A stretch of 64,000 nucleotides of DNA from Cyanidioschyzon merolae. Lineage: Eukaryota. The translations under genes and the position numbers were made by a program. The stretch lies in the NCBI GenBank assembly GCA_000091205.1, contig AP006502.2; one strand, written 5' to 3'. Below the pieces are notes generated by a model. It searched no databases, was not told the origin of the DNA, and saw nothing but the letters and a program-made list of their open reading frames with translations. Positions within the stretch are counted from its first letter, which is position 1, and every line of letters starts with the position of its first letter. Below are positions 1-64,000 of the stretch, one piece after another.

Positions 1-3000
1 GATAATCTTATATTTTTAAGCACCTGCGCTATATATGATGCTTTCGCTGAGTTGCCACTGCGACGCGTCAAGGTATTCTGAGAAGCACGTGAGCAGCTCC
101 TGGTCCAAAGATCAAGCCTGATTGCGTCTTCTGTCGACAGCACCAGTCGCACTGCAGCACGAAGGTGTGATCGAAAACGGTTCCGAATGAATGTGAATAG
201 CTAGTGGCTCTGAATCCGCAACTCGTACAAACAGTTACTCGATGAGTTGTGTCATAGCGATAGAACCGAAGCGAGCCCTGGACGAGTTAGTAGCTCCATG
301 ACCTATGATAACTTCCCGTATCTTACGATTTTTCTCAGATTCATTCTTTTGATGCGTTCTTGTTCGTAGACTTGGACAAGGCTTTGAACCGGTCTTGCTG
401 TACAGAGAGTTTTTCCATTCTTTTCGTCCCAGTCCCTTGTTCGGGAGAATCTGTCTCACCTTTCTCAGGTAGTTTCTTCTCCTACTGTTTTGCAAGGTGG
501 GGTGGTATGAATTTGGCCGCTGTACTCCAAATCTGAGTTATTCCTCGGGATTCGAACGCAAAGCGTAGATGATGGGCGCCATGCTAGCCGGTTGTATCGA
601 TGTATATCTCCACTTCTCGTCGAGCAATTGTTCATCGTCTTCCGTTTAGCGAGCACGCCGCTGACCGCACCGCACTATTCCGCTTCCTCCTGCGTACGAA
701 GAGAGAATCAACACAGACGGGAAGGGGAGGCGAAGCCAGAGAACGACATGTCGAGCAACGATTAGTCGACGAACTTCTGTGTCTTGTGTGCGAAAGACTC
801 GTCTATGGACCTGCGAGCTTCAAAATGGCATGTTAGGACAGAAAAGACGCTTTCGACTGGATTGGACCAAGTAGAGCAGGCCGGCAGGACAAGCGACTCA
901 ACGCCTATCCCAGCTGCGCAGGAATTTACCGCTCATGAGTAATGAAAACCTAACTTTGTGTAAATGCATAACAGAATATTGTCGTAAGCAGAAGCTGCGA
1001 ACTAACTCGATGAAGAAATCCGGTCGCTGTACGATCCTCTATTCTTGGTGACTTGTAGGAGGCCACAAGATCGAATCGCCGCTAGAGCGGATGTCATTGG
1101 AATGCGCACATGTCCCTTCTTAACGAAAACTGAAGAGACCCGCTTCGAGGTACCCATATTTAGGTCTGCGTCCTGTTCTGAATAAAGCGTTATCGACTGA
1201 GAGGATAAACTCGACGCTCCAGTGATAAGCGCTCGCGTTGCAATACGAAATCGACAATGTGTTCTTCAATTAGCGACCGCGCCCCCGAAGAGCGTACTTC
1301 TTCCCTTGTCCATCCGTATCTCTTCATAACAGTTCGTATCGAGGTTGCGAGGACTTCATATCCTGTGGCTTCTTGTGCATTGTTTCTTAGACGACGTATT
1401 GGGTGAAATGTATCGACAAGGCTCCAGTCGTAAAATTAGACTTGATCAATTCGTTTTTGGGTGCAGAATGTTCAGGATAAGGACTACGAGAAGCGTATGC
1501 GTCTACCTGCTGACCATGAAATCAATGATTCAAAGAAATTAGGCCCTTCTTCTCATTCACGGTGTGACATAGAAAGTCTTTCTGCGAAAATCTTCGATTC
1601 CTGGGGACGCATTTCTTTGTTGAGTGCATACGAGCAAAAAAAACAAATACAAAAAGGCTCTCCTGCTACAGGTGTACCAGAGTTGTCGATTCAGAGTATA
1701 AAAACACCTGCTGGAGCTTGTTCGTGCCCGATGCCTTTAAAAGGCGCCACCAGCTCGTGCAGTACGGATCATGCGGTTTTAACTTAGGTACTGTTTCAGA
1801 TGCTTCCATTCCGAGCATGGTCATCGCTCCGTTCATTCGGAAAGCATTCTTCATTGAGTGATGCAATGACAAGTGTGCACAAACAGCATCGATAGATTCC
1901 TGACAAGTGCCACAGCCGCGCACATCGATAGCTTTCATTGCGTCAAGGCCGATTGCGCTTTCGGTCACTGGAACGCGCCAAGCTGCAGACGCTTCCGGCA
2001 ATCAATATGAACCACCAATTCCAACGCATAAATAGCGTCGCTCGAGAAGTTTGCAAACGGAAACCCATGCTTTCGGGATGAAAGACGCTCACTGACTCAG
2101 GTTACTATGTCGCCGAAAAGCCCGGTTATCGGCAACAACCTATAGGTGCATCCATCGCGCATTGCAGCACATTTTATGCTGAACTCAGAGATCCCTATCC
2201 GCGAGCAACATGAACTGCATGCTTCATCCAAGGCAAAGCCGATGTCCTGCCTGCTGGTTGGTGACGACGAGCGGCTTTCCCGAATGATCCATTGCTGGGA
2301 AGAAGAATGCCGGAAGCTGGCCTTCGAAGGGAGTTTTGGCATCAGTTCCGTCGCTCTGTTGCACCATCTTCATGGGCACGTGCTTTGGATGCAGTTGTCG
2401 AGAGACTGTCTCGCATCCTCGCGAAAATTGGCAGCGATAATAAGAAAAGAACTTGTATCACCGCTGAAAGTTTTTCGTGCTGGTCCACAGATACTCTATC
2501 CAAGCGCTAAAATCAGGATGCACTACAGGTCAATGGTTACCGAGTTATCTGTGTAAAGAAGGCATGCTCTGAAAGACAATGTAGACTTAGATGGATCGAG
2601 CGTAAAGAAATATCTAGCAGGGCACCGAGTCTCAGGCGCGATGCTAGAAATGAGTTGCGTCGACGCCAGGCCCAAGCGGGCTCCCTGGGCAAAAGCCCCC
2701 AAAAACAGGAACGCACACGTGTATACTTGCGTATCTTTATGCATGGAAGTGCGTATCTATGAACATGCATAGGAATGCGCAGAGACGCTTTGAAATTTAG
2801 GATTCCGCGGTTTCAAGGCTCGCCATACTGCAACGTGCACGCTGCTAATCTTGGCATCGGCATACAATGAAACGATTTCCTGATTCCGAGCATATTTCTG
2901 GTAACGAACACAAGAGCCACCGCAGGAGCATGTTCATCGTCTATTCTTTCCAAAGCGTGGTGGAACGACAACGTTTTCGTAGAGCCAACGACGACTACGT

Positions 3001-3437
3001 TAAAGGTGCAGAGGCCAATCGTCGTTGTTCGCCAGGTGTTTTCGGACTCGCATGAGACGAACCTCTCTGCTATCGTCATATATTTATACGTATTCGAGGT
3101 CGCGTAATGAGGCACTGCGTAGCATGCTGAAAAGAACATCATGGACAGCGCGAAGAGGGACAGTTTCACAGCGGTTAAGGGCAGACGCTCATGGATATCG
3201 CTCAGAATCCAAGTCAATTTTTCTGGGTGGTATGCCATACTACCCAAACAAGATAGCGTTTCAGAGGAGGCGCCAGATCTATGGACTGTTTATGGTACTG
3301 TGCTGTACGCAAATCGACCCGGTCGCACTGCAAGTATCCTTGAAGCGCCAGCCGTGCTCTTGCTCCTTGTTCAGGACGTTCGCAGCGCTCCAGACGCCTC
3401 TCCGGATGCCGATGGACACTGCAGTTTCGGGCGCACG

Positions 3438-5480
3438 TCAGGGCTCGGGGCTGAGCTCCCGTTGGCGACGTTTCCGTTTCTCCCGGAGTCGTTCGCGATC
3501 ACGACGGCGGTCTTCAGCATCCACCGCAAGCCGCTCTTCCAGTAAGCGCGCGGCATACGCTGCGTGTTCTTCTTGCAACCACCCCGGCCGGAATGATTCT
3601 TGCACATTCTCCTTGTCATGGTTAGGAGCTAATGATGATTGGTGACGACGTGCGTTCTGCGCCTCATTATCCTCATCTCGCTGCTCGCAGAGATGTGCGT
3701 TTTCTCCACGTACGCTGAAGAATATTTCTTCTTCGGATTCAACCGCGGCATCCATAGCTGCAGAAGACGTCGCCGGTGCTCCTGCTTCCGCCAATTCGGA
3801 TCTCGAAGTGGCCTCCGCGGCACTAGTCGCTGCTCGTGTTTCAAGTCGTTCTTGTCGATATCCATACACGTCACGAGCGAGGCGCTCGTCCGACTGCTTA
3901 GAATCTGTCACTGCCAAAAGCAACTGCGATGGTGCAGCTGCAAGACCCCAGCTCAGCGCAAGCGCCTCGGCATCTATTTCCGTGACGTCGAAAACATCCT
4001 TGTCAGCCTGGATGGCAATGTGTCGGAGATAGGTTTCCAGGCCGCGCTGCACGATATACTTGAGATGGGCATCGGCAGCGACGATCGCAGACACCTTTTT
4101 CTGGACGTCGATGTAAGAATTTGCTCGGATCCGAACGCGTTGCAAACTCACTCCAGTACGCTTGTAGATTTTCTGAACCAATGTCTCCTCTTTGCCACGA
4201 GTCAGAAACAGAAGTGCGCGTCCGTCGCGTTGGTACCGAGCAGTGCGACCCACCCGATGCACGTAGCTGGCGACATCCTCCGGAGCATCCACTTGGAGCA
4301 CCCAGTCGAGGTCGACAAAGTCGAGGCCGCGTGCAGCCACATCCGTTGCGAGCATGCAGGCAGCTGGTGCTTCGGCAAATCGTTCATACATCTGCAAACG
4401 ACTTGAGAGCTTCATTTGACCATTCATGTAGAGTACGGGTAGCCCGGGCCGCATGCGACACAGAATTTGGTAACAGGCTCGCACCTGTTTGCAGGACGTG
4501 AGAAACACCAAAATTTTCTGCTTCAGATGCGAACGGAGGAAGGAATACAACAAGCTCAGCTTCATGAAAGCACCATCAAGCACCACATAGAGTTGTTCGA
4601 GACGCTTTGGCATATCGTAACCATCTACTTGCTCCTGATCACGAAGCGCAATGTACTCGGGGTCGTGCAACGAAAGTCGCGCCAAGCCCCGAACAGACCG
4701 AGTCTGGGTAGCGGAGAAGAGCACCGTCTGGCGGCCTTCTTCAGGTGTAGCAGGGTTGCGCCTCGAGGATTTGAGCTGCTGTATAATAGCATCGATAGTC
4801 TTTGCAAAGCCGAGGTCGAGGATCCGGTCTGCCTCGTCGAGGGCAAGGAAGCGCAATCGGTCCGTGGTGAAGTAGGGCGTCTCGTCGAGGTGCTGCAGAA
4901 GACGCCCCGGTGTTGCGATAAGGATGTTCATATACGGGAGGCGGTCACGCTCTTCGTCAGTGCTGCGACTCCCGCCGATCAGCAGACCAGCAGAAAATGT
5001 GTGAAATCTGCCAACATTCTGCAGGACTGCGAAAATCTGATATGCTAGCTCCCGAGTGGGCGTGAGGATAACGGCACCAAGACCGTCTAGTTGACTCTGA
5101 AAGCCGTCCAAGTAAAGTCTTTCAAGAAGCGGTACCAAAAAAGCGAGCGTCTTCCCAGAACCTGTTCTAGCGGCGCCGAGCAAGTCCCGACCCGCCAGAG
5201 CATACGGGATCGCTGCCCGTTGAATGGGAGTCATTTTTGTGTAACCGCTTACTTTTAGACCTTGAAGGGTTCTTCTGGAGAGTGGAAGCTCGCTAAAGTC
5301 TCGGGAACTCGACAGAAATCGCAGCCGATCTGTTGGACTCGCTGCGGAGTTCTCACCGAGTACCTCTCGGAGCTGCGCTCGTCTCTGCTGAAGCTCCGCC
5401 AGTTCTGCAATCGCATCTAGTCTGCGAGACTTTCGCTTCGATATTTTTGGCGGCGCACTTTGCTTCTGTTTCAGACCCAT
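3438..5480 (-). CDS. DEAD-box ATP-dependent RNA helicase, DDX10/Dbp4-like. The ORF in the track runs to 5588 but begins at a TTG. The first ATG in frame is at ~5480, giving MGLKQKQ...
   Basis: The translation carries the full helicase motif set: Q-motif TPIQ, motif I AARTGSGKTLAF, PTRELA, DEADRILD, SAT, ARGLDF, HRVGRTAR. The C-terminal DLDWVLQVDAPED..YVHRVGRTAR block matches the DDX10/Dbp4 subfamily. The C-terminus is a basic low-complexity tail. Confidence 0.85.
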   Translation of the reverse strand: MGLKQKQSAPPKISKRKSRRLDAIAELAELQQRRAQLREVLGENSAASPTDRLRFLSSSRDFSELPLSRRTLQGLKVSGYTKMTPIQRAAIPYALAGRDLLGAARTGSGKTLAFLVPLLERLYLDGFQSQLDGLGAVILTPTRELAYQIFAVLQNVGRFHTFSAGLLIGGSRSTDEERDRLPYMNILIATPGRLLQHLDETPYFTTDRLRFLALDEADRILDLGFAKTIDAIIQQLKSSRRNPATPEEGRQTVLFSATQTRSVRGLARLSLHDPEYIALRDQEQVDGYDMPKRLEQLYVVLDGAFMKLSLLYSFLRSHLKQKILVFLTSCKQVRACYQILCRMRPGLPVLYMNGQMKLSSRLQMYERFAEAPAACMLATDVAARGLDFVDLDWVLQVDAPEDVASYVHRVGRTARYQRDGRALLFLTRGKEETLVQKIYKRTGVSLQRVRIRANSYIDVQKKVSAIVAADAHLKYIVQRGLETYLRHIAIQADKDVFDVTEIDAEALALSWGLAAAPSQLLLAVTDSKQSDERLARDVYGYRQERLETRAATSAAEATSRSELAEAGAPATSSAAMDAAVESEEEIFFSVRGENAHLCEQRDEDNEAQNARRHQSSLAPNHDKENVQESFRPGWLQEEHAAYAARLLEERLAVDAEDRRRDRERLREKRKRRQRELSPEP

Positions 5481-8400
5481 TTTCTTCAACAAAGCGTGTT
5501 TATCGTTGCGAACAATAACGTCGACGAAAACGTACCGAGGGTGGAACGACGAGAAGCACCGGTGCACAGCGGAGGCCGTTGCAATCAATGATTCCGTCGT
5601 CGCCTTCTTCCCGTGCAGTACAGGCTCGCAGGGAAGCAGGTTCAGCCGGCCGTTTCAGCGTGTTCGGAGACAGTCTCTACGTAGAAATTGTGTATTGTAA
5701 GGAGTGCTACTCCAGGACGACGTTTGCAGAGGTTTCGATCGCTGGCGGAGCTCCAAGCCTAGCACGGGAAAGGCCTGTAGATGTTTCAGATAAACCTCCG
5801 AGGCAGCGTGGCTGCCGCCTAGAGCCTCGGATCGGAACGGGGAGGCTTTCGGGGGAACGGTTTGAAAGTGTTTGCGATGTTACACAGCTGATTTTCATAA
5901 GGCGGAAGTTGGATGCGGAGTCAGCACCTGACTCCGCAGCCAACTTCGGGAAGAGCAGGTGCCCGGACTCGGAACCTCGCAGGAGCCGCCTACCGCGCAT
6001 GGATTTGGCACGGCACGCTGTGAGCATCGTCGCAGCAGTGAACGGAGCTGGCAAACTAAGGTGCTTGATGAAGATGTTGGGCGCGCTGCCTTTACTCCAG
6101 TGACGAATTCGTCTGCAAGCCCTGGCGAGCACCCCGCGGTACCTCGACAGCGTCAGAGGCCGTTGACTACGCCAAGCAGTATGCGCTGGTGACTCCATCC
6201 AGAAAATGTCGACCGCTGGCGAAACAGCGAAACATGCATGCTGTTCATGTAGTGTGAGCAACCTTTCCAAAGACCCATAGCCAATATTCGACTGCGATAG
6301 CGCTCGCGATCTCCGCTGGGATTTAGACACCTCAAGGCTTTAGGTGTTGGATATGCCTACCTGCTTGCCTGCATGATCCAAGGTGGAAACACGTTACTGT
6401 GGGTGCTTGGCAAAGCGTCGCGCAGGACTGCTCTCTATATCTTTGTACATTGCATCAATGCGTATAGCCATCCGCACAAGGAACGACGGCGTTGCCGCGT
6501 TCCAGACGCAAGCCCTATGCCTTCTACTTCATTATCAGGAGTGCTCCCGCAAGTTTGTGGCGATAGTACAAGTATGCTGGTTGCATGCACGTGCACATGG
6601 AAGGTGCTCTGTCCATTCAGCTTGGGGACGCTCCCATGCATAAAACAAAGCGTAGAGAGGCAACATGGTTGTGCGTGATCGAGGGGTACAGAGCGGTCCT
6701 GGAGAATGCAAGCGAAATGAACTTTCTCACTCCTTGTTTGGATTCGTAACACTCGGTTTCCCTGCAAGTAGTGAATTCTCGGCCTAGCGCTATCGGATTT
6801 CAGCGCCACAATGACCATCTTTGGTGCATGTCCTGAATATACACCTGATGCAAGGATCGTAGCACCCTATGTTTGCGCAGTAGCTGACCATGCCTGAGCG
6901 CAACGAACGATACGTCGTCTTGAAGAGGGCCTTGTGGCGCAATACGCAAATAGACGATGTTTACTTCTAATTGAGCGTGCCTGACCCCTGATATCGGCAA
7001 TCATTATGCACGGGTCAGGCACTGATCGAGGAGCGCTCGCGAGAGACAGATACAGGCAGGGCAACAGGATTTCATGACCATTGCTGCAAGCCAATTCACT
7101 CTATCGGAAACAGTGAATCAGAGTGAGTACGAATGTTCCGGCACACAGAACGCGTTTTCAAGCATGCTTCCGGCTGGTGGAGCTCGGCTTGGATTGGCTG
7201 TTGCCGAAATAATGCTTAATATTGCGTTTCAGATTAAAACGGAATACTGAACGTCTCGCTCTCTTCCTGCCATTCGAATTGTCCGAAGATTTTCACGTAC
7301 GGGCCCGAGGTTGGAGATGCAGCTATCAGGGTTTCCGGATTCATGCGTAGTTTAAGGTTATGGGTCGAGTTTCCGAAGTTGCTGCTTCTACGTTCTGCCG
7401 CCGGAATTCCTTTTGTCACTGTCATCAAGGTGATTGGCGACTCCCTCGACCAAGCTTTCATACAATAACCGATATCGTTATCCAATGCATACGTAATAGC
7501 CTCCATTCTTCTCTTTTCCTTACAAGTAGCATGGTCAGGTAAAGCATTCTCTAAGTTTTCGATCTTTCTCTTTCAAGGCAACGCGTGAGTGCACTTATTT
7601 GCACCGCTTGGTTGACAACTGAAATACTCAACTACATTAGTTGAGGACTGTTCATAAGCTCATGCGGAAAGGTTGCTGAATTTGTCACGTCAAACAATCG
7701 ATTCCATTCGAAATAGAACGCTTCCCTTATTCGTGTTCGTTGACGAATCAGGATACGATAGCAGCATCATGCCTCTAAGAATATACGCTCCGAGAGACAT
7801 CGATCTTTTCTCTTCGCATGCACTGAGGTCTTGGAGCCAGACCCTAATCCTCGCAGCGATCGCTCGTGCTAAAGAGCGCATTATCGTTTTGATGAACGAG
7901 AGCAGAAACGGATCGACTTTCCTCCAGCCTGGATTTTCCTTCCGATTTTCTTTTCATCATAATCAACATCGTGTTCCACAAACGATCTACCGAATAGCAG
8001 CACGTGCGCTTGCACGTTAAACAGACATACTAGTCGCCGAGTGGATCACCCAGAACAAGCCTGTGTCCGTAAGATACGTCACTAGGTGCGAAATCGGAGG
8101 AAGGTTCGCCCAGGCGAGCCCTGTCTACACGTCATGGGCACTACCGAGCAATGAGGCAAGCCGTAACGCACCACGGGGTTGAACTCGTTGAACGATGTGT
8201 GGTGGAGATATGGAAACGCCTAGCCACAGTCAAGTGTGAATCCTGCGAAGGTCGCATTCATGTTGCGTATCCAGAGGGCGAGCATTGCGAACGAAGCGCA
8301 GATCACAACTACCATCCGTGCACGAATTTCTTTGACAACGCCTGGAATCAGCAAATTCAGGACTTGAACACTGCAATCAGCACCCTTCGACTGCTGACAA

Positions 8401-9575
8401 CCAAGCCGGAGCGACAGGACAGACTAGCGTATTCAACGCCCCAGATAATAGACGCGAACGTGAAACCCCCACAGAAATAGCCTGCGAGGGCTGGTGTTGA
8501 TGACAGCAGACATAGAACCGCTGTTGAAAGTGGGCAACCAAGTTGGAGGACCTATCCCATTTCGGTCTGAAACGTGGTTTCAGAATGCGCCCTGTTCACT
8601 GTCGACAGTGTTCCGATGCGATGCGGATTTGTGACGTGTGAGATGCACATCAACGGCTATCAATATATAGTTACTGTGAGGATCTGAGCCTGCGTATACG
8701 ACAACGCTGATCTTCGCCCTGGAAACCGGCAACTTGTAGCGCTCACACTCCCTGCTCGTCGGATACCGCCCAAGTGTGTGCCTCCGCTCTCATCGTAAAC
8801 GCAATTCAGAGTAACCGGTTCTTCTGCGCGCATGCGATCATGACAATCACCAGCGCGCTGATGCGCAAGAGGCATGCTCAGTGAAACCCTGAAAAAACCC
8901 TTTACGCCAGAAAAATCATAGACGACAGGTTCCCCGTTTTTCTACCGATTTGTAGCCATGCCGCTTCCTCTAGCTCCGACGACGATTGAAACAAGGGCAT
9001 GAGAGGTGGTATCGCCATGCCCGAGCGCTTGGAAACCTTCGGTGGAGGCCGCGAACTCTGGACTTGGGTCGATGGTACTTTCTTGAGAGATGTCCATTTC
9101 ATTCATTATAGATCTAAATTGTCCAAAGTGATGCTCGCGTCGATGCCCGGCAGGCTTCGCTGTGCGAGTCGAAGGATGGCGATTTGAATTTCGTTGCTTG
9201 GGTCAGCGCGGTGCTCCAGAGGCGCTCAACCGGGCCTCTTCCGCAGCACCTGAGCATATCCCGGTCAACCAAACGAGGGAACTGCTTGAAACGTTACTTA
9301 AAGCTAGTGCTCGTATCGGAACGTTCCTCCTTGTTGAAGTGAACGGGAGGACGGTGTTTGCCCGGGTTCTAACTTTGGTCTGGGAAGAGCCGAAAGCGTC
9401 TTGTTTACGGTGCGATCAGTTTTCAGCCAACCGGCAAGTTGCAGCTGGGACGGGAACTCTCGAGACTTGTAGATCACTTGGAAAAGAGCGCTGTTCGCTG
9501 ATTAAAGGACAGCAGCAAAGAGAGGTCCCGAGGGTTTTGTGTTGAGATTTGTCGAGCGCTTGAGCAGACAACTGG

Positions 9576-12500
9576 ATGCCTCCAGTTGACACCGTTGCGA
9601 ACGAAGCAGCGGATGCATCCGCGGCTGCGAGTTCCGAACTTCTGTCTGTCGTCTCGGCTACGAATGCACAAAAAGCATCTTCTCATGACGAAAGCACTCA
9701 AGTTTCGACCATTTCCTCGCAACTGGCGGTAGACGACGGAGCTGAAGCCGCAGCCAAAGTGGCACTCACATCCGAGCAACCGGTATCGGCAGCAGAGCCG
9801 TCCGCTCGACCTGGTCTCGACGGCTGCATTGAGAAACCTCGTGGAGAACTGGCTGGGCCCAATGATTGCACTTGTACTGCAAACCCCGGGACCGAAAGTC
9901 AGCCAGGCAGAGATGTTGTTCGTAGCCCAGCCGAATGGCCCGCGAGCGATGATGCCCTCCTCCGTGAAAAGATACAGCAATGCCCCAGGATGGACTGGAA
10001 CCAAGTCGCTCTTGCTTTCCAAGGCAAATATACTGCATCCGAGTGTTCTCAGAGATGGCGACAGCTTGCTGGGCGGCGTCATCTAAAAGGGGCCTGGTCG
10101 CCCGAAGAGGATGCGCGAATCATCGATCTTGTCCAGAAGCTCGGCGAAAAGAGCTGGAGTCGCTTGGCCACCTTTCTCGAGGGGCGTACGGGTAAACAAT
10201 GCCGAGAGCGCTGGTTCCACCATTTGGCCCCAGGCGTGAACAAAGCGCCATGGACAGAAGAAGAGGAGCGCATTCTTCGTGAGAAACACGCTGAATTTGG
10301 CAATCGGTGGGCGATGATTGCCCGTTTTCTTCCAGGTCGATCAGACAACACAATCAAGAATCACTGGAACGGGACAATGAGACGTGAAAGAAGCCGTCAA
10401 GAACGACTGAAGCGGCGCGAAGAGATGGAGAGGCGCAAACGGGAGAAGGAGCAAGAGCGTCAACGGGCGAAAATGGAGAGAGAAGCGAAAAAACGTGCTG
10501 AAACGGAAGCGAAAGCCCGGGCTTCGTCCGAGCAGCCCACTGGAAAGCGTGCGCGAGTTCATGCTGAAAATTCTCAGTTACACACCGCAGCTTCCAAAGA
10601 GCGCAAGCAGGTTGCTTCGGCCAGCGCCCTTCGAGATCTTAGTAACTTGCCGGAACCTGCGAGAAATGTGCATGTTGACACGCACCCGTTTCAAGCTGAA
10701 ATGTTCACACCAAAGGCGGCGCGTGCTGCCCCCTGCGCGGAGACCGATGCGGATTGGTTGACCTATTCAACACCCTTTGCGGCATATCAGGGAGGACCCT
10801 CCATCTCTTGCGCTCTTCCGAACACAGCGGCAGCTCCAGAACAATATAGCCGCGTTCTACATTCCGAAAGACGCGCCGGTCCATCGCTTGCAGGTGCGGC
10901 TTCAGCTGGGACGATGATGTCTATGCCATGCAGTTCGGCGAGCAACACAGGTATGGTGCATCCACACGGTCCCGCTTCGTGCTGGACTCCGGTTGCCTTT
11001 CCTGGAAACTTGACGCCAGACGCCCTTTTGAATGAGAGCTGGGCAACGAGCGCGAATCTTACCGCATACGGTATCCTGGATACGAGCTCGGGGCCCTTCA
11101 TGGCATCGCCGGTCGCCATGACTCCGAGCAGCATGGCCGCATTCTCAGCAGTCGCAGGTACGCATCTTGGGATATTTACACCAAATCCCTCACGCGCGAT
11201 GGGATTTGCAATCGCCCCAGGCTCCAGTGCTCCGCAAGAGAAGCCACCATCGACGCCTCTTCGTGTTGTTGCTGGATCGTTTACGCCCATGACGCGTTAC
11301 ATGGATGTAAGCGCCGGCTGCTCATCGGAGCAAAGAGAGCGCGAAGCTGCCCAGACTTGCGGGCCCATGGTATCCCAAAACACGGCACATGGAGACCTCA
11401 GACAGGCCGGTCCATCCAGTGCTGGTGATCGGAGCATAATTTCAGCGGAATTCGTTTCGAAAACGTCGGATGATGCCATGAGGCCTGTCACTGGTCCAGA
11501 AGCGCGTGTTCGCGAGATGCCCGTCCATGCTGGTCGTTCAGATGAGAGGCAAACTCCGATCCGTATGCCGCACTTTGGCGCAATGGTAGGCGGCCGAATG
11601 TCGACGCCACACCCGTCCTCCTTGGGTCAAGCGCTGGATGCCTCGGAGGGCTTCGAGAGCCATGCCCAAGCGCCAGCGTTGAGTTCTGGCACCCACTCGA
11701 CCATGCTGCATGCTGGCCCGGCTGTGAGCGGGCGGCAGCCGATACCACCACCTGCCCCATCTGGCAAGCCCTGGTTCTCGCCTATGTATGGAACGCGGCC
11801 ACTGAGTTCCCCGCAGCATCCCGGTAGCCACAGTCACGCCACTACAGATGCATCACGGCGATTCCGGGGGTCTACGTATCATGTTTCCTTTACCACGAAC
11901 AATACTGGAGCTACGAGCGCCTCGACGATCGGTGGAACCTTCACGGGTACTGCTGCAAGCCGCCATCGATCCTTGCTCAACTGGGGGCACGCCAGAGACT
12001 TTCCTGAAGCGCGGCAAGCAGTGGCCTGCAGCCCCTCCGCACTTTTAGTGAACACACCCGCAGATGGCCAAGCACGGGTCGGAATCGATTCTTCGGCATA
12101 CCGGGCGAGGTATCTGGCCCGCGTTGCTGAGCATGGCCTTTCAGCGGAGCGGACGCAGCAACCAGGTTCGATAACCTGTGCTACCGACCAGGACGAGCTG
12201 AGCAGCTCGTGGGCTCATCTCCCGTGTACGCCACTGCCCGCGACACCGCTGCACAGCCTGCTCCTCTCCGAGAAGGCCTTCGAACATATCATGCCAAGCG
12301 ATAGCGGGAATGACTTTCTTGGTCCCGCACGGCTGATGGTGAGCAGTAGCCCCGCTGAACATAGGCAACCGTCACCGGTGGCGCATTCGAGACCGGGAAC
12401 GCCCGTCCAGAGCCTTCGTGAAAGGTTCCTTCAGCTGCCGTCAGAGCCGCCGACTTCTCCCGGAGAGATATCCGCTTTGCGAGCTCCGGACTGGGCACCA

Positions 12501-12743
12501 GGCGCCTCTAGTCCGCGCGCTTCTCCACATGGTGCCTCAACAACGAGCCTACCCAAAGATAGCGACGAGTGGCCCGTCGTAACGCCGCACACTGGTGGAC
12601 GCGACGGCGAACCAAAGTCACCGCGGCACTGGCTCCGTTCGAAGCCATGTACAAAAGTCGGTCCCTGGCAGCACCAGGTGGATGCAAGTCTCATGACCGA
12701 TACACCGCTTCGAGAGTCCGCAGATCGCTCCGAATATCGCTAG
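9576..12743 (+). CDS. Myb-family DNA-binding protein with three tandem Myb/SANT repeats (3R, c-Myb-like) and a long Ser/Ala/Pro-rich C-terminal region
   Basis: ATG at 9576. Three repeats carry the regularly spaced Trp residues: R1 [17 protein letters not shown]2 [28 protein letters not shown]3 [23 protein letters not shown]. The remaining ~800 aa are low complexity. A 1055 aa continuous ORF in GC-rich DNA. Confidence 0.8.
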
Positions 12744-13107
12744 AAACGCGACGCTCGTCGCACCCGATGCCAGTACCTGCACCATAAACACCCGAAACTA
12801 CAGCATACTTCCGAGCATGTCGACTCGTGTTCGCATTACGCAAACGCAGTCTACGCTGGCATGATCCGCACACCGAGACGCCTCCGCAACGCTCTCCCGT
12901 ACGTCGATATCCGTCATGCAACTGGATATCCCTGATCAGGGCGAGCGAATTGTTCGGGGAAACAGTCAGGAACGCCACCAGCGTCGTAAAGCTATGGCGC
13001 CCGCAGCATGCGCGATAAACACCACGGCGATATCGCGCAAGGATGTTCACGCGGTGCACACACATACACCTGCGAACACTCGCTTGCTGCCTATACGATG
13101 AGCGTAA

Positions 13108-13136
13108 CTGCTGCTGCTGTTGCTGCTGCTGCTGCA
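13108..13136. repeat. (CTG)n trinucleotide microsatellite, intergenic
   Basis: The run ctgctgctgctgttgctgctgctgctgc is read directly from the sequence. It produces a spurious polyQ ORF on the minus strand. Confidence 0.8.
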
Positions 13137-13937
13137 AGGACGTTACGGAAAGCAAACAGCCTGAACTGTTGAGGAACATTCCGAAATTTTACCCAAAAGC
13201 GCTGACCATCGCGTTGGACCTGGTGTCCGTATTCATCGGACTGTGCCACACATGCTCTTCTGGGTTCGAGCGAAAAGCGATTGGAAAGCGCGCGTATTGT
13301 TCCAGACGAGACGCGTGGTGCTGTCGTGCAGTCACAATACGATCGATTAGCGTCGATGGGTGAATGCATGAATTGATAGATGGATGGGCGAGCGGCGTCG
13401 TGCGAGACCTTCCGAGATCCCCGTGGTATGGAGACACCAGTACTCGCCGACTCGGTCGTCGTTCGCGGCTAGCGTCGTTCTTTCCTGGTCAGGAACCACA
13501 ATAGCACAAATACGCATCATGAAACGCCTCGTATGGCGATCGTCGAACGTGAACGCACGGACTAGCGACCAGACAACCGGGATTCGGTCTTCACGAAACA
13601 TTGGCGACTTGTTTTTTTTTCAAAATTATACAGAGGTACGTGGAAAAATAGGCGTTCGCATCCACGCAGCGCACTGAAGCCGAAATTCGACACCCGGTTT
13701 CACCGAGCTTGGTGCTGCCGCTAGTACCGCAATCCTCCCTTTGCAGCAATCAAAGAAAGCGCGTACTTCCGATCCGGATCAGTGTACGCTCGGATGCGCA
13801 TTCAGTTCCGCCGAGGTCGTTTCGGTGCGCGTTTGCATATCGAGAACGCCGCGTACGCTTTAGTGCACGATGTGCGAGACGCTGAATCCGCCCCTGGTTC
13901 AGGATCGACAATCCACGGCAGGCAGCGTCATTACCAG

Positions 13938-14654
13938 TCACTGGGAAAGGTACAGGTTCGAGCAACGCGTCCCGTAGGAACAGCCATTCTCTTCCCAGGC
14001 CGCATCGGCAGCGTCTCGGTTTTTCCAGTCGAGCTCATCCAGCTCCCATGATGAGTTTGCATTCGTGATGAGTGAACCGCTCTGCGCGGTGTATGAGTAG
14101 CCGAGCGTGTCAGTTTCCCCATTCGGCTGCCAAGCGCGCGCATCAGAAGTCGCGTGTGAGGCCAGAGCTGTGTCGCACATGACCGGAATCTCCTCGAGCA
14201 CGTACTCCTCATCATTATCATCTGCGTAGTTCAGATCCCGTTGATCCAGCGCTGCCTGGCACCAGTCCCCGTGGCTGCGCGCTGACTCGCGACAGATTTC
14301 ATCCAGTGTTCCCCAGTTGCAGCGACCTGCGCCACGTTTCTTGGGAATCCAAACACTGCCGGAACGAATCTGCTCGCGCGAACGCTTCCCCGGTGACGAC
14401 CAGGGGGCTAGAGGCTCAGCCCCGACTGACACTGGTAACAGCACGTCCGAGGCTTGCTCCCGCGCACTCGCCGTAGACGCTGTGTCGTGCGCCGCCAGCG
14501 AGCGCAACGTCAGCCGCTGCACGCTGGGCGCGGGGCTCGACAGGCCACGTGGTGTCGCGGTGTCGCTCTCGACCACCGTCTGCAGTGTTTGTCCGTCGCC
14601 GTGAGGTTCCGCGAACTGCGCACCATGATTATCCCGAGAACTAATCAAGTGCAT
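13938..14654 (-). CDS. hypothetical protein with an acidic, Trp-containing C-terminus (WELDELDW); no recognised domain
   Basis: 238 aa ORF with a genuine ATG start, confirmed as cat on the plus strand at 14652-14654. No family assignment is possible. Confidence 0.3.
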   Translation of the reverse strand: MHLISSRDNHGAQFAEPHGDGQTLQTVVESDTATPRGLSSPAPSVQRLTLRSLAAHDTASTASAREQASDVLLPVSVGAEPLAPWSSPGKRSREQIRSGSVWIPKKRGAGRCNWGTLDEICRESARSHGDWCQAALDQRDLNYADDNDEEYVLEEIPVMCDTALASHATSDARAWQPNGETDTLGYSYTAQSGSLITNANSSWELDELDWKNRDAADAAWEENGCSYGTRCSNLYLSQ

Positions 14655-14959
14655 GAAACGATAAATGTTCGAGTTTGGGCAGTTCCAGCAGATCGCGCTC
14701 GTTTCCTGGTCGCCGAACGTGCACGGTTTGAAACACGTACCAGATAGGTTAGGTGCTTTCAGCGCAAATCGTGCGATACCACTTCCTCAAAGCAGTGTGC
14801 TCGTCGCAAAGCGCCCTGTAGACCGTGAAAACGGCCGGACGTGCTCGAGCTCGAAGTGCCTCCTCCAGGAAGGTAGGCAGGTACGGCACGTTTCCGGTTG
14901 CACCAGGCTCTCCCAGGAGCGCGAATCAGTTGATGCACGCGTCCATCGCCGGCGAGATT

Positions 14960-14984
14960 GCGTGCGTGCGTGCGTGCGTGCGTA
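14960..14984. repeat. (GCGT)n tetranucleotide microsatellite
   Basis: The run gcgtgcgtgcgtgcgtgcgtgcgt is read directly from the sequence. Confidence 0.8.
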
Positions 14985-15874
14985 CACGTATGTACCGGAA
15001 AAGCCGCCGCGTCACGTGCGACACGCGCGCTCCTCCGGATTTGATTCCGGTCTACAGAGCGTCTCCATTTTCAGATGACAAAACGTTTACATTGACCATG
15101 GATCCCAGAATAGCGAATGGATAGTGACTTTCGGGAAAGCGTCCATCATGCTACACTGTACCTTGTATTGCTGATATTTCCTCTTGGCTGTACTAGTCGT
15201 TTCGTACGTTGTATCTGGCACCGACTACCTGGCGTTGTGTGCTAGCAATAACGCGTATAGCTCTTGTGCGAATGTTATCCTGAGACGGAACAGCTTTGCT
15301 GTACCAGAGAGGGCATCGACTCGAGGTGCGTGTCACCGCGCACGGAATTGGGACTCATCATCATTCTGGGAGCCTGGAAGCTGCGCGTACAGACGTAATG
15401 CCTGCGACTGCACAGAGCGGTATTCTAGGAGACCGCGGCGACCAGAGCGACACCCAGACGCAGCATCCTGCTCCTAGTCCCAGAACGAATTGCGTTGCGG
15501 ACGAGCTGCGCAGGTCTCGCCACAGCACCTGCCACTGGAGGAAGCATGAAGCATGAGTCCGGCAGACTCGTTCGGATCGCGGGACCTTCCGCCTAGAAGG
15601 TAAAGTTTCGAAGATATGGAAACCTTCCCCCGTTCCAACGTTTACCTTTGAGTTGGAATGTAGTTTACATCGAGTTGCTATTTAATGGTTCGTTCCTGCC
15701 CTTTCTTACCTGGGAAAATGCTCGCTGCTCACGGGCGGGCACGACTGGGTATCTGGGCAATGCGTTCCGCGCATGGTATCCAGATCCATGGGCTCGCCCG
15801 TGCGGTAGTGATACGAATGCGTTTGTAGCCTCTGTTGACTTTCGCTCATTCGCGTATGCTATCGTTCGCGAACG

Positions 15875-16369
15875 ATGTGGCTACAAATAAGTAGTGTCCG
15901 TGGGGCACTAAGACCATCGACCCAAGGATATCCTGATACCGTCGAAGCCTGTCCTTCTGGGCGACGTACCGGGACCGTTTGGCAGTGGCGTTTGTGCGCG
16001 AGCTCAGAGCCTGAGGCGCACGTGCGCTGGCGTTGCTCACAACCACCGCTGCACGTCCAACGCTGTGGCGGTGCCGAGAGCCGGCCTCCACCCAATACCC
16101 CTCTGACCGAAGTAGACTTGCTATGCTGGCAGCCGTGTCACTCTTGTCACGGCACGCTTCAAGTGCTCTGCCCGCACTGCGATGGGGAGGGCTCGCTACC
16201 CATCGAGACTCAGTTCGTGGAGTGGGTAGAGAACCCAAAAGAACTCGAGTGCAGTGCATGTCGTGGGTCCGGGTTCCTGGACTGTCAAGAATGTTTGCAA
16301 CAAGGTTTCATACCGCGCTGGAACGACGCCGAACGAGCGCAGGCAGGTCGGTTGCTCGAGGAGCGCTAG
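15875..16369 (+). CDS. small cysteine-rich protein with DnaJ-type CR zinc-finger-like repeats (CxxCxGxG)
   Basis: ATG at 15875. The C-terminal half contains CHSCHG, CPHCDGEG, CSACRGSG and CQEC motifs, resembling the CR-type zinc finger of DnaJ or BSD2-like proteins. The N-terminal 80 aa have no features. Confidence 0.3.
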   Translation: MWLQISSVRGALRPSTQGYPDTVEACPSGRRTGTVWQWRLCASSEPEAHVRWRCSQPPLHVQRCGGAESRPPPNTPLTEVDLLCWQPCHSCHGTLQVLCPHCDGEGSLPIETQFVEWVENPKELECSACRGSGFLDCQECLQQGFIPRWNDAERAQAGRLLEER

Positions 16370-17665
16370 GTGTATGCGCTGCTTTGCAAGCATGTCACGT
16401 GAGGCACCTGTAAACTGTTCCCGTGAATACCACTGGCAGTACGGTTCGAGTACTGACGCGAAAGGGGGTCCACGAGGCGGAGAAACCGCCGTATCGGTCT
16501 ACCTATGGATGCTCATTTACATCGGGGATGTCTCTACTGTAGCGGGCTTTCCGGTCCGTAAACGGATATGTTCTGCGGTGCTCCATGTAATGCTGCTACT
16601 GGTTTGCGTCGCCCTCGATCATGAATTGCGGCTGATGAATGTACTTGTCCGCTCGCGTTCTGGACAGCAACTCGGCGACCAAACGATCGTGACATCGCCA
16701 AGGCGACGGTCGGGAACTCGTGACCCGAGCGCTGCTTTCTCCATCACTCAGACGGCTCGCGTTATGCAGTTCGATAGGCAGAAGCCCTGCTTTTTTCAGA
16801 GGATGAAGTACCACGTGCGATACGGCGAGCTTCTGCCTGCTGGTTTGCAGAATGGCGACGTGCTGGCTGTTCACCTGCTTGTTTGCGAGTCGCAATGCGG
16901 CGTGATGCCGGCGCCATGTGTCGAACCTGCACCACACAAGCACACCTCACTGCCACAGGTGACAAGGTCCGCGAACTTTTGGTATTAGCTCGTAAACAAG
17001 GCCTCTATGCACGACGTCGAGTATTTTTCGTCGTCCTTCCAGCAGCACAAATTGCTGCATCCACGTGTAGCCCTGGAACAGAAACATCAAAAACTTGAAG
17101 CATGCGTGATTCGATCATGTACCACGAAAGGTAATGACAAGAATGCAATCGTGTAGATTTGAACTGCATCATGGCATCGAATATGTGAAGGTGCTATGTT
17201 ACAGGGATTCGCGATTAATTCTGCTTCAGGTAACGTTACGATTCCCAGCAGCAAACAAGCCGACGAGCAAACCAAATACGCTACCAAGAATCCTAAGAAA
17301 AGCAATGGTTCCACAATTCGTTTTCGCTTGACCTCGAATGCCGAGCATACATATCTGAATAAAGTTCGGAAATAAAAATAACCAGGAACAGCGTGAGCAC
17401 CTCCCTGTTCCAATGTAGTTTCCAACGACATTACCCCGGGCACGAGCTTCGATGCTGGATCCGCCGCCCCCTTTCGATCCGCGCCGTCTCCAGATGCGCG
17501 TCCCGTGATGCATGCATCGGTAATCCGCCGCTGCTGCTTGCCGCCGCCGCTGGGATCGACGCAGATCAACATCCGCGCCTGCGGGCGTGCATGTCGCACT
17601 GCGAAAATGTACTTGTCGGTTACCGAATTGCGCACGACGCATCTCTGGATTCCAGATAGCGAGGA

Positions 17666-18394
17666 ATGTGGACGGCTGCTTTTGTCACGTTGACGGGATC
17701 ATCTGTATATAGGCGTTCAGCGCTCTCACCTCTGGTCAGCGGACGAGCGACAGCATCACCGAGCTTTCATTCGAGGTGGGCGCGCTTCGGTGTCAAAAGT
17801 AGGCAGCGAGGTCGGCAATGCGCACGCGCGACGCTCCAGTGTCTCCTAGAACCGCTAGGATTCTTGAATGTAGCAGCTGAGGAGGCAGTGCAGAATCCGC
17901 TGGTTATCCAACGCATCGCGGACTACTTCAAAACGTTGTCCATACCGGAACCAGTTGTGGAATATGGGCACCCTGTCATGATGACCATCATGGTGGCGGC
18001 TATGGGCCTCGGAGGCGCTTACCTTGGTTGGGCAGGTCGCTTGAATCCTGACAAGCGGGCAGGAGTGAAACAGAAGCAGACACATGCCACAGTCATGGGA
18101 GCATTCACCCTGCTCGCGTTTTTAGGGGCCTCCGGCGGTATGCTCTCTGTCGCAATGCAGGGCTTCCCGGTTGGTCAATCTGCACACGCGCTGAGTGCGG
18201 TGCTTGTGCTGGTCTTACTTTCTTTCAACGGCATCTACGCTGGGACTGGGTTCGGTGCCGGCAGCAAACGCGGGCGAGAAGCGACGGAAGCAGCTGCACA
18301 GGGCCGTCGTGTGCACGCGTACCTTGGTGTTGCGATCGTGGCCGCTCTGCTCCTGCACGCCTTCCTCGGTCTGCAGATGATTATTGGAAGTTAG
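17666..18394 (+). CDS. hypothetical small integral membrane protein, ~4 predicted TM helices after a basic N-terminal extension
   Basis: ATG at 17666. There are four hydrophobic segments (MMTIMVAAMGLGGAYLGW, VMGAFTLLAFLGASGGML, ALSAVLVLVLLSF, LGVAIVAALLLHAFLGL), with His residues recurring inside them. The N-terminal 90 aa are rich in R/S/A and could be an organelle targeting sequence. No family can be named confidently. Confidence 0.4.
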   Translation: MWTAAFVTLTGSSVYRRSALSPLVSGRATASPSFHSRWARFGVKSRQRGRQCARATLQCLLEPLGFLNVAAEEAVQNPLVIQRIADYFKTLSIPEPVVEYGHPVMMTIMVAAMGLGGAYLGWAGRLNPDKRAGVKQKQTHATVMGAFTLLAFLGASGGMLSVAMQGFPVGQSAHALSAVLVLVLLSFNGIYAGTGFGAGSKRGREATEAAAQGRRVHAYLGVAIVAALLLHAFLGLQMIIGS

Positions 18395-19686
18395 ATGGCA
18401 TGCGACGAACTCATGTTGCAGGCACCGCTGCCTTGAGCTAGGAGTGGCACCCGTTGTGGCCGACATATCCCTCGTACACGGTATGAAACCGGCACTAGGT
18501 GAGGCTTGAACGTGATCCTCCCGAATCATGCCTTACACGCCAGCTGATTGTCTTTGCAGTATGGACATCGTTCCAAGGCGCAGGCTCGCTCGCTGATGCA
18601 TATCTTGGAGAAGGATGCCTCCCTTGCTGTTCATGGTTCGTTGAAAATCCCTGATTTAACTGCTAGTGCATGTGGCTGCTTCATTCGCTTTATCCGTGTA
18701 TGTACCCGAGAACTGGCCCGTGCTCGCATCGCGTACTCCGAGCTGGAAGCTTGCAAACGCCTGCACAGTTCGCGGGGAATGCATAATGGACTGTAAACTC
18801 GAATCGAAAGGACGCTGGGTTGTTTGTTCGATATCACTCCATCCGTTTGGAACTAAAATGGAACACGTCGACAAAGCCAACACGGGCGCACACACGAAAG
18901 CTGGGGTCTCGTCCCAGTGACGTCGACAATAGCCTGTGTACGGGCTTTTTGCGACTAATTGCTTTTCCTGACTATAATCTCCGGTTTCGAAAACGAGCGT
19001 TCTTCTGTGTACTCCAGCTCAGCTGTTGACAGTCAAACATCGTTCATGGTAGCGTATATAGCCCGATGTTGCTATTTCCGTGAGTTATCGACGCATATCA
19101 TGTACAGGCGCAAGCTGCGACCTCTGTTTCGCCTGAAATTTTCATCTTCTTTGTATGCAGCCTCGGTGGGCGCTTCGCAGCGTTGATGCTTGGCTGTATT
19201 CAGGAGTTTCCATGTGACCATAATGTATCCTACTCCGATGGCGGCTCAGTGGCGCACGAACGCTTGCTTTATCACTCCATCCATGCCGTTGACGGATACA
19301 GAGGACTCTCCCCGGTGCTTTCTGCGGCTTCTGTTCCTGGCGCTGGGCCAAACGATCAGCGGCTTCCGCTGGGCGATCGTCTCGGTGAGTAGGCTGTTCG
19401 TTGCACACCTGCAAGCGCACGATGTTGCATTCGATACCGCACCATCCGCCTGTTTGCAAGCTGTTCGATTTCTGAGCGCGCTATCGAAAAAAGTGCCGCG
19501 GAGCTTCACAGGTATCGAAATACTTTGGTAATTCGTGGGTACGGAGTCCGCAGCTGCGGCCCGCTTGCGACGATGCGACCAATGCTGCTGGGATTCCCTT
19601 CTGTATCGCTCGCTCGTACGTCATTCTATTCACACTTTCGTTCTCTTCCGCTGACCTGAAGATAAAAGTCGCGCTTTGAGACGCAA

Positions 19687-21083
19687 AGCGAGTCTGCACT
19701 GCTCAACAGAGGGCGCTCTTCCTCGACATGTCATCGCGCGAGATGCATCGCGGTTCGGCATCATTATGTACTAGTCATCATCCGGATATGACTTGCGTCC
19801 ATTCGAGCCCGAAAGCATCGACATCAGCTTGGGTGTACAGTGCCAACGCTCGCTTTCGTTGCGGCATCTCTATCAACGTCGCGACGACCGTGAGCGTTTC
19901 CGTCGCCGCTCGCAAGTCGTTCGCCTCCGTCGACGCCCACGGGATCTGTGTCACCAGTCGCCACTCTGGGAGGCGAGTATGATGATTCCACACAAGCGTC
20001 CATGAAGCGCTTCATACAGCGCTCGGCGTGGATCCGCGGATTGTTTTCCTTTTCGAGGCCTGCTCTGATACTTTCTGGTACCTGCGCTGTACGTGTTCTT
20101 ATCGCCAATGCGCCGCTGCGACGCGTCGAGATGTTCTGGGAAGCTTGTGTCCAAAAACGTGATTTTGCGGTACCAAGACCGCATTGCGTCCTCTGTTCCG
20201 AATACCGGTTGTGCTGACGCTTGAAAGTCAGCTCGAAAGCTTTCAAAAGAAAAACTGACAGCTGGGCGCCCTGCCTCCTGAGCTCCTACGAACAAGCGCC
20301 TTCTGGGGTACGTCACAGCGAGGGAGCGTAAACAAGGCGTTGTCGAGAAACGCGCTACGCGATCCCCAGTGGTGCCCTGTGTCTCCGTTTTCGGAAGTCT
20401 CTCCCGCATGATGCCCGCTAGTAGAGAGGATTCGGCAATGGTTTCAGACTGCGGTGCCTGCTCCGACGTCTTTTCCTCGCTGTCGCGCCGCGTCTGCTCC
20501 GTGGAAGGAGCCCGCTCTCCTCTGACAGACGCTTTTTCTCATTTTCACTTCTACTTGGCGGCGCGGCATGGGTGTCATTGCTATACATCACAGCCGTTTT
20601 GATCATCGTTACTCAGAAGCATCCCTCGGACAGTGAGTCCGAGACGTGCCTGTTCTATCTGTGCCTGTATCCATCTGCAACGCCTCATGCACACGCTCGT
20701 CACCACCTGCTGCTGCAAGCACGCCCGTGGTCCCAGGCGCGCCTTTCCGCTGCACCTTCTCGCCCGCTCGCACGAACCGAGAAGCAATATAGTAGCCCAG
20801 GGATGCCGAAGGTAGAGCGAGGCGTGCCGAAGAACGGTTTGTTCATGGACGGCGCCAGGGATATGCACGACTCGTCTACCGATCCCGGAGCGTAGCATGG
20901 GCGCAGGACAACACAGAAGCCATCTCCGACTGGACCGAACACAGGAAAACACGCTGACCCAAAGAGCAGCCTGATGAAAATCCCAGCTGGGGACTCCCTG
21001 ATCGCTCCTGCATCATGGCAGGCGACCTTCTCCAAGTGCAGGACAGGAGCATGCTGGATGGAAGAGCCAGAAAGCGCTGCGGC
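19687..21083 (+). repeat. left copy of a ~1.4 kb direct repeat; its partner is at 31248..32643
   Basis: Six-frame ORFs inside this interval recur with a constant offset of +11560/+11561 bp and near-identical translations. Examples are 19728..19982 versus 31177..31542, 20369..20602 versus 31930..32163, and 20572..20895 versus 32133..32456. The boundaries were read from the sequence: identity starts at AAGCGAGTCTGCACTGCTC and ends at GAAAGCGCTGCGGC. Confidence 0.85.
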
Positions 21084-22503
21084 GAAGGCTGAGCCGGTGA
21101 GCAATCCTGCCCGTTTGGCGATGTAGACGCGACCACATCAAGGCATCGCCGCAAGCACTGATGTTGCTGTCATGCACGATTATCTCTTCTTTATGATTAG
21201 CGGTTTGTACCTCTTTGAGTACCCATATGCGGGTCTACCATTTGTCTCGAGTGACATCCCATCGACTACAGCGCATGCCCTTGCCTCCTGTGGTAACCGC
21301 CCGCGTTTCAATACCAACTCGATTGTGTGTGTTGCTGAACGTGCGACGATCTTGAATAGAGGCACTGTTTTTCCTTCTTCAATTCGTGTCTCTAGATCAC
21401 CGTCCCTATCAAAGGTACGATATCCTCACGTTCTGTAACTACTTTAGTCATGTTTCATCGACAGCGTATAGAGTGGCGTGGATTCGCATGGTGGCAGTCG
21501 TTTAGATAGCATTGGACAGGGTCTGTTCTCGGTGCACAAAGTTTCGGATACGGGCTACACGACTGGTGGTTCATCCACCAGCTGGACGTAGAATGGCTTA
21601 CTTGTACAGCTACGGCGGTTGTTTCACAAGCTCGTATACGGAACTTCGCGTTTTTCCGCGACCTTTCTCCAATCCACAAATAACATTCCCTATGATGAAT
21701 TCCTGCGAGAGAAACAAAACAAAAGCGTGCTGGTACAGGTGTTCCGGAATTCACCGCGCTTCCCATACGGTATGCTTTGGCCGGGAATCCTGCGGAACGC
21801 AAAACGCAACACATGCCACTGGACCAGAGAAAGGCGCCTATCCAATACGTGCCTCGAGACGTCTTGGGTGCGCGACAGCGTACAGGTTCAGATCGACTTG
21901 TCCGCCAACATGATGAGCACGGTACACTGGTCTTCGTGCCTGAGCGATCTGAACTTGGCTAAGATACGGGTGTGGTTGCGAGTCGTCCGAAGCTTCTGGT
22001 ACTGTAGACGAGCCAGCGTAGCGAAGACCGCCCCACGTACCGTACGCTCGATTGGAACCGCCAGCTGCTCGCTCCAAACGCTGGATAGATGAATGGATTC
22101 TTTCGAGTCCGGTGAATCTCGAATGCGCTTTCCAAAACATACGCACCCATATTCCGAGCGATCCAAGTGGCGAAATACATTCGTATCAGTGGGAGCGGGG
22201 CGGCGGGCTGCGCATGTGCTTGCAATAGTTGATCCAACACTGATTCGATATTCGATTCGCCATCGACAAAGATCATGCGGTTCTGAAAGCCCGCACGCTT
22301 CGAGTCCGGGAGCATGCGAGGTGGTACGCGCGAGCCACACATCATCTGCTACTACCAGCCACATCAAGATAGAAAACAACGAACGCTCTGCGATCGGCAG
22401 AGCGCCGACAGCCTATTACCGCAGGCGCATCCGCAGTTGTGCAAGCATTACCGTGCGGTTTGCTTGTACCGAGGCGAAGCCGATTTTCGATACAAGTCCT
22501 CCG

Positions 22504-23913
22504 TCAGGAGCGCAGGACCTGTCGATAAAGGTCCGCCTGGCGTTCTGCGTTCTCGAGAATTCGTTGGAACCTTGAATCGAGCTCCGCAATCAGCTGCTTC
22601 GCGGCGCTTACCTCCATCGCAAAACGTGACACTGTATCACGAAGCAGGTTGCTGAACGAGACCGCCTCGGCCTCAGCCGCCATGGAAAATTCCTCAAACC
22701 GTGACTGAAGCTCGAAGTGCTGTGCCTCTATGCGTTCCCGAAAGAGCATGCGCTCTTGATCCAGTTCTCGTTGGAGATCATGACGTTCTGCTTCACACTG
22801 CAGATGAAATCGCGCCCATTCATCGTGAAGACGGCTCTCGAGTTCTGCCTGTTCTGCAAGAAGCGAAGCTTTCCGGGCTTGCAGCGATCTTTCTATCGAA
22901 CGCTCGTACATCTCGACGGAAGTCTCCCGATGTCGCAAACTGCGCTCTCGTGCCTCCACAAGCTCAACAGGAACCATTCCCTGCATGAGACGCTCCATCC
23001 GAACACGCTGCTCTTCGAGGGTGCGCTGCATGTCGCGCAGGCGTGCCTCCCATGCCTCAAGTTCCTTCTCTCGCTGCAAGACGCTTTCCTTTCGCGCTTC
23101 GAGATCTTCCACGCGGGACTCGCGCTCGCGTAGTGCTCCTTCCCGAGCACGGAGACGCTTGTCAAGTTCAGCGTACTCGGCCTCAATCGCTTTTCGTTGC
23201 TGTTCTTCAAGTTGCTGTAGAACGACAGCGGGAACCAGATCAGCAAGCTGAGGTAGCGCTTGTGCCAGTCTCGGGAGATTCTCGCGCCAGGTCTCAATAA
23301 GCGACTTTTGCGAGCGCGCCAGCATTCTGAGCAAGTCGTGGATCTCCCGAGCATCGCGTTGTGCTCGGAGCAAGGTTACCTGCAAACGTTCGCACGAAGC
23401 TGTCGTTGCTGCAGGGACACTGCTCGCTGCGGCATTGTCCGAATGCACCTTGAAAACTGCGGCGCTGACACAGGAATCTACCACACTTTGCGCCACACTC
23501 TGTAGCTGCAATCGCTGGATTTGGTCTGTGAGCGTCTGCTGTTTGAGCTCAAACTCCACTAGGCGTCCATTCTGCTCCGCTACAACCTGCCTCAAACGCA
23601 GGGCCTCCGCTCGCGAAGACTCCAATTCTTTTTGAGACTCTTCCAGATGCTTCTGTAGTCGGCTGAGCCATTCGTCTCGTTCTTCCAGCTCAAGTCGCAA
23701 ATTGTCCACTTCAAGCTCTGCAAGCGCAACGCTTGCGAGGGTGCTGGTACTCGTGGTCTCCCCCAGGTTGGTCTTATTAGAGGAACGCGAAGCGTGCCGC
23801 CTTCCGATGCGCCAAGGACCACTGGGCATCTGTTCGTTTGTCGGTGTAGACACCTGTGGAGCCGTCTCCACCGCACTCAAGTTCGGAAGCGTGCCTGATA
23901 TCCCTGCGTCCAT
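22504..23913 (-). CDS. coiled-coil protein rich in Glu/Arg/Leu/Gln; function unknown
   Basis: The ORF runs to 24024 but starts at TTG. The first ATG is at 23913 (cat at 23911-23913 on the plus strand). The central 350 aa are heptad-like E/R/L/Q-rich sequence typical of coiled coils, with no enzymatic motif. Confidence 0.55.
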   Translation of the reverse strand: MDAGISGTLPNLSAVETAPQVSTPTNEQMPSGPWRIGRRHASRSSNKTNLGETTSTSTLASVALAELEVDNLRLELEERDEWLSRLQKHLEESQKELESSRAEALRLRQVVAEQNGRLVEFELKQQTLTDQIQRLQLQSVAQSVVDSCVSAAVFKVHSDNAAASSVPAATTASCERLQVTLLRAQRDAREIHDLLRMLARSQKSLIETWRENLPRLAQALPQLADLVPAVVLQQLEEQQRKAIEAEYAELDKRLRAREGALRERESRVEDLEARKESVLQREKELEAWEARLRDMQRTLEEQRVRMERLMQGMVPVELVEARERSLRHRETSVEMYERSIERSLQARKASLLAEQAELESRLHDEWARFHLQCEAERHDLQRELDQERMLFRERIEAQHFELQSRFEEFSMAAEAEAVSFSNLLRDTVSRFAMEVSAAKQLIAELDSRFQRILENAERQADLYRQVLRS

Positions 23914-24553
23914 CAAGGGTGGGCCTCCAACCCGGGGCGCTCGTTGACAGCTTCCACAAGGCGAACACGAATCGAGCGCCCCTGCGCTGCAAAGAGCGCC
24001 CAGGCTTTCCCGATAGCGACCCAAGGCACTCCCGAGTCCAACGTTTTGCGTGGTGCTTGCCAGGAGCCAGACTCGCGTCTGAGACGCAGCAACCGTTGCG
24101 CTGGGATCAGTGCGCGCCTACGAGCCTCGGCTATCGATAAAAACACGCCAACTCCGGAGCGTCCTGCAGGCTCGAGGGTACTCCACAACTCTTGAAGCTC
24201 TAACTTGCGTAAACTTTCTAACGTGTACTGAAGTACACACGAAACTTATCCACCTGACAAAGCCAAGCTGCTAGTACGCTTGCGTACGACGCAATTCCGA
24301 TGTGGACACAGGTGCTACGGCACGTCGCTACCACTCGTTTCGTTCTCGAGATCCCGGCACACAAACTGCGCTTGAGGCCGCAGTATTGGCTACCAAACGC
24401 CACCGCTGCAACTGCGGCTACGCAATCAGCGCTGTTAATACTGTCTCTCTCTCTCTGGGTGTGTTTATACGGTATCGTCAAAGTCGCCTTTCACAGGTGT
24501 TCTTCTCTCAGGCTGGAAGCGAAGCGTTTGACTGTCATGCTGCGACAGCGTTC

Positions 24554-25040
24554 GGAGGAAACTTGGGCACTTGCTTGAGGTCCTTCGAAAAGCCGAATAT
24601 ATTGGTGCTCGCGAAACCGTTGAAGTGAGCGTCCGGAGGAAACTTGGGCACTTGCTTGAGGTCCCTTGCAAAGCCGGATATATTGGTGCTCGCGAAACCG
24701 TTGAAGTGAGCGTCCGGAGGAAACTTGGGCACTTGCTTGAGGTCCTTCGCAAAGCCGAATATATTGGTGCTTGTGAAATCGTTGATGTGAGCGTCCGGAG
24801 GAAACTTGGGCACTTGCTTGAGGTCCCTTGCAAAGTCGGATATATTGGTGCTCGCGAAATCGTCGATGTGAGCGCCCGGAGGAAACTTGGGCACTTGCTT
24901 GAGGTCCCTGGCAAAGTCAGATATATTGGTGCTCGCGAAATCGTTGATGTGAGCGTCCGGAGGAAACTTGGGCACTTGCTTGAGGTCCCTGGCAAACCCG
25001 GATATATTGGTGCTTGTGAAATCGTTGATATGATCCAGGG
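24554..25040. repeat. 81-bp minisatellite, about 6 tandem copies with point variants
   Basis: The unit ggaggaaacttgggcacttgcttgaggtcc... recurs at 24554, 24635, 24716, 24797, 24878 and 24959. All three frames on both strands stay open across the array and give 27-aa peptide repeats. Confidence 0.85.
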
Positions 25041-26758
25041 TTTCGAGACTGCGCCATCGTCATCGGCATTCAAGCGAGGATTTATAGTGTCATATACTGG
25101 AGCTTCAACTTCAGAAAGCCCCAAAGTATACTTTTGTTCGCAAGGGCAAAGCCGTTTTCCTTGACATACCCACACCTTTTGATATGCGTGTCGTTCTCTG
25201 CATCGCGTATTCGCCAAGTCATATGTCTAGCGCCTGCAACTCCCATCCATGCATATCCAGGCTACTTTGAAAGTGAATCTTGGACATTTCCGTGCCGTTG
25301 GACACTGCTGCAGGACGTTGGTTTGTTTCGGAGGTACAGTTTGTGGCGCTTGCCTTGGACGGATTCTTCGGAATGTGAACGATGAATTGATGGATTCGGT
25401 AGATGCGCTTGTACGTACCGTTCGTGGTCGCTGGGCTCTTCAGACGGGCATCAGGGACCGAAGCCTGTTGACGTTTTGGCGCTCCGGCAGGGAGCAAAAC
25501 GCCTCGGAATGAGTTCCAGTGCCACGTGGCTCACTGGAAACATGGATCCTGTCAGACGACGTCATCTTTACCGTAGATTCATGGATGGGCATTACCCTGG
25601 AGAAGCATCCAGCAAGCCTCATTGCTGGACAATTGATACCGGATCACCGATGAGCGACATGCGCTCACGAGTACCGTTGACGCAGCGCAAACGAACGATC
25701 TCGTCATTGCGGAATTCTGCAATGATGCCAGCGATAAAGGCCTGGGGGCTCTGTCACCACGATACATTCATCGGAAGCGCATGCCGTCCAGTGTTTTCCA
25801 TGCTTCTATCTTCTGATCAGGGAAAAGACTCTTTTTGCGCCAGCGTTTGCAACTTGCGCGGCTAAACGTTGGCAACGAACTGATCAAGGGCGTCTGGCTT
25901 AGGCCCAGCAACCCTTCACGGTTTCTAGAGCACCTGAAGGCTCGGCACACGCTCATGAGCGTACCGAGCGATATATACATTCAAGAGCATCATCCGATAG
26001 AATCCTCGATCAACGTAAAAGATGCTCACTGCGCGAACCGAATTTCCTGTTGCATGGACATGCGTCGTACCTGTGGGCGAGGTTACCACTTGCCAGCGAT
26101 TGTCCCGCATTCAAGGCGGCACTTGACCGTGCTGCCACGTCCCAGGCAGCGCTCACAGCAGACTCGACACCCAGACGTTCGCATGAACTGACGAATACCT
26201 CGAGAGGAAACGAGGGGTGACGGTGCTGGTGGCGCCGACGGCGATGGCAGCTGCGGCATCTAGAGGCTGGTGAGACTTCAAGCTACGTCGCGACACGTCG
26301 GACGCGTTTCCACATACCAATAAACGTCGTGCTATCCGGGCTCGCTGGCTCGCGTCAATGATCCTAAACCCCTCAAACAGGGAACGCTGCACTGCTTTTG
26401 CCAACGACACACGCTTCCATTCATGTGACACAATCGACAAGTCGCTCTCGTGTCCGAGGTCCTGGTAGACAACACCTCACGGGATGCCCTACTGCTTTTC
26501 TTCCGATAACATAACCTTTACAATGACTACGAATCCCGGTTTGACACATGGATATGCCCTGCTGATCCGCAGCGCTCTCGAGATGGAGCGCAGCGGAACG
26601 CGTCGCGATGCCGTCGATTCGAACGCGATGCCGCTGGTGACCGTACAAGCCTTGGGTGTATCGCTGAGCTGCATTCCTGGTGGTGAGCGCGTCCTCCAGC
26701 AAGCTTGGGACCTGGTTTGCGAATAGCGTCCGAGTGACGCTGCTTCTCTCGCTTCAAG

Positions 26759-29700
26759 ATGGCTTTCTGGGAGCAATGCAAGCGGTTGCTAATTTTCATA
26801 CTTAAACTTCTTATTTCGGAAAAGTCGAAAAACGCACTTCGCGTCGCACTGGTGTGTGCAGCGGTGTCTATTACGATCTTCTTCGCAGTACTCAGGTCAC
26901 GCCTGGAGTGTTATACGAACAACCTAGCTTATGTAGCGCTTGTGATTATCGCACAGCACCCGCATATAGGATCCGTTTTGCGCGCCGGTGCAATCCTTAG
27001 CCTTGCGAGTCTCATTGCGACGGTGTTCGGTCTTGTTGGTCTGGCGATGGCAGACAAAAGTGCAGCGGCGCTCTACTTTATAACCCTGGTGTTTGCGGGA
27101 ATTGCAACCATTCTTCGAACGGACACCAATCCGATCTCTCCTGGTATGGGCATCTCGATTAACTTTCTGTTCGGGGCAATTTTCATTTTCTACGTGAAGA
27201 CGCCTCCATCCGAGGCCTGGGATCGAACGTACCCCACATTACTATCAGGTCTCTTTGCTTCTGCTGCATCACTGATTGGCGCGATCCTCATTTTTCCAAA
27301 GTCTGCTCGCCGGAGTCTTCGGACGGGACTGGCGGCTAGTCTACGAGAAACCGGGGACGTCTTGCGGGATCTACGAGAAACGCTTCAAAAGCCGCCGAAG
27401 GATCGCCAGTTCTCTATCTCGATCGAGTCGGAAATGGGTGGACAGAGCTTTGCTCCGGCGGCGCTTGCCAAAGTGCAAAATCTGCGAGCAGCTCTAGCGC
27501 AGCATCGAGTGATGCTTTCGTATATGCCTTTCGAGCCGAACCTGCTGCCTCCGTGGCAGTGTGAGCCTGATAAAGCCTGGAGCCGCCTGATAGACGCCGT
27601 AGAGGACTTTGTATTTCAGGTGGATGCGATTGTCTGTGTGTTCGCCAATGAACAGGCGTTTATATCGGAAGCTCTCAACGAGCTCTTTAGCGATTCGATT
27701 CAAGTCATGGTCGATTTCCTCGAAGCAGCGACAGAGAGCGCTCACAAGCTTGCAGATTCTATACAGGCCTATCCGCGAGCCCTGGATACCGATGTTGTGC
27801 TGACACGTCCAATGCGCCGACAGCTGAACCGGGTCATTGCTAGAGCGCGCCATCAGCGCTGGCAGGCGCTTCGTTACGAAGACCGGGATCGAGATGTGAA
27901 TCCCGCCTCGGCTTATGAATTTGCCTCCTTGATTTTTGTTGCATACAACATCCGTGCACTGCAGCGTCTTGTTGAGAATCTGAAGCAACGCGTATCGGAA
28001 CTTTTAACGGAACGTCGGCGACTGCGCTTCGCACCGATTGCCAACCTATTTCGATGGGTGCCGATGATCCTAATGGCGCCTGTACAGTCGTGGATGAAAA
28101 CGCATATCCTTTTGCGGAACCCGACAAATGCGAAATTTCTCATCAAATATCTTCTATGTGTAGCTATCATAACATTCCCGACGCTTTTTGTATCCCAGTT
28201 CTCGCACCGGGTGTACGCTTTCTTGCAGCACGATAACGCCATTTCTGCGTACATTATTGTGACGATCTTGTTTATGCGCGGCGTGGAGATGACGATATTC
28301 CGCGTGTTTCTCTACTTTACCGTGACCTTCGCTTCCTGCGCTTTGGCGTACGCTTTGACGGTTATGGCACCAACTGATCAGTACGTCATTGACATGTGGA
28401 TTGGTGTCTGGACCTGGGGTGCGCTGCTCGTGGCGTCCATTGACCCGGCGTATATTGTGACGACATTCCCTTTCCTGCTGGCCCAGTACTTTATAATCGG
28501 ATGCCAGTATGGACTCGGTTTTACATTTGTGTACGCGGCTTCTCGTGCTGTTTCGGTCTCTTGTGGCTGCTTCGTCGTTGCGGCAGTGAGCATTCTACTT
28601 TGGCCCTATCGAAGCGAAGAAGAAGTGCGCGCACTTCTGAGCCAGATTTTGACGTCCATTACCGAGCTATTCATCAAGACCAATGAAATATTTTTCAGAA
28701 TGAACAAGGAGGGCGGCAGTGCAATCTGGGAGGAGACCGGTGGTGCCGAAATTGAGTCGAAAATCCGTCAGACTGAGACGCTTATCACAGTCGTGAATCT
28801 GCGTATGATGCTCGATATCACACCGAACTACCGCAAGTCGTCGCTGCCGCAGGGCCTAGGCTGGGTGGCGCTGCTCATGCGACGTTTCTATTTGCTTCGC
28901 CAGGTTGTTCGCGCTTCTCCGCAGATTCGCGGCTGTTACAGCACAACCGCCTACGAGATGTTCCTGAAGCACCTGGAGCCAGAACTGGAAGTAATGCTCA
29001 ATGAGTGGAAGCAGACCGCTGAGTTTGCAGCGGAGCGGCTCCGATGCCGGCGAATTAACCGTCCGCCGCCCGACAAGCTTCTAGAGGCACTGCACCGTCT
29101 GCGGAGCGCCCGCGCTGGTGTCATCACAAAGTACGCTGCGGTCCGTTGCGATATGCTTCGACGCTGGCGTGAAAGCTTGATCGCGTTCCATCTGCATTCT
29201 GTAGATACCCGTCGAAGCGACGAATCTTCAACGGAACCGAAACACGACGGATCACTGACAGCAATATCCAGTGACTCGAGTTCGAGTCCGACGAACGAGC
29301 AATGCACTGAAAGAAATCCAATCGTGATTTCTCCGTCCAAGGACGCTGACACCCCGAATGTCATGGAGCCGGGCATGGACGTGGTTGCAGAACGCATGGA
29401 CACAGTGGATCTGGGACCTCCGGACCTCCACCCAGATGACTCGGTCCGCTTTCTCGCTTGGCTGTATGCGACGCGGCTCATGTATACGGCATTCGACTGC
29501 GTAAGCGAAGCCATTGGTAATCTGCGTTATGGCCCGCGTCGACGAACTCGTTGGCAGCGCCTGTGGCTACGACTCGCTGGTAAGAGCGGCCGTGATCATC
29601 GTCCAAAATCGTCGTCGACGTCGAAGGCATCGAAATCATCGGACGAAAAAGCGCATTCAGCTTCTGATAATGTGCAACCAACGGAAAACGAATCCAATGC

Positions 29701-29821
29701 GAGGCCGGACCCCGACGACGAAGAAGCCTCAGCTGTGGAGGTACGAACCAGCAACCAGGTAGCGAATACTGCGCCTTCCATCTCTGGTAGTCGTAAGGAC
29801 GCCGGTCACTATGCTTGCTGA
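26759..29821 (+). CDS. large two-repeat integral membrane protein, ArAE/FUSC/ALMT-like putative organic-anion transporter
   Basis: ATG at 26759, 1020 aa. An N-terminal block of ~6 TM helices is followed by a ~250 aa soluble region containing YMPFEPNLLPPW, which resembles the ALMT WEP-type motif. A second block of ~6 TM helices follows, then a long acidic, Ser-rich C-terminal tail. Confidence 0.7.
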   Translation: MAFWEQCKRLLIFILKLLISEKSKNALRVALVCAAVSITIFFAVLRSRLECYTNNLAYVALVIIAQHPHIGSVLRAGAILSLASLIATVFGLVGLAMADKSAAALYFITLVFAGIATILRTDTNPISPGMGISINFLFGAIFIFYVKTPPSEAWDRTYPTLLSGLFASAASLIGAILIFPKSARRSLRTGLAASLRETGDVLRDLRETLQKPPKDRQFSISIESEMGGQSFAPAALAKVQNLRAALAQHRVMLSYMPFEPNLLPPWQCEPDKAWSRLIDAVEDFVFQVDAIVCVFANEQAFISEALNELFSDSIQVMVDFLEAATESAHKLADSIQAYPRALDTDVVLTRPMRRQLNRVIARARHQRWQALRYEDRDRDVNPASAYEFASLIFVAYNIRALQRLVENLKQRVSELLTERRRLRFAPIANLFRWVPMILMAPVQSWMKTHILLRNPTNAKFLIKYLLCVAIITFPTLFVSQFSHRVYAFLQHDNAISAYIIVTILFMRGVEMTIFRVFLYFTVTFASCALAYALTVMAPTDQYVIDMWIGVWTWGALLVASIDPAYIVTTFPFLLAQYFIIGCQYGLGFTFVYAASRAVSVSCGCFVVAAVSILLWPYRSEEEVRALLSQILTSITELFIKTNEIFFRMNKEGGSAIWEETGGAEIESKIRQTETLITVVNLRMMLDITPNYRKSSLPQGLGWVALLMRRFYLLRQVVRASPQIRGCYSTTAYEMFLKHLEPELEVMLNEWKQTAEFAAERLRCRRINRPPPDKLLEALHRLRSARAGVITKYAAVRCDMLRRWRESLIAFHLHSVDTRRSDESSTEPKHDGSLTAISSDSSSSPTNEQCTERNPIVISPSKDADTPNVMEPGMDVVAERMDTVDLGPPDLHPDDSVRFLAWLYATRLMYTAFDCVSEAIGNLRYGPRRRTRWQRLWLRLAGKSGRDHRPKSSSTSKASKSSDEKAHSASDNVQPTENESNARPDPDDEEASAVEVRTSNQVANTAPSISGSRKDAGHYAC

Positions 29822-31247
29822 CGGATTACCTAGGATCGAGTTATCGACGCTAGATAGCTCCATGAAAATCAACTCTCACATATGGTGTTTGCCCAGTGAA
29901 CCCACTCCCGATGCGGTAGATATTCGATATTCACGTCTCGCTGGGTTGCTGAAGCATACCATACCGCTTCCTTGCGTCACGCGAGAATAAATGCCCGCTC
30001 TCCCGGCCTCTGATAGTTTTCATTGCAAGTCGCCAGCGTTTCGGACCAGCGCCTTCAGTGAGTGCTAAACGATTCCATTAAAAATTTGCTTGGAACCCGG
30101 AGCCTCTCGACGTTTCACCAGCACGAGTCATCTCCCTATATTGATCCAGGGGTTCAGGTCTGAGCTAAGAAAGGGTCTGCGCGCATGGCTGCTCGTGAAG
30201 TTGCATCGTAGCGAGCCGCTCATCGTAGATCGCGTCTCCATCTGACGTTCGCGCAGCTTCTCCGTACAACATATCGTGCGTCTGTCTCTGTTTCAAAGTT
30301 ATCGTCGCCGCCTATTTCAGTGTGCACTCGTGGTCATGAAGCTTGTACGCTATCCTATAGTAATCGATGGGCACTGTATACAATCGATTCCAGCATTCGT
30401 TGAACGCTGTCGATCAGGGTGCAGGATTCCAGCCTATACGATCCAGAGCTCGCCCAGCGCCATAGGTTATCACCACACGAAGCGACCTGTAGGTCATGAC
30501 CTTTGCCTCCGAATCGAACAAGTTGACGAATGAACGCTTCTTGCCTCCATACGACGGAACTCACTGGTGACCGAGGCGGAGTCTCACGCAATCCTGCCGC
30601 AATTCGTCCGCATGAACCACTGTTCGTGCTTATGTACGCTCTTAGAAGGAGGCCTGCAAAGCGTCCTTCGATGTTCGAATCGGTGCTCAGCGCGCCGCGA
30701 CGGGGCTCGCCGTCGACATTCCACTTGTTGGCGGGCGCCCTGGAGTCCTCCAAGCTCAGCTCCCCATAATGCCGATCCCTGGAAAATTTGAGCCCATTCA
30801 TCTGCCTCCCGTTCGGGTTTTCCGCACCTGACCCCAAAGTATAGGGGAACAGCTACGGCTATGTTGATCGTAGACTAGGGATGCGCACGCACCGCGACAT
30901 AGTTCTCTTCACCTAGCTTAAACAGTTGGTAACGAGTCTCTGTCTGTTCGACGATAGCCTGGTTTTCACGAAATGCACACTGGTGGATTTACCGTCGGTC
31001 TCGATTGTCTCTGAATATATCATCCGATTTCCTCATTGCAAACAAGAAACGTTGATCGCGCTCCGCCAATGCTCTTGGCATTGTCGTTCGAATGCTTCAC
31101 ATCTGGACGCAGAGATCGGCCAAAGTTTTCCTGAAACGGCCATGCAGCGCAACCCGCCAGTGTCTATGGTGATGGAATGAGTCGTGATATGAAGTATTGG
31201 GACTACATCGGATCGACGCCAGATGAGGTCAGGACACGCGCACATGG

Positions 31248-32643
31248 GAAGCGAGTCTGCACTGCTCGACAGAGGGCGCTCTTCCTCGACATGTCATCGC
31301 GCGAGATGCATCGCGCTTCGCCATCATGTACTAGTCATCATCCGGATATGACTTGCGTCCATTCGAGCCCGAAAGCATCGCCATCAGCTTGGGTGTACAG
31401 TGCCAACGCTCGCTTTCGTTCCGGCATCTCTATCAACGTCGCGACGACCGTGAGCGTTTCCGTCGCCGCTCGCAAGTCGTTCGCCTCCGTCGACGCCCAC
31501 GGGATCTGTGTCACCAGTCGCCACTCTGGGAGGCGAGTATGATGATTCCACACAAGCGTCCATGAAGCGCTTCATACAGCGCTCGGCATGGATCCGCGGA
31601 TTGTTTTCCTTTTCGAGGCCTGCTCTGATACTTTCTGGTACCTGCGCTGTACGTGTTCTTATCGCCAATGCGCCGCTGCGACGCGTCGAGATGTTCTGGG
31701 AAGCTTGTGTCCAAAAAACGTGATTTTGCGGTACCAAGACCGCATTGCGTCCTCTGTCCCGAATACCGGTTGTGCTGACGCTTGAAAGTCAGCTCGAAAG
31801 CTTTCAAAAGAAAAACCGACAGCTGGGCGCCCTGCCTCCTGAACTCCTACGAACAAGCGCCTTCTGGGGTACGTCACAGCGAGGGAGCGTACGCAAGGCG
31901 TTGTCGAGAAACACGCTACGCGATCCCCAGTGGTGCCCTGTGTCTCCGTTTTCGGAAGTCTCTCCCGCATGATGCCCGCTAGTAGAGAGGATTTGGCAAT
32001 GGTTTCAGACTGCGGTGCCTGCTTCGACGTCTTTTCCTCGCTGTCGCGCCGCGTCTGCTCCGTGGAAGGAGCCCGCTCTCCTCTGACAGACGCTTTTTCT
32101 CATTTTCACTTCTACTTGGCGGCGCGGCATGCGTGTCATTGCTATACATCACAGCCGTTTTGATCATCGTTACTCAGAAGCATCCCTCGGACAGTGAGTC
32201 CGAGACGTGCCTGTTCTATCTGTGCCTGTATCCATCTGCAACGCCTCATGCACACGCTCGTCACCACCTGCTGCTGCAAGCACGCCCGTGGTCCCAGGCG
32301 CGCCTTTCCGCTGCACCCTCTCGCCCGCTCGCACGAACCGAGAAGCAATATAGTAGCCCAGGGATGCCGAAGGTAGAGCGAGGCGTGCCGAAGAACGGTT
32401 TGTTCGTGGACGGCGCCAGGGATACGCACGACTCGTCTACCGATCCCGGAGCGTAGCATGGGCGCAGGACAACACAGAAGCCATCTCCAACTGGACCGAA
32501 CACAGGAAAACACGCTGACCCAAAGAGCAGCCTGATGAAAATCCCAGCTGGGGACTCCCTGATCGCTCCTGCGTCATGGCAGGTGACCTTCTCCAAGTGC
32601 AGGACAGGAGCATGCTGGATGGAAGAGCCAGAAAGCGCTGCGG
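31248..32643 (+). repeat. right copy of the ~1.4 kb direct repeat; partner of 19687..21083
   Basis: Same evidence as the left copy. Amino-acid substitutions and one small indel in the shared ORFs imply roughly 97% nucleotide identity. The right copy ends ~300 bp upstream of the ATG of the AK-NADK gene. Confidence 0.85.
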
Positions 32644-32940
32644 CTCCCAAGTCTATACATTTCTTATACAAGTGGACAACACGCGTTGCGGTCACCAGCA
32701 TCGTCCATGAACTCGATTTGGAATCAGCGCATCATTTTGGTACAATTAGGAATCTAATGGACAACACGCTTGGGGCCGCCACCACCTCCCATGCCTCTGC
32801 TGCGAAGGCACACGCTCTCGCCGGCATGCGCTTCTGTGGACACCACCAAGCGAGGTGTTATGACGTAGACACTGGAGTATGCAATATATCACGACGCCGC
32901 GGTAGGCTTAAGGACATCATAATCACGATTTTGAAAACAG

Positions 32941-35574
32941 ATGGAAGAATCAGTGGGAACGTACGCGACGCTTCATAGTCGACAACCTGCGTTCGTTGGA
33001 GAGCTCGTGAACGCCCGGCAAGTCAGTGCGCACTCGTGGAGACAACGAGCGTCCATTTATTCCAACCGACAGTACGTGTTTGGCCTGCCACACTTTCAGA
33101 ACTTTGCTTCTAAACGAAAGCGAAGTCGTTATTCAGTGTACAGGACGCAATGTGAACCGTGGCGGCAGCCGGGTCCCGCTGAGGCACGCTGGGCCGCGCT
33201 TGCTGGAGCTTGCTCCACCCTGCGCGCTGTGCAGCGCCAGGCTGACTTGCGTGAACCTCCATGCACCGCAACTGAGCCTAACCAAAGAGCGAACGCTTCG
33301 ACCACCAACGGAGAGTGGCGTCCGCGGCTCGTTGTTGTCGGACCTCCGGGTTCCGGCAAAACGACACTAACCGAGCAGTTGCGTCAAGTGTACGGTCTTG
33401 TACGGGTCGGATGCGGCGACCTGCTACGTGCCCACGTTTTATACGGGACGGATATTGGTTTGGCTTCCAAGGCGTATATGGAATCTAACGAACTGGTTCC
33501 AGATGGAATCGTGATACCTCTCGTTCTCGAAAGACTTCGACAACGAGATTGTGAGGAACACGGATGGGTCCTAGACGGATTCCCTCGGACTGAAGCGCAG
33601 GCGCTGGCCTTGTTTGACTTTCTGGATATCGTAGGTGACAGCGCTGATGCAGAAAACTCCAGTCCTTCGATATCCATGGGCGCAAGGCCCGCAGGAACCA
33701 TCATTCTGCTCGAAGCCAGCGATGAGTGTCTCGTGGAACGTATCCGCCATCGCCGCATTGACCCCGTTACCCATACTGTCTACAATATGAAGTTCAATCC
33801 ACCAGAAGAAGAGGATATCATGGAAAGGCTCCTCCGTGTCCCATCGGATGAACCGGAAGCGTTTCGCCTACGCCTGACGCAGTACCGGGAAGCGCTGCCG
33901 GCGCTCCTGGCATGCATTTCCCAGCTGACACGGGCTCGGCGTGGCGATCAAGCGAACAATGTTGGCCTGATTCGTCTGAATGTATCCGAGCCAGGTGTTC
34001 AAGATCGTTTCCAAGAACTTGAGGAGCAACTGAAGCGAATCTGGGGAGCCAAAAGGCGATCCAACCAGTACGCGGAACACATATCCGGTTCGGTCTGGGT
34101 GCCGCATGCCTCGACGGCACTTGCACGAGCGCGAGCGGCAGGATTGCTGAATACGCCCTCCACGCGTACCTTTTCGGACTGGCGTGAGGACCCGGTCGAG
34201 ACCTCACTCAATGGAGGCGCTGGTCAACGCGATCAACTAGGATCGGGCTTGAGTACAGCCCACGCGGACGACGATGCCGTGGAACCGATGCTTGATGGCG
34301 CGTCGATGTCATCTGGCCAAGTGTCGGCAGCGGAGCAAGGTGCCGCGAGCAGTCCAGTTCGTCGATCCAACGACAACGATGCTCCAGAGTTGACGCTGCG
34401 CTCAGATCCCGAGCGAGTAAAAGCGTCACCTCAACCAGTCGATGCCGAAACAGCGAATCGCTCGACGGCGAGCAAGTACGAAAAGGCGTCCATCACTTTG
34501 ATTCGTTGCGACGGTGTTCAGTGCGTTCGCGAAGTTGTTCATCTTGGTGATATCGCTTTTCATGGGAGCGCGACCGAACAAGTAATGCTTCGTTGGAACG
34601 AACGACCTCGAACGGTCCTCTTGCTCGTCAAAAAGGGAGCTAATCTTTGTGAAATAGCGAAGCAAGCGGTGGACTACTTGCAAAACAGCGAACGGCTTCG
34701 AGTGCTCGTCGAGCCCTGGGTCCAGACGGAGCTGTTCGCGCTCGGAACCTATACCGATTCGTTCCATCACAGCCAGGACTTGCACCGCTGCGTCGATCTG
34801 GTAGTTTGTCTCGGTGGTGATGGCCTCATTCTGTACACATCTACCCTATTTCGAACGGCGGTGCCTCCAGTTGCTCCGTTTAACCTTGGATCTCTCGGCT
34901 TTCTGACACCATTCGAATGGAAAGACTTTCAGGGACACATACGTACCATGCTTTCCAGTGATCTTATGCTTTCGCTGCGAATGCGCCTCTTGGCCACGGT
35001 GGTGCGCGTCTCGGGCCAAGCCGAGCAACAGTTTCATGTTCTGAATGAAGTTGTCGTAGACCGGGGAGCTTCGCCTTTTCTCTGCCAGCTGGAGTGTTAC
35101 TGGGATGATGCACCGCTCGCCAGCGTCCAAGCCGATGGGATTATCGTTGCGTCGCCGACCGGATCCACAGCCTACTCCCTCGCCGCCGGTGGTGCTATGG
35201 TGCACCCGAGTGTGCCAGCTATCTGTGTGACGCCGGTTTGCCCGCACTCGCTGGGTCTGAGGCCGGTTGTGCTCCCAGACTCGGCTCGTATTCGAGTCCA
35301 GGTGAGCCCCGAGGCACGCTCCCATGCCTGGGCGAGTTTCGACGGGAAGCACCGGCTGCAGCTGCGGCGCGGGGATTCGCTGCTTGTCGAAATGAGCAAG
35401 TACCCAATGCCGACTGTGAACGCTACTGATCATGCTGCCGACTGGTTTGGTTCTCTGAATCGTGGGTTCGGTTTTAACGTGCGCGGAGCGAAACCGAAAC
35501 CTCGTGTGATGGGGCGCTCCTCCACAGCGGAGCAAGCGAGTGTTGATCGCTTTGCGGACGGCACCGAATCATGA
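32941..35574 (+). CDS. single-ORF fusion of an adenylate kinase domain (N-terminal half) to an NAD+ kinase domain (C-terminal half)
   Basis: ATG at 32941. Residues ~120-330 carry the adenylate-kinase signatures: P-loop VVVGPPGSGKTT, GDLLRA, NELVPDG, GWVLDGFPRTEAQA. Residues ~560-877 carry the NAD-kinase signatures: GGDG in VVCLGGDGLIL, NEVVVDRG, and DGIIVASPTGSTAYSLAAGGAMVHP. A ~200 aa Ser/Ala-rich linker with no stop codon joins the two. The N-terminal ~110 aa are basic and hydroxylated, resembling a presequence. Confidence 0.75.
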   Translation: MEESVGTYATLHSRQPAFVGELVNARQVSAHSWRQRASIYSNRQYVFGLPHFQNFASKRKRSRYSVYRTQCEPWRQPGPAEARWAALAGACSTLRAVQRQADLREPPCTATEPNQRANASTTNGEWRPRLVVVGPPGSGKTTLTEQLRQVYGLVRVGCGDLLRAHVLYGTDIGLASKAYMESNELVPDGIVIPLVLERLRQRDCEEHGWVLDGFPRTEAQALALFDFLDIVGDSADAENSSPSISMGARPAGTIILLEASDECLVERIRHRRIDPVTHTVYNMKFNPPEEEDIMERLLRVPSDEPEAFRLRLTQYREALPALLACISQLTRARRGDQANNVGLIRLNVSEPGVQDRFQELEEQLKRIWGAKRRSNQYAEHISGSVWVPHASTALARARAAGLLNTPSTRTFSDWREDPVETSLNGGAGQRDQLGSGLSTAHADDDAVEPMLDGASMSSGQVSAAEQGAASSPVRRSNDNDAPELTLRSDPERVKASPQPVDAETANRSTASKYEKASITLIRCDGVQCVREVVHLGDIAFHGSATEQVMLRWNERPRTVLLLVKKGANLCEIAKQAVDYLQNSERLRVLVEPWVQTELFALGTYTDSFHHSQDLHRCVDLVVCLGGDGLILYTSTLFRTAVPPVAPFNLGSLGFLTPFEWKDFQGHIRTMLSSDLMLSLRMRLLATVVRVSGQAEQQFHVLNEVVVDRGASPFLCQLECYWDDAPLASVQADGIIVASPTGSTAYSLAAGGAMVHPSVPAICVTPVCPHSLGLRPVVLPDSARIRVQVSPEARSHAWASFDGKHRLQLRRGDSLLVEMSKYPMPTVNATDHAADWFGSLNRGFGFNVRGAKPKPRVMGRSSTAEQASVDRFADGTES

Positions 35575-38004
35575 GCAGTGCCGATTCTGAGACCTGGAAT
35601 GCGCAGACGGGACTCATTCACGCGAGCCCAGCTGAGGTCTGTGTGCTTGCCTCGCACACTATCCACGCAAATGTCCAGAAGAGTGGCATTCAGACGAGTT
35701 GTGGAGTCCGCGCTTCACCTTGCACCCAGTTCATGGAGGCATCAGGCAGTGTAGATGGGGCGCAGATACCGCCAAGGCTCGGCGCGCCCGGGCGCTAAAC
35801 ACTCTACAGACCCCGTATGTCCAGCGTTCAGCAGAGCAATTGCGACCTCGGCGGTGAGTTCGACTCCGCCTAGGTACCAGAAGCGCGTCGAGTCAGCGGC
35901 TAGAGGTCGCGTTGAACGTGCTTCCGTGGTCGTCGTCGTCGTCGACATCTACTGTTGCTGCTGGTGGACCCGGCGCTTTGTTGCGACGACGCATTGCCGG
36001 CCGGTATCGTCGGAGCTTGCGGTGCAGATGCCGCTCCGCAGAGGCCGCGTCTGCAGGCCAGCGTCTGTCGATAAGCGCAGGTGCAGTCGCGTCCAGGCAC
36101 TGGAGTCGTGCTGCCAGTCGCGTCGTAGTCGCACGGGGTCTGTTTCGTGGGGAGTGTTCGTGGCCGTTGCGCGGCTGCGGATGCAACCACAGGGTCCAGT
36201 TTGGTAACGCGCACCGCATCCGCACAATGCAACTGTCCAAACAGACACCACAGATACGTATCTCTCGCGTGGGAGCACTGCGACGCGCGTCTGCAGCCGC
36301 AGGCAGGCTATCGACTATGCAAGTCGTGCGGTTACGAGCGCGTAGGTCAAGCACATCGCCTCGGTCGCATGTTCTGGATGGGGGGCTCGTTACTGCCACT
36401 GGAGCAGTCCGGATCAGCGCGTATCTCCATTCACTTGACTTTCCATGTTTAGAGTTGCGTCGGGTTACTGGTTTCAGGCAAGAGATGCCGACTTTCATAA
36501 ACACGAACACATATCACATGACCATTCTCGAGCGCAACAATCCGCTCACAACCTCTTGAGCGCGGAAAGAGCGTGCCACAGCATTCCCAAAAGAAGCTCT
36601 CAAACCGGAACCAACCTGTCCAGTAGAGTAACGAGATTAGACTCCAGGTGTACGGAAAGAGAAGCAAGGTAAAGATCAGGAACGCGTAGTCGTAGCGAGC
36701 TGGATGGATGTCGTTGAAGACCTTCACGACGCGGGGAACTGCGCCGCTCCACGCTGCCGGTGCCGGGGCTGTCGTAATCGTTGCCGTAGAGGCCCCGACC
36801 GACGCATCGACTGCGTCCGTGGTCGGCGTGCCGTCGGCTGCAGGGCCCACAGGCACTTGCGTCAGGCGATGCTCGCGAACCGTTTGCCAGTAACCGTAGC
36901 GATGCCGCTTCTGCCAGTCCGCAACGTACGGCGGCAGAAGCGCACCCTCGGCACCCGCGAGCGTCGAGCGCTGACTCGCAGCGTCGGGTCCCAGGCACGG
37001 ACCCGCTGGCCAAGCTGATGCACCCTCCCCGGGACCCAGTTCTTCACCGCAAACGAAGCAGCGCGAGTAGTACTGCGACAGCGGTAGAAACACGAACGAT
37101 TCTGGCTCCAAAGAGTCCGCGTCCGCGGCCGGCGTCAGAGGCGAGGCCACCAGACGCGGCTGGTGCAGCGCCGCGGCACTGTTCCCCGCGAATCCTCAGC
37201 CGTCTAGTGGCTCAAGCGGCTGGGCTCCAGCCGAAAGACGCTGGACGCCCCGTCCAGACCTGCTGGTTTGACGCTGACCTCCTGTGCGTTGCGTCGACGC
37301 ACCCCCTCCGACGAACACATGCACGCGCTCGTTTGCATCAGAAGCTTTGGACGTTGCCCGATCACCTGGTCCAGCTACTTTCCCCTGATCACCGTTTATC
37401 ATGTGCGTTCGTCTCGGTTGGTGGCAAGTTCTAGTCTCTCTGCCGGTTCACAGCGGTCTCTGGCGTTCCAGACTCGCCCAGGATACCGCCTATGAATGCA
37501 GCGCGGACGTCCGGCAGCGCTCCCGGCGGTGGTATCCGTTGACGCAGCGTCGAGGGATGATGAGGCGGCGACGATCGACGCCACAAACCCGCAGAGGATC
37601 GCATGCTCCGTTGGCCTCGGGAGTCCTAGTAGCGGCATATTGCTCGAGCTGGAAGCTTCATATCGCAAACATTGCTATAGGCGCCACTGCTGTCGCTTTC
37701 GGCAGGCTCGGCACACGACAGGACGTAGGAAACGACCAGAATATCCGAGACGAATTATAGGTAATGGAACATGGAAGTAGGGGGTTGATGGATACTTTAC
37801 AGTGCACTGAAAAAAAAGCATAAAGAAAGAAGGAAGAAACGCGCATAATCGGAGAACGCTGGCGTAAGTAAACGCTCTGTCAATGAAAAAAATCGCAAAC
37901 ATAGCATGGTATGGTCTTTCAACTGGATTTTGGTTCATAACAGCTGAGTGGAATCGAATGCTTGTTAACAGTGCATTGCTGGAAGTCCTAATCACGGTGC
38001 AGTG

Positions 38005-39440
38005 TATACTCTGGATCCTAGTCGAATTGTTTGTAAAATGGATTCTTTATTGAATAGTGCACGGAGGACGGCATTCTACATTCAGGTCAGTCTTACGTCT
38101 ACCCTCAGATGGTTGACGAGCACTAAAAGAGAAAAGTACATGCGCTCCGCGTCAAAAACCGACAGTCTCAAAGAGTTCTTGCGTTCAATGATAGAAAATG
38201 ATTCGTTGATCATCGAACTGAAAGCAATAAGCGGCGAGTACAGCCACCGCCGGTATCTATCTTTCTAAACAGCTTGCTCCTTTAGCCCTGAATACACTGG
38301 GATACAGTGGGAAAAAGGTCCTAGTTCACGCACGGCCATCTTGCACGGAAATCCCAACGATTACAACGTTCCTGGAACTCAGCGACCGGTTTGAAACACA
38401 AGGACATCGGTTTGTTTTTTAAGACGGCGAGGCCTCATTCGGATGAAACGGTCGGAGCTTATATGCGTACTCGCCGAGCATGCATCCCGTTTTATATACA
38501 ATCGAACTCGAGGGGAATGAGGACATCATCTTCCGTTCAAGCCGCAGTGGACTCATTTGGCGGCTACAGTTTCGCTTATAGAGAAAGCGTATTCAACAGC
38601 ACCAACCACCTTGTCGAATCATGGAAGACTTGTTCGCTGACGCCTGGCGACGCTCTCCTAGTGATCAACTTGGTAGTTCACAATCCCCGCTGCGTCCCCG
38701 CTTTCGTGGATACTATTGAGGTAGAGCTGCTTTTCATTCCAGCGTACTCTTCGAGCTTAAATCGTATCGAAAGGAGTGTTTTCGCTCGTGACACGTAATG
38801 ATCACCTCAGAAGGCGAATCGCTGAAGCGCTTAGCACACATTGATACCGGGAGACATGTCGCCTTTCCCCTGCAAGTCCTTCTCCATCCGGAAGGTTCTC
38901 GCCTTAATGCATAAAGAAGTGAGTTCATTTGAATGAAAAATTCATGGGAACGGTATAGCCATGCAAGTCAAGGATCACGGGAGGCCGCTGTCGCCGGGTA
39001 CCTCGAAAAACGGAAAAATCCTAGGCTCGCCGACTATCGATCGAAAAAGGGTATCTGACGACGACGACAACGACGACAACGACGACAACGACAACGACCA
39101 AGAAGAAGAATAGAGGCGATAGACGAGAATAGACGTTCGCCCGACGTGACAATGCCGAGACTGAAACGACACAGAGGGCACGAGTTCCACCTATGCTCCC
39201 AGTGGTGCATTCCACCGGCGGCAATAAACACATAGAGCTCGTGGACCGGGACTTCAACGCTGCCATCAATATCAGACGACTTGTGGCGCTGAAGACGAGA
39301 CCCGCGGAGCTGACACGATCTAACTTTGCGGGGCAGCCTCTCAGGCTCGAAATGTGCTTGGATATACTGAAACTGATTGCAGGCGGCGAGGCGAAAAGGC
39401 TGGACGTCGTCTGCGACTAGGTTAACAAACTTACCCTCTA
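38005..39440 (+). mobile_element. composite non-autonomous element (copy X-D): Tc1/mariner-like terminus plus DDE-transposase remnant, joined to the 3' fragment of a TnpB/Fanzor-like gene
   Basis: The 5' end CAGTGTATACTCTGG is the inverted complement of the conserved 3' terminus of the TnpB-like copies. Frameshifted ORFs 38002..38268 and 38391..38798 retain ...LLFIPAYSSSLNRIERSV. This resembles the FLPPYSPDLNPIE third-acid-residue block of Tc1/mariner/IS630 DDE transposases. ORF 39193..39420 encodes ...HIELVDRDFNAAINIRR..., a TnpB RuvC-III motif. The whole arrangement is duplicated at 50476..51860. Confidence 0.6.
39057..39110. repeat. (GAC)n/(GACGACAAC)n microsatellite followed by (GAA)3, inserted inside the X-D element
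   Basis: The run gacgacgacaacgacgacaacgacgacaacgacaacgac is read from the sequence. It is absent from the paralogous copy Y-E. Confidence 0.8.
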
Positions 39441-39518
39441 TAGTTGTGAAATGTTTATCATTTTGCAGATTATAGTTAGGCGTATGTTCGCTGAACGCCA
39501 TTCTACAGACAAACGACG

Positions 39519-40480
39519 CCAGCAGTGTACAGTAGTGGCGAGAAGCCCGCCCTAGACGAAACGTCTCCAACTGACGTGCAGACGCCTCCCCGTCATTTTG
39601 GACCGGCCACCCAATACTGCCTCCAACTTTTTCTCATGTAGTTCGAGTTTGAGAAGTTGTCCAACAAAGTTCTCTCGTGTGAGTTCCGGAGGTCTCATCT
39701 CCAGCACCGCACATCTACTTATATTGATAGCGGCGTTAAAGTCTCGGTTCACGAACTCCACCCGTTTCTTGCCACTGATCGGACTAATTAATGCGAGTAG
39801 TCCACGAACGTTCGCCCTCCTTTCCATTTGCTCCTCCGTCAGCGGTCCGTACTTTGCTATTTCCTCAGGGCTCCTCTGGCGCTTCTCCATCTCGACCCTT
39901 TGAAGTGTGCACCCCAGTTCATGGTGTGTATACGATGTTCGGAACTCATCTATCGGGGTTGTAACGAACCGCCATGCGCACTCCTTGTACGTTCTTGTCG
40001 TTGGAGCTGGCATAGTCCCTTTTTGGGTCTTCCATCGCCCTGCTCCGCACGCTACTATCAGCCTCTGACTTTGATTCTCTTTGAGGGCACTCAACTGATT
40101 GAAAAAGTCCGCGAACGCCCGCTCCCTCTACCCGTATGGATTCATACGCAGACGAGCCAACCGAGGCTTCGTATACTCCTCCCAGAGCGCATCCCAATGC
40201 GCAACGCGAACATCCATGAATTTTCGAAAAGCTTCAAAGTCCGCTCCTCGGCTCGTGACCTCGCTCAAAGCTGCCAGGTGATCCTTCATTCCTGAATTCC
40301 AATTCTCGATTTTCTTCCTCGCATTCATTATACCGGATTCTCGATCGTATTTGGCTCTCGAGAACCTCAAAAGACGCATGTCTTTCCGACGCAAATTACC
40401 GTCAGTGCCATCTTCCGAACGCTCCGGGCCTGCACCTTAGAGATATTCGGCGCCAGTTTGCCTCAGCTGGGCATGCTCTG
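39519..40480 (-). mobile_element. TnpB/Fanzor-like element copy A, 5'-truncated; conserved 3' terminal region ending ...CGCCACTACTGTACACTGCTG
   Basis: ORFs 40128..40394 and 39552..40094 sit in the same frame, separated by a single TAG. Together they encode ...RESGIMNARKKIENW..YKECAWRFVTTPIDEFRTSYTHHELGC...VEFVNRDFNAAINI. This matches the C-terminal half of TnpB (the (V)xVxP..TSxxC zinc-finger region, then RuvC-III D-x-NAA-x-NI). Homology to copy B stops near 40470, just before the 3' end of the SET gene. Confidence 0.65.
39552..40394 (-). pseudogene. TnpB/Fanzor-like RuvC nuclease pseudogene (copy A): in-frame TAG and missing N-terminus
   Basis: I translated the junction by hand: ...RLRMNPYG, then TAG, then RERAFADFFNQLSALKENQSQRLIVACGAGRW... 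continue in one frame. The stop falls in the segment that aligns to TnpB RuvC-II (IVIEDLNVAGMLRNRRLARAI). Confidence 0.6.
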
Positions 40481-40498
40481 CTGCGTTTTGTGACGGAT

Positions 40499-41917
40499 TC
40501 ACCGCTCCGCCGATACACCACTGTTCGTCGCATGCCCAGAGTGCTGAGGATGGGCATGCCCGAGCTGCTGCAGCGCACGCTCCAGAATACGCTTCTTTCC
40601 TATGCGAAAGCGCCGCGCCAGCTCCAATCGCTGGTTGCTCGGCTGCCATTGCTCATCCTCAGTGAGCGTCGTCGGCTTGCGCGCGAGCTCTTCGCGAATC
40701 AGTGCTATCAGACCAGTCGCCGAGAGGTGTTGGACCGACTCTGGATTGCGCACGCGGCCTGTCGCATCGAAAACGATCGTCGTCTCTGAGGCATCGTCCC
40801 AGAGCTTGTACGTGTCGTGCGGGTTATCCTCTTCCACGAATCCGTACAAAGCCAAAAGTTCATCGTTGGTCAAAGTGCCGTACGATATGAAGACCTGATC
40901 GCCTGCATGCGTGTCTCGATTGCTTATGCTGAGCGAAAAAGCATCATAAAAGTACTCATAAGCGACCTTCGATTGGACGCGAGAAGAATGATTGAAGAGA
41001 TCAATGAAAGGTGCAATGACATACTTCTTCAACGGTGCACCCTGCATGGACTGATAAATGCGCGGGTACAGCGCGTCAAATACGAGCTGCGACAAGACCA
41101 CCACCAGAAAGACGTTCAGTGCTGCGAACGCGTCCATGAGATGAAAGTTCCAGCTCGCTAGGGAAAGTGCCCCAGCGAAACACGCCTGACGCCAGCGTTC
41201 ACCGAATGGCGTCGTCTCGGAGGGTCCGCTGAATGCGCGCGTGACAACGACGTTCAACGCCCACTGAAAGTCCTGTTCGCTGAATAAACCTCCTCGCACT
41301 TTCAAATCGATTCCGCCTCGTTCGAATGTCTGCCGCACGAACCGACCATAGAGATCCTTCCATTTTCGTTCCTGCTCGCTGATAGCCCGCAAAAGACAAT
41401 CATACTGGAGCTCCCGACGTTCTGCATCTGTCCAGTACAGAGGCCGCTCGTCAAATGTTGTCGGCAAGAGACGGAACCAGGGCGAAAGTGTGCAGTTAGA
41501 CGCCGATACTTTGGCAGGGCCTCGACGCTGGTTTGGCCGGATCTCCCAGCGCTTTAATTTGCGACGCAAGACAAGAGTCTCTAGCTTTCGAGCAGACTCA
41601 GGATCTGCTTTGTACCGCTCGAAAAGCAACAGAAGCGCGAGACGAGCGTACCAAGGCGCCTGCTTCCAGAACATGGGCGCGCAGACCTCTTCTGGCAGAG
41701 GACAACCTCGTCCGCTATCATCGGAGCGGGTCTGCAACGCCAGAAACCCCGGCACTCGAGCGAGAATCGAACCTGCAGGCAAGGCGGTTTCAGCTCTGAG
41801 GCCGCGTAGGTGCTCGCGGCCAAAGTGCGCAATGCTGAGTTCAGCGGTTTCAATGCCGGCGCCTTTTGCCCACTCCATAAAGCCGACCTCTATGCTATGA
41901 TCATTCAGCGTTGTCAT
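40499..41917 (-). CDS. SET-domain protein-lysine N-methyltransferase, SETD3/SETD6/Rubisco-LSMT-like
   Basis: The ORF is open up to 42634, but the SET-family N-terminus (MTTLNDHSIEVGFMEWAKGAGIE...GRGL-type start) begins at the ATG near 41917. The C-terminal part holds IAPFIDLFNHSSRVQSKVAYEY and VFISYGTLTNDELLALYGF, which are the SETD3/6 and LSMT hallmarks. The upstream 240 codons of open frame are most likely non-coding 5' region. Confidence 0.8.
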   Translation of the reverse strand: MTTLNDHSIEVGFMEWAKGAGIETAELSIAHFGREHLRGLRAETALPAGSILARVPGFLALQTRSDDSGRGCPLPEEVCAPMFWKQAPWYARLALLLLFERYKADPESARKLETLVLRRKLKRWEIRPNQRRGPAKVSASNCTLSPWFRLLPTTFDERPLYWTDAERRELQYDCLLRAISEQERKWKDLYGRFVRQTFERGGIDLKVRGGLFSEQDFQWALNVVVTRAFSGPSETTPFGERWRQACFAGALSLASWNFHLMDAFAALNVFLVVVLSQLVFDALYPRIYQSMQGAPLKKYVIAPFIDLFNHSSRVQSKVAYEYFYDAFSLSISNRDTHAGDQVFISYGTLTNDELLALYGFVEEDNPHDTYKLWDDASETTIVFDATGRVRNPESVQHLSATGLIALIREELARKPTTLTEDEQWQPSNQRLELARRFRIGKKRILERALQQLGHAHPQHSGHATNSGVSAER

Positions 41918-42609
41918 ATCTAGCTGTGGCGAATGCCTCGTGGCTTCCCTGGTCCATGTATTCTGCTGGGGTTCCTCGCCCGCTGTACTCCTTTGGTGCT
42001 CGCGCGTGTTGCAGTGTTCGCCGCTTTTTTCTTCGCCCAGCTCTCCCTCTCGAGATAGCGTCGCACGCACGCTGGACCGGAAACGAGTCATCAACCGATT
42101 ACACGGAGAGAGGGCCGGTCCGCTGCACACGGACAACGCCACCGGGCACCGTTGCTGCCACACGGTCGACGGCAGCAGCCACGCAACGGTCATCTGGTCT
42201 GGTTCAGCTCTACCAGAAAACAAAAGCATAGTCCCAGTGAGTGACAACTGATCCGACGCAGCCTCACTCGAAGACGCAATCACACGCGCACCTCGCAAAA
42301 AGCAGAACCGTTCAGTGGACGACAATTTCGGAACGTCGCAGGTCACTGCGAAGCTATGATGCGCTGTGCCGCTGCGCTCCAGAGTTGCAAACACTCGCCC
42401 GTTCTTTCGGGGCGCAGCGTAGCCCGGTGCTCCAGTGTGCTTCCAGAGGTCCTTCTTGTACGTCTGAAACGTTTCTACGAAACCACTGAACAGCTTTCTA
42501 TCGTCCAACACGAAACTCAGGAGCTTCAGTCCTTGAGCGAACGAGCATGAGCTTCGTGCTCGCGAGCAGTTCGAGATAGGACGTTTTGGATCAAACGAGG
42601 ATCCGTCGC

Positions 42610-43829
42610 TGAGTTCGCGCACCCCTGGAAGCAAACGCCTTTCGAAAGTCGAACAACAGCGGTGTACAGTAGTGGCGGCAAACGCGCCCTAGACAAGAAG
42701 TCTCCAACCGAGATGCAGACGCCTCCCAGGTTTTTTTCGACCGGCCACCCACTACTGCTTCCAATCTTGTCTCATATAGCTCGACTTTGAGAGGTTGTCC
42801 AACAAAGTCCTCTCTTGTCCACTCTGGAGGTCTCGTCTCCAGCACCGCATATTTCCTTATATTGATTGCGGCGTTATAGTCACGATTCACAAACTCCATA
42901 CGTTTCGTGCCATTGATTGTAATTAATAATGCGAGTAGCCCTCGCACTTTCTTCCTTCTTTGCATTTGCTCTTCCGTCAGCGGTCCGTATTTTGCTATAT
43001 CCTCAGGGCTCCTCTGGCACTTTTCCATCTCCACTCTCTGAAGTGTACAACCCAGCTCATAGTGTATATACGATGTTCGGAACTCATCTACAGGTATGGT
43101 AACAAAACGCCTTGCGCACTCTTTGTATGTTCTTGTCGTTGGAGCTGGCGTAGCTCCTTTTTGGGTCTTCCAGCGCACCGCCCCATACGCTACTACGAGC
43201 CTTTGATTTCATTCTCCTTCAGGGCACTCAACCCATTGAAAAAGTTGGCAAACGCCCGCTACCTCCCACCGTATAGATTCATACGCAAACGAGCCCACCG
43301 GGGCTTGGTATACTCCTCCCATAGCGCCTCCCAGTGAGCAACACGAACTTCTATGAATTTCCGAAAAGCTTTAAAGTCCGCTCCTCGGCTCGTCACCTCG
43401 CTCAAAGCTTCCAGGTGCTCTTTCATTCCTGAGTTCCAAGTCTCGATTTTCTTCCTCGCATTCATAATACCGGATTCTCGATAGTATCTTGCTCTCGAGA
43501 GCCTCAAAAGACGCATGTCTTTCTGACGTAAGTTACCATCAGTCCCATCTTCCGCACACTTTGGTACAGCGATGGTTATGATGTTCGTATTCCCAGGGTC
43601 CGCGCCAACGACAAAGTCGTTATCCTGCACCTCCTGCATCGCAAGATCCGCACCCTTCTCATCTACATCCTTCGCCGAGCCGTCTACAAGGTTGTACTTT
43701 TCCACTTCCTGCGTCGCAGGATCCGCATCCTTATCATCTACATCCTTCGCCGAGCCGTCTACAAGGTCGTCATCCTCCACTTCCTTCGTCGCAGGATCCG
43801 CATCCTTCTCATCTATATTCTTCGCCACG
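42610..43829 (-). mobile_element. TnpB/Fanzor-like element copy B, the most complete copy, frameshifted; it forms the left arm of a head-to-head palindrome with copy C
   Basis: ORF 43259..43828 encodes acidic 25-aa repeats, then FVVGADPGNTNIITIAVPK (a RuvC-I GxDxG motif) and RLLRLSRARYYRESGIMNARKKIETWNSG. ORF 42591..43178 encodes ...RWKTQKG..YKECARRFVTIPVDEFRTSYIHYELGC...MEFVNRDYNAAINI. A 1-nt deletion relative to copy A sits between them, giving tcgtagtag. The conserved 3' tail cgccactactgtacaccgctg lies at ~42656. Confidence 0.65.
43610..43829. repeat. 75-bp tandem repeat, ~2.7 copies, encoding the acidic 25-aa repeats at the N-terminus of TnpB-like copy B
   Basis: The unit atccttcgccgagccgtctacaaggtNgtNNtNNtccacttcctNcgtcgcaggatccgcatccttNtcatctac is read directly from the sequence. 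The protein repeat is VDGSAKDVDDKDADPATQEVEKYNL. Confidence 0.75.
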
Positions 43830-44880
43830 GGCGAAGCCGAGGACGGACCAGGAGGCGAGCCCGACGGCGCTGGAGGCGCAGAAGAACGCGTTTGCCGTTG
43901 GCGTGGACTCTGCGAACACGAACATCGTTACCATTGCAGCACCCAAGCGTGAGGAAGATGGCTCTGTCGGCAACTTATGTCAGAAAGACATAAGACTGTT
44001 GAAGCTCTCATGAGCGAGATATTACCGAGAATCCGGTATAATGAATGCGACGAAGAAAAGTGAGACATCGAATTCAGGGGTTAAGTGAATTTGGAAGCGA
44101 TCAGCCGGGTGACGAGCCGCGGAGCCGATATTTAAGCGTTTCCAGAGGCTATGAGCACTCACGCATCTGAAGTCGAGAGCCTTTGGAAAGAATGCACAAA
44201 GTTCAGGTGGGCTCGTCTGCGTATGAACCTGTACTGTAGGAAGCAGCGAGCATACGCCAGCTTTTTCATTCAATTGAGCGCCCTCAAGGAGGACAGGAGC
44301 CAAAGGCTCGTAGTAGCATACGGGGCAGGTCGATGGATCACCCAAAAAGGGTGTACACCAGCCTCCAACGACAAGAACGTACAAGGAGTGCGCACACCGT
44401 TATGTCAAAACACCTTTAGATGAGTTTCGAACATCTTCTACACACCACGAGCTGTGTTGTACACTTCAGAGGGTCGCGATGGAGAAAAGCCAGCGGCTCG
44501 CTGACGGAAATGCAAATGGCAAGGAGGGCGAAACTTCGAGGACTACTCGCTTTGGTTAATAAAACTAATGATAGGAAGAAACGAATAGAGTTCCTGGACT
44601 GAGACTTTAACGCCGCCATCAGTATAAGGAAATGTGCAGTACTGGAAAGAAGACCCCCGGAGTTGGCGAGAGCCAACTTTGCGAGGCAACCTCCCAAAAT
44701 GGAGTGATACGAGAAGAAGTTGAAACCAGTAGTAGGTGGCCAGTTGCGGAACGCCGGCACAGGCGTCTGCACATCATTGGGTAGACAATCGGTCTACGAC
44801 GGACGGTGTGAGAAACGCCACTCCTGTACACTGGCTTTCCAGCGTTTCTCTTTTGCAAGGCGTTTGGTGGTGTTTCCAGA
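43830..44880 (+). mobile_element. TnpB/Fanzor-like element copy C, heavily degenerate, inverted relative to copy B and abutting it head-to-head
   Basis: Conceptual plus-strand translation from 43831 gives AKPRTDQEASPTALEAQKNAFAVGVDSANTNIVTIAAPKREEDGSVGNLCQKDIRLLKLS*ARYYRESGIMNATKK..., which parallels copy B. ORF 44151..44423 contains LSALKEDRSQRLVVAYGAGRWITQKG. Downstream lies DFNAAISIRKCAVLERRPPELARANF. The 3' tail ...aaacgccactcctgtacactgg lies at ~44815-44838. Confidence 0.6.
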
Positions 44881-45103
44881 GGCGAATTGTTTATCAAAAA
44901 CGTCTTCTATCGATCTTCGAAACCAACGTGCTGCTTCCTCTGTGCGGCACGGGGCGTACGCTATGCGCTTTTCTGCTGATTGACAGCGGAAGCGACGAGT
45001 CCGGTTACTGCCTTGAAGACTTAGACGCTTTGGAGAGACCATCACGTGGATTGTTTCAGTTTTCTGACCTCCTCCTAACCACCACGCTCGGCTCTCTGTT
45101 GCA

Positions 45104-46073
45104 ATGGCACGCGCAGCAGCTCTCATGGCAGCCAAAGCTGAACCCGGGCATCGAGAGAGTGGAAAGCTGCATCAAAGGTGGCGCAAAGCCAAGGAAGCCG
45201 GTCATCTAAGCAAGCTTGCATCGCCTGCAGAGCTGCGAGCACTCGTCCAAGCGAAACTGACACCCGAGGAGCAAGAGCGTTTCGGGATGCAGTGTGCAGG
45301 GCTGGCCGCCAAGGCACTTGAGGTACTCGACAAGTCGCTTACATCTTTAGAGCAAGACATAGAGAGCGAGTCGTGTGACTGGGAAATAGAATCGGACGCT
45401 GCTATGGACCGTGTTGCGAGACGATTCCTTGCCGATCTCGAACAGCTAAAGCAGACTGGCAGCACGCGTCGACTCACCCAACTCAGTATTTGGCGTCGCA
45501 TCAGTCGCTATGTCTTACTGGCGGAAAGGCGAGCATGAACTGCAGGCTGAAGGCAGTCCTTTTGTGAGGCAAGTCGCGAAGATCGCGGACCAGGCATCCA
45601 AGACTCCGGAATACCGCCAGGTCGTTGCCTGCGGGCATCTGGAAGAGCTCGCAGATGCGGCAACTGCAGATGGTGTATTCGGTTCGCAGTCGCGGTCGAT
45701 GTCACGTATCTTACGTCGCCCAGAAAGTCGGTTTCGACTCTTGCTCACGAAACTAGAGCTTGGTGAGGAGCTCTGCACACGCGACGAGCGGCGTTTGATG
45801 CTGGCATTGGATACCTCTGATGCGAGACTTGAACCCGAACGCATGCGCTCGAAGAAGAGGGCACCTGGTGGAGCGCAGGATGGCGCCTCTGCAAAGCGCG
45901 ACCACGGGAGGTCTGCATCCGTTTCGTCGTCGTCGTCGTCGTCGTCGTTAGAGCCAGAGCACGAGGACGACGTGCACCCAGCGGCCAAGAACGCGTCTTC
46001 CGCGAGAAAGAAAAGACGACATCATCGGCGACGATCATCCAACAAAAACGAAACCCTGGAGAATCCTCAGTAA
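45104..46073 (+). CDS. hypothetical basic/Ser-rich, probably nuclear protein, encoded as two overlapping ORFs (45104..45538 and 45510..46073, different frames)
   Basis: Both ORFs begin with genuine ATGs. The second ends in a KKRRHHRRRSS basic cluster preceded by a poly-Ser run encoded by (TCG)n. The 29-nt overlap suggests either a short intron, a frameshift or two separate genes. No domain was recognised. Confidence 0.3.
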
Positions 46074-47067
46074 GCTAGCATTTGAGCGAGATTGCTGCCG
46101 AATCATCGCCGTGCCCTGGCCCTGTGGATATCGCATGATGCATCGTTTACAGCGTTTCACCCATGATACCGGGTGGTGATTATCGCCGCCGGAATACCTC
46201 AGGAATAGATCGCGGATCGTTGGAGGCTACGCTCGCGTCCATCGCGTGTACCATGTGCTGCAAAAGTGGTGCTTGTCTGCAGCTCCACAAAGAGCACATG
46301 ATCGCGTGCTGTGCTGCGAGCACCACGGCGCCGGCCTCTGTCGGCAAACGCGCTCAAAGGCGTACTCGCGACAAGCATGAATTCAGCAGGAATATTGGCG
46401 CTGGTTGAGGCACTACGACTGACTATCGAGAGACCAGTCTCAGCAACCGCAGCATGCGTCGATCACTGGGGCGCAGCTTAAACTCCAGCAGCGATGCGGC
46501 CGTGTCAGAGCCAGACCTGCAGACTAGTGGACAGAGCGCAGCATGCCTCATTCTGGATTTCGCAGAAGTACCCGCCAGAGACGCTTTTCAGGGTAGCCAG
46601 TGGCGGATCGCGTCTATTTCGCTACCGGGAATTCGGACGGATTCCGCGTCCAGTCGACCGGGGACGGTTCACGCTTTCCACTCGGACGTCAACGCGTTTC
46701 ACTTTGGCGATGAAGGTGCTGCATTCATCCACCGACCAGTCTGCATGACGATTCGACGAACATGGGGCGGAACCTTTGATGCATACCTCTGGAGCATGAT
46801 TCGCAGAGGTGTACTTTTTTGCAGGTCGTCGAGGTGGAGCGTGTGGCGAGAGCCACATATTTGAGCGACCTCGCACCGGGCGTGATCCAAGACACCATTC
46901 GGCTGATGCTCAAGCGTGCCTCGCGTACCCGACATGTCGTTGCTCACCTTCGTGATGCTGGTGTGCTTCTGTGGGTAGCGCACTTGCGCCCGTTTGCGAA
47001 GCGTAGCGGACCTTGAGGACAAGTGGCACGCTCCAGCAGCCATGCGCTTGCATAGGTCATGCATTCA

Positions 47068-50000
47068 TCATGTGATGCTTTCCAAAGCAGCACCTAGGGC
47101 GTGGTCATCAAACACGTCGTGGAAATCCCAGAACTGTACATTCCAGCGGGGGTGGTAGCGTCGACACCAGCGCTCAAACCCCTGGATATATGCGGGTCGC
47201 AGGTGCGCATCCAAAGAGTTCCGGAACGCCACCATGGACTCCTCGATGATCGAGGGATCCATGAGAATGCTCCCCGACAACGGATCCAGCATCACCTTGA
47301 CCGGAACATGCTCATAACCCCAGAAAGGCAGTTTCGTCACGATATCGCCGACCGCTGCCCATCGGAATGAAAACGGCACATGTCGCTGGAACGCTGCGGC
47401 GAAAGCGCGATTCCCGACTCGAGGCGACCCAAAAGTCACACTCATCACCAGATCCGATGACAGACGCAACGACTGTGAATTCTCAAAACACGTCATATCG
47501 AGGGCAGCGATGGTTGCCAGGGCCCCGCCGAGAGAGTGACCGCAAAAGATCACCGGTTTGTGGTTGCAAGATGCACTATCCAAGGAGTTCATCGCACTAC
47601 ACGGTTGCGCTTCGCTCGCATCTGCTGCTGCTGCTGCTGCTGCTGTAGCAGTTTCGCTTCGACACCGCGCTGCGGTCTCTCTACCCACTAAGCTCAGCTG
47701 CTGTTGCTGCTGCCCGTGTTCACAACCGCCATGAATATCTGCACTGGACACCTTGGGAAAGCGGTTCGATGGTTGCACGCGCCTATCCAGGCTGGTAGCG
47801 ACACCACAAGTGGCATCGCCGCAGGTGCTGCTCAAGGGCGCGCAAGCCGCATCCACTGCGGTTGGTGCAGTGCTCGAGGGCTTCGCAACAAGCGGTTTCA
47901 GCGTCTCCATTAACTCTTCACGCACGGATAAATAGGCGTGCAAAAATCCACCGTGCACCATTGAAGGCAATCGTCGCCCTATGAGATACGAAAAATCGTC
48001 ACCAGCCTGAGCGCGAAAATCACCAAAGCGCAGGGAACGGATCCCGCGTACGCTCAGCATATACTGCCACCATCGTCGATGTGCAAAACGGCCTCCAGGA
48101 TCTAAACCGAGTTCCTGTGACAGGGCATCATCAAGACCGCGCTCTATATCCGAATCGTCCTTGGCAAAGGCCTCCACTGATGCCTGGTGCTTCCTAGTCG
48201 AATCTATTTCGCGCTTGCTGTGTGTTGCGGGCGGTATTTGCGAACAAGTCGCAGCCGAGGTGCCGCTACGCCCGGCAGCCAAGGCAGTGGTGCTTACAGC
48301 ATTCGTCGTACGAGGCATTCGAGTTGTACCGTCGACAGTCGCTTTCGCCGGTGACTCCCGCAACGACCCGCGTTGACCGTGTTTGCTGCAGGCGCTCAAG
48401 CGCCACGTATCCTGTATTTGCGGACATTCACGTGCATGCAGGTGCTCCTCGAGAGGAACCCGTCGGACATTCATATCTGTGCGTAAATTTCTGGTGCTTT
48501 TGGTACCGCGAAAGCTCACCACAATCCTATCCGCCAAGTCAATGACGAGCACATGTACATCTGTAACGGCGCTGGAGATATGCCGCACGACTCGTGCTTG
48601 CAGGGGGTCCATTTCGCCCACACCATAATGATTGAACATCTCTGCATACATATGCGGGTCATGCCACGGTCGATAGGACAGGTACGCCATGTTGAAGATC
48701 AAAACATGCGTCTCGAGGACAAGTGAGCGCGAGAGCCAGCTGTCTCCATTTCGCAGTGCTTCCTGCTCAGTCTGGTAGTAGAGGTTTGCTTTGCGCAGCT
48801 CTCGCTCTGCATCCAGTGCGTCCGCTGGCCACGGTGCCGCCTGGCTGGCGCTGTGCGCGGACAACTCCCACTCGGAGGAAACGCTCCTTTGTGGGGCTCG
48901 CTTTTCTTGATATGCAGCTGGGTCCGGAGCCAGCGCAACGATCCAGGGCAGCCAAACACCCAGCACTGTCGGAGGTAAATGCACATAGAGCAGGAGCACC
49001 GACCATGTAAAGAGCATCGCGAAGGCACCACCATTGAATCGTGCAATACCCAGCAACCGCAACGGTACGCCATCGAGGGACGCGTTCGCGCTGGGTAATG
49101 GTACCAGGCCCACTGCGATGGTATCGTTTGCAATCAGGAATATATAGGATATCGCAGTAAAGACACGGTAGAAACGAGCACCCATTTGTTTGTGATGACA
49201 ACAGGTATACGGCAGCTGCTGGAGCACTCGGAAGGTGCGGTAGAGCTCCATGGCAATCCAACCATCGAGGAAAATGCGCATGGTAACCACGAGCGCAAAC
49301 GTAAGCGAGTAGGCCACTTGTTGTTGGTGTCCACGCATAGCAAACTGAACCAACATGCCCGGCCAGGTGAGTCCTAACGCCGTTCGAGACCAGCCGCAAA
49401 TGGCTGTCTCCACGGCGGCGATGATCAAACAGAGACCAAATACCACGCGGTTTCGTTCTAGAAACGTGTGGCGATCCTTAATATCACGATAAAGTCGTAG
49501 AATAGCCATGGCGTGTCCATAAAAACCAAATATCCAGAACCATTGCCAGACCAGGTCGGAGACATAGAGAATGGCAATCGTGGTGCCGCTCGCTTCCGAT
49601 ATCGTTCGTGCAATATTGCCTATAATATTCATCGTAAAGAATATAAATAGACCTTGTAGGAAGCAGCTGCGCATTTCGAAGGTGCAACGGATCCATCCAT
49701 ACCGATAGAGACGCAAAAAGTAGACGATCGTGAAAGTAAGCTGGAGCACGCAAAAGCAGTACACGACGACGCGGTCAACGAGGTTGAGTGCCGGGAGTGC
49801 CGCTTCGAAACGGCGTGCAAACAGACTCATTGCTAGCGTGTAGGTGACGGAGAGCACGATTGCACTGCATAAGTTGAGAATTTGCCAAGTTACCTGCTTC
49901 GAGGATAGCGTCTCAAGGAGGAACTTGGCTTCCTTTGGATCGCTTCGAATCTGTGGTGGAGCAAAGAAACTCGACAAACGACTGCGGTGACGTGCACTGC

Positions 50001-50118
50001 TTCGACGTGTGCGCGTGCCTCGTTCCTGTCCATTGATGAGTTCGCTGCTGCCTCTTAGCGTGCTGTCTCCAAATGTCTCCGACTCGAACGACGAGACGGA
50101 GGTACCACGAGCAGCCAT
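47068..50118 (-). CDS. multi-pass membrane class-3 lipase, sn-1 diacylglycerol-lipase (DAGL)-like
   Basis: The track ORF extends to 50133, but its first codon is not ATG. An ATG lies at 50118 (MAARGTS...). About seven N-terminal TM segments are followed by a lipase_3 domain: DRIVVSFRGT, nucleophile elbow VIFCGHSLGGALATIAALD, and VTFGSPRVGN. A ~250 aa low-complexity insertion carries a polyQ/polyA tract encoded by (CTG)n on the plus strand at 47622-47646. Confidence 0.8.
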   Translation of the reverse strand: MAARGTSVSSFESETFGDSTLRGSSELINGQERGTRTRRSSARHRSRLSSFFAPPQIRSDPKEAKFLLETLSSKQVTWQILNLCSAIVLSVTYTLAMSLFARRFEAALPALNLVDRVVVYCFCVLQLTFTIVYFLRLYRYGWIRCTFEMRSCFLQGLFIFFTMNIIGNIARTISEASGTTIAILYVSDLVWQWFWIFGFYGHAMAILRLYRDIKDRHTFLERNRVVFGLCLIIAAVETAICGWSRTALGLTWPGMLVQFAMRGHQQQVAYSLTFALVVTMRIFLDGWIAMELYRTFRVLQQLPYTCCHHKQMGARFYRVFTAISYIFLIANDTIAVGLVPLPSANASLDGVPLRLLGIARFNGGAFAMLFTWSVLLLYVHLPPTVLGVWLPWIVALAPDPAAYQEKRAPQRSVSSEWELSAHSASQAAPWPADALDAERELRKANLYYQTEQEALRNGDSWLSRSLVLETHVLIFNMAYLSYRPWHDPHMYAEMFNHYGVGEMDPLQARVVRHISSAVTDVHVLVIDLADRIVVSFRGTKSTRNLRTDMNVRRVPLEEHLHARECPQIQDTWRLSACSKHGQRGSLRESPAKATVDGTTRMPRTTNAVSTTALAAGRSGTSAATCSQIPPATHSKREIDSTRKHQASVEAFAKDDSDIERGLDDALSQELGLDPGGRFAHRRWWQYMLSVRGIRSLRFGDFRAQAGDDFSYLIGRRLPSMVHGGFLHAYLSVREELMETLKPLVAKPSSTAPTAVDAACAPLSSTCGDATCGVATSLDRRVQPSNRFPKVSSADIHGGCEHGQQQQQLSLVGRETAARCRSETATAAAAAAADASEAQPCSAMNSLDSASCNHKPVIFCGHSLGGALATIAALDMTCFENSQSLRLSSDLVMSVTFGSPRVGNRAFAAAFQRHVPFSFRWAAVGDIVTKLPFWGYEHVPVKVMLDPLSGSILMDPSIIEESMVAFRNSLDAHLRPAYIQGFERWCRRYHPRWNVQFWDFHDVFDDHALGAALESIT
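47622..47646. repeat. (CTG)n trinucleotide repeat inside the lipase CDS, encoding a poly-Gln/Ala tract on the minus strand
   Basis: The run tctgctgctgctgctgctgctgctg is read from the sequence. A second shorter run lies at ~47697. Confidence 0.8.
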
Positions 50119-50475
50119 GAGGGCAGCGTGCAAGCAGAATTAGAGTTGCATATTGTTCGGTACCCGTGCACTGCAGTGCAGAGTATACGGACCACGAAGC
50201 ATGAATATGGCAAAGAAGGTTCGTTTTTATGTATGGAGCGGTGCGTATGCGCATCCGCTCACACACGTTCACAAGCCCCAAGTCGGCTAGCTAAGGATTC
50301 CTGCACTGCACTGCACTGCCGTTCTTGGTCGTTCGAATTCGCAATCCAGAAACGCATCCCATGCGGACGCTCGAGACGCTCTCTGCTCACCAGCGCAACT
50401 CCATGAGGCTCCATTCCTGCTATGCGTATTCGTATGCTATGTTGATGTGTATAGCAGAAGGTCGAGATGTAGAAG

Positions 50476-51860
50476 CAATGTGCTGTATAGATCGTAGACG
50501 AATAGAATGTTAGATATATATTCTTTACTGAACAGTGCAAGGAGGACTGCATTCCTCGTTCAGGTACGGTTCACCACAGTATTCAGATGGACGAGGAAAA
50601 CTGAAATAAAGAAGCAAGTACATGCGATCCACACCGAAACCAGATATACTCATAGCGTGCTTGCGTTCACTGGTAGAAAAACGACCCGTTGATTACTTTA
50701 GGGAAGGGGAAAGCGACGATAATACCCATTACCTCTATCTATTTTTCTCGCCAGCTAATTCGTGTGATCCTGAATGCACTGGCATACAGTCGCGATAAAG
50801 TCCTGGTTCATGCACAGCCGTCTTGTATCGAATTCGCAACGACAGCGTTCCCGGAACGTCCCGATCGGTACGAAGCACAGAGACGTAGCTCTGTCTTTTT
50901 CAGACGATGCGACTTTCTTTGGCCGAAATGGTCGGGGCGTACATGGGTAGTCGCGGAGATGGAGCCAGCTGTATGTATGATCGAACTTGATGAGAGCGAG
51001 GACATCATCAACTGTTTCAGCTGCAGTGGATTCATTTGGCGGCCGCAGTTTCGCTCAGAGAGAAGGCTCGTCGAACAGCACACACTGTACCGAATCATTG
51101 AAGAAATTTCCCCTGACGTCTGACGACGTCGTCCGGTTGTACGGCTTGGTATTTCACCATTCCCCTTGCGTTCGAATGTTTGCTGATTCGATCGGGGAAT
51201 AGAGCTGCTTTTCATTCCTCGATATAATCCGTGGTTGAGCCCCATAGAAAGTGTTTTTTCTATTATGAGACGTTTTTAATGCTCAACGGGGCGAGTCGCT
51301 GCAGCGTTCAGCACACATTGGTACCTGGCCACATTGTGTCCTTCGTCTGCAAGCCCTTCTCGCTCCGGTTAGCTCCTCATCTAACGGCATAAAGAAGCGC
51401 GCCATTTGAAGAAATAAGAAATCCAAGGGATGAGCTGCGGTGTACACTTCAGAACATCGAGATAGAGAGAAGGCAGCGGAGCGCATCGCGCGATAGAAAA
51501 GTACGGAGAGCTGACAGAGCAGTCAATGGTACTGAGTACTCGTGTTCTGGCAATCCTTGCATGGGTGAGTTCAACAAGCGGCATTATATGCGAGGAGTTC
51601 GTGAAACGAGACTCCAACGTCACCTTCAGTATCCGACGATATATAGTGCTGAAGAAGAGAACCGAGGAGCTGACGCGATACAGGTTTATGGGGCAGTCTC
51701 TCAGACTTGAGGTGTGCAGGAGGAAGCTGACGTCAATAGGTGGTGGTCGGTCGAAAAAGGCTTCACCTCTGCGAAAATTGCTTCGCCCATAACTTGCGTT
51801 GGAAAAGCAAAATCGCACACATGAAGACTTTGTGATTTGAACATGCTGTTGTTCGGGAAA
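50476..51860 (+). mobile_element. composite element copy Y-E, paralogous to 38005..39440: Tc1/mariner-like transposase remnant joined to a TnpB-like 3' fragment
   Basis: ORFs 50507..50692, 50689..51123 and 50987..51202 parallel copy X (LLNSARRTAF..., ...AAVDSFGG.SFA.RE...). In copy Y the transposase C-terminus has decayed to ...ADSIGE-LLFIPRYNPWLSPIES. ORF 51526..51792 encodes EEFVKRDSNVTFSIRRYIVLKKRTEELTRYRFMGQSLRLEV, a decayed RuvC-III region. Nucleotide homology with X-D can be followed across the junction, as in gaRtcgctgMagcgYtYagcacacattgRtacc. Confidence 0.55.
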
Positions 51861-53307
51861 CAACAAGATGAAAGGCTTGTGCATATGCATCGGATAAGGA
51901 TTCGGGTTATTTTAGGTACCCTTGTTCCAGCGTGTCGCGAATGATCTTGATTCAGAGGTCGTGACGAATTCCAGCGACAAGGCGTCATTGAAATCACTCT
52001 GAAAAGACGACAGAGCATTTGAAAACTGCATATGAGTCCGAAAGTCCTTACTGCTTCTCCTCAAACGCCGAAGTTGACCATTTAAAAAAGTTGGGAAGAG
52101 AAAAATGAAGAGCAGCAACAGAGCGACTAGTTCAGAGTTGCATGTGAATCTCGCAGTGGTTTAGTGCAGGTTACCCACTTGGAAAAAGAAGCAGCTTCGT
52201 GCGACCGACTGTATGCATCTACTTCGACGCACGCTGAGCGCGGAGAGCTAGGTCGACATGTCCATAGGTATCTTTTACAGCTTTCGATCCTGCACAGCTT
52301 CTTCCATTGCAGGTCTGCGGGTACTCGGAGTCAGCTACATGATTAGGTTCGAACGCAAATTACCCTCGATTGGAAAGAACTTCCATGATATCCTTGTGTA
52401 GAACGGCCTCTATACAGCAACGCAAAATCTAATGCAAGCTATCCATTTTTAGAAACGTAAAACTCATGATGAAATGAGGCAGCAGGCTGGCGCTCGTCAG
52501 CAGCCGAAGCAACATCGAATTCGAGATCCGCAGGCGGCTAGCCTCGGCGAGAACACCCGTTTTCTCAGACGCTGAAATGCGAACCGCTGTACAGCGGTTT
52601 TTCGGATGCGACCCGTTGTGCTGCGGCTGCGGCTGCGGCTGCTGTTGGCCGTAACCCTTCTGGTGACGCGCAGTACCGAACGCATGTCTTTGAGAACGAT
52701 TCTGACGCTGCTGGTTTTGCTTTCCGTATCGGGCACTATAACGCTCCTCGTTTTCGGAGGTCTATTCAAAGCAAAGTATCCTTACTTGGGTGACTTTGAA
52801 GGCGACTATGCAGCAACTGCATCCGTTTGTTTCCAAAGTGCGCTTGCTTTCTCTGCGCTTGGAGCAGCCAGTGCGCTTGGTTTGCCGCTTGTTCACTGGT
52901 GGTGGGAAAGACGCTTGGCGCGGAGACGGGCGCTGCGGTCATTGGAAGACCCCTCAAAAAGCGCACGTGTCCGCTTCGTTGCTACCTCTTCGTTTTGATA
53001 CTAATGCGCCCAAGAATCCCTCCCTGTCTACCAACGAGTACAGGGGGCGTGCTAGCTACGTGCGTCCATTCGTATCGCACTTCGTGTCGTGTGGCGAGCG
53101 CTGAACCACGCTCTCTCGCGAGGCCATGGACAAAAACGGTAGACTCCTTGTACAAAACTTCCTCGATCATTTACTGATCTTCGTTTCTAAACGGTTCGTA
53201 TCGAGAACCGCCGCCACGGGAGCACTCAGCTTCGCGAGAGCATCTCTTCGCTATCTCTTCCACGTGTGAGGGCAAAGTGCCTGTCAAAATCTCGGGACAC
53301 ATCTGCA

Positions 53308-54048
53308 TCACACTGCAGCTGACAGCCGTGATTTGTGTAGTGCAGACCGTCGACTACGACTTTCCTTTCGTGACTGGCGGGCCTCGGCTTGTCGCTGAGC
53401 GAGGAGCTTTTCGTACTCTGCGGCCTCCGCTTTCGCCTTCAAGGCCCTTGTGCGCTGTACGGCTCGCCGTCGACGCTTACGCTGTAATGACTGCGCGGTC
53501 ACTAGACGCTGGATTTTGGGAGCTTTCTCGTAGGTCTTCCCCGAGGCAGTCGTCACTTTGCGCCGAATGACATATTTGCGCACGTCGTCGTCCTTGCTCA
53601 AGTTAAACAACTTGCGGATTTTAGAAGCTCGTTTCGGACCCAGACGACGCGGGATTATTCGATCCGTTAAGCCGGGTATCTCTTGCTCGCCTTGACGCAC
53701 AATGGCCAGGTTCACTACGCTCATCTCGCTGCTGATGATGCAACCACGCACGCTTCGTCGCTTTCGCTCGCCATCACGCATACCATAACCCCGACAACCG
53801 ACGTCTCCCTTGTGCATCAGAAGCCGTACGCGGTTCGGTGTGAGGACACCGAGACGCGCGGGAAACCCTTCCTTGTCCTGCGCACCCATTATGCGCAGGA
53901 TCGTGCCGCGGAACTCCTCTCCGAGTAACGCTTCGCCATCCACTTCTTGAGCGATGCGCTTATCATAGATGGCTCGCAACCGACTCTCGTCGTCTATTTC
54001 AAACTGCTTCTGGCAACCTGTCGCAGGATTCGCGACGTTGAACTTCAT
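53308..54048 (-). CDS. RPS6: 40S ribosomal protein S6 (eS6)
   Basis: ATG confirmed as cat at 54046-54048. [21 protein letters not shown]...[12 protein letters not shown]...[12 protein letters not shown] is the canonical eS6 sequence. The Ser-rich basic C-terminus is intact in this intronless ORF. Confidence 0.92.
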
Positions 54049-55330
54049 CGGACTGGTTCAGAACTGCAGCAACGCGAATATGTTAGGTAAGATAGCGGGC
54101 TGCGCACCGGCAGTCGACGCAGTAGCGGCATGCTCAGCGCGCCGCACGACGGATCGCCGATCCAGTACAAGATATGTCATTAAGGAATTAATGTGCCTCC
54201 ATGAAGTTCGGCTACGCACGCGATTTCAACGAGCGACCACACATGAACCAGGAGGTACCTGGGTAGTCCTGCGAAATGAACCTATGAAACCTCTCTATGA
54301 AGGCATTCAAGATTCGCGCGCTTTTGTGGTGCAAGTTTCCGTCCACATGAATAATCTTGGTCAACGAGAGCGTATCGCTTCGAGTTCTCTAGCTTGGGAG
54401 ACCCAGTTGCGGAAATGACTCGGTACGCAGGAGGCCCTGCCCTGTCGACGACAAGCCAGTACCTGGATTGCATACGGCCATCGGTTGTATTCCGCTCGTG
54501 CATCGTATTCAAGTACACTCGTGCAGGAGTTGCGTACCAGGCTTCCGGGTGCTGACATCAAACCTACGCTACACGCATGGCCTCGACATGTGACGCATCA
54601 CTCGAGTTCCGCGTGAGCTGCCATCACGCGTGGACTGCTCCAGTACCCCTGCGACATCCGCAGACATAGGCATTGCTGCGTGCTATCCAGGGAATAGATA
54701 ACTGCGTTGGGACGTTGCCCACAGGATACGTGGCTGCACTGAATCGGTCACACAGATCCTGCATCGTCCGGGACTGCAACCGTGCATCGCCGTCGCTGGC
54801 CATATGCCTCAGTCAGCGCTGCACGAGCGCCACCGCTGGGCGGCCATCGCGTTTTCAGTGCGCATGGTATTGAGCTCCAGCGAGGAGCGACTGGCGTCGT
54901 CGGTATCGCATGTTGCGTGGTGTCTCTCGATACCACCTGGACGCAACATGGAACTCCGAGCGTCATTGGAACCAAACGTTGATATATATATATTGTGCTC
55001 TAGGCCGCAAGAAACATTGCGCGTGTTTTGCTATGCTGATAAACGAATTGCTGAGAAGCCCGAAAGCGCGGTGCACGAATGTCTTACCGACATACGGCGA
55101 CATCGCGAACCGCGTGGACACGAGCAACCAGGCCTTACAAACGCAGCGGCATGATATGGGATGTTGCATCTCATGCTCGATGCTCGGCTCAACAGCGCGT
55201 GGCCTCAGACGCCTATTGTTTCCTCGGACTTTAACGTGCGACGAAATCAGAATGACTCGCTACGGGAGTCTCTGGGCGATGAACACTGACAACAACAACG
55301 CGACATTCGTGTTTCCATAAACGTTCCGAA

Positions 55331-56467
55331 ATGGACTCTGGATGGTATGAGCGCTCGCTGGACCCTTTCGGAACTCGTCTGCTATGGAAGCGAACACGTG
55401 CATCCGCGGGTATCGAGTTCGAGGCATTGATCCAAAGTCGTATGAATCGCGGCCAGTCGGAGGCCACGTGGCCGCGCATCCACGCGTTGCTTGCTCGAGC
55501 GTTGCTCCGAGCCCAGCTTGTCGCTGGATATACCCGTGCGGAACACCCGCTTCGAAACCTAGGACGCGTTGGAAGCGAGTCTGGGACTCTGCAGACGCCT
55601 CCTGCGTGCTTTCCTGGGTCGTTCGAAGCGATCTTGGTAGAAATGGCAACGCTTACCCCAACGGAAGAGTCTACCAGTGCCCGCAGTCTTCGTCGTGACT
55701 TTCGGAATACCTTTCGACACCTCGCTGCCGCGCTTTTTGCAGCTGTTTTATCGGCTTGTGCCGACCATCTGCATCAGTGGAGCCTATTTCCGGTCTCAGT
55801 TTCGAAACTGGTCTCTGTTGGAGTCTACGCATCAAGCTGGCTTGTATACTCCTGGCAATGCAGCAGGAAGCCACAGAGGCTTACTTCGCGGCTTGTTTCG
55901 ACAACGTCGCAACGCCGAGAACTCGCAACCATTGTGGTCCACCGAGCCGGGGAAAGCTTTGGACACACGGCAATGGTTGCCGGACTATTCATACGAACTG
56001 CCTCCTACCGGATCATTCTAACTTATTTCGTGATCGAATACGTGGCAACCTGGGCAGGGTTCAGCGTTTGGATCTCGGGACCTCGCTATGCTCCCACGAC
56101 ACCGAATGAAAGCTCGCAAGAGACCAGGCTTGAAAAGGCACCGGCACGCCAGCGAGTATGGCGGCTTTTGGAGTTTTTGAATGGACCCCATGCCCTAGGT
56201 GTAACCCTCGGATGGGTGCTCCCATTCGTGCTCGTGACGTATTGCACTTTTCGAGCGACGCGCGTGTCACCGACCGTGCATTCGTCCTCCATGATGGCGG
56301 AATTGAGCGCCATCGGGCTCTGGCAATCCGCTCGCATGCGTATCGCAGAGTGGCTGATGTTTGTCGCAGGCGCAGCGCATATGCTATGTATATGCGGCAA
56401 CGTTCTCATCACCACAATATATCTTGCAACCGTGGAGCCAGATTCCCGGCAGTCGAAGAAAGCGTAG
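55331..56467 (+). CDS. hypothetical protein with several hydrophobic segments; no recognised family
   Basis: ATG at 55331, 378 aa. Hydrophobic stretches include FAAVLSACADHL, LVSVGVYASSWLVYSW, AMVAGLFIRTASYRIILTYFVIEYVATWAGFSVWI, LGWVLPFVLVTY and WLMFVAGAAHMLCICGNVLITTIYL. Confidence 0.35.
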   Translation: MDSGWYERSLDPFGTRLLWKRTRASAGIEFEALIQSRMNRGQSEATWPRIHALLARALLRAQLVAGYTRAEHPLRNLGRVGSESGTLQTPPACFPGSFEAILVEMATLTPTEESTSARSLRRDFRNTFRHLAAALFAAVLSACADHLHQWSLFPVSVSKLVSVGVYASSWLVYSWQCSRKPQRLTSRLVSTTSQRRELATIVVHRAGESFGHTAMVAGLFIRTASYRIILTYFVIEYVATWAGFSVWISGPRYAPTTPNESSQETRLEKAPARQRVWRLLEFLNGPHALGVTLGWVLPFVLVTYCTFRATRVSPTVHSSSMMAELSAIGLWQSARMRIAEWLMFVAGAAHMLCICGNVLITTIYLATVEPDSRQSKKA

Positions 56468-57060
56468 AGATTTGCGCTCTCGCGAGGCGATCGCTTGGAT
56501 GGGCGCTTTTGCAGTGATGTACACGAGCAGCGATCCCGCGGGAGAACACGATCGTTGCCGCTGGTTTGGATCCTAATCCTCACGACCTGTTACTACGCTT
56601 GATATTCATGCGGTTCTCAATGGACCGTCACGTCTTGATATCAAAGCGGATTTGTTGCGTGTGCCGCACTCGCTTGACGGCCGGTTCACGACCCGTAGGC
56701 ACCAGTGCTGTTCTGGACTTCCATACCTGGATGCGCGCCGCTTGGCTTCTGTACACTCGCTCGCTGACTTTGTCTATAGAGGCAGTGGATCCTGCTCATG
56801 GCCGTCCAGATGCGCATTCATGCGCCTAAACATCCGACTGGTTCGCGTTCCTGGGCGTTTACGATCATAAAATGAATACACCCGTGATAAAGTCGCCAGC
56901 TGCTCGGGCGATCCCGCCGTTGGCACAGGCGATCCCGGATGTTGCGAACCGCGGCGGGGCGCGATGCAACGTACCCGCGCCCCCTACCGTCCCATTCGTC
57001 GTTCTGCTCCAAACTCGTGCATAGACTGGGGGCACTGGTGCTTCGGGGAACCGCGAACCC

Positions 57061-57741
57061 ATGTTTATTCTGGGCACAAGCATACTCCGCGCCTATACCA
57101 ACGTTTCCGGACGTTTTCGTGGTCGGCACAGGGCAACCACGGCCCGTACGAACCAGTCCGAGTTGCGCGTCCGGCGCTGTGGCTCCGTCAAGTACCGGGC
57201 GGCAGCTTCTAGACGTTCCCGCTCGAGCGTGCTTGCGTCCGCCACGGGAGGAAACGCGTCGCACCTAAAAGAGGCCCTACAGGCCGGTGAAACTATAGCC
57301 TACGAAGTGGAGCCGGGCACCTTGCCCACGACCCTTCCGGATGGCTTCTGGTACCGCTGCCTCAGCGGCGATGTGGACAACTGCATCATAAACGGACTCG
57401 TTGCATACAGTCTCGGCTATGTTTTCGATGGAGAACGCGACGTATGGGAGACTGAATACGTTCCGAAAGAGTGGCTACAAGCTTTTCCCGATGGAGCGCC
57501 ACCTGACTTTATCGGCTCTTCGAAGAACCACGCCAGAGAGGCAGATGAGCCGGTAAAGCGGGCGATCCAGAAGCTGCAACAGTCGCTACCAAAAGAGTAT
57601 CGTCAATTCCTTCAACGTCGACTGCCGCAGTTCCATGGATACCAAATAAGCGAGTTGACACCAGAGAAAACTCGACGAGCGCAGTGCATTAACTATTTGT
57701 TGGCGCGTATCGACATGCAGGAGAAAGGGCTCCCGCACTGA
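57061..57741 (+). CDS. hypothetical protein; no recognised domain
   Basis: ATG at 57061, 226 aa, acidic. It lies in the intergenic-sized gap between the hypothetical membrane protein and the ARF-like gene. The coding status is supported only by ORF length. Confidence 0.3.
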   Translation: MFILGTSILRAYTNVSGRFRGRHRATTARTNQSELRVRRCGSVKYRAAASRRSRSSVLASATGGNASHLKEALQAGETIAYEVEPGTLPTTLPDGFWYRCLSGDVDNCIINGLVAYSLGYVFDGERDVWETEYVPKEWLQAFPDGAPPDFIGSSKNHAREADEPVKRAIQKLQQSLPKEYRQFLQRRLPQFHGYQISELTPEKTRRAQCINYLLARIDMQEKGLPH

Positions 57742-59984
57742 AAGCCCGATCACGACAGGAGAAAGGCGAATCCCAGCCTCATGCCCAAGCGGGTCATGCG
57801 GCGGCGACCTCGTCTCTGTTCATGTGAGAATAAAATATGAACGGATCCTCTAACCTTGGCGGACACGCTAGATTTCAGGTCTGTTCGCATTGTCAACAAC
57901 TCCAGCTTTTGTGGACCTTTTCTCTGAGTGGTTCTTGTAGATCCTGCGTACCCCCGGCTTTAGATACATCTGTTTCTCTGTTTACGCCAGCTCCGTTGTC
58001 AGCAGTCAGACAATGTCCATGGCAATGTAGATGTCCCGATTACGCTGAATCCGGCTGTTGTGGACGCAGTTCGTATATGAACAGAATTTGGTATCTTCGC
58101 TTTGCTTGCCATCTGCATGTTCTTTGTATACAGCCTCTGTGCTCCCTACGCAGCGGTGCCACTTAACTGTGATCAGATGTACCCATACACCCATCGTGCC
58201 TCTTTTCCAGAAGGCTGCCCTCTGGCACGTCAACGCTGGCCTCATCGCGTGGTACATGCGCTTGACCGGCACAGCGGGGTTTACTGGATGCGCTCCTCCG
58301 TTTCCGCGCCCTGCGATCACGGGCTTCCTCTGGGCGATTACTTTGACGAACACACTGTCCTCTGCATTTGCAAATGCACCCTACTCCTATCGACAGAAAA
58401 GAGTTGTGAAGCACGAGCTTGTCTATCATGGAACGAGTGCCGAATGGAGATGCCAGGATGGAAAACAGGTCGAGTAAATTCGATCTATCTACGCTCCATT
58501 CATGCAAAGCGAGCGCACACTCTCCGCTGGTAGCGATTGTTGTGATGAATAAAGCCAGATTCCAAGAACCGTTCCACGGAAACAAAATATACGAGAGCTT
58601 GCGAGCGCATATTACGTTAGAGGCATATTCCTGATGTCGAAGAAGGTTGCATCTATGGCCGCAACAAGAGGAGAACTTGTCTTTCGAACGAAAACGATCA
58701 TTTGAACAGAGAAGTTCAGTGAGTTCCCGGCATTAGACGGTAAACAAATTTTCGATGAAAGACGTCGATCATTTTTTCAAGTCATGCCAGCGGCGCACAA
58801 TGCTGCGCCCACCAGTTGCCTCGAAACTGACCGATCAAAACCTCGAAGCATGTGCAATTTGAGCGTACTGCGCGCCAGGAAAGGAGCATCATAGAGTCTT
58901 TTGTGTGTAAATCGGATAATGATATCGGCTTTCTTACGAATCCTCGTTCGAGCACCTTGCGAACCAATTTGATTTCGGTGAACTAACGAGTTTCTGCGGC
59001 AGCGACAATTCGAAGAAGTGACTCCTTAAAACCACTCAGAATCTTATTACCAAGCATGAATCCCAAGCTTCTATTGATGCACTTCGAACCTCGAGTCCGT
59101 ATATCTAAGAACAACTTCGGACACGTCTCAAAGCACAAATCCAGCGCGCCATGCAATGCCCCACATTCACCTGACCTAGATGTGTCGCGCAACCGCGTTT
59201 CGCGTGCCCTGACCCCCGAGACATCCCGCATCGCCAACGAACGGCTGCGCGCATGCATGCGAGCGTTCCACAAGCGTATCACGCACCGGCAACGAACGCA
59301 TGCAGCAACGCTGGGACACGTGTTCACTCGAGAAACGCCCCGGGGCGCGACTGCCGCGTTCGGTGCGTTGCATGCCAGAGATTCCGAAACGCTTCCTGGC
59401 GCTGCGAGCCGCACGCAGTCTACGCGTTCGCAGTGGAGTTGCTGTCTGGGGTACTCGCGGGCATCCCAGAAGCAATGCATGCCTCCGAACAGCGCACAGT
59501 GGTTGCGGAAAACCTCGAGCTTTACAGACTTTATTGACGGTCTGGCTTCGTCGTTGTTGTTGTTGTTGATGATGATGATCGGAGGCAGTGAAGGACGCAC
59601 CCCCGCGCGCCTCACTCAACAACGACAACCGCTGCGCCCGTGTGCAGCGAACGCTCGATGCGTGCACCGGTGCTGGCGCTGCACGAAGCACTGCGCAAAT
59701 GCATGCAATGAACGCATTGCCACGAGCCGTGCGCACCTGAACGCACACACTGCGCACCCGAAAAGGAACCAGCGCTGATCAAACTGAACCAGACCGCAAC
59801 GCTGCACGCGTGATGCGCGGCACCAGCGAACGGGGCCTCGGGTGCGCGCTGGGGAACCCCCGGGGCGCCGCGCGTCGCAGCTTCTCTCGCGTGCTGCCCT
59901 GATGCCCCCAACCCGGAGTTCTTTTCAAGCAGAGCGCGGAGGACGTCCAAGTGCATGACGCTGCGGACGACGGTCCTTTCGCGT

Positions 59985-60521
59985 CTACTTCAAACGCTGT
60001 GCCAGCCAAGCGAATGCTTCTTGAAGGCCTTCACCGCGCTCCGCGCTTGTGCCCATAATGGTCCACGTACGCTCCAAATCCGCGAGCCCCAGACGCTCAC
60101 TGACTTCTGAAACCCGCGCTGCGTCAGGTACGTCCTGTTTGTTAGCTAGAACGAGTAAGACAGCACCCTGAAGCTCTGGTTCAGTTAAAATCGCGTGGAG
60201 CTCTTGCTTCGCGGTCAACATCCGCCCTTTGTCTGTGCTGTCCACAACAAAAACGATAGCCTCCTGGTTGAAAAAGTACGATCGCCAGTACGGCCTGATT
60301 GAGTCTTGACCACCGAGATCCCAGCACTGCATCTTAAGGCCGTGTACTTTCAGCGTTTCCAAGTTGAAACCCACAGTCGGGGTGTGCTTGAGACTGGAGT
60401 CCGGTTCCAGGAGCTTGTACAGGATCGTCGTCTTGCCTGCGTTATCCAGTCCCAGCACAAGAACTCGTACCTCCCGCGTGCCAAACAGGACGTAAACCAG
60501 CTTACTGAATAACTGACCCAT
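59985..60521 (-). CDS. ARF-like small GTPase (Arl family)
   Basis: ATG confirmed as cat at 60519-60521. MGQLFSKL (N-myristoylation Gly2), P-loop GLDNAGKTTIL, WDLGGQ, NKQD and the switch regions are all present. The protein is 178 aa. Confidence 0.9.
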   Translation of the reverse strand: MGQLFSKLVYVLFGTREVRVLVLGLDNAGKTTILYKLLEPDSSLKHTPTVGFNLETLKVHGLKMQCWDLGGQDSIRPYWRSYFFNQEAIVFVVDSTDKGRMLTAKQELHAILTEPELQGAVLLVLANKQDVPDAARVSEVSERLGLADLERTWTIMGTSAERGEGLQEAFAWLAQRLK

Positions 60522-60960
60522 TCTTCAGACAGCGACACGGTAACCGGCACCTACAGGCTCCCAGCACCCGTGCTCTTGCTTCTTCCTCGTCTTCTTCTAT
60601 TGCTGGGGCAGCGCTGCAGACGTGGCTCTCGGGGTCGTCCAGCGTCCCGTGTGTCCAGCGACGATAGCGGAACACTGGCGGGGGGCGTGTGCGCCCGTGG
60701 ACTGCGGATACAAGGGTCCCAAGCGACGCATTCCACGTTCGCGCTGAGTGGCGTTGAGGGCGTTTATACCCGCTTCTGCAGACTCTGGTGGACAGATTCA
60801 ACCTCCAGAGCGTATTCCGTTGAAAAGGTAGTCTAAAACGGGGAGAGACATAAAGTTGGGCACCAGGAGGCCAGCGACACGGCTCTGGGTACTCAGGGGC
60901 GCGTGGAGCAACGCTCTGCAGTGAAGATTTGCTGAACGTGCCGCGGGAACCCTTCTGGAG

Positions 60961-61725
60961 ATGTTGGCTTTCATCCCATCATTCAGCAAAAAGCCGCAGT
61001 TAAGCGGTGTAAGAGGAATCGAAACAGGTGCCCATCCGAGCGGCCGGCGACGGAGCGGTTTCTACCAGCGCAGAGCAGGAGTCGGTGCCCGAACGCTGCG
61101 CTCCGAGTCCGACGACCCGAGCGAACTCTTCGAAAGAATATCCTTGGATAAGCCCCGGCGTCTTTTTAGAGTCACAGCCGAGCCAGAAACAACCTCGAAC
61201 GGGATGTCCGCGTTGTCGCCGTCGGCCACGCAGCAGCATAATGGTGACGCTGTAGTTCTCTCGAACGAGCCAGACGCTTTGCAGAAGAGCGACGCCGAGC
61301 TCCGAGAAACCATCGAGCGACTCGGGCTTACGGAGGCGATCTTCGGAAACACATCCCAAACGGATAAGCAGGACAAGAACGCAGTTCCGCAACAGGTCAG
61401 CTTCGAGGAAATCAGTGCAATAAAGTGCTTCTACACAGCGCTGTTGGCCTGGTGCTTCAGTTGGCTAATGTGGAACGTGATGGGCTATCTGATTGTGAAA
61501 TTTGAGGCCCTTGGTCCGGTGTCGGACTGGTATGTCGTTCAGCGATTAACAGTGGTCTTCCGAGCGCTTGTCGTCGCGAGTTTTGCGATGGGATCTGGTC
61601 TCAGTTTCTTTACGGGTGCCGGGTTGGTGCTTCTCGGCGGTCGCGTGCTCTATAGTCGATCGCAACGGACAGGGCCTACCTCGGAGACGAGACCGGATTC
61701 CCGATCTGAAAGCGACGCCCTGTAA
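60961..61725 (+). CDS. hypothetical protein with two C-terminal hydrophobic segments
   Basis: ATG at 60961, 254 aa. Hydrophobic segments are CFYTALLAWCFSWLMWNVMGYLIV and VVFRALVVASFAMGSGLSFFTGAGLVLLGG. No family was recognised. Confidence 0.3.
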   Translation: MLAFIPSFSKKPQLSGVRGIETGAHPSGRRRSGFYQRRAGVGARTLRSESDDPSELFERISLDKPRRLFRVTAEPETTSNGMSALSPSATQQHNGDAVVLSNEPDALQKSDAELRETIERLGLTEAIFGNTSQTDKQDKNAVPQQVSFEEISAIKCFYTALLAWCFSWLMWNVMGYLIVKFEALGPVSDWYVVQRLTVVFRALVVASFAMGSGLSFFTGAGLVLLGGRVLYSRSQRTGPTSETRPDSRSESDAL

Positions 61726-62952
61726 GCGAAAGACGCCTCAACATGTCAACCGAATGATGGAATGCATCCTCAGTTACGGGGACACGGTGAACGCACCACC
61801 AGATCATAGAGCTGGGTTCGTCGGGCAGCGCCGTCACCACATTCGCCCGAATACTCAGAATGGTACGCGGTGCGGTTCCGCTTCTTCTGATGCGTTCGAT
61901 GCATCCTTCAAAAGTCGTTGAAAGAGCGCACCAATGGCGCCTCGGTATGTCCATCGACTCAGAAACCGCCGCATCACATGCTCAATATCACCGCGGATCA
62001 TGCCCGTGGCTGACTAGGTGTCATGTACACCACGGATACGTTGCCTCGTAGACGGATTCAGAGGCGCTTCGCTGGGCGACGTATTTTTGCGGCAGAACCG
62101 ATGGCAGTCACCAGATGTTCCCGAATACGCTCGTGCGAAAAGCCGGCAATCAGCGAGTGAGACCGCCGTTCAAAGGTTTCTGTTTTTCACTGGCTCCAGC
62201 TCAGTGTTCCCATTGGGAATAGCGGGTCAATCGATGCTGCCACCATTCGGATGCGAGGGTGCGAGCGCGGCGAATGGCCAACGCAAGACCCCCGCTGCGA
62301 CGCTCGATGCACCGTCACCGCAATGTCCACACAGAGACAGCACCGCTTCGCCATGGCGCTGCTGACGTTCGCTTCAGGTCCACCGAGCAAACATGCGCAC
62401 TACCCGAAGCGAGCCCGGAGCTGCGAACTTGTCGTCAACGGCATCGGGCACCCTAACCTGAACGATCATTTTTAAAGAGAGACAGAGATCTGGTGTCGCC
62501 GTCTTGCACGACGCGCTCGATCCAAAATGCACACGACGATCGACTGCGGACAGCATCGAGCACAAAGTGCCAACGCTCGCTACTACCAACCGCCTCCGCC
62601 TAGTGGCGCCTGTCAAGTCTGGTCTGTTCGGTACTCTGGATGCCAGCGAGGCCGCTCGTTCAACAACTGCAGTGCTGGTTCAACGAGTGCGCCGCTCAGC
62701 GTTCGCGACTCGTCCCGAAATACGGAAAGCGTTCTATTGCGATACCTCGCTCGCGGTTTCAAAAGGAAACAGGGACCTTGTTTAAGTGTGCATGATAGCA
62801 AGTCCGGAAAGCATCAATACAATCGCAACGATGCTTTCGGTGTTTGATCGAGCGCGGCGAAACGAGGCAGGGGCGCATGTACATCACCAGCCACCGAGCG
62901 CTCACTGCAACCGTCACGCAACGCACCGTCCTCGCGAGCGACATCCTCAGTT

Positions 62953-63582
62953 TTACTTGGTCTTCTTCCTCCTCTCAAGTTTCTTTAGATAAAACTCGAG
63001 CTCCTTGCCCTCGAGGATGTAGCCGTCAGCACGGCCACATTGCCCCGGCCGCGATGCAATGCACGCCAGCAAGCGACCCGAGTTGAATTGATCCTCGAGT
63101 GCTTTCTCTAGTGAGCGCTTCGCCTGTCGTGCTGCCAGCTTTGCCAATACGCTAGCACTGCGTTTCGCTTCCGTGGTGGTGCCGTCTGTGGCGTCTGCAG
63201 AACTTACCGCTTTCTTGCCCAGATCAATGCCGTAATGCTGAAAATACCACGTACGGAACGGTGTTGCATCGATGTGGACAATGGAGCCTTTGACCAGCGT
63301 ATTCGTGCGCACCAGCTCGTTATTGCTTGCGTTGTACACGACGCCAAGGATGCGCGTTTTTCGCGTCACACACTCCGACGCCCAGCTGTAGTTTCCCATC
63401 TCCAGCCGGAGTGCTCGGAACTTGAAGTGACCGCCCCGCACACGCAGCGGGCGAACAAGTTTCGGCCCCAGACGAGTGTTCGCCGGTGGCCGACCAAGCT
63501 CATACTTGCGCTTTTTCCGATGGATCTTACGCTTGCCGCCCGTAAGCCGGCGTTTATGGATCGAGTCACGCGAGATACCCAT
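62953..63582 (-). CDS. RPS8: 40S ribosomal protein S8 (eS8)
   Basis: ATG confirmed as cat at 63580-63582. [36 protein letters not shown]... is the canonical eS8 N-terminus, and the rest aligns through to the KK-rich C-terminus. Confidence 0.92.
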
Positions 63583-64000
63583 GGTACTTTGTCAACGCAG
63601 GTGCTTTTGCACGGATGAGAATGGTGCACAGCCGTATGACTCTTGCGTCACACCCCAGAAATAACAGCGTGCCTGGATTCGTTCAAGATTCGGAACAAGG
63701 TGACGTTTCGTCAGCGAGTCCCGGTTTAATGTGTGCGCCTCACGTACGTTGCACGTGAACGTAGTTCCCGGACCCGCGCTCGATCAAGTTCTGGTGTGTC
63801 GCTCGCGCCTGAACAGGTTGATGTTTCGCGGTGCGTAGCTTGTTATATTGCAAGGCTGTTAACACTGGGCGTCAACCAAGACAAACCTGCGCACAATCGG
63901 TATCAGGGTCAACAGGCTGGTCTTCTGTTCGCCTGACAAGAGCAGTAGCAGCATCTACCCAGGCGATCGGGTGTACCGCGGGCAGCGAGACGACGCCGCG

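Follow-up and report, generated by a model that had tools for sequence, protein, structure and literature searches.

The CMT143C locus and its published status

The gene CMT143C (CmNADK2) lies on the + strand at 32941..35574 of the window, i.e., the whole 64,000-nucleotide stretch of DNA that was analyzed, and forms a complete ORF of 877 aa plus a stop codon. The ORF list holds this frame at exactly these coordinates with an ATG start, so the single uninterrupted 877-aa ORF proposed by the first-pass annotation, with an adenylate kinase (AK) and an NAD kinase (NADK) domain in one frame, stands. In-frame TGA and TAA codons precede the ATG by 9 and 21 nt, and because the next methionine (M180) falls inside the AK domain, M1 is the sole start that yields this domain intact. 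The translated protein is identical over 877/877 residues to XP_005539182.1/BAM83146.1 of Cyanidioschyzon merolae 10D, a red alga, and the stramenopile host assumed at first is therefore wrong. The locus is a nuclear, intron-less red-algal gene whose product consists, in this order, of a disordered basic N-terminal extension, an AK-fold domain, a disordered linker of ~140 aa and a complete NADK domain. A search for Rfam families and tRNAs over the whole window gave zero matches.

The pairing of AK with NADK, for which no description was known at the first pass, is already annotated and was published in 2014. Table S1 of Li et al. 2014 (PLoS One 9:e101051; PMC4072752) has CMT143C as CmNADK2 (877 aa, BAM83146.1, subfamily II), and an ADK domain (PF00406) N-terminal to the NAD_kinase domain is described in subfamily II and ascribed to gene fusion. 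Our literature search on CMT143C and AK-NADK fusions returned nothing past Li et al. 2014, and found no biochemical assay, localization or transcript data for CMT143C.

Distribution of the fusion in red algae

The AK-NADK fusion is present in both Cyanidiophyceae and Florideophyceae, and the search for the same fusion in related species, suggested at the first pass, recovered it in Cyanidiococcus, Cyanidium and florideophytes. The same ORF structure was seen in the Cyanidiococcus orthologue (KAK4529524.1, 867 aa), in a Cyanidiococcus-like metagenomic cyanidiophyte (L001, 862-aa ORF) and in Cyanidium (819 aa), while complete transcript ORFs spanning both domains were found in Eucheuma (GFKZ01009072.1), Agarophyton (GEZJ01003134.1) and Gracilaria changii. 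For the comparison of individual residues we used 17 fusions (3 cyanidiophyte and 14 florideophyte-type sequences). An exhaustive HMMER search was run on a set of 1.84 billion proteins; among the best 150 of these 1.84e9 representatives, the combination of AK with NADK was confined to the red-algal clade and no fusion was found outside of it, the other long matches being either NADK-only, as in the choanoflagellate Didymoeca with its two NADK domains, or proteins with several AK domains, as in the oomycete Lagenidium.

Automated gene calls were seen to clip the fusion (P0002, 629 aa; P0036, 713 aa; KAF6005138.1, 535 aa). The first two were considered as ADK-less relatives and rejected, as they are shortened gene calls and the contig ORF has 862 aa and includes the P-loop.

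An apparent fusion could also result from the erroneous joining of two neighboring genes during assembly or annotation. Nothing in support of such an artefact was found, and this explanation is effectively refuted: the frame is unbroken in the window and in some 10 independent JGI contigs, as well as in the Cyanidiococcus-like L001 and in Cyanidium, the clipped calls begin within the AK domain and have the P-loop in the in-frame sequence upstream, and transcript-derived ORFs are complete in three florideophytes.

NAD kinase domain and its lineage

The NADK domain (aa 512-830; 34474..35430, + strand) was delimited by two Pfam matches, the alignment to human NADK 9cr4, the AF2 model and a hairpin of the NADK2 type. 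Both Pfam models scored well over their cutoffs (NAD_kinase PF01513, aa 559-671, E=9.9e-13, 49 bits vs. 25.5; NAD_kinase_C PF20143, aa 701-827, E=2.4e-36, 124.7 bits vs. 23.7), and the catalytic motifs, as defined in PMC4072752, were all located: GGDG at aa 625-628 (nt 34813-34824), NEVVVDRG at aa 702-709 (nt 35044-35067) and the Gly-rich motif DGIIVASPTGSTAYSLAAGG at aa 732-751 (nt 35134-35193), with its core PTGSTAYSLAAGG at aa 739-751. The catalytic domain is thus as complete as had been claimed. The GGDG, NE/D and Gly-rich (TGSTAY..AGG) motifs are invariant in 17/17 orthologues, the pLDDT of the domain reaches 93 (AF2), and the whole catalytic core aligns to the PDB match 9cr4 (E=8.7e-77 in the PDB search; E=1.8e-78 in an almost full-length alignment). 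By Pfam and motif criteria, the predicted activity of CMT143C is that of an NAD kinase (EC 2.7.1.23). The domain is followed by a C-terminal tail (aa 831-877; 35431..35571, + strand), a short helix and then disorder in the AF2 model, for which per-region identities indicate weak conservation.

Sequence similarity places the domain in the Archaeplastida NADK2 lineage (chloroplast; subfamily II of Li et al.), an assignment based on best matches, a common hairpin and the placement given in PMC4072752. The closest full-length relatives outside the fusions, among the best 150 matches, were a Dionaea protein labeled 'NAD kinase 2' (GAB2289814.1) and proteins of Riccia (KAL3689759.1) and Chlorokybus. 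The pre-catalytic hairpin of the NADK2 type (ITLIRCDGVQCVRE, nt 34492-34533) follows the pattern L[IV]R[CT]DGxxCxRE...QxML.W, which is common to the red-algal fusions and streptophyte NADK2. PF22741 ('DSP-PTPase phosphatase fused to NAD+ kinase') is present in the proteins of Dionaea, Riccia and Chlorokybus and in a fourth one (P0050); a Pfam search found no PF22741 match in the CMT143C protein, the domain being accessory to the green members and not needed for membership in subfamily II.

Adenylate kinase domain

The AK domain (aa 125-371; 33313..34053, + strand) is of the long type with a LID, and was delimited by PF00406, the alignment to maize chloroplast AK (1zak), the AF2 model and the mapping of E. 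coli Adk residues. PF00406 matched aa 132-323 (E=8.6e-30, 104.3 bits vs. a cutoff of 26.8), the P-loop GPPGSGKTT is found at aa 134-142 (nt 33340-33366), and the fold runs beyond the Pfam match to ~aa 371 with the last strand and the C-terminal helix (AF2, alignment). In the model of aa 125-371, the core, the NMP and LID parts and the C-terminal helix are all folded (pLDDT about 70-89), and the alignment to 1zak and E. coli Adk extends from end to end, so the description of a complete AK domain holds. Within the AK core, 18 inserted residues (aa 233-250; 33637..33690, + strand) are predicted to be disordered (pLDDT <50) and, in the alignments made, occur in the three cyanidiophyte sequences only.

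Among solved structures, 1zak was the best single-domain match (E=9e-40 in the PDB search; 147 bits). An AK8-like origin of the domain was considered and discarded, as the top PDB rank of AK8 sums two domains which, taken singly, score 88 and 72 bits and are each outscored by 1zak. The NCBIfam adk model (TIGR01351) gave 145.4 bits, under its 168-bit cutoff.

The AK domain appears to be under constraint: its identity between cyanidiophytes and florideophytes is 34-36%, against 6-7% for the N-terminus and the linker. The equivalents of E. coli K13, R36, D84, R88, Q92, R119, R123 and D159 are invariant in 17/17 fusions, as is the GPPGSGK of the P-loop with its Lys, and all 17 have GK[TS][TS] where canonical AK has GKGT. 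Other differences are found in the LID (aa 269-312, RHRRIDP ... RLLRVPSDEPEAFRLRL; 33745..33876, + strand), as delimited by the reference alignment and the residue table. There, in E. coli numbering, R272 corresponds to R123, V300 takes the place of R156, D303 corresponds to D159 and R311 to R167. The R156 position is occupied by V, I or L in 17/17 fusions, while the R167 equivalent is kept (R311) in the 3 cyanidiophytes only and replaced by L, S, H or V in 14/14 florideophyte-type sequences.

Both LID arginines of AK contribute strongly to phosphoryl transfer, and canonical AK activity of the fusion may therefore be weak or absent. The first-pass suggestion of an AK domain that could supply ATP for the NADK step is weakened, since the LID lacks the R156 equivalent throughout and that of R167 in florideophytes. 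R296, which is invariant, R299 of C. merolae and the invariant Lys of the florideophyte 'LDKD' could spatially stand in for R156.

These residues bear on a less likely alternative, that the AK fold is a non-catalytic, nucleotide-binding regulatory module which senses adenylates or energy charge. By analogy with the N-terminal regulatory extensions of other eukaryotic NADKs, an open/closed transition driven by ATP and AMP would then modulate the NADK. Such a role would fit the retention of the P-loop Lys and of the NMP-site equivalents of R36, R88 and Q92 alongside the loss of the transition-state arginines of the LID (R156 in all fusions, R167 in florideophytes), as well as the score under the NCBIfam cutoff, and the occurrence of PF22741 in the equivalent position of green NADK2 suggests that this slot serves accessory or regulatory functions. 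However, D84, R119, R123 and D159 are invariant too, which goes beyond the needs of binding alone, and R296 and R299 or the florideophyte Lys could replace R156. The domains of AK8 also have GK[TS] and no R156, and yet Panayiotou and colleagues are said to have reported them as active (Biochem J, 2011).

The linker and the probable single polypeptide

The inter-domain linker (aa 372-511; 34054..34473, + strand) separates an AK fold that reaches ~aa 371 from a NADK fold that begins at ~aa 512, and is thus ~140 aa long. The first-pass annotation had described a Ser/Ala-rich linker of ~200 aa, of which the composition (S+T 21%, Ala 15%) is accurate and the length is not. The linker is disordered (pLDDT <50, AF2) and poorly conserved, with an identity of 7.5% between cyanidiophytes and florideophytes, and it is reduced to ~60-70 aa in the latter. 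AF2 predicts two folded domains with no confident contact between them (pTM 0.42).

A long, disordered and unconserved linker would be open to proteases, and C. merolae has Met450 and Met456 within it (MLDGASMSS, aa 450-458), so it might be asked whether two separate enzymes exist in vivo, produced by internal initiation in the linker (e.g., at Met450) or by cleavage after import. We consider this quite unlikely. [quoted passage not shown] In addition, the in-frame fusion has been kept over the split between Cyanidiophyceae and Florideophyceae with linkers of about 60 to 140 aa, and florideophyte transcripts carry the whole of it in one complete ORF. This architecture persists among red algae, complete ORFs from transcriptomes included, and is most simply read as that of one polypeptide.

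Ten JGI contigs, which encode a 1-residue variant of the CMT143C protein, stop 117-477 nt upstream of the ATG and were at one point taken for transcript islands. Their ends coincide with a repeat, a direct duplication of 1.4 kb (31249-32644 = 19686-21083, 98.2% identical) that stops 297 nt short of the ATG; the contig ends are thus assembly breaks, and the inference of transcripts was withdrawn.

N-terminal extension and predicted targeting

The N-terminal extension (aa 1-124; 32941..33312, + strand) is a putative plastid transit peptide, based on the AF2 model, its composition and a Phe motif (PAFVGE, aa 16-21). Its pLDDT is <50 throughout, its net charge is +9, and it contains 6-7% D+E and 15% S+T. 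Although only 6% identical to the N-termini of florideophytes, it carries the motif [AG]F[VILA], which was found near the start in 11/13 orthologues whose N-terminus is extended by 20 aa or more. In 7 florideophyte orthologues the motif begins at residue 3 (Phe 4), and the florideophyte start M-x-[AG]-F-[VILA] is conserved. It begins later in Cyanidium (residue 5), P0011 (11), L001 (12) and C. merolae (17; AFV, aa 17-19), whose Phe 18 lies away from the extreme N-terminus. Plastid targeting in rhodophytes uses an F-based motif (PMC7038456). The earlier impression of an organelle presequence is borne out by this basic, acid-poor, disordered N-terminus and by its conserved [AG]F[VILA], a motif of the kind used in red-algal plastid targeting, and the protein would be imported into the plastid via a Phe-type transit peptide.

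Mitochondrial presequences would also fit a basic, acid-poor N-terminus, the Phe motif of C. merolae is 17 residues from the start, and one streptophyte homologue bears the depositor label 'NAD kinase 2, mitochondrial'. That the protein goes to the mitochondrion, or is dually targeted, rather than to the plastid is nevertheless improbable: the florideophyte M-x-A-F-V start fits the rhodophyte F-based plastid motif (PMC7038456), and the NADK half falls in the NADK2 lineage, whose Arabidopsis member is chloroplastic (PMC4072752).

Proposed function of the fusion

Our preferred reading, to which we give a probability of roughly 0.55, is that CMT143C encodes a plastid-imported fusion in which a NADK of the NADK2 type is coupled to adenylates, in its synthesis of NADP+, through a tethered AK. 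The C-terminal half would phosphorylate NAD+ to NADP+ using ATP, and the tethered AK would bind adenylates beside it; at least in cyanidiophytes, the AK probably interconverts 2 ADP and ATP + AMP. It would thereby clear the ADP produced by the NADK, regenerate the donor ATP and tie the synthesis of NADP+ in the plastid to the adenylate status of the stroma. The modeled tether of 140 floppy residues would provide proximity, not a channel. In terms of architecture, the red-algal AK domain would fill the slot that is occupied by the DSP-phosphatase-like PF22741 in green NADK2.

A wider version of this proposal, which we hold only tentatively and do not expect to be the likelier outcome, is that red algae have a way of their own to set the size of the NADP(H) pool in the plastid, with an AK whose atypical LID lacks the canonical R156 and which either turns the ADP made by the NADK back into ATP or senses the AMP/ADP/ATP ratio of the stroma and so gates the NADK. 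The AK could play a part that in green NADK2 may fall to PF22741 or to a region that binds calmodulin. The retention of the AK across the deep split within red algae, together with PF22741 in the greens, suggests that each lineage has linked its NADP+ synthesis with a further phosphoryl-handling activity. To our knowledge, NAD kinase is the sole route to NADP+, and its control therefore sets the capacity of the plastid for photosynthetic NADPH. If the proposed coupling is true, it would be the first case of one polypeptide in which the making of NADP+ is directly bound to adenylate energy charge, and since C. merolae is genetically tractable, it is directly testable.

Comparison with known systems

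The closest known system is CmNADK2 of Li et al. 2014 (PMC4072752), which is the same protein, with zero sequence differences from the ORF in the window; in its accessible parts, that paper treats CmNADK2 without biochemistry, localization or a residue-level analysis of the ADK, and its text leaves the ADK-bearing species unnamed. The AK domain shares its fold and the order of its elements (P-loop, NMP-binding part, LID, C-terminal helix) with 1zak and E. coli Adk (1ake), but differs from both in having GKTT for GKGT, Val at R156, Ser at D158, a LID shorter by 4 residues, the 18-aa cyanidiophyte-specific insertion and a second enzyme joined to it. Adenylate kinase 8 (ciliary, two AK domains; PDB 9fqr chain G8) resembles it in its GK[TS] P-loops, the lack of R156 and a similar 'RLL/RLM' LID segment, but is a tandem AK without a NADK fusion and, per domain, is no nearer than 1zak.

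On the NADK side, human cytosolic NADK (PDB 3pfn, 9cr3/9cr4, 8kgc) aligns to aa 547-849 of CMT143C (E about 1e-77) with the same motif positions, but has no AK domain and an N-terminal region of its own that is unrelated to that of CMT143C. Archaeal NADP phosphatase/NAD kinases of the MJ0917 type offer a precedent for a NADK that carries another phosphoryl-handling enzyme of the same pathway at its N-terminus, although the enzyme joined to it there is an inositol-monophosphatase-like NADP phosphatase instead of an AK; the corresponding bifunctional model (NF010678, PRK14076) matched the NADK half of CMT143C with E=1.1e-40 and 140 bits vs. a cutoff of 493. The streptophyte NADK2 proteins of Dionaea, Riccia and Chlorokybus have, like CMT143C, all three catalytic motifs and a long N-terminal extension; they differ in carrying Thr at the position of the red-algal Cys523, and the N-terminal accessory domain of NADK2 in the green lineage is PF22741, in contrast to the AK of red algae.

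Gene model and prior annotation

The gene CMT143C (CmNADK2) was found as an uninterrupted ORF of 877 codons with an ATG start (window 32941..35574, + strand), preceded in frame by a TGA and a TAA at 9 and 21 nt upstream of the ATG, respectively. Because the next methionine, M180, already lies within the adenylate kinase (AK) domain, M1 is the sole start that gives this domain intact. Pfam matches far over the gathering scores were obtained for ADK (PF00406, aa 132-323, E=8.6e-30), NAD_kinase (PF01513, aa 559-671, E=9.9e-13), and NAD_kinase_C (PF20143, aa 701-827, E=2.4e-36), and NCBIfam and PDB searches were concordant (e.g., human NADK 9cr4, E=8.7e-77; maize chloroplast AK 1zak, E=9e-40). An 877-codon AK-NADK ORF is not a chance occurrence, and these data agree with the first-pass annotation, which had placed both enzymes in one 877-aa frame and whose quoted AK and NADK motifs were each recovered in place. 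Its assumption of a stramenopile host was wrong, as the protein is identical (877/877) to XP_005539182.1 / BAM83146.1 of the red alga C. merolae strain 10D, a record titled 'similar to inorganic polyphosphate/ATP-NAD kinase'.

Nor is the pairing undescribed, as had been supposed. Li et al. 2014 (PLoS One 9:e101051, PMC4072752) already annotate ADK together with NADK: CMT143C appears in Table S1 as CmNADK2 (877 aa, subfamily II), its sequence is among the rhodophyte proteins of the data set, the adenylate kinase domain (PF00406) is noted in some NADKs, and the extra N-terminal catalytic domains of subfamily II (DSPc, PTPc/DSPc or ADK) are attributed to gene fusion. Its description, both annotated and published, thus goes no further than domain annotation; among the other papers of the library searched, none mentions an AK-NADK fusion or CMT143C. 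What is added here is incremental, namely the confinement to red algae within the searches run, the span across a deep split, the replacement of PF22741, the disordered linker and N-terminus, the conserved Phe motif, and the atypical LID.

Distribution of the fusion

A word-indexed search retrieved 17 proteins with an identical ADK+NADK architecture. The check for the same fusion in related species was positive for Cyanidium caldarium (KAK4534023.1, 819 aa), Cyanidiococcus yangmingshanensis (KAK4529524.1, 867 aa, full-length in the newer annotation, ADK+NADK by Pfam), Eucheuma denticulatum (transcript GFKZ01009072.1, 'ORF type: complete'), Agarophyton chilense (transcript GEZJ01003134.1 and genome-derived CAN8066299.1), and Gracilaria changii (a Trinity transcript); that the fusion is an artefact is extremely improbable. 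When 1.84 billion representatives were scanned exhaustively with phmmer, 30,818 matches were obtained, and among the best 150 of these, checked domain by domain, AK+NADK occurred in the red-algal clade only (representatives P0003, P0011, P0014, and the truncated P0058), while other long matches tried as further fusions turned out to be NADK-only or multi-AK proteins (e.g., Didymoeca, Lagenidium). In the searches run, in which the named carriers are cyanidiophytes and florideophytes, the fusion seems restricted to red algae, and it appears older than the split between Cyanidiophyceae and Florideophyceae.

Several public orthologue models are 5'-truncated (P0002, 629 aa; P0036, 713 aa; P0043, KAF6005138.1, 535 aa) and lack the AK domain wholly or in part, the underlying ORF being 862-867 aa. 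P0002 and P0036 were therefore rejected as ADK-less relatives: the orthologue on L001, a contig of a metagenomic Cyanidiococcus-like cyanidiophyte (L001:3554-6142), reads as 862 aa including the P-loop. For Cyanidiococcus, the more recent model KAK4529524.1 is complete.

Domain layout and N-terminus

The AlphaFold2 model, built with 18 orthologues (mean pLDDT 59.5, pTM 0.42), contains a folded AK domain (aa 125-371, pLDDT about 70-89) and a folded NADK domain (aa 512-830, pLDDT up to 93), with pLDDT < 50 in the N-terminal extension (aa 1-124), the linker (aa 372-511), and the C-terminal tail (aa 831-877), and it shows no confident packing between AK and NADK. By alignment to E. coli Adk, the AK fold reaches past the Pfam match to the last strand and the C-terminal helix, and for this reason the linker measures ~140 aa instead of the ~200 aa proposed earlier; it is only about 60-70 aa long in florideophytes. 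Florideophyte linkers (P0004-P0017; columns ~470-490 of the orthologue alignment) share 35% identity and carry a conserved RPASAAAAMRA, preceded by PLVAxPPxxLGRAxAVRE, which may be a helix or a regulatory site. The AK core itself is interrupted by a cyanidiophyte-specific insertion of ~18-20 aa (aa 233-250, window 33637-33690; pLDDT < 50, predicted disordered) between the GFPR strand region and the strand that follows, missing from florideophyte orthologues and reference AKs.

Separate products could arise by processing, including linker cleavage after import, or from an internal start, for which MLDGASMSS (Met450) had been put forward. Met450 lies within the disordered linker, and neither the Cyanidiococcus-like nor the Cyanidium orthologue conserves it. 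The whole fusion is one complete ORF in three florideophyte transcript assemblies, while a search for transcripts of C. merolae itself retrieved none; we regard separate products as quite improbable.

Residues 1-124 are predicted to be disordered, with a net charge of +9 and 6-7% acidic residues, and, apart from a single motif, [AG]F[VILA], are unconserved (6% identity to their florideophyte counterparts). In seven orthologues from florideophytes the motif begins at residue 3 (M-E/D/N/T-A/G-F-V/A/L, Phe at residue 4); elsewhere it begins at residue 5 in Cyanidium, 11 in P0011, 12 in L001, and 17 in C. merolae (Phe at residue 18). A Phe-based motif at the extreme N-terminus occurs in plastid transit peptides of rhodophytes and glaucophytes (PMC7038456). 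Disorder, charge, few acidic residues, and the conserved motif bear out the likeness to an organelle presequence noted in the first pass, and the N-terminal sequence points to a plastid presequence. Since the Phe motif is displaced in C. merolae, plastid targeting is a call that we infer, and mitochondrial or dual targeting, although improbable, was weighed beside it.

The adenylate kinase half

Residues were mapped onto an E. coli Adk sequence entered by hand, with key residues checked against that entry only, in an alignment that included a canonical AK domain (P0018), and the 17 fusions were scored. Adenylate-binding residues are conserved, with K13, R36, D84, R88, Q92, R119, R123, and D159 (E. 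coli numbering) invariant. The position of G14 is Thr or Ser in 17/17 (GK[TS][TS], not GKGT), R156 is replaced by Val, Ile or Leu in all 17, D158 by Ser, Ala, Val or Lys, and R167 is kept only in three cyanidiophytes (R311 in C. merolae), being Leu/Ser/His/Val in the 14 florideophyte-type sequences. The NCBIfam adk score is 145 bits, under the cutoff of 168. Phosphoryl transfer by AKs owes much to the LID arginines, and canonical activity can therefore not be taken for granted here. The loss of these arginines, most pronounced in florideophytes, favours the main rival reading, in which the AK fold would be a regulatory module that senses nucleotides and catalyses little. We hold this to be rather unlikely, though deserving of attention. 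Several observations speak against a dead domain. Cyanidiophyte and florideophyte AK domains are 34-36% identical vs. 6-7% in the N-terminus and linker, so that the domain is clearly constrained. An invariant Arg (R296) stands three or four residues ahead of the R156 position, and further basic residues are R299 in C. merolae and an invariant Lys in the florideophyte 'LDKD'. Both domains of AK8, which is reported to be active, resemble the fusion AK in having a GK[TS] P-loop and in missing R156. AK8 was rejected as the closest solved structure, because its top rank reflects the summed scores of a domain pair; with domains taken singly, maize chloroplast AK is closest (147 bits).

Genomic surroundings

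The neighbours of CMT143C are ordinary eukaryotic nuclear genes without a functional link to NAD(P) metabolism, i.e., a DEAD-box/SPB4-like helicase (3438..5588, -), an R2R3 Myb (9576..12743, +), a class-3 lipase-domain protein (47068..50133, -), and ribosomal protein S6e (53308..54048, -). Pfam gave no significant match for the long ORFs at 26759..29821, 40499..42634, 22504..24024, and 55331..56467, and tRNA and Rfam searches of the whole window no match at all.

Upstream of the gene, 3.1 kb (29822-32940) hold no ORF >= 180 aa and no detected RNA family, a gap that seems long relative to the close ORF spacing elsewhere in the window. Part of it is filled by the second copy of a 1.4-kb direct duplication (19686-21083 and 31249-32644; 98.2% identical over 1399 bp, 11.56 kb apart), in which neither a convincing ORF nor a tRNA or Rfam match turned up. 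This copy ends 297 nt upstream of the start codon, where many public contigs also end; ten JGI contigs have left ends clustered here, which were rejected as transcript 5' ends, since their coincidence with the end of a nearly identical duplication marks them as assembly breaks. Other repeats comprise a tandem array of about eight 81-nt units (24466-25113; 243-nt windows 68-93% identical to the reference), which, if coding, would give 27 aa per unit and lies inside overlapping ORFs (24465..25217, -; 24571..25164, +), and a diverged direct repeat downstream of CMT143C (38014-38938 / 50490-51414; 69% identity, 940 bp).

Proposed function and comparison with known NADKs

[quoted passage not shown] As the best reading of the whole, to which we give a probability of about 0.55, the protein would be imported into the plastid as a bifunctional enzyme, with the NADK half converting NAD+ + ATP to NADP+ + ADP and the tethered AK domain (2 ADP <-> ATP + AMP) removing the product and regenerating the donor (net 2 NAD+ + ATP -> 2 NADP+ + AMP), which would couple NADP+ synthesis to stromal adenylate status. 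What the AK domain does is directly addressable in the genetically tractable C. merolae.

Outside the fusions, the nearest relatives of the red-algal NADK half are NADK2-type proteins of streptophytes (Dionaea 'NAD kinase 2', Riccia, Chlorokybus), and the two groups share a pre-catalytic beta-hairpin (ITLIRCDGxxCxRE in red algae, LVRTDGFSCTRE in streptophyte NADK2), in agreement with the subfamily II placement by Li et al., a subfamily whose Arabidopsis member NADK2 is chloroplastic (PMC4072752). In C. merolae the hairpin reads ITLIRCDGVQCVRE (window 34492-34533, aa 518-531), and C523 and C528 are invariant in 17/17 fusions; C528 and the RE motif are also present in streptophyte NADK2, whereas C523 is Thr there. 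A redox-sensitive C523/C528 pair in a plastid enzyme is speculative. In green NADK2 proteins (P0052 from Dionaea, P0053 from Riccia, P0057 from Chlorokybus, and P0050), the region on the N-terminal side of the NADK core holds PF22741, 'DSP-PTPase phosphatase fused to NAD+ kinase', at the position of AK in red algae. Two different phosphoryl-handling domains have therefore come independently to occupy the site preceding the NADK2 core.

Follow-up and report, generated by a model that had tools for sequence, protein, structure and literature searches.

Between 38 and 45 kb of a 64,000-nucleotide stretch of Cyanidioschyzon merolae DNA (the window) lies a cluster of decayed, related repeats. The initial annotation had read them as relics of TnpB/Fanzor-type RuvC nucleases, in at least five copies (A to E) carried on Tc1/mariner-like elements. 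Fanzor1 is a eukaryotic TnpB-like RNA-guided nuclease. Repeat finding in the window recovered A and B as direct repeats of 300 nt (84–88% identity), and inverted or direct matches of 150–210 nt (73–82% identity) between B and C, A and C, and C and E. These repeats are real and far above chance level, and consensus mapping also places all five fragments where they had been reported.

The repeats derive, judged by their sequence, from CMe-1A, of which they are damaged copies truncated at the front. CMe-1A is a Fanzor1 family of C. merolae with a 3169-bp consensus, a 734-aa protein (CMe-1) and ~150 copies at ~80% identity to that consensus (Bao and Jurka, 2013, Mob DNA 4:12; PMC3627910). The describers found no TIRs or TSDs and left the family unclassified (PMC3627910). 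Family, host and Fanzor1 identity have been known since that 2013 paper. Copies in the window are 68–89% identical to the CMe-1A consensus over 330–1040 nt and up to 84–87% identical to the CMe-1 protein, a divergence as described for the same family in the same host; the copies here are 3′ fragments only. The same 5′ module is also found. The 635-bp 5′ module of CMe-1A, TE-N2_CMe, which also occurs as a separate repeat (PMC3627910), is present as a solo element at 15074–15707 (+ strand; blastn, 79% to consensus 2–639) and as a short fragment at 37678–37781 (− strand; blastn, 81% to consensus 84–189), just upstream of the transposase relic F1 described below. Elsewhere in the window, an ORF at 3438–5588 (−) is identical at 680 of 680 positions to C. 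merolae 10D XP_005539176.1. That full match rejects the trypanosomatid, oomycete and fungal origins that composition and intron-poor ORFs had brought into consideration. We consider it very likely that the cluster consists of the dead remains of a single old DNA-transposon family, CMe-1, with a Fanzor1 cargo, and that D and E represent a transposase-bearing composite subfamily.

Copy A (39496–40434, −) matches consensus positions 2236–3169 over 39496–40423 at 88% (blastn) and CMe-1 residues 441–734 at 84% (tblastn), with one in-frame stop in 294 codons aligned in a single frame. It is 5′-truncated and lacks RuvC-I; its 3′ end is complete, with a weakened terminal hairpin. Copy B (42657–43853, −; consensus 2093–3142, blastn 89%) is truncated at its 5′ end inside the acidic-repeat linker and contains three 75-nt tandem units at 43600–43826 (tandem repeat family D3). 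It keeps all three RuvC residues and has one stop per half plus a frameshift (translations; tblastn, two frames). Copy C (43850–44862, +; consensus 2140–3169, blastn 76%) is older and carries a frameshift and at least 10 stops, one of which adjoins RuvC-III. B and C lie head-to-head (inverted repeat I1), meeting at 43850–43853. Their arrangement is also present in a 96%-identical strain (L069, L074), in which B and C are kept and the sequence left of B is different; a search of 82 loci for empty sites or allelic insertions yielded only this syntenic strain. The peptide motifs quoted in the initial annotation were confirmed by a position check: GADPGNTN at 43583–43606 (−), DEFRTS at 39933–39950 (−), 43071–43088 (−) and 44419–44436 (+), RDFNAAI at 39726–39746 (−) and 39247–39267 (+), and YSSSLNRIE in F1. 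Its claim that all copies are disabled also holds, as translations and tblastn gave stops and/or frameshifts in each. The window holds no functional copy: A, B and C are 3′ fragments, and D and E are internally deleted stubs. An intact full-length ORF was found in 0 of 82 related loci, the longest ORF being 594 aa.

Copy D (39157–39420, +; match 39157–39399) is a C-terminal Fanzor1 fragment corresponding to CMe-1 residues 640–721 (49% amino acid identity, tblastn E = 3.8e-18), with the motif DRDFNAAINI and without a CMe-1A-type 3′ terminus. It is arranged tail-to-tail with A and is fused, through a large internal deletion, to a decayed N-terminal Fanzor1 ORF stub (38961–39113, +), in which MQVKDHGRPLSPG... 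matches CMe-1 MEKEVEDPGGPVSPA... and a GAC/GAT simple repeat follows. The stub begins ~30–40 nt past F1 (37915–38930, +), a decayed Tc1/mariner-type (DDE_3) transposase relic with its 5′ non-coding region, whose 5′ boundary was set by homology loss among 6 copies. F1 contains YSSSLNRIE (38745–38771, +) and a CAGTGTATACTCTGG motif (38000–38014), and its single ORF at 38391–38798 matches DDE_3 at E = 3.8e-4 (Pfam). Copy E (51396–51762, +; consensus 2737–3071 over 51430–51762, blastn 68%) is likewise C-terminal, covering CMe-1 residues 598–721 with the motif KRDSNVTFSI (tblastn E = 2.6e-20, two frames), and is joined directly to a second Tc1/mariner-type transposase relic, F2 (50395–51400, +). 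The F2-E composite (50.4–51.8 kb) is 78% identical to F1-D (37.96–39.5 kb) along its whole length.

A transposase consensus from 7 copies, F2 included, contains a 265-aa ORF matching DDE_3 at E = 4.2e-24 (85.5 bits; cut-off 28.6) and, weakly, HTH_33 and HTH_Tnp_Tc3_2; its best PDB match is the Sleeping Beauty catalytic domain (E = 0.013). The F-type alignment continues straight into the Fanzor start codon, and the same junction, a transposase stop followed after ~40 nt by the Fanzor1 ATG, occurs, each time with other flanks, in L038/39, L026, L027 and the window. Copies D and E are members of this composite subfamily, in which the Fanzor1 start codon follows a DDE_3 transposase gene at a distance of ~40 nt. 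The recurrent junction suggests that a Tc1/mariner-like element once moved the family as its cargo. The claim that a DDE transposase remnant is physically joined to the copies stands. The wider Tc1/mariner link holds in part: a DDE_3 relic is recurrently joined, but in most family copies (CMe-1A type) the 5′ end is occupied instead by TE-N2_CMe, an unrelated module, and the terminal inverted repeats quoted in support of the link are not significant (below). The same layout, a DDE transposase gene followed by a Fanzor1 gene, is found in PUl-1 of Pythium ultimum (Bao and Jurka, 2013), whose Mariner transposase has a catalytic core 31% identical to the one here. Fanzor1c is associated with Mariner/Tc1 (Jiang et al., 2023; PMC10530073). 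At the ends of PUl-1, 24-bp TIRs and TA duplications are clear, whereas here the ends are decayed, with one subterminal inverted repeat only. The CMe-1A paper makes no mention of a subfamily in which the Fanzor ORF is preceded by a Tc1/mariner-type transposase gene, and the association has not been reported before for this family.

Assignment to Fanzor1 required a profile, since phmmer with a single sequence found no match among PDB sequences. A profile of 34 diverse relatives matched PpFz (9cf0, E = 7.5e-22), SpuFz (8gkh, 3.9e-12) and GtFz (9cer, 1e-7), and its only significant PDB matches were Fanzor1 chains. The AlphaFold (AF2) model of a close relative, P0033 (pLDDT 80.3, pTM 0.71), gave a concordant answer: its top seven Foldseek matches in the PDB are all Fanzor1 chains (E = 2.2e-12 to 1.2e-8, probability 1.00), followed by Cas12 and TnpB. 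Pfam, run on the window ORFs and full-length relatives, returned sub-threshold Cas12f1-like_TNB matches only (E 0.16–0.21 and 0.0012); a DUF8286 tag was uninformative. The profile and fold matches and tblastn bear out the reading of the cluster as TnpB/Fanzor-type nuclease relics in a eukaryotic genome. Separate from the cluster, tblastn with CMe-1 residues 305–618 also detected a much more divergent Fanzor1-like relic at 30315–31227 (−; 24–34% amino acid identity, 6 stops, E = 2.2e-22), in which the motifs IETDGKS, YGGKKRSFVNLF and VITYGAGRA can be recognised.

The best profile and fold matches, SpuFz1 (Spizellomyces punctatus), PpFz1 (Parasitella parasitica) and GtFz1 (Guillardia theta), share with CMe-1 the WED-REC-RuvC architecture, a relocated RuvC-II glutamate in D-E-[FY]-x-T-S and an RDxNAAxN RuvC-III motif, at a sequence identity of only 12–16%. 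In the family alignment the D of DPG, the E of DEFRT and the N/A/N of RDxNAAxN are invariant, the D of the last motif is kept in at least 90% of sequences, and the canonical RuvC-II site reads AYGAG. All Fanzors have a relocated RuvC-II glutamate, ~35–45 residues downstream, with Gly/Pro at the canonical site (PMC10530073). The lack of conservation noted earlier for this glutamate marks no defect, as the residue has moved to the invariant DEFRTS column; the segment RLRMNLYGG, aligned as RuvC-II in the initial annotation, was misplaced, and the canonical position is the strand RLVVAYGAGRW.

The CMe-1 clade differs from the solved Fanzor1s in having an acidic, variable tandem repeat of 25 aa ahead of RuvC-I and in lacking zinc-finger cysteines after DEFRTS. 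Most TnpB/Fanzor proteins have zinc-finger cysteines in a CxxC...CxxC arrangement; neither CMe-1 nor the wider-clade consensus has conserved cysteines of this kind. The C4 zinc finger between [TS][TS] and RD in the motif of Bao and Jurka (2013) is absent from CMe-1, which reads DEFRTSYTHHELGCTLQRVEMEKCQ... there. As those authors list CMe-1 as Fanzor1 anyway, this looks like a clade-specific loss. TnpB of IS200/IS605 (ISDra2 TnpB, 8h1j) and Cas12f share the RuvC fold and, by homology, would share an RNA-guided mechanism, but the fold match to them is far weaker (E about 1e-2). Unlike bacterial TnpB, CMe-1 lacks the canonical RuvC-II glutamate and a TnpA partner, and is eukaryotic in host and size.

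The shortness of the window ORFs, which run from RuvC-I to RuvC-III without WED or REC, had raised the idea of a minimal Fanzor lineage with a native compact nuclease. Within 38–45 kb this is how the copies appear: no N-terminal domain is seen anywhere, and upstream of GADPG in copy B the ORF consists of acidic repeat only. However, relatives at 82–93% identity (P0033, L002, L003) have a long conserved N-terminal region further upstream, the consensus protein as published has 734 aa, and the AF2 model has WED strands and REC helices before RuvC-I. Mapping to the CMe-1A consensus, on which copies A, B and C begin at nt 2093–2236 of 3169, rules the idea out: a compact lineage is almost certainly the wrong reading, the copies being 5′-truncated fragments of a gene whose intact protein has a normal N-terminal half. 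The minimal-nuclease lead can be closed.

The element ends are less clear. The TIR pair quoted in the initial annotation shares only CAGTGTA and a few bases, no better than shuffled sequence. In the best-preserved copy only, an inverted match of 17/20 lies ~25–30 nt inside both ends, with 0 of 300 shuffles as good; this subterminal repeat pairs the transposase-type 5′ end with the CMe-1A 3′ end. Against shuffles, no terminal inverted similarity was detected in other copies or in the transposase-type alternative 3′ region. In sampled F-type copies the 3′ region departs from CMe-1A past consensus position ~3085, and TA occurs 1–3 nt from the apparent 5′ end in some copies only; no TA target duplication could be shown at the decayed boundaries, and no two-ended element was in the sample. 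The 3′ UTR is conserved among copies. With 54 copies, RNAalifold found no consensus fold in the final 344 columns of the alignment, so the terminal hairpin alone was scored, sequence by sequence; 40 of the 54 copies, a non-redundant set, have it, with either of two stem variants, each able to pair. It lies where the fRNA lies in published Fanzor loci, and by this analogy the 3′ end of the family may encode a guide (omega/fRNA) RNA.

These ends leave room for an alternative to transposase-driven movement, namely that the Fanzor fragments and the Tc1/mariner relics are adjacent by chance or nested insertion where repeats are abundant and that CMe-1 was moved by other machinery, such as Helitron2/Helentron-like rolling-circle transfer or retroposition. 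Either process would be consistent with a hairpin at an intact 3′ end, truncation at the 5′ end, T-rich flanks and missing TIRs. The three CMe-1A-type copies in the window have all retained their 3′ end but lost the 5′ end, TT(T)G follows the hairpin, ~30 copies have T-rich 5′ flanks and 3′ boundaries are heterogeneous; most copies have TE-N2_CMe and no transposase, Bao and Jurka reported neither TIRs nor TSDs, and Helitron2 carries Chlamydomonas Fanzor1 elements. Yet the ~40-nt stop-to-ATG junction is found in at least 4 loci with unrelated flanks, one subterminal inverted repeat beats 300/300 shuffles, no Rep/helicase or reverse transcriptase was seen beside any copy, and no poly(A) or CTRR end was found. 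We therefore regard other machinery as possible but the less likely explanation. More speculative still, with perhaps a slim chance of being right, is that the real persistent unit is the Fanzor1 gene of CMe-1 together with a 3′ terminus that ends in the hairpin, with copying begun at the right end. Its 5′ partners may have been swapped among a Tc1/mariner transposase (F-type), TE-N2_CMe (CMe-1A) and at least 2 other 5′ modules, and the copying may have been something other than cut-and-paste, such as one-ended rolling-circle-like transfer or abortive gap repair after Fanzor-guided breaks. Such copying would leave 3′ ends intact and 5′ truncations ragged, and would account for the three alternative 3′ boundaries and for the head-to-head and tail-to-tail pairs. 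That one or more copies are domesticated or still expressed, for instance to regulate the adjacent SET-domain gene or as an RNA-binding protein that has lost nuclease activity, is very improbable: the single-frame alignment of copy A with its one stop is suggestive, as is the long SET-domain ORF (40499–42634) adjoining the 3′ end of copy B, but no copy is free of stops and frameshifts or retains residues 1–400, the 11–32% divergence from the consensus looks neutral, and the sequence left of B differs in the 96%-identical strain.

On the preferred reading, a CMe-1 element with Fanzor1 cargo, the intact cargo protein would be a eukaryotic descendant of bacterial TnpB, a ~734-aa nuclease with WED, REC and a split RuvC, its function taken by analogy with other published Fanzors. 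The predicted catalytic residues are D431 (GADPG), the relocated E603 (DEFRTS) and D672 (NRDFNAAINI). Transcription of the guide RNA would begin at the 3′ end of the ORF and run through the element's right end, and the ribonucleoprotein would cut DNA matching the sequence beside that end, cutting that is thought to aid transposon persistence. Fanzor biochemistry was established in 2023. With family, host and Fanzor1 identity published and the copies here dead, the locus has little discovery value in itself. The conserved 3′ hairpin marks where to seek a guide RNA in any intact copy, and the composite subfamily is a small addition to the record that offers a classification for a family left without one by its describers.

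Related repeats occupy two parts of the window, 37.9-44.9 kb and 50.4-51.8 kb. Repeat finding and three-frame translation located them where the initial annotation had placed them, and translation recovered its quoted motifs in the same order, with stops and frameshifts between them. By repeat finding, 300-nt direct repeats link copies A and B (84-88% identity), and matches among A, B, C and E span 150-210 nt at 73-82%. Two larger composites, 37960-39560 and 50440-51960, align from end to end at 78% identity. Searching with a consensus protein reconstructed from A and B gave 284 close relatives (identity up to 90%), all unnamed proteins of at most 516 aa in a small number of JGI metagenomes. 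Scanning metagenomes turned up 216 related places, and an exhaustive HMMER search with one close relative, P0033, returned 1006 cluster representatives, many of 600-700 aa at 35-44% identity. Pfam models gave sub-threshold matches only on the family proteins. Searched against the PDB, a profile of 34 relatives significantly matched solved Fanzor1 proteins and nothing else: PpFz1 from Parasitella (E = 7.5e-22), SpuFz1 from Spizellomyces (E = 3.9e-12) and GtFz1 from Guillardia (E = 1e-7). Using the 34-relative alignment, an AlphaFold2 model of P0033 was obtained (mean pLDDT 80.3, pTM 0.71). The top seven Foldseek matches of this model in the PDB, at E = 2.2e-12 to 1.2e-8 and probability 1.00, were all Fanzor1 structures; Cas12 variants and ISDra2 TnpB came next at much weaker scores. 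The profile and structure matches bear out the recognition of the repeats as TnpB/Fanzor-like.

The repeats are dead pieces of a family already reported from this genome. The description, by Bao and Jurka (2013; PMC3627910), covers a single Fanzor1 family of C. merolae, CMe-1A, with ~150 copies each ~80% identical to a ~3-kb consensus, no TIRs, TSDs listed as undetermined and classification as unknown. Its 5' 635 bp are common to a separate repeat, TE-N2_CMe, and the supplement gives a consensus of 3169 bp and a CMe-1 protein of 734 aa. The window carries a solo TE-N2_CMe copy at 15074-15707 (+) and a fragment at 37678-37781 (-), 79-81% identical to the CMe-1A consensus.

Copy A (39496-40423, minus strand) matches CMe-1A consensus positions 2236-3169 at 88% identity and corresponds to CMe-1 residues 441-734 in one frame with one stop, lacking RuvC-I. 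Copy B (42657-43853, minus strand; consensus 2093-3142, 89%) covers residues 406-722 and keeps all three catalytic residues, with a stop in each half and one frameshift. Copy C (43850-44862, plus strand; consensus 2140-3169, 76%) covers residues 402-732 with at least 10 stops, one of them beside RuvC-III, and one frameshift. The other two are short stubs: D (39157-39399; residues 640-721, 49% amino acid identity) and E (51430-51762, plus strand; consensus 2737-3071, 68%; residues 598-721 in two frames). No window copy from A to E can make the nuclease. Among 82 related loci none has an intact full-length ORF (longest 594 aa); a 716-aa family member is present in the protein collection, and some genomic CMe-1A copies were reported as intact (PMC3627910). 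B and C meet head-to-head at 43850-43853, at a near-identical consensus position inside a 75-nt repeat, and D and A meet tail-to-tail at 39420-39496. In a strain whose flanking sequence is 96% identical (loci L069 and L074), the B-C pair is retained, although with a B copy of only 87% identity, and unrelated sequence takes the place of the SET-domain gene and copy A.

The window has ~55% GC, and its ordinary eukaryotic genes are present as long intron-free ORFs, among them those for a Myb protein, a DEAD-box helicase, an ADK-NAD kinase fusion, a class-3 lipase and a SET-domain protein. The helicase ORF (3438-5588, minus strand) is identical at 680/680 residues to XP_005539176.1 of C. merolae 10D, whose next named relatives are from Cyanidiococcus yangmingshanensis, at 67-78% identity. 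The SET-domain ORF (40499-42634, minus strand, 711 codons, weak SET and Rubisco-LSMT substrate-binding matches) lies precisely in the interval separating copies A and B. Read upstream, its frame extends as far as the 3' end of copy B, but the true start is probably an internal methionine.

Invariant columns among the 34 relatives include the D of DPG (RuvC-I), the E of DEFRT and the N, A and N of RDxNAAxN (RuvC-III), while the D of RDxNAAxN is kept in at least 90% of the sequences. In all Fanzors, Gly or Pro replaces the canonical RuvC-II glutamate, and a conserved glutamate ~45 residues downstream is used instead (Jiang et al., 2023; PMC10530073). CMe-1 has AYGAG at the canonical site, with E603 of DEFRTS, ~35 residues downstream, as the substitute. 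RLRMNLYGG, the segment aligned there in the initial annotation, is thus not the RuvC-II position, and absence of the canonical glutamate is normal for the family. The CxxC...CxxC zinc-finger cysteines are absent from the CMe-1 clade, both in the 34-relative alignment and in CMe-1 itself; this motif is part of the Fanzor1 motif of Bao and Jurka, who class CMe-1 as Fanzor1 (PMC3627910).

The copies had also been read as a possible minimal nuclease without WED and REC domains. The consensus ORF spans nt 906-3110, whereas every window copy begins at nt 2093 or later, so the missing half reflects truncation rather than a compact protein. Relatives extend far upstream of RuvC-I as a conserved N-terminal region, and in the P0033 model REC helices and WED strands precede RuvC-I. 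A minimal Fanzor lineage was therefore rejected. The sole unusual N-terminal feature is a 75-nt tandem repeat, with three units at 43600-43826 in copy B, which breaks off within it. Each unit encodes 25 acidic, DADPATQEVEDNDLVV-like residues between a WED strand (IETDGVA.CVHY) and RuvC-I. Family members carry 1 to ~7 units (relatives P0001, P0004, P0008 and P0009), and the repeat is predicted to be disordered (pLDDT <50 at residues 196-233 of the P0033 model).

A second, far more divergent Fanzor1-like relic lies at 30315-31227 (minus strand), probably extending over ~29980-32100. It has 24-34% amino acid identity to CMe-1 residues 305-618 with 6 stops (E = 2.2e-22), and the motifs IETDGKS, YGGKKRSFVNLF, VITYGAGRA and PIDYYRI are recognizable. 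The 2013 survey credits C. merolae with a single Fanzor family (PMC3627910).

Among 54 non-redundant copies, 40 have a hairpin at the CMe-1A 3' terminus, which comes in two stem variants that both pair: AACGTTTTTC-TTTT-GAAAGGCGTT (-9.9 kcal/mol; 6/300 shuffles as stable) and GGCGTCGTTCGA-CTT-TCGAACGGCGTT (-16.2 kcal/mol; 1/300). The boundary is heterogeneous, some copies stopping before the hairpin, some directly after it (GGCG/TT, slash at the boundary), and four sharing 16 extra bases past it, TTTG(T/C)TTCCAGGGG; examples are window positions 39496-39525, 42630-42660 and 44835-44865 and loci L063, L067 and L076. At the other end, ~30 TE-N2_CMe/CMe-1A loci have T-rich 5' flanks (…TTTTTC/CGATGAC…; for example, window 15060-15073 and L026 6470-6478) with unrelated sequence further out, reflecting either a target/TAM-like preference or an unrecognized variable 5' terminus. 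Upstream of the common core at least four sequences occur, namely TE-N2_CMe, a transposase module and two others; alternative 5' modules are found at consensus ~640 in L004, L035, L037, L003, L015, L016 and L018-L020. The family is thus a set of chimeric subfamilies with a common Fanzor gene and 3' end. By homology, intact CMe-1 would be an endonuclease that RNA directs to double-strand DNA; transcription of the guide RNA would presumably begin at the 3' end of the ORF and run on through the element's right end. In published Fanzor loci the fRNA occupies the stretch from the ORF end to the right inverted repeat, and its guide reaches past that repeat. A CMe-1 guide RNA would be expected in the conserved 3' UTR and the terminal hairpin; RNAalifold over the last 344 columns gave no consensus fold.

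CMe-1A, which has no TIRs but shows a hairpin at its 3' end, variable 3' boundaries, truncated 5' ends and T-rich flanking DNA, may have moved by a Helitron2-like or other right-end-initiated mechanism. For the transposase-type copies a Tc1/mariner carrier is preferred. Taken alone, the relic beside D and E matches DDE_3 weakly (E = 3.8e-4), but the joint consensus of two window copies and five from metagenome loci gives a clean 265-aa ORF with DET, LLLDN..H and YSPWLNPIE motifs that matches DDE_3 at E = 4.2e-24 (85.5 bits, cut-off 28.6), together with weak HTH matches. Its best PDB match, itself weak (E = 0.013), is the Sleeping Beauty catalytic domain, and its core shares 31% identity with the Mariner-type transposase that accompanies Fanzor1 in the Pythium PUl-1 element. 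The TIR pair of the initial annotation, with seven bases and a few more in common, does no better than shuffles (winF1 comparisons). Homology among transposase-type copies starts at 37915, ~85 nt upstream of the proposed 5' motif, and sampled copies leave CMe-1A after consensus ~3085 for a different 45-nt tail. The best-preserved copy has one significant inverted match, 5' CCGCAGCGGTGTATACTAG against CCGCCAGCGGTGTACAGTAG, the latter being the CMe-1A 3' region in reverse complement (score reached by 0/300 shuffles; ~25-30 nt inside both ends), making TIRs plausible, not established; no TA duplications were demonstrable.

The DDE_3 relic is recurrently joined to Fanzor1. In L038/L039, L026, L027 and the window, whose flanks are mutually unrelated, the transposase gene is followed within ~40 nt by the Fanzor1 start codon. 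In the window this start belongs to a decayed ORF (38961-39113) that an internal deletion fuses to D. Given the recurrent junction and this deletion, D and E derive by deletion from a transposase-Fanzor1 composite. The 2013 paper does not mention this association for CMe (PMC3627910), and our literature search found no other paper tying mariner elements to C. merolae; a later survey reports Fanzors in rhodophytes and a Fanzor1c clade that goes with Mariner/Tc1 transposons (PMC10530073). The recurrent Tc1/mariner transposase-Fanzor1 composite is a modest new point.

Follow-up and report, generated by a model that had tools for sequence, protein, structure and literature searches.

A conserved tail of the CMe-1A Fanzor1 family in Cyanidioschyzon merolae and its candidate role as a guide-RNA scaffold

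The conserved block as the right end of CMe-1A

The conserved block described here is the right end (RE) of CMe-1A, a catalogued Fanzor1 family of Cyanidioschyzon merolae. Its tail is probably, on our reading of its position and its pattern of conservation, the 3ʹ part of a Fanzor guide RNA (omega RNA or fRNA) scaffold that is transcribed in the sense direction. This guide-RNA reading is plausible but unproven. The block was recognised in a window of 64,000 nucleotides, which comes from chromosome 20 of C. merolae 10D; ORFs in the window are identical to proteins of that strain (CMT140C and others).

CMe-1A was published in 2013 as a C. merolae Fanzor1 family without terminal inverted repeats (TIRs), and was left unclassified (Bao & Jurka 2013, Mob DNA 4:12; Repbase). 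The 3ʹ terminus of the published consensus reads ...GAAAGGCG (Bao & Jurka 2013). The 5ʹ start, the 3ʹ end pattern and the encoded protein of the family studied here all match that consensus, the protein being published as CMe-1. The element is ~3.2 kb long, lacks TIRs, carries a single ORF and is present in ~150 copies. That paper was written before RNA guidance was discovered, and gives no role to the tail (Bao & Jurka 2013).

The core of the block, GGAGGCGTCTGCACGTCAGTTGGAGAC...TCTAGGGCG...CGCCACT(A/C)CTGTACAC(T/C)G, occurs three times in the window, where none would be expected by chance: at 39523-39589 (copy A) and 42660-42726 (copy B) on the minus strand, and at 44761-44833 (copy C) on the plus strand. 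The original prediction of a block shared by these three copies is therefore borne out, but its placement at 39440-39560 is not. That interval takes in only the 3ʹ half of the copy A block together with ~50 nt of unrelated flank; the true span is ~39492-39592 on the minus strand. Likewise, the block straddles the stop codon of the ORF, as had been claimed, but it is not wholly non-coding. The first ~40 nt are coding sequence for the C-terminal 12 residues (...GRRLHVSWRRFV*), and ~60 nt of non-coding sequence then follow, ending in a hairpin. The end of the block is not at CACTG. In 71 distinct copies, conservation extends ~35 nt further, through the hairpin to ...GAA(A/C)GGCG TT(T/C)G, beyond which it drops to background, and in 41 independent insertions the flank is random from ~13-14 nt past GGCG. 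Every copy of the block was recovered with nhmmer, and the block is also found after at least 70 related ORFs in hot-spring metagenomes.

Copy A is a 5ʹ-truncated CMe-1A element. Its RE block occupies 39492-39592 on the minus strand, from GGAGGCGTCTGCA to GGCGTTCA (nhmmer E=1.6e-39), and contains the TAG stop codon (39552-39554) of an ORF remnant at 39552-40094; the stop codon falls in the 3ʹ arm of an AGACG/CGTCT pairing. The same strand carries a conserved non-coding island, CGCCACTACTGTACACTG, at 39523-39540, which is the motif that had been read as a Tc1-like end and is complementary to the upstream coding sequence GCAGTAGT-A-GGTGGC, and a terminal hairpin region at 39494-39522, which is a decayed form of GGCGTCGTTCGA-CTT-TCGAACGGCGTT. 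The element ends at ~39492-39496. A remnant of the RuvC half of Fanzor1, frameshifted but with recognisable DEFRTS and NRDFNAAINI motifs, lies at 39593-40434 (minus strand). In copy B, also on the minus strand, the RE block is at 42632-42729 (nhmmer E=3e-41) and the Fanzor1 remnant at 42730-43830; the latter runs from the 25-aa acidic repeats through RuvC-I (GADPGNTN) to RuvC-III with one frameshift or stop. Copy C lies head to head with copy B on the plus strand, with a heavily decayed Fanzor1 remnant at 43869-44757 and an RE block, CAGGCGTCTGCAC ... CGCCACTCCTGTACACTG ... GCAAGGCGTTTG, at 44758-44866 (nhmmer E=5e-33). All three are 5ʹ-truncated pseudogenes with frameshifts and stops, and none, frameshifted and truncated as they are, retains the RuvC catalytic D-E-D. 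The window copies are dead, and any function resides in intact CMe-1A members elsewhere in the genome.

The 5ʹ ~600 nt of CMe-1A are also found as a separate repeat, TE-N2_CMe. Moreover, the Fanzor core is joined to at least five different recurrent upstream sequences, so neither one left end nor a TAM could be assigned. Solo copies of TE-N2_CMe, which we compared in a search for a shared transposition signal, have ragged right ends. We also considered a direct repeat, GCGTTTTTCTTTTGA, shared by the flank of the left end and the hairpin arm of the right end, but once 20 left ends are compared, nothing more than a run rich in T remains of it.

The encoded protein and the pattern of conservation

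The ORF was originally predicted to be TnpB-like, and its product does indeed belong with these proteins, as a member of the Fanzor1 family. The consensus of 58 copies has an intact 784-aa ORF that starts with MEKQVDDPGGPVSPAARKK.... With a shallow alignment, AlphaFold gave a pLDDT of only 47.6; modelling of P0121 was therefore redone on 59 diverse sequences, which raised this value to 82.7, with a pTM of 0.80. When the model was compared with the PDB using Foldseek, the top seven matches were all Fanzor1 (E 5.6e-16 to 1.5e-13), with Cas12 and Fanzor2 next. The best match was SpuFz (E=5.6e-16, TM 0.68-0.72), followed by PpFz and GtFz. The family protein is thus predicted to have the Fanzor/TnpB fold (WED, REC and RuvC). 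In 59 relatives, there is next to no variation at RuvC residues D484 (GADPG), E656 (VDEFRTS) and D725 (NRDFN), and distant relatives match Pfam PF07282. Sequence searches of Pfam, NCBIfam and the PDB with ORF fragments from the window and with full-length relatives gave nothing useful; only a predicted structure, distant relatives and published work revealed what the protein is.

The tail had been thought to stay the same while the coding sequence upstream diverged. We observed no such difference: in the window, tail identity is 77, 66 and 65% for the pairs A-B, A-C and B-C, as against 83, 69 and 69% for the 300 nt upstream. Mean divergence from the consensus, for 71 copies that are kin by descent and that in some cases are the same loci in different assemblies, such that counts overstate independence, is 0.09-0.13 in coding sequence, rises to 0.21 in the non-coding part of the tail and reaches 0.60 in flanking sequence. 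Only two islands, AGGCGTCTGCA and CGCCACTACTGTACAC, are unusually conserved, with a divergence of 0.00-0.11 next to loop positions at 0.4-0.6. One of the two lies inside the ORF, and neither shows a codon signature. Third codon positions diverge 2-3 times as much as first and second positions in the RuvC region, but this ratio is 1.35 over the final 60 codons and 0.91 over the final 12. Divergence at four-fold degenerate sites is slightly lower in the last 60 codons (0.16 vs 0.22, p=0.047).

Does this pattern call for any function at all? The tail could be the 3ʹ UTR of the Fanzor mRNA, with a polyadenylation or termination signal, or could be shared by mere descent without constraint. It is located directly past the stop codon, it is more divergent than the coding sequence, and its covariation is not significant, all of which would fit. 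Nonetheless, we regard this explanation as improbable. Within a copy every position has had the same time to diverge, yet divergence is strongly position-specific and differs sharply between the islands and the hairpin loop. Furthermore, one island is within the ORF, conservation stops sharply at the end of the element, and the hairpin is kept with different sequences in three subfamilies.

Terminal repeat, guide RNA or DNA signal

The tail was also predicted to double as a Tc1-like terminal repeat. Some observations speak for this. The opposite strand of the motif reads CAGTG..., like the ends of Tc1 elements; the window has Tc1-like DDE_3 remnants beside a second, diverged Fanzor; and the closest distant relatives of the protein directly follow Tc1/mariner transposases. 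In addition, facing copies B and C mimic inverted ends, and it is their head-to-head arrangement that creates the inverted look in the window. Nevertheless, the tail is refuted as a present-day TIR. An inverted copy of the 16-nt core, with two or fewer mismatches allowed, is absent from the 680 kb examined, which comprise 81 loci and the window and extend up to 4 kb upstream of 80 ORFs. Nor did nhmmer, run on the 680 kb with the full tail and, unfiltered and to an E of 10, with the non-coding tail, give any inverted match. Moreover, the putative repeat, CTGTACACTG (the CTGTACACYG motif), is internal, with ~35-39 nt between it and the conserved end of the element. The flank reads TT(T/C)G, beginning with TT in 34-39 of 41 insertions, and there is no TA duplication. 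The consensus element has one ORF, for Fanzor, and no transposase, and CMe-1A was published as TIR-less (Bao & Jurka 2013). The DDE_3 remnant in the window (38391-38798) is part of a different element. Overall, it is extremely improbable that the tail is the TIR of a Tc1/mariner-type element. We also considered whether it might be a relic of a Tc1 right TIR. We rejected this idea in view of the true Tc1/mariner ends of the relatives, ...TTGGCGGAGTATA|TA, which are unrelated to the motif, and of the CAGTG at 38000, which is mostly flank; the homology of the two Tc1-like copies begins at TGTATA.

What, then, is the functional significance of the tail? Fanzor fRNAs overlap the 3ʹ end of the ORF and the transposon RE (PMC10530073), which makes the tail a legitimate candidate for a guide-RNA scaffold. 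The original prediction was correct on this point: the tail sits where fRNAs lie (PMC10530073). As in Fanzor1 and TnpB systems, conserved non-coding sequence leads from the 3ʹ end of the ORF to the right end, and variable sequence follows. We infer that this stretch is transcribed, bound by Fanzor and used as a guide scaffold. The scaffold that we propose would be a sense transcript of the block and of ~50 nt of the coding sequence before it. A closing stem (P1) may form between GCAGTAGT-A-GGTGGC and GTCGCC-ACTACTGT, and an internal hairpin (P2) between GAGGCGTCT and AGACGTTTT. A third element (P3) would be the hairpin at the extreme end of the transposon, adjacent to the guide, which would itself be the variable host sequence directly past the element. 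The same DNA must also bear whatever signal defines the right boundary of the transposon.

Several observations are consistent with a guide RNA of this kind. The 136-nt consensus has a folding energy of -51.4 kcal/mol in the sense direction (z=-1.71) and -34.4 in the antisense direction (z=-0.22); across 71 copies, the sense fold is the more stable by 5.9 kcal/mol. Folding z-scores are modest overall, at -0.8 to -1.7. The partners of G in P2 alternate between U and C (GU:32 vs GC:26). The complementarity of the island to the upstream sequence extends over 12 of 13 positions and was equalled by only 6 of 5000 shuffles. Most copies have the terminal hairpin, for which three different sequences (sf1, sf2 and L055/L003) occur at one and the same position. 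On the other hand, conserved structure and covariation, which had been proposed as the check on the original prediction, proved weak. RNAalifold found no consensus fold (with the full 358-column alignment, essentially no structure, at -1 kcal/mol), and no helix stands convincingly above shuffle controls. Covariation is not significant for any helix; the percentages of paired cells, observed and shuffled, are 81.8/80.3, 94.7/94.4, 92.9/92.7 and 87.7/86.6. The proposed fold is tentative, since P1 and a GGCG/CGCC hairpin need the same bases and the island has a second possible upstream partner. That partner, TGTGCGGTGCTGG, ~190 nt upstream, is well conserved, but we rejected it because it competes with the nearer GCAGTAGT-A-GGTGGC and gains no support from covariation. 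Similarly, covariation separates neither the small local hairpin AGACG/CGTCT nor the longer GAGGCGTCT/AGACGTTTT pairing from the other. The tail matches no family in Rfam, and we found no report of a C. merolae Fanzor RNA in the literature.

An alternative function for the tail is as a right-end signal that acts at the DNA level only, for instance as a subterminal hairpin of the Helitron-like or HUH type, at which single-strand transfer would stop. CMe-1A has no TIRs, and in such a transposon a hairpin at the end could be a transposition signal and nothing else. Several features would suit this function. The hairpin, of 9-14 bp, is 4-13 nt from the 3ʹ end, although the ends themselves are placed only to within several nt; T-rich sequence precedes the element and TT follows it. 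Truncation at the 5ʹ end with an intact 3ʹ end is frequent among copies, including all three in the window, and head-to-tail tandems occur at several loci. These traits recall the Helitron2-borne Fanzor elements of Chlamydomonas (Bao & Jurka 2013), and the existence of three hairpin versions suits a need for shape rather than sequence. We nonetheless consider a DNA signal without any RNA role to be unlikely, albeit deserving of serious attention. It leaves unexplained why islands are conserved ahead of the hairpin, one of them inside the ORF and without a codon signature, and why the island is complementary to coding sequence 85 nt upstream. T and C can alternate opposite G neutrally in RNA, whereas in DNA they cannot. 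Furthermore, we saw neither a CTRR end nor an ATIR, in a repeat search that covered repeats of at least 14-16 nt. A Helitron2-borne Fanzor of Chlamydomonas makes its fRNA from the same place (PMC10530073), such that the two readings are compatible. A more speculative proposal, about which we are doubtful, combines them: CMe-1A would be a TIR-less transposon whose movement, like that of Helitron or IS200/IS605 elements, involves a single strand and depends on a hairpin, and one terminal hairpin would double as the right-end signal in DNA and the guide-adjacent stem of the omega RNA.

Should the tail prove to be a guide scaffold, the half that a Fanzor system has so far lacked would be in place. 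The host, C. merolae, is a red alga amenable to genetic work, with growth at low pH and at 42-45 °C. The intact 784-aa consensus and the RNA boundary (...GGCGTTTG | guide) are directly testable for programmable cleavage. A Fanzor element that ends in a hairpin and lacks TIRs would also bear on how eukaryotic Fanzors move without a linked transposase. Were the hairpin to have both functions, CMe-1A would be the closest eukaryotic parallel to the TnpA-TnpB arrangement of bacterial IS200/IS605 elements, and the thermo-acidophilic alga might be the source of a heat-tolerant Fanzor editor. If the tail is not a guide scaffold, the result is an ordinary one: the 3ʹ end of a known repeat family in three dead copies.

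Comparison with known elements

Tc1/mariner elements with Fanzor1 (PUl-1 and PGv-1, and the relatives P0131 and P0134) resemble CMe-1A in that the Fanzor ORF is on the 3ʹ side, by the right end, and their Fanzor proteins are related to that of CMe-1A at 30-38% identity. In contrast to CMe-1A, which has none of these features, they have a DDE_3 transposase, TIRs of 24-33 bp and TA duplications. The Helitron2-borne Fanzor1 elements of Chlamydomonas reinhardtii, CRe-1/2/3, are, like CMe-1A, non-autonomous, single-gene elements without classical TIRs, with a 3ʹ subterminal hairpin, a T-rich insertion context and many 5ʹ-truncated copies. However, no CTRR-type end, ATIR or 5ʹ hairpin is demonstrable in CMe-1A, which has no known RepHel partner and was not assigned to any class by the authors of the Helitron2 definition (Bao & Jurka 2013).

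Fanzor1 systems with a known omega RNA or fRNA (SpuFz1, GtFz1 and CrFNuc; PDB 8GKH and 9CER; PMC10530073) have the same fold as the CMe-1A protein (Foldseek E 6e-16 to 1.5e-13, TM up to 0.72), although sequence identity to the solved Fanzors is only 12-15% and the C4 zinc finger looks degenerate in CMe-1A. In both cases, the RNA, a candidate one in CMe-1A, covers the 3ʹ end of the ORF and the right end, with variable sequence just past it. Published fRNAs reach up to 200 nt past the ORF (PMC10530073), whereas the non-coding part here is ~60 nt, and the end of CMe-1A has no TIR or IRR.

The closest comparison is with published CMe-1A itself. The organism, the 5ʹ start (CGATGACAAAACGTTTACATTGACC...), the 3ʹ end (...GTCTAGGGCGCGTTTGCCGCCACTACTGTACACCGCTGGCGGCAGCGTTTTTCTTTTGAAAGGCG) and the lack of TIRs are the same. 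Our consensus protein begins MEKQVDDPGG... and the published one MEKEVEDPGG..., and ours is 784 aa long as opposed to 734 aa, with extra 25-aa repeats. The window copies differ from CMe-1A in nothing essential; they are decayed, truncated members of the family.

The block and its element

The block recurs in three Fanzor1 remnants, copies A, B and C, each downstream of remnants of one common ORF; a shuffled-sequence control gives a chance expectation of none. In copy A, the motif quoted in the original prediction lies on the minus strand, with its upstream part GGAGGCGTCTGCACGTCAGTTGGAGAC at 39563-39589, its downstream part CGCCACTACTGTACACTG at 39523-39540, and the stop codon of the ORF remnant (39552..40094) between them. 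The interval first assigned to it, 39440-39560, covers ~50 nt of unrelated flank and, of the block itself, just the 3ʹ half. The existence and repetition of the block stand, but its strand, extent and claimed conservation need correcting. The other blocks are at 42632-42729 (copy B, minus strand) and 44758-44866 (copy C, plus strand). Three-frame translation reveals frameshifts and stops in all three copies, each lacks the 5ʹ half of the gene, and all are dead. Copies B and C face each other head to head (43830/43869), their truncated 5ʹ ends only ~40 nt apart, a layout that gives the false look of one element with long inverted ends. Together (42632-44866) they make up an imperfect palindrome of 2.2 kb, whose alignable parts are 73-80% complementary.

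Between copies A and B is a 711-aa ORF (40499-42634, minus strand) with weak SET-domain and Rubisco-LSMT substrate-binding matches, whose stop-proximal end adjoins the right end of copy B. Elsewhere in the window, four long ORFs are exact matches to C. merolae 10D proteins (MYB-related protein, CMT140C, NAD kinase). An 81-nt tandem repeat of ~8 units, 68-93% identical, occupies 24466-25113, and a ~770-nt stretch is duplicated in direct orientation (19686-20452 and 31249-32013; 98-99% identity, 11.56 kb apart), with one 86-nt part present a third time, in more distant form, at 6-91.

The ORF, originally called TnpB-like, is confirmed as a Fanzor by structure matches, PF07282 in relatives and catalytic residues. 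Searching with the stitched translation of copy B returned 281 close relatives, nearly all unnamed JGI metagenome proteins, and a scan of metagenome contigs yielded 80 loci. Direct profile searches with the ORF gave no useful match. An alignment of distant relatives yielded 147 proteins of 35-55% identity; Chlamydomonas euryale supplies one of them, and several reach the Pfam threshold for PF07282 (Cas12f1-like TNB domain). A first model from a shallow alignment (pLDDT 47.6) already had only Fanzor structure matches. For a second, built from 59 sequences (pLDDT 82.7, pTM 0.80), Fanzor1 structures fill the top seven places among PDB matches, SpuFz first (E=5.6e-16, TM 0.68-0.72), then PpFz and GtFz, with Cas12 and Fanzor2 behind at E of 6e-3 or worse. 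The catalytic residues D484 (GADPG), E656 (VDEFRTS) and D725 (NRDFNAA) are nearly invariant. Between the REC lobe and RuvC-I sits a 75-nt (25-aa) acidic tandem repeat (..DEDEKEADPATQEVEDNDLVV..; 43600-43826, minus strand; residues 380-469 of the modelled protein, P0121), which differs in number among copies and is modelled as disordered (pLDDT below 50).

Bao and Jurka (2013, PMC3627910) described one Fanzor1 family in C. merolae, CMe-1A, whose ~150 copies share roughly 80% identity with a 3169-bp consensus. The element has a single 734-aa ORF, both of its ends were determined, and at the 5ʹ end 635 bp coincide exactly with the repeat TE-N2_CMe. In our majority consensus of 58 copies the family ORF is intact, an uninterrupted 784 aa (MEKQVDDPGGPVSPAARKKQK...GRRLHVSWRRFV, then stop) that agrees with the CMe-1 protein as published. 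The 5ʹ start CGATGACAAAACGTTTACATTGACC also agrees with that of CMe-1A, whose published 3ʹ end is ...GGGAGGCGTCTGCACGTCAGTTGGAGACGTTTTGTCTAGGGCGCGTTTGCCGCCACTACTGTACACCGCTGGCGGCAGCGTTTTTCTTTTGAAAGGCG. These matches in protein, 5ʹ start and 3ʹ end identify the block as the right end of a transposon already in the catalogue. The ~600-nt 5ʹ module (TE-N2_CMe) also stands alone at 15078-15651 (plus strand), with no Fanzor ORF after it; at other loci it is found in both orientations with respect to the Fanzor. Since the Fanzor core is joined at one junction (.../ATCGCGCTCGGTGAGCGCACCTGGGAGATC) to no fewer than five distinct groups of recurrent upstream sequence in metagenome loci L001-L081, ~850 nt upstream of the ATG (e.g. 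about 3150 in L021), the 5ʹ ends of CMe-1A are modular, and no single left end or TAM is fixed.

The tail and Tc1-like terminal repeats

The second proposed role, as a Tc1-like terminal inverted repeat (TIR), is refuted: every defining test failed, and we give it scarcely any probability. No inverted 16-nt core was found with up to 2 mismatches; all 77 occurrences are in tails, in the orientation of the ORF. Likewise, no inverted non-coding tail was found in 680 kb, including up to 4 kb upstream of ORFs (HMM, no filters, E up to 10). The motif lies 35-39 nt inside the element end rather than at it, the flank begins with TT, not TA, in 34-39 of 41 independent insertions, the element encodes no transposase, and CMe-1A was published as lacking TIRs (Bao and Jurka 2013, PMC3627910). 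The Tc1-like look of the CACTG motif is not a TIR. Nonetheless, the closest distant relatives of the Fanzor protein lie directly after Tc1/mariner transposases, an order seen for P0131 and P0134, and the ends of these elements read ...TTGGCGGAGTATA/TA. The gene may therefore have a Tc1/mariner ancestry.

A second element has two decayed copies in the window (38000-39420 and 50500-51800, both plus strand), in which a Tc1/mariner-like DDE_3 remnant (38391-38798, Pfam E=4e-4) precedes a diverged Fanzor C-terminus (39193-39420 and 51526-51792); its tail is unrelated to that of CMe-1A. An imperfect (GAC/AAC)n run (gacgacgacaacgacgacaacgacgacaacgacaacgacc) lies between remnant and Fanzor fragment at 39056-39100.

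Constraint on the tail

The tail lies directly 3ʹ of the ORF in essentially every locus (91 nhmmer hits). Among 71 distinct copies, conservation continues past CTGTACACYG for ~35 nt, via a hairpin, to GAA(A/C)GGCG TT(T/C)G, beyond which it falls to background. The tail had been described as conserved beyond the coding sequence, and this is wrong: the window copies are 77/66/65% identical in the tail versus 83/69/69% in upstream coding sequence. Mean divergence from consensus is 0.09-0.13 in upstream coding blocks, 0.146 in the last ten codons, 0.21 in the non-coding tail and 0.60 in the flank. Two islands, AGGCGTCTGCA within the last codons and CGCCACTACTGTACAC in non-coding sequence, are among the best conserved parts of the whole 3ʹ region (0.00-0.11), and a stretch between them varies freely (0.4-0.6). 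The codon signature weakens toward the ORF end: the ratio of third- to first-and-second-position divergence is 2-3 in the RuvC domain, dropping to 1.35 over the last 60 codons and to 0.91 over the final 12. Four-fold degenerate sites there diverge slightly less (p=0.047). Because all positions of one copy are equally old, position-specific divergence reflects constraint on copying lineages, and this constraint acts on nucleotides, not protein. That the tail is a UTR, or is conserved by descent only, seems to us quite improbable.

A candidate guide RNA

What is the function of this tail? We consider it probable that it is a guide-RNA scaffold as well as the element end. The strongest argument is where the tail lies: in published Fanzor systems, the fRNA overlaps both the 3ʹ end of the ORF and the right end of the transposon (PMC10530073). 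The position fits, and the scaffold is plausible but unproven; the evidence originally asked for, a conserved fold with covariation, did not emerge. The 136-nt consensus folds at -51.4 kcal/mol in the sense orientation (z=-1.71; 12 of 200 shuffles as good) and at -34.4 in antisense (z=-0.22). The advantage of the sense fold over 71 copies is 5.9 kcal/mol, and the window copies score z of -1.56, -0.84 and -1.69.

Three helices are proposed. P1 would pair GCAGTAGT-A-GGTGGC with GTCGCC-ACTACTGT over 14 bp, which makes the non-coding island complementary to a coding stretch 85 nt upstream; P1 competes with a local GGCG/CGCC hairpin and a second upstream partner. P2 would pair GAGGCGTCT with AGACGTTTT, and its positions opposite G alternate between U and C (GU:32, GC:26) even though the amino acid changes. 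P3, a terminal hairpin, has three sequence versions at one site: GGCGTCGTTCGA-CTT-TCGAACGGCGTT in subfamily sf1, AACGTTTTTC-TTTT-GAAAGACGTT in sf2, where one pair runs through U-A, U-G and C-G, and a third built on CCGGCGAG...CTCGCCGG in L055/L003. RNAalifold returned no consensus structure, double changes in the proposed helices are few, and the tail matches no Rfam family. For every helix, paired-cell percentages barely exceed those of column-shuffled controls (81.8/80.3, 94.7/94.4, 92.9/92.7, 87.7/86.6 and 84.3/83.8), which related sequences can beat anyway.

Insertion flanks were also compiled. The 5ʹ flank of CMe-1A and TE-N2 copies is a T run (TTTTT[C]; 20 left ends from L001-L081 and the window), and the 3ʹ flank begins TT(T/C)G and is G/T-rich and A-poor to 13 nt past GGCG (41 right ends). 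Head-to-tail tandem copies lie 3.7-4.9 kb apart (L027/L028, L069/L071, L080, L051/L052), and all three window copies have truncated 5ʹ and intact 3ʹ ends. Together, these flanks, tandems and truncations look like Helitron-style insertion. The main alternative is that the tail works only in DNA, as an end signal for a transposon that moves by a rolling-circle or single-strand route, as described for Helitron2-borne Fanzors (Bao and Jurka, PMC3627910). Such a signal would fit an element that lacks TIRs and has a hairpin 4-13 nt from its end, T-rich and TT flanks, and many 5ʹ-truncated and tandem copies; it accounts well for P3 but leaves the two islands and their complementarity unexplained. We regard a DNA signal alone as unlikely.

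With the family consensus intact, the predicted scaffold-guide junction is defined well enough for testing. The element and the guide-RNA principle are already known; the literature searched holds no report of an omega RNA for CMe-1A. A DNA end signal does not exclude an RNA role, since both coexist in bacterial IS200/IS605 and in Chlamydomonas, where a Helitron2-borne Fanzor gives small RNAs from a conserved 3ʹ UTR (PMC10530073).

Follow-up and report, generated by a model that had tools for sequence, protein, structure and literature searches.

Two decayed repeats of ~1.5 kb each, X and Y, lie on the same strand of chromosome 20 of the red alga Cyanidioschyzon merolae 10D and are most probably (we estimate about 80%) neutral fossils of one Tc1/mariner-type family whose parent carried two genes, a transposase and a Fanzor1. 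Under this reading, two independent deletions removed most of the Fanzor gene, the derivatives spread and decayed, and CMe-1A would be the reciprocal product. CMe-1A is a published C. merolae Fanzor1 element of unknown class that has ~150 copies, a consensus of 3169 bp and neither TIR nor TSD (PMC3627910, Bao & Jurka 2013). Exact protein matches assign the DNA to C. merolae 10D, on the 1.62-Mb chromosome. All positions below refer to the window, the 64,000-nucleotide stretch of DNA that was analyzed, unless given as CMe-1A nucleotides (nt).

An initial annotation of this DNA had described X and Y as copies in one orientation ~12.5 kb apart, and pairwise alignment agrees, placing the paralogues 12,478 nt apart. 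The transposase parts (38042-38938 and 50520-51414) are 70.5% identical over 919 columns (E 4e-40), and the nuclease tails (39235-39357 and 51595-51717) are 74.8% identical (E 1e-10). The bounds first assigned, 38005..39440 and 50476..51860, proved too narrow. In a multi-copy flank alignment the true ends fall outside them, at ~37910-39499 for X and ~50391-51879 for Y (ends ±10 nt), and the two elements resolve into the following features.

37910..38001, + strand: X 5' leader, from left-flank multi-copy alignment; first ~76 nt homologous to CMe-1A nt 786-862
38002..38914, + strand: X decayed, complete DDE_3 transposase pseudogene, stop TAA at 38912-38914; from profile and relative alignments
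38915..38954, + strand: X intergenic spacer; the family-consensus spacer is homologous to CMe-1A just upstream of the Fanzor ATG
38955..39056, + strand: X Fanzor start remnant; match to CMe-1A 898-969 significant, remainder weakly similar
39057..39098, + strand: X microsatellite (GACAACGAC)x4, from TRF
39099..39173, + strand: X stretch across the type A junction; similarity to CMe-1A ~2760-2839 non-significant
39174..39499, + strand: X Fanzor 3' tail (CMe-1A 2840-3084, including RuvC-III VDRDFNAAINI) and diverged 3' terminal region
50391..50477, + strand: Y 5' leader, from left-flank alignment; start ±10 nt
50478..51392, + strand: Y decayed, complete DDE_3 transposase pseudogene, ATG at 50478 and TAA at 51390-51392
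51393..51429, + strand: Y intergenic spacer, from junction alignment of copies
51430..51879, + strand: Y type B junction, tail and terminal region; Fanzor ATG fused to CMe-1A nt 2737

The 3' end of X abuts an inverted CMe-1A copy (F1, below). The Y tail follows CMe-1A colinearly as far as nt 3071 (51762 in the window) and then gives way to a diverged terminal region, whose terminus gatgaaaggc (51867-51876) resembles the CMe-1A end TTTGAAAGGCG. As had been noted at the outset, the X microsatellite is missing from Y. A comparison by eye with the matching position in two other copies, L007 and L012, suggests that the microsatellite grew out of the GACGAAGAAG (K/E-rich) sequence within what remains of the Fanzor N-terminal coding region.

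Profile and alignment matches identify the transposase of X and Y as Tc1/mariner-type, Pfam DDE_3 and DD34E-like. The deletions do not truncate the ORF (~304 codons); it is complete in both copies, running from start to stop, but is decayed by many stops and frameshifts, and X has GTG where the family has ATG. The remnants span aa 13-264 of intact ~300-aa DDE_3 relatives (P0175 and P0184 included; E 1e-24 to 1e-38), which themselves carry Pfam DDE_3 matches. The X ORF alone falls below the cutoff for this profile (E 3.8e-4, 20.8 bits); a 12-copy family consensus passes it (E 1.1e-19, 71.2 bits; cutoff 28.6). This consensus restores VDETSFGRNG, LLDNVAFHH and PPYTPWFNPIEG, giving the three DDE motifs as VDET, LLDN and NPIE. 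X reads SDET, VINL and NRIE at these sites, with the second D gone (LLDN to VINL), and Y reads LAEM, LYGL and SPIE, with the first and second D gone. Matches to the N-terminal HTH_Tnp_Tc3_2 profile are below cutoff both for the consensus (E 3.8e-4) and for three intact relatives (9e-7 to 4e-5).

By homology, the tails are what is left of a Fanzor1 gene belonging to the published CMe-1A family. Against the CMe-1A consensus, X aligns at 39212-39351 (74%, E 9e-22) and Y at 51430-51762 (68%, E 1.5e-31). Searches by tblastn with CMe-1p gave 49% identity over 82 aa in X (aa 640-721) and 52% over 90 aa in Y (aa 632-721), plus a weaker 31-aa segment in Y. With the DDE_3 profile matches, these alignments uphold the identities first given to the two parts of each repeat, transposase and nuclease. 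RuvC-I (GADPG) and RuvC-II (VDEFRTS) are deleted in both copies and RuvC-III alone remains, as VDRDFNAAINI in X and as a decayed VKRDSNVTFSI in Y. A zinc-finger end had also been assigned to the nuclease, but the CMe-1 consensus has only two cysteines in this region (HELGCTLQRVEMEKCQRS...RGLLALV), short of a C4 arrangement; Y keeps one of them and X none. L037, a more distant Fanzor relative, has RGLLWCSS in the same region. Pfam searches of the Fanzor proteins gave no match for CMe-1p or for the ORF of another relative, L034, and only one chance-level match for the L037 ORF; the DUF8286 (PF26935) label on Fanzor proteins comes from precomputed annotations only.

X and Y had been described as sharing one internal deletion that joined a decayed transposase directly to the nuclease end. 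Both copies retain the transposase ORF in full as well as the intergenic spacer, both deletions lie inside the Fanzor gene, and their breakpoints differ. X retains CMe-1A nt 898-969 (z=8.2), including the Fanzor start with ATA in place of ATG, and the same N-terminal piece occurs in L007 (z=16) and L012-14 (z=8.7). The X tail is demonstrable only from nt 2840. Although the stretch before it resembles CMe-1A ~2760-2839 by eye, this similarity is non-significant (z=1.8 in X, where the alignment falls at 39174-39229; 0.0 in L007; -0.3 in L012), so the type A tail is stated to start at or before nt 2840. Y is without the N-terminal piece (score 29 vs null 26.6), and its tail begins exactly at nt 2737, joined to the Fanzor ATG at 51430. 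The type A junction is found in X, L007/L010 and L012-14; Y, L015/20, L021-23, L026/30/32 and L027-29 have the type B junction, each with its breakpoint at exactly nt 2737. Missing from type A is CMe-1A about nt 1020-2760, and from type B nt 909-2736. Read from these junctions, X and Y represent two independent Fanzor deletions.

Descent from a transposase-plus-Fanzor parent, as first suggested, is supported by intact two-gene layouts in other organisms. L034 encodes an intact 302-aa transposase followed, after 10 nt, by an ORF of >635 aa with 42% identity to the CMe-1 Fanzor (E 2e-155). L037 encodes a 297-aa transposase followed, after 43 nt, by a 639-aa Fanzor (32% identity, E 1e-98). Three decayed transposase-Fanzor pairs of a second family also lie within this window. 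The search for an autonomous parent returned intact pairs elsewhere but no full-length pair in which a CMe-1-lineage transposase stands beside its Fanzor, either in C. merolae or in 27 metagenome loci; we therefore infer the CMe-1-lineage parent from its relatives. Among those relatives, the P0122 contig ends inside the transposase and the flanks of P0184 and P0176 are too short to give context.

CMe-1A has the same parts around a missing transposase. The leader (composite-left consensus) matches CMe-1A 786-862 (score 67 vs null 23±3, z=14), and the family-consensus spacer matches ~869-908, directly upstream of the Fanzor ATG (z=7.2). The Fanzor start region, Fanzor tail and 3' terminus are homologous as well, and the transposase ORF of X and Y sits between nt 862 and 869. 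Because nt 786-862 and 869-905 correspond to leader and spacer with the transposase ORF absent between them, CMe-1A looks like a reciprocal, transposase-deleted derivative of the two-gene parent. It further differs from X and Y by a 785-nt 5' extension that includes TE-N2_CMe; the left end of the composite is an internal CMe-1A position (786), and the left termini are thus not common. L001, a full CMe-1A copy, has no transposase in the 1.1 kb upstream. By eye, most composite tails form a diverged subgroup. Three copies near X are ordinary CMe-1A copies.

39496..40434, - strand: F1, 5'-truncated CMe-1A Fanzor copy, 89% to consensus, nt 2236-3169; tail-to-tail with X
42636..43850, - strand: F2, 5'-truncated CMe-1A copy, consensus nt ~2100-3169; 2.9 copies of a 75-nt repeat
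43850..44862, + strand: F3, older CMe-1A copy, 72-77% to consensus; head-to-head with F2

In the scenario that we favor, the ancestor would have comprised, in order, a 5' leader, the transposase gene, a ~40-nt spacer, a CMe-1-lineage Fanzor1 (TnpB-like RuvC nuclease) gene and a 3' end. Two independent deletions would have taken most of the Fanzor ORF and spared the leader, transposase gene, spacer, last ~270-370 nt of the ORF and 3' terminus. Type A would have kept the beginning of the Fanzor gene (in the copies that are best preserved, CMe-1A ~887-1017), with a tail resuming at or before nt 2840; type B would have joined the Fanzor ATG to nt 2737, apparently at an ATG microhomology. The derivatives, still transposase-encoding, would then have been copied to several chromosomes, presumably by cut-and-paste, in what looks like one old burst. 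Each copy would subsequently have decayed on its own, through private stops, frameshifts and lost catalytic residues. We infer this direction of events, from two-gene parent to deleted derivatives.

Each junction type recurs at several unrelated loci with unrelated flanks, and flanking genes put copies on at least three C. merolae chromosomes. This recurrence argues that both derivatives spread after deletion. The earlier claim that a deleted derivative itself multiplied therefore stands for each junction type, but not for a single derivative, as no breakpoint is common to X and Y. Pairwise identities are star-like and mostly 67-73% (three copies lower; X-Y 72%), which suggests the single old burst. 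A neighbor-joining tree of transposase DNA is likewise star-like and does not separate type A from type B, so it is the junctions that argue for each deletion having happened once. At the Y locus, the sister-species orthologue matches Y only to the ATG and continues with Fanzor N-terminal codons. Either that locus was rearranged later in the sister species, or the Y junction originated, or was converted, in one lineage only; the difference is compatible with both.

X and Y had been called MITE-like and non-autonomous. MITEs are short (as a rule less than 800 bp) and non-coding; they have TIRs and TSDs but lack a transposase gene. Like MITEs and other internally deleted DNA transposons, X and Y are multi-copy and derive from a longer element by internal deletion, but at ~1.5 kb they have a full transposase gene and have lost the passenger nuclease instead. 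Because the consensus keeps three DDE motifs and passes Pfam DDE_3, the masters that spread were probably transposase-competent, and the derivatives probably spread as transposase-encoding elements rather than as MITEs.

Fanzor1-carrying Tc1/mariner elements are already documented, among them PUl-1 (Pythium ultimum) and PGv-1 (PMC3627910, Bao & Jurka 2013), as are Mariner/Tc1-Fanzor1c associations (PMC10530073, Jiang et al. 2023). PUl-1 and PGv-1 resemble the proposed parent in having a DDE_3-type transposase followed by a same-strand Fanzor1 in one element of ~3.4-3.6 kb. Intact transposases related to those of X and Y match the PUl-1 transposase (E about 1e-18), with identity of only 23-27%. 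In contrast to both elements, X and Y are dead and have lost most of the Fanzor ORF, and whereas PUl-1 has 24-bp TIRs and TA duplications, none are demonstrated for X or Y.

Comparison of left ends with reverse-complemented right ends of X, Y and F1-F3, in windows that predate the location of the true left ends, gave no TIR score clearly exceeding shuffles (p 0.02 at best, with the shuffle maximum above the observed score, and otherwise 0.07-0.67). At the revised termini, only a candidate 9-10-nt terminal repeat, G(T/C)CTTTCAA, is seen by eye. Inspection for target-site duplications, which had been proposed as a check, revealed neither TA nor any other duplication where X, Y and the related loci are estimated to end, with ends placed to about ±10 nt and the right flank of X occupied by another element. 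A CAGTG "Tc1-like" terminus, seen by eye, was dropped after the multi-copy alignment carried homology ~60-90 nt further left.

A more elaborate reading, which we consider rather unlikely, is that the ancestor split into a mutually dependent pair: transposase-only elements (types A and B) and Fanzor-only elements (CMe-1A, ~150 copies), with a common tail serving as guide RNA and right terminus. The transposase would have moved both, and the Fanzor, acting in trans together with RNAs encoded by the tail, would have maintained both. A related proposal, also improbable, is that the tail was functionally retained as a guide (omega/fRNA) scaffold plus right end, letting the CMe-1A Fanzor act in trans. 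Fanzor guide RNAs derive from this region, and solo fRNA copies are known from Chlamydomonas, with 20 extra copies (PMC10530073). These solo fRNA or omega-RNA copies, and bacterial PATE-like IS200/IS605 derivatives, likewise keep the end of the nuclease gene and the transposon right end while lacking the nuclease ORF. Both deletions left the 3' end and no less than the final ~270 nt of the ORF in place, and the single-sequence fold of the CMe-1A 3' region is mildly better than that of shuffled sequences (z=-3.0). Nonetheless, RNAalifold on 14 tails found only 11 pairs, with no compensatory change (covariation term +0.14), and the long predicted stem of CMe-1A is apparently lost, by eye, in the diverged composite tails. 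There was no Rfam match, a scan of 37000-52500 giving two chance-level hits only. Any cut-and-paste element has to retain its right end in any case, and a sample of two events is too small to demonstrate selection.

The transposase might alternatively never have been a native partner, with a Tc1/mariner element landing in the CMe-1A 5' leader and the chimera later being deleted and copied. The CMe-1A consensus is without a transposase, the ~1-kb transposase block has CMe-1A-like sequence on both sides, and by eye a possible short direct repeat (TATAGCAGGAG ... CATAAAGAAG) surrounds it. Such an insertion is nevertheless unlikely: the block limits are those of the ORF (beginning ~13 nt ahead of the start codon and ending at the stop), and the block shows neither TIRs of its own nor a TA duplication. 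Two other organisms, with Fanzors of only 32-42% identity, preserve the tight transposase-Fanzor order (10-43 nt spacer) intact, and the order also recurs in the second family of this window. This recurrence argues for an ancestral two-gene unit.

It is very unlikely that X and Y are, as the initial annotation held, copies of one MITE-like deletion derivative, a model in which a single breakpoint would join a truncated transposase to the nuclease 3' end. Both copies do present a transposase and then a Fanzor tail, at similar spacing and colinear at ~70%, but Y has the extra nt 2737-2839 and X the extra nt 898-969, so neither is derivable from the other by deletion alone; the full-length transposase ORF and the consensus match to DDE_3 with three DDE motifs further oppose it. 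Hardly credible at all is that Y arose from X as a tandem-like duplicate, through recombination within this region rather than transposition: the same strand and 12.5-kb spacing in a region rich in rearranged CMe-1A fragments would suit it, but there is no homology past the element ends, X and Y (72%) resemble each other no more than they resemble copies on other chromosomes, their junctions differ, and the Y locus is already occupied in the sister species.

The preferred reading, independent Fanzor deletions in a two-gene family, corrects X and Y from one duplicated product to two different Fanzor-deleted derivatives of a transposase-plus-Fanzor transposon. As dead repeats they are ordinary biology, and the Mariner/Tc1-Fanzor1 link was already known, so the gain is incremental. 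The intact pairs of L034 and L037 offer material for the study of Fanzor-DDE transposase cooperation, and CMe-1A, published without TE class or TIRs, is now linked to a Tc1/mariner-type transposase partner. If the split pair were real, it would explain the high copy number and intact ORFs of a "transposase-less, TIR-less" Fanzor family.

Five window ORFs match exactly proteins of C. merolae 10D encoded on its 1,621,617-bp chromosome, among them the MYB-related BAM83141 and CMT140C; the window is therefore nuclear, from a red alga with hardly any introns, which accounts for the long single-exon genes around X and Y. Comparison of the window with itself returns two same-strand matches between the elements, 38042-38938 against 50520-51414 (70.5% over 919 columns, E 4e-40) and 39235-39357 against 51595-51717 (74.8%, E 1e-10). 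As initially annotated, the copies are real, similarly oriented and ~12.5 kb (12,478 nt) apart, and they are old. The microsatellite ascribed to X and not to Y was likewise recovered by TRF, as a (GACAACGAC)x4 array at 39057-39098. The surrounding features are:

39496-40434, minus strand, nuclease-gene remnant F1
40499-42634, SET-domain gene
42636-43850, minus strand, nuclease-gene remnant F2
43850-44862, plus strand, nuclease-gene remnant F3
47068-50133, class 3 lipase gene

The right end of X (gctgaacgcc) abuts that of F1 tail-to-tail at 39490-39500, with ~4 nt of overlap; this contact could reflect insertion beside an existing element end, or rearrangement. F2 and F3 are inverted relative to each other, head to head (42636-44862); 231 nt separate the repeat arms, both copies are truncated just upstream of RuvC-I, and the SET-domain gene sits exactly between F1 and F2. 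An 81-nt-unit tandem array (~6 copies, 88-93% identical) lies at 24547-25033, inside or near ORF 24465-25217 (-).

An ORF in X (38391-38798) gives a weak Pfam DDE_3 match (E 3.8e-4), and an exhaustive HMMER search found intact DDE_3 relatives of ~300 aa, to whose residues 13-264 the frame-corrected translations of X and Y align (E 1e-24 to 1e-38). The start codon of the transposase ORF lies at 38002 in X, as GTG in place of the family's ATG, and at 50478 in Y; the N-terminus reads MY.LD.R.I.C as in the intact proteins, and a conserved TAA closes the ORF at 38912-38914 and 51390-51392, respectively. From start codon, stop and alignment, the remnant in each copy is thus the whole gene, ~304 codons uncut by deletion, and not the truncated transposase joined to the nuclease that the initial annotation described. 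A 12-copy majority consensus restores the catalytic motifs VDETSFGRNG, LLDNVAFHH and PPYTPWFNPIEG. X has lost the second catalytic D and Y the first and second; because these lesions are missing from the consensus, they look copy-specific. Judged by eye, the catalytic residues of the intact relatives have DD34E-like spacing, and these proteins match the Fanzor-associated Mariner transposase of the Pythium element PUl-1 at E ~1e-18. With a full-length transposase gene present and the consensus passing DDE_3 (E 1.1e-19), the MITE label is judged wrong.

By comparison with its consensus, the nuclease family of X, Y and F1-F3 is CMe-1A, a Fanzor1 element already published for C. merolae with a 3169-bp consensus, a 734-aa ORF and ~150 copies; its description lists neither TIRs nor a determined TSD and gives the class as unknown (Bao & Jurka 2013, PMC3627910). 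In the consensus from that paper's supplement the ORF spans nt 906 to 3110; identity to this consensus is 89% for F1 and F2 and 72-77% for F3. Searched with a protein pieced together from F1 and F2, metagenomes yield 294 close relatives, at up to 86% identity. The CMe-1A 5' region (nt 2-622, = TE-N2_CMe) also recurs in the window at 15074-15690 (+), 80% identical, as does a small inverted fragment (nt 84-166) at 37701-37781 (-), just upstream of X. Just N-terminal of the Fanzor RuvC-I motif lies a 75-nt (25-aa, acidic) tandem repeat (window 43611-43826; proteins P0001, P0008 and P0015) of variable copy number, which the CMe-1 consensus has once and F2 2.9 times, with up to ~7 copies in P0001.

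Among copies, homology begins ~90 nt before the transposase start codon, at ~37910 in X and ~50391 in Y, and the leader's initial 76 nt are homologous to CMe-1A 786-862 (z=14). Metagenome loci L027/L028 track CMe-1A rightward to nt 3145; other composite tails are diverged, yet colinear to the same terminus, which places the right ends at ~39499 (X) and ~51879 (Y). TIRs were not significant when tested, and no TA duplication is visible at the element flanks.

Junctions were mapped by aligning the sequence 3' of the transposase stop to CMe-1A. In both copies a ~40-nt spacer follows the stop; its family consensus shows homology (z=7.2) to CMe-1A 869-905, the stretch immediately before the Fanzor ATG. 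Leader and spacer together put the transposase ORF between CMe-1A nt 862 and 869; read conversely, CMe-1A is the two-gene element minus its transposase ORF, plus 785 extra nt at the 5' end. After the spacer, X (type A) enters the Fanzor start, with CMe-1A 898-969 significantly matched (z=8.2); its relatives L007 and L012, which are better preserved, retain this piece as far as nt 1007-1017. The X microsatellite sits 3' of this piece, where relatives have (by eye) GACGAAGAAGAAG; ~75 nt of uncertain origin then precede a tail that runs from CMe-1A 2840 on. In Y (type B), the Fanzor N-terminus is not represented in the alignment to CMe-1A (score 29, null 26.6), and the tail starts exactly at CMe-1A 2737, at an ATG (51430) replacing the Fanzor start codon. 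Since only X has 898-969 and only Y has 2737-2839, neither is derivable from the other by deletion; judged from these alignments, X and Y are two independent deletions with different junctions, and the shared breakpoint first proposed for them falls, since unshared junctions were the outcome that the initial annotation had named as its refutation. The sister-species orthologue of the Y locus (L018 1-1300; also L016 and L019) is 81-89% identical in flank and transposase, with an extra ~300-nt deletion in the latter. These loci match Y only to the ATG junction, followed by ~50 nt of Fanzor N-terminal codons and then inverted CMe-1A fragments, which may reflect either a later rearrangement in the sister species or a lineage-specific origin or conversion of the Y junction.

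A metagenome scan with the transposase alignment gave 27 loci, two of which, L017 and L031, represent the X locus itself (99.2-99.3% identity). Wherever downstream sequence suffices, the transposase is followed by the Fanzor tail only. The type A junction is present in L007/L010 and L012-14, and type B, exactly at nt 2737, in L015/20, L021-23, L026/30/32 and L027-29; by this count of junctions both derivatives are multi-locus families. From their flanking genes, copies occur on three or more chromosomes of C. merolae 10D, with exact matches to TCP1-beta (BAM83286, 1.62-Mb chromosome), an aarF kinase (BAM78768, 422-kb record) and PFK (BAM81047, 867-kb record), and matches of at least 90% to the adenylate kinase BAM83334 and to CMT387C. 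Most pairwise transposase identities fall at 67-73% in a star-like pattern (three copies are more divergent), which fits a single old burst and neutral decay afterwards. Local duplication as the origin of the X/Y pair is argued against by this spread over chromosomes, by left flanks unrelated from locus to locus, and by an X-Y transposase identity (72%) no closer than that of either to other copies.

Beside the PFK gene, one composite copy (L024 5539-5709, L025 5428-5598) carries the CMe-1A 5' end (nt 6-178) directly after the transposase remnant, with no Fanzor tail. Most composite tails form, by eye, a diverged subgroup, for example with CCGATAGCAGGGGGCCGG where CMe-1A has GCAGTAGTGGGTGGCCGG. 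The tail of the type B copy L027/28 is CMe-1A-like (80% identical to nt 2737-3145), which suggests recombination or gene conversion between the two element types.

In C. merolae, no copy pairing an X/Y-type transposase with a full Fanzor turned up. The intact transposase-then-Fanzor architecture exists outside C. merolae, in L034 (302-aa transposase, 10-nt gap, then a >635-aa ORF 42% identical to the CMe-1 Fanzor over 610 aa, E 2e-155) and L037 (297-aa transposase, 43-nt gap, then a 639-aa Fanzor, 32% identity, E 1e-98). The minus strand of the window carries three decayed pairs of a second, more distant family:

10-1199, minus strand, decayed transposase-then-Fanzor pair
19686-21619, minus strand, decayed transposase-then-Fanzor pair
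30315-32644, minus strand, decayed pair retaining the transposase C-terminus and Fanzor aa ~145-614

Their transposase shares ~26-27% identity with the intact DDE_3 transposases P0175/P0184; their Fanzor shares 28-39% with the L034 ORF, and 55% over a single piece of 29 aa. Identity between 19686-21083 and 31249-32644 is 98%, which implies a recent duplication or gene conversion event. That the two genes are tightly linked in three divergent lineages speaks for an ancestral pair and against a nested insertion in which the transposase landed in a Fanzor element. The transposase-plus-Fanzor ancestry initially suggested is thus borne out in general by the intact and the decayed pairs, which agree with the documented Mariner/Tc1-Fanzor1 association (PMC3627910; PMC10530073).

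A guide-RNA role for the retained Fanzor tail would be attractive because Fanzor fRNAs derive from this region. An Rfam scan gave no match, the fold z-score of the CMe-1A 3' region is only -3.0, and no compensatory change was seen across 14 tails. X and Y are ordinary transposon fossils; the useful by-product of their analysis is a transposase partner for CMe-1A, identified together with its intact relatives.

Follow-up and report, generated by a model that had tools for sequence, protein, structure and literature searches.

Features of the locus

The window, meaning the whole 64,000-nucleotide stretch that was analysed, is finished chromosome sequence of Cyanidioschyzon merolae 10D (assembly GCA_000091205.1, contig AP006502.2), and eight of its ORFs are exact matches to proteins BAM83141–83153 of a 1,621,617-bp chromosome. 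Two decayed, 5'-truncated pseudogene fragments of CMe-1A, the Fanzor1-encoding element of C. merolae, stand head-to-head in it with their 3' ends outward (arms B and C), and a third such copy, copy A, lies in direct orientation to arm B on the opposite side of a host ORF (Table 1). This ORF has weak Pfam matches to the SET and Rubisco-LSMT substrate-binding domains, and its adjacency to arm B recurs in contigs L059 and L086–L089. Copy A contains one in-frame stop and is 84% identical to arm B (blastn). Copy A and the 39.2-kb fragment do not abut tail-to-tail, as ~75 nt of unrelated AT-rich DNA intervenes and the fragment is without a terminus.

Table 1. Coordinates, in window positions, of the inverted pair and of neighbouring features.
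Feature	Position	Strand	Description
Copy A	39494..40434	-	Third 5'-truncated CMe-1A pseudogene, consensus 2236–3169
Host ORF	40499..42634	-	Separates copies A and B; forms the unique sequence flanking arm B in the window
Arm B	42619..43849	-	CMe-1A consensus ~2094–3169 plus semi-conserved ~15-nt 3' tail
Arm B 3' terminal module	42634..42667	-	Subterminal hairpin-type TTCGACTTTCGAA, then GGCGTT; terminal-probe match
75-bp (25-aa acidic) tandem repeat	43611..43826	-	2.9 units, wholly in arm B; consensus unit 2120–2196
7-3-7 palindrome cttcgcc-acg-ggcgaag	43820..43836		CMe-1A consensus 2110–2126; inside arm B, not the junction
True B/C breakpoint	43846..43853		Consensus ~2094 (reverse complement) joined to ~2140
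Arm C	43850..44886	+	CMe-1A consensus ~2140–3169 plus tail; older, heavily decayed
Arm C 3' terminal module	44843..44864	+	CGTTTCTCTTTTGCAAGGCGTT, then tail TGGTGGTGTTTCCAGAGG; probe match

As the first-pass annotation had proposed, the two arms are colinear in inverted orientation. Their global alignment comprises 722 matches, 264 mismatches and 10 gap events (73% identity), blastn aligns 904 nt at 72.5% (E=4e-144), and a repeat search resolves seven colinear inverted segments of 60–210 nt with 73–81% complementarity. The longest exact inverted match between the arms is 17 nt, and a non-palindromic spacer of >200 nt separates the inverted segments. Independent decay of the arms, also proposed at that stage, is apparent from their reading frames: arm B, which encodes the C-terminal ~46% of Fanzor1 (the RuvC half, residues ~397–734), has one in-frame TAG and one 1-nt frameshift near 43200–43260, and arm C has many stops and frameshifts together with a 26-nt deletion relative to copies A and B. 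With the N-terminal ~400 residues missing and the frames interrupted, the nuclease cannot be made by either arm. Neither contains an intact full-length ORF (~734 aa, with the N-terminal WED/REC part), and the complete ~3.2-kb element with both ends is not found, consensus positions 1 to ~2093 (B) and ~2139 (C) being absent. The whole pair at the window locus is inert DNA.

At the 3' terminus, family conservation falls off past GGCGTT, beyond which a semi-conserved element tail of 8–16 nt is present in many copies. GGCGTT had been taken for a sharp 3' end, with the B/C similarity beyond it as flank homology; this was abandoned, part of that similarity being element tail.

The tandem array (TRF: period 75, 2.9 copies, 85% matches) had been counted as ~3 units in arm B and ~1 in arm C; the first figure stands, while arm C retains only ~0.75 of one unit. 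The difference had also been read as a product of decay, a reading at odds with the presence of 1–6 units among intact relatives. All dimers other than that of the window (see below) have two units, the window's third unit being absent from each. The array thus changes copy number, with the 10D locus having one unit more than every other dimer.

Membership of the CMe-1A family

CMe-1A was described as a ~3.2-kb element (published consensus 3169 bp) of ~150 copies, without a transposase, which encodes a Fanzor1 protein, CMe-1, of 734 aa (Bao & Jurka 2013, PMC3627910). The copies are old, without TIRs and with no recognisable TSDs, the classification is 'unknown', and a 635-bp 5' derivative is named TE-N2_CMe (PMC3627910). 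A TIR-like pairing of the CMe-1A 5' and 3' ends amounts to a vague resemblance only, the published description being of an element with no TIRs.

In blastn comparisons with the published consensus, copy A is 88.4% identical, arm B corresponds to positions ~2093–3169 at 88.8%, and arm C to positions ~2140–3169 at 76.2%; the repaired translation of arm B is identical to CMe-1 residues 406–722 at 271 of 317 positions (85%). Among the PDB profile searches, only the diversified family alignment, A3, reached Fanzor1 structures (9cf0, E=3.7e-22; 8gkh, 5.7e-14; 9cer, 2.1e-6), with homology spanning the WED strand, RuvC-I (DPG), the DEFRTS segment and NRDxNAAxNI; searches of the PDB with the shallow alignment A2, and with the published CMe-1 consensus protein alone, gave no match. 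An AlphaFold2 model built from A2 was unusable (pLDDT 31). Fanzor1 is a eukaryotic relative of TnpB and an RNA-guided nuclease. The earlier label 'TnpB-like' is therefore right in a broad sense, with the copies belonging to the Fanzor1 branch.

The RuvC motifs GADPGNTN, VDEFRTS and NRDYNAAINI are preserved in arm B; in arm C, GVDSANTN and DEFRTS remain, and a stop replaces the R of NRD (LD*DFNAAISI). In a truncated pseudogene such motifs say nothing about activity. Pfam and NCBIfam scans of the window CMe-1A copies returned no model above threshold, and Pfam scans of intact relatives returned no matches, with one distant relative showing a sub-threshold match to PF07282 (Cas12f1-like TNB / OrfB zinc ribbon, E=0.002). 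By the criterion of a C4 zinc ribbon between RuvC-II and RuvC-III, a motif taken from Bao & Jurka, the corresponding region of the CMe-1A family reads TSYTHHELGC...EKC...RGLLAL, with no CxxC pairs and with cysteines that are not conserved. In the last ~210 nt of 42 copies, where a guide (omega) RNA would be encoded, RNAalifold detected no conserved RNA structure, and Rfam gave no match.

An asymmetric breakpoint

The first-pass annotation had the arms diverge from the palindrome, with both beginning at the same coding position. The palindrome is present, but it is arm B coding sequence rather than a junction: in the published CMe-1A consensus it reads CTTCGCCCGTGGCGAAG, it codes the linker S-A-S-P-V-A-K of arm B, and a near-identical version (3–4 substitutions) occurs in ~25 ordinary monomer copies. 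Nor is it unusual, since the 64-kb window holds eight perfect 7-3-7 palindromes. The homology of arm B to monomers and to the consensus runs 13 or more nt to the right of the palindrome, and the 13 nt at 43837–43849 match at 11 of 13 positions in B orientation versus 2 of 13 in C orientation, which therefore sets the breakpoint at the position given in Table 1. By consensus blastn, arm B extends to 43853 and arm C begins at 43850, with an overlap or ambiguity of a few nucleotides at most. A breakpoint at 43857–43866, derived from a MAFFT alignment, was superseded by the mapping to the published consensus.

The truncation points of the arms consequently lie 46 consensus positions apart, that of B at ~2093–2094 in the linker and that of C at ~2140 within the repeat unit, and the peptide AKPRTDQ, earlier taken for the start of C, is antisense of B's linker and not a C repeat unit. 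The pair illustrates how self-complementary sequence within a repeat may be mistaken for a symmetric junction.

Dimers at other loci

The same junction was found in contigs L041, L042, L050, L070, L068 and L059; outside the window, dimers are known from metagenome contigs of close relatives only, in six datasets. The dimer sites are the window (SET-gene locus), the CCT7, CMP022C and DDX5 loci, and those of L041 and L068, and the sequences past the B-like terminus are mutually unrelated among dimers. In L042 the dimer lies 39 nt downstream of CCT7, whose protein is identical to that of 10D, in a flank that also includes a SWI/SNF-like gene and a sterol methyltransferase (BAM83471–73); in L070 it lies 196 nt upstream of CMP022C, which is on a 908-kb chromosome, and in L050 656 nt downstream of the DDX5 helicase gene. 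The CCT7-locus dimer is 100% identical over 1871 nt in a second sample (L082), and its 3' edge is present in two further samples. The C-side outer flank is visible at the window and in L068 only, the other dimer contigs ending inside the C-like arm. Consensus breakpoints agree across L041, L042 and L059; in L050, L070 and L068 the BLAST alignment extends through the self-complementary palindrome, which places the start of the C-like arm at 2109–2110 and, in L068, that of the B-like arm at 2106.

The chance that the arrangement is an assembly artefact, such as an inverted repeat that was mis-joined or collapsed, or a contig formed by a hairpin, is negligible. Metagenome contigs do habitually break within these repeats, and the identity level of L059 changes inside the 75-bp array: L059 is 99.2% identical to the window overall, with the C part at only ~87%, so that either assemblers sometimes swap between paralogous dimers, or dimers exchange sequence. 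The window, however, is part of a finished reference chromosome, independent contigs from six metagenome datasets cross the junction, with the CCT7-locus version identical in two, and arms of just 73% identity cannot be a self-hairpin artefact.

The C-like arms are 94–96% identical among themselves and <80% to all other copies, and 81 of 502 sites are derived in common in all four of them, versus 2 of 501 in the matching B-like arms. As the same breakpoint and the same derived substitutions of arm C occur beside different flanking genes, the junction arose once, in a founder, and, being present at other chromosomal sites, was not created at each locus. Judged from these sequences, one founder dimer appears to have become dispersed. 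Recurrent independent formation at a structural hot spot, for instance by a palindrome-promoted template switch, is very improbable: the consensus palindrome does lie 13 nt from the breakpoint, and the consensus breakpoints do agree among dimers, but those 13 nt are themselves common to the dimers, and the 81 common derived substitutions, by which the C-like arms form a tight clade, can be explained only by common descent, not by repeated origin.

The two complete dimers (window and L068) show no target-site duplication, nor did an empty site turn up in 15 additional contigs from the window and CMP022C loci, all of which stop inside the repeat; we therefore infer the movement of the dimer as a unit from its distribution only.

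The B-like arms of different dimers are barely closer to one another than random monomers are, a derived base being present in at least three of the four at 18 sites (control mean 7.5, control maximum 19). Between dimers they are mosaic, with blocks of 96–99% identity alternating with blocks of 80–88%. In the window copy, similarity to other B-like arms peaks beside the junction (95–99%) and falls to the family background further out; distal blocks of 92–98% occur between L041 and L070 (window-equivalent 43231–42785) and between L050 and L042 (43331–43032).

Proposed origin and spread of the dimer

The reading favoured here, with a probability of about 0.6, is that two dead, 5'-truncated CMe-1A copies were joined head-to-head, 3' ends outward, in a single founder, and that the composite became dispersed. 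In the founder, a copy that was by then old and decayed (C) would have become linked to a younger one (B), likely through end-joining or deletion between inverted neighbours, or through insertion of a truncated copy beside another; an origin by fold-back copying from one element is less likely. From there the composite would have dispersed as one piece, the 3' terminal modules at its two outer ends acting as cis ends used in trans by the machinery that moves CMe-1A. Later, ectopic gene conversion with the numerous family members of ~85–90% similarity may have rewritten the B-like arms in patches, and the C arms may have escaped conversion because their similarity to every other copy is <80%.

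If one 5'-truncated copy had instead been duplicated in inverted form, by fold-back or through a hairpin, priming would have been required ~46 nt downstream of the repeat/linker break, giving a long B, a short spacer and a short C, with B later homogenised and C decayed. The geometry suits this route, the arms being inverted and colinear around a unique spacer of B linker and repeats. A weak 29-nt inverted similarity beyond both termini (score 26 versus 22 at most in shuffles) would agree with a duplication that took in flanking DNA as well; part of the B/C similarity past the termini, nearer in than these 29 nt, is the semi-conserved tail of many copies. The B-like arms are, moreover, clearly mosaic, so their apparent youth could be secondary. 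The divergence of the arms speaks against this route: identity to the family consensus is 90.5% for arm B versus 77.6% for arm C, the lowest of 91 copies, and arm C is equidistant from the family, at 72–78% to all members, and thus no nearer to arm B than to any other. The excess divergence of arm C is not attributable to RIP-like mutation or deamination, transitions and transversions being about equal (69 versus 71). The much heavier decay of arm C than of arm B disfavours simple fold-back duplication; the contrast between 81 and 2 derived sites in common points the same way, conversion would be needed over nearly all of B in every dimer with C never touched, and the same breakpoint occurs with at least four other unrelated flanks. 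We regard the fold-back route as distinctly unlikely. The suggestion of the first-pass annotation, that template switching or hairpin repair gave rise to an inverted duplication in place, meets the same objections, to which the asymmetric breakpoints are added.

Alternatively, what spread may have been just the C arm with the junction and the stub of B next to it, carried into resident monomers by break-induced copying or ectopic homologous recombination without transposition of the whole dimer, the distal B-like arms being the original residents. The confinement of the 95–99% similarity of the window copy to the region near the junction, the near absence of derived sites common to the B-like arms, and the ending of each B-like arm at the normal terminus with a unique flank, as in a resident monomer, are all in keeping with such a process. 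It is nevertheless unlikely: some dimer pairs (L041/L070 and L050/L042) have their 92–98% blocks in the distal B arm, and the far side of the C arm, seen at two loci only, would have to resolve without homology at the recipient site.

A function for the inverted repeat, as a hairpin or small-RNA source or as a regulator of the neighbouring SET-domain gene, is extremely improbable. Arm B does lie directly upstream of the SET-type ORF, and the locus is 99% conserved between strains, but this is the level of the surrounding DNA, and dimers differ in their position relative to neighbouring genes. The arms, at 73% identity, offer a longest perfect pairing of 17 nt, Rfam gave no match, and C. merolae is reported to be without RNAi machinery (PMC11376382), so the suggested role in small-RNA production finds no footing. 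The proposal of a fragile site fares no better, given 73% arms, a longest exact inverted run of 17 nt, a spacer of >200 nt and 99.0–99.2% conservation of the locus across five independent assemblies.

Comparison with known systems

The closest counterpart of the window copies is CMe-1A itself, with which they share organism and sequence family (copies A, B and C at 88%, 89% and 76% to the consensus), as well as age and the lack of TIRs or recognisable TSDs. The published elements are, however, monomeric, and a head-to-head dimer of 5'-truncated copies at several loci is not described in Bao & Jurka 2013 (PMC3627910), the only paper to mention CMe-1A in the literature collection searched; the published consensus also has a single acidic repeat unit, against three in arm B. 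With the solved Fanzor1 structures of Parasitella parasitica (9cf0), Spizellomyces punctatus (8gkh) and Guillardia theta (9cer) the family shares profile-level homology, although the window copies are fragments with stops and frameshifts from which no nuclease is possible; TnpB of IS200/IS605 and IS607 are more distant relatives than these structures.

CRe-1/2/3 of Chlamydomonas are Fanzor1 elements regarded as non-autonomous Helitron2, with 'one-ended' transposition (Bao & Jurka 2013, PMC3627910). CMe-1A resembles them in the over-representation of 3' ends with variable 5' truncation, seen in copy A, both arms and several fragments, in a subterminal hairpin-type sequence at the 3' end, and in the absence of a transposase gene from the element. 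CRe ends, in contrast, match those of verified Helitrons, and the elements often have flanking TSDs that follow a TTTT motif; for CMe-1A, neither a link to Helitrons nor a target motif or TSD could be demonstrated.

Foldback-type transposons and inverted IS dimers likewise present kb-scale inverted copies of element ends at several sites around a common internal junction. The arms of the window pair are, however, 73% identical rather than near-identical, no TSDs or recent movement are seen, and the parent CMe-1A is without TIRs, which makes it hard to see how two 3' ends would be enough. Fold-back-primed or hairpin-capped inverted duplications share the head-to-head arrangement, the short unique spacer and an overlap of a few nucleotides at most; such products begin with identical arms, whereas those of the window differ strongly in age. 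LINE-1 twin-priming inverts an internal 5' segment, unlike the window pair, in which both arms extend to the 3' terminus of the element.

Implications for the CMe-1A family

The pair is mostly ordinary, its members being dead copies from a family in the literature since 2013, and what is modestly new is the dispersed dimer. CMe-1A lacks a transposase, TIRs and an assigned class, and the dispersal of a derivative with just two 3' ends would restrict what such Fanzor1 elements need in cis to the 3' terminal region. The furthest reading, that the dimer is a genuine mobile composite, that two 3' modules of a transposase-less Fanzor1 element suffice in cis, and that conversion is pervasive among the ~150 copies, is doubtful. 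If it were true, CMe-1A would propagate from its 3' end, by one-ended rolling-circle-like copying or by Fanzor-guided break repair copying inward, and gene conversion, overwriting every arm still similar enough, would account for the mosaicism of the B arms as well as for the long-noted survival of intact Fanzor1 ORFs in an 'old' family. The C. merolae genome is known for efficient homologous recombination, and the untouched C arms, set against the mosaic B arms, would provide a natural experiment on ectopic gene conversion.

Structure of the inverted pair

The two divergent element copies in the window, arm B and arm C, are related to each other in inverted orientation. A repeat search recovered seven colinear inverted segments of 60–210 nt, 73–81% complementary, within 42.6–44.9 kb, blastn aligned the arms over 904 nt (72.5%, E=4e-144), and global alignment gave 73% identity (722 matches, 264 mismatches and 10 gap events). 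The inverted pair reported by the first-pass annotation is real. A finished reference genome exists for C. merolae 10D. Annotated 10D proteins in the range BAM83141-BAM83153 (CYME_CMT135C to CMT158C), encoded on a chromosome of 1,621,617 bp, are exact matches to eight long ATG-ORFs from the window, and five independent contigs (L059, L086-L089) match the locus at 99.0–99.2%. Related metagenome contigs were drawn from JGI samples, one source being dataset Ga0078972, a Yellowstone metagenome (PMC8986864).

All copies are pseudogenes: copy A carries one in-frame stop, arm B a different in-frame TAG and a 1-nt frameshift, and the reading frame of arm C is broken many times. Copy A and arm B share an orientation and form direct repeats around an ORF resembling SET/Rubisco-LSMT proteins, a bracketing kept in all related contigs.

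Positions of elements and repeats in the window (contig positions where stated)
Feature	Position	Strand	Relationship
TE-N2_CMe-type short element	15074-15707		CMe-1A consensus 2-639, 78.7%
Tandem repeat, ~81-nt period	~24550-25030		within overlapping ORFs
Very diverged Fanzor1-like relic	30315-31227; also L059 12736-13639	minus	24-34% aa identity to CMe-1 residues 305-618
CMe-1A fragment	37678-37781		consensus 84-189
CMe-1A fragment	39157-39399	plus	CMe-1 residues 640-721
Copy A	39494-40434	minus	84% identical to arm B; 88.4% to published CMe-1A consensus
SET/Rubisco-LSMT-like ORF	40499-42634		between copy A and arm B
Arm B	42619-43849	minus	88.8% to published consensus
3' tail, arm B	42619-42633		also L017, L021, L044, L051, L074, L080
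Tandem array	43611-43826		75-bp unit x 2.9
Palindrome cttcgcc-acg-ggcgaag	43820-43836		linker
Meeting point of B and C	43846-43853		from consensus mapping
Arm C	43850-44886	plus	76.2% to published consensus
3' tail, arm C	44865-44886		also L017, L021, L044, L051, L074, L080
CMe-1A fragment	51396-51762	plus	CMe-1 residues 598-721

Family identity

CMe-1A was described by Bao & Jurka (2013; PMC3627910) as an element of about 150 copies in C. merolae, each ~80% identical to a 3169-bp consensus, without TIRs, with TSDs not determined and class not known, and encoding a 734-aa Fanzor1 (CMe-1). The earlier "TnpB-like" label is broadly correct, since the arms match the CMe-1A consensus and the repaired frame of arm B is 85% identical to CMe-1 residues 406-722; the exact family is Fanzor1/CMe-1A, which was already known. 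ORFs of the window gave no Pfam or NCBIfam match. A database search returned 261 close relatives at ~80% identity, of which the intact ones, as called, are 410-516 aa, and a profile search over 1.8 billion representatives returned 1,467, many of 600-700 aa. A profile of 74 diverse members matched the solved Fanzor1 structures of Parasitella parasitica (9cf0, E=3.7e-22), Spizellomyces punctatus (8gkh, E=5.7e-14) and Guillardia theta (9cer, E=2e-6), with matches spanning the WED strand, RuvC-I, DEFRTS and RuvC-III.

Intact relatives are arranged as an N-terminal region, one to six 25-aa acidic repeats, and then GADPGNTN, DEFRTS and NRDFNAAINI. The acidic repeat, located between a WED-like strand and RuvC-I, is present in one to at least six units (e.g. 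P0001, P0003, P0005, P0007 and P0014) in proteins otherwise ~80% identical, and the published consensus has one.

In the 64-kb window, Fanzor1 elements are represented by eight pieces: arms B and C, copy A, the copy at 15.1 kb, the 30.3-kb relic and three fragments. The 15.1-kb copy is of the TE-N2_CMe type, a short element described as having the same sequence as the first 635 bp of CMe-1A (PMC3627910). The CMe-1A consensus does not find the 30.3-kb relic by blastn, so the relic may be a far older copy or belong to a second Fanzor1 family. Between 10D and L086, a metagenome contig of 99% identity, the ~81-nt-period repeat apparently differs in length by ~243 nt.

Ends of the element

The 5' boundary found here is the start of the published consensus, and the element reaches ~1.8 kb upstream of the Met chosen by gene callers, in agreement with the published lengths of the element (3169 bp) and its protein (734 aa). 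Among ~50 copies compared, conservation is high through CGTTCGACTTTCGAACGGCGTT, within which one subfamily has a 7-bp/3-nt hairpin-type sequence, and then drops; a comparison of the 3' ends of CMe-1A copies for a shared RNA fold yielded none. Many copies, including B and C, carry a semi-conserved tail of 8-16 nt, TGTTTCCAGGGGTG or TGGTGGTG, after the published consensus end. The family 3' boundary is thus longer or more variable than published, and the presence of the tail in both arms places the outer ends of the pair near 42619 and 44886. Weak similarity of 29 nt lies outside both termini. In a few copies (L017, L019 and L021) similarity past the consensus 3' end goes on for 40 nt.

The palindrome and the true breakpoint

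The first-pass annotation had placed a symmetric junction at the short palindrome, from which both arms would start at the same coding position. The palindrome is instead inherited: on the other strand it is CTTCGCCCGTGGCGAAG, consensus 2110-2126, which codes for the linker S-A-S-P-V-A-K immediately preceding the acidic repeat, and a 28-mer spanning it occurs with 3-4 substitutions in ~25 ordinary single copies (monomers). Perfect 7-3-7 palindromes number eight in the window. Homology of arm B to monomers and consensus continues across the palindrome and 13 nt past it; these 13 nt (43837-43849) match at 11/13 positions in B orientation versus 2/13 in C orientation. On the consensus, arm B begins at ~2093-2094 and arm C at ~2140, and both extend to the 3' end; unit 2120-2196 occurs three times in arm B. 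Given this mapping and the meeting point of the arms, the truncations lie 46 consensus positions apart. It also follows that "AKPRTDQ", read earlier in the frame of arm C, is the antisense of the arm B linker. The count of about three 75-bp units in B holds, as all 2.9 units belong to that arm; the single unit credited to C does not, only about three quarters of one being present.

Recurrence of the dimer

The head-to-head pair of CMe-1A 3' portions (the dimer) was found in six of 80 related loci: L041, L042, L050, L059 (the window locus), L068 and L070. Junction sequence and consensus breakpoints are common to all six, and flanks past the B-like 3' terminus are unrelated among dimers and to the window. 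The dimers outside the window were observed in metagenome contigs from closely related organisms. The one in L068, a 31-kb contig, is also complete and is more diverged; the other contigs stop inside the C-like arm. Neighbouring C. merolae genes differ between the loci: L042 lies beside CCT7 and genes for a SWI/SNF-like protein and a sterol methyltransferase (BAM83471-83473), on the window's chromosome and ~320 gene numbers away; L070 lies at CMP022C, on a 908-kb chromosome; and L050 has a DDX5-type helicase in its flank. The CCT7-locus dimer is repeated in a different sample (L082; 100% over 1871 nt), and its 3' edge is present in two further samples.

C-like arms form a tight clade, with 94-96% mutual identity and <80% to all else. 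The CCT7 protein of L042 is identical to that of 10D. Given an essentially 10D-like host, the C arm of L042 (~94%) must be a paralogue of arm C in the window rather than its orthologue. A single origin of the junction follows, with dispersal of the composite. Such a dispersed head-to-head dimer of 3' halves is an arrangement not described before, of a known family.

Contig L059 agrees with the window at 99.2% across 14 kb, but identity is only ~87% in the final 200 nt, the change occurring within the 75-bp array; either the assembler jumped to a paralogous dimer or the dimers have exchanged sequence. Positions 1-220 of L059, compared with window 43830-44046, are nearer to the CCT7-locus dimer than to the window. 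At the end of the CMP022C-locus contig, L070 7581-7878 is a tandem repeat of 97-nt period with units 98-99% identical.

Age and mosaicism of the arms

Arm B is 90.5% identical to the family consensus, near the family median of 89.8%, and arm C is 77.6% identical, the lowest among 91 copies; substitutions in arm C show no transition bias. All four C-like arms share 81 of 502 sites as derived, the matching B-like arms 2 of 501. A fold-back duplication, as proposed earlier, predicts arms of equal age, mutually closest, with a junction private to the locus; the unequal identities, the C clade, the derived sites and the dispersed junction contradict each of these.

A derived base is present in at least three of four B-like arms at 18 sites; random monomers average 7.5 such sites and reach 19 at most. 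Compared pairwise, B-like arms are mosaics in which blocks of 96-99% identity alternate with blocks of 80-88%, placed differently in each pair, and in the window copy B-like similarity peaks beside the junction. One explanation, which we regard as less likely, is that only arm C with a stub of B spreads, by recombination into resident monomers. We favour a founder that would have joined an old copy (C) to a younger one (B), after which B arms would have been overwritten in patches by ectopic gene conversion with the many family members of 85-90% similarity; C arms may have been spared as too divergent.

Fragility, small RNAs and spread

A fragile palindrome requires near-identical arms and a short spacer. 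The arms of the pair are 73% identical, their longest perfect inverted match is 17 nt and the spacer is asymmetric and >200 nt long. Between strains, conservation of the locus equals that of the DNA around it. These observations speak against the suggested fragile site. The sole change seen is a difference of one 75-bp unit, with three in 10D versus two in all other dimers. A role as a source of hairpin or small RNAs is also unlikely, because C. merolae is reported to lack RNAi machinery (PMC11376382); the pair had no Rfam match.

No TSDs were found at the two complete dimers (window and L068), and no empty sites among 15 further contigs of two loci. It is conceivable, though we think it doubtful, that a Fanzor1 element lacking a transposase needs no more than two 3' ends to spread, and that pervasive gene conversion has shaped its family.
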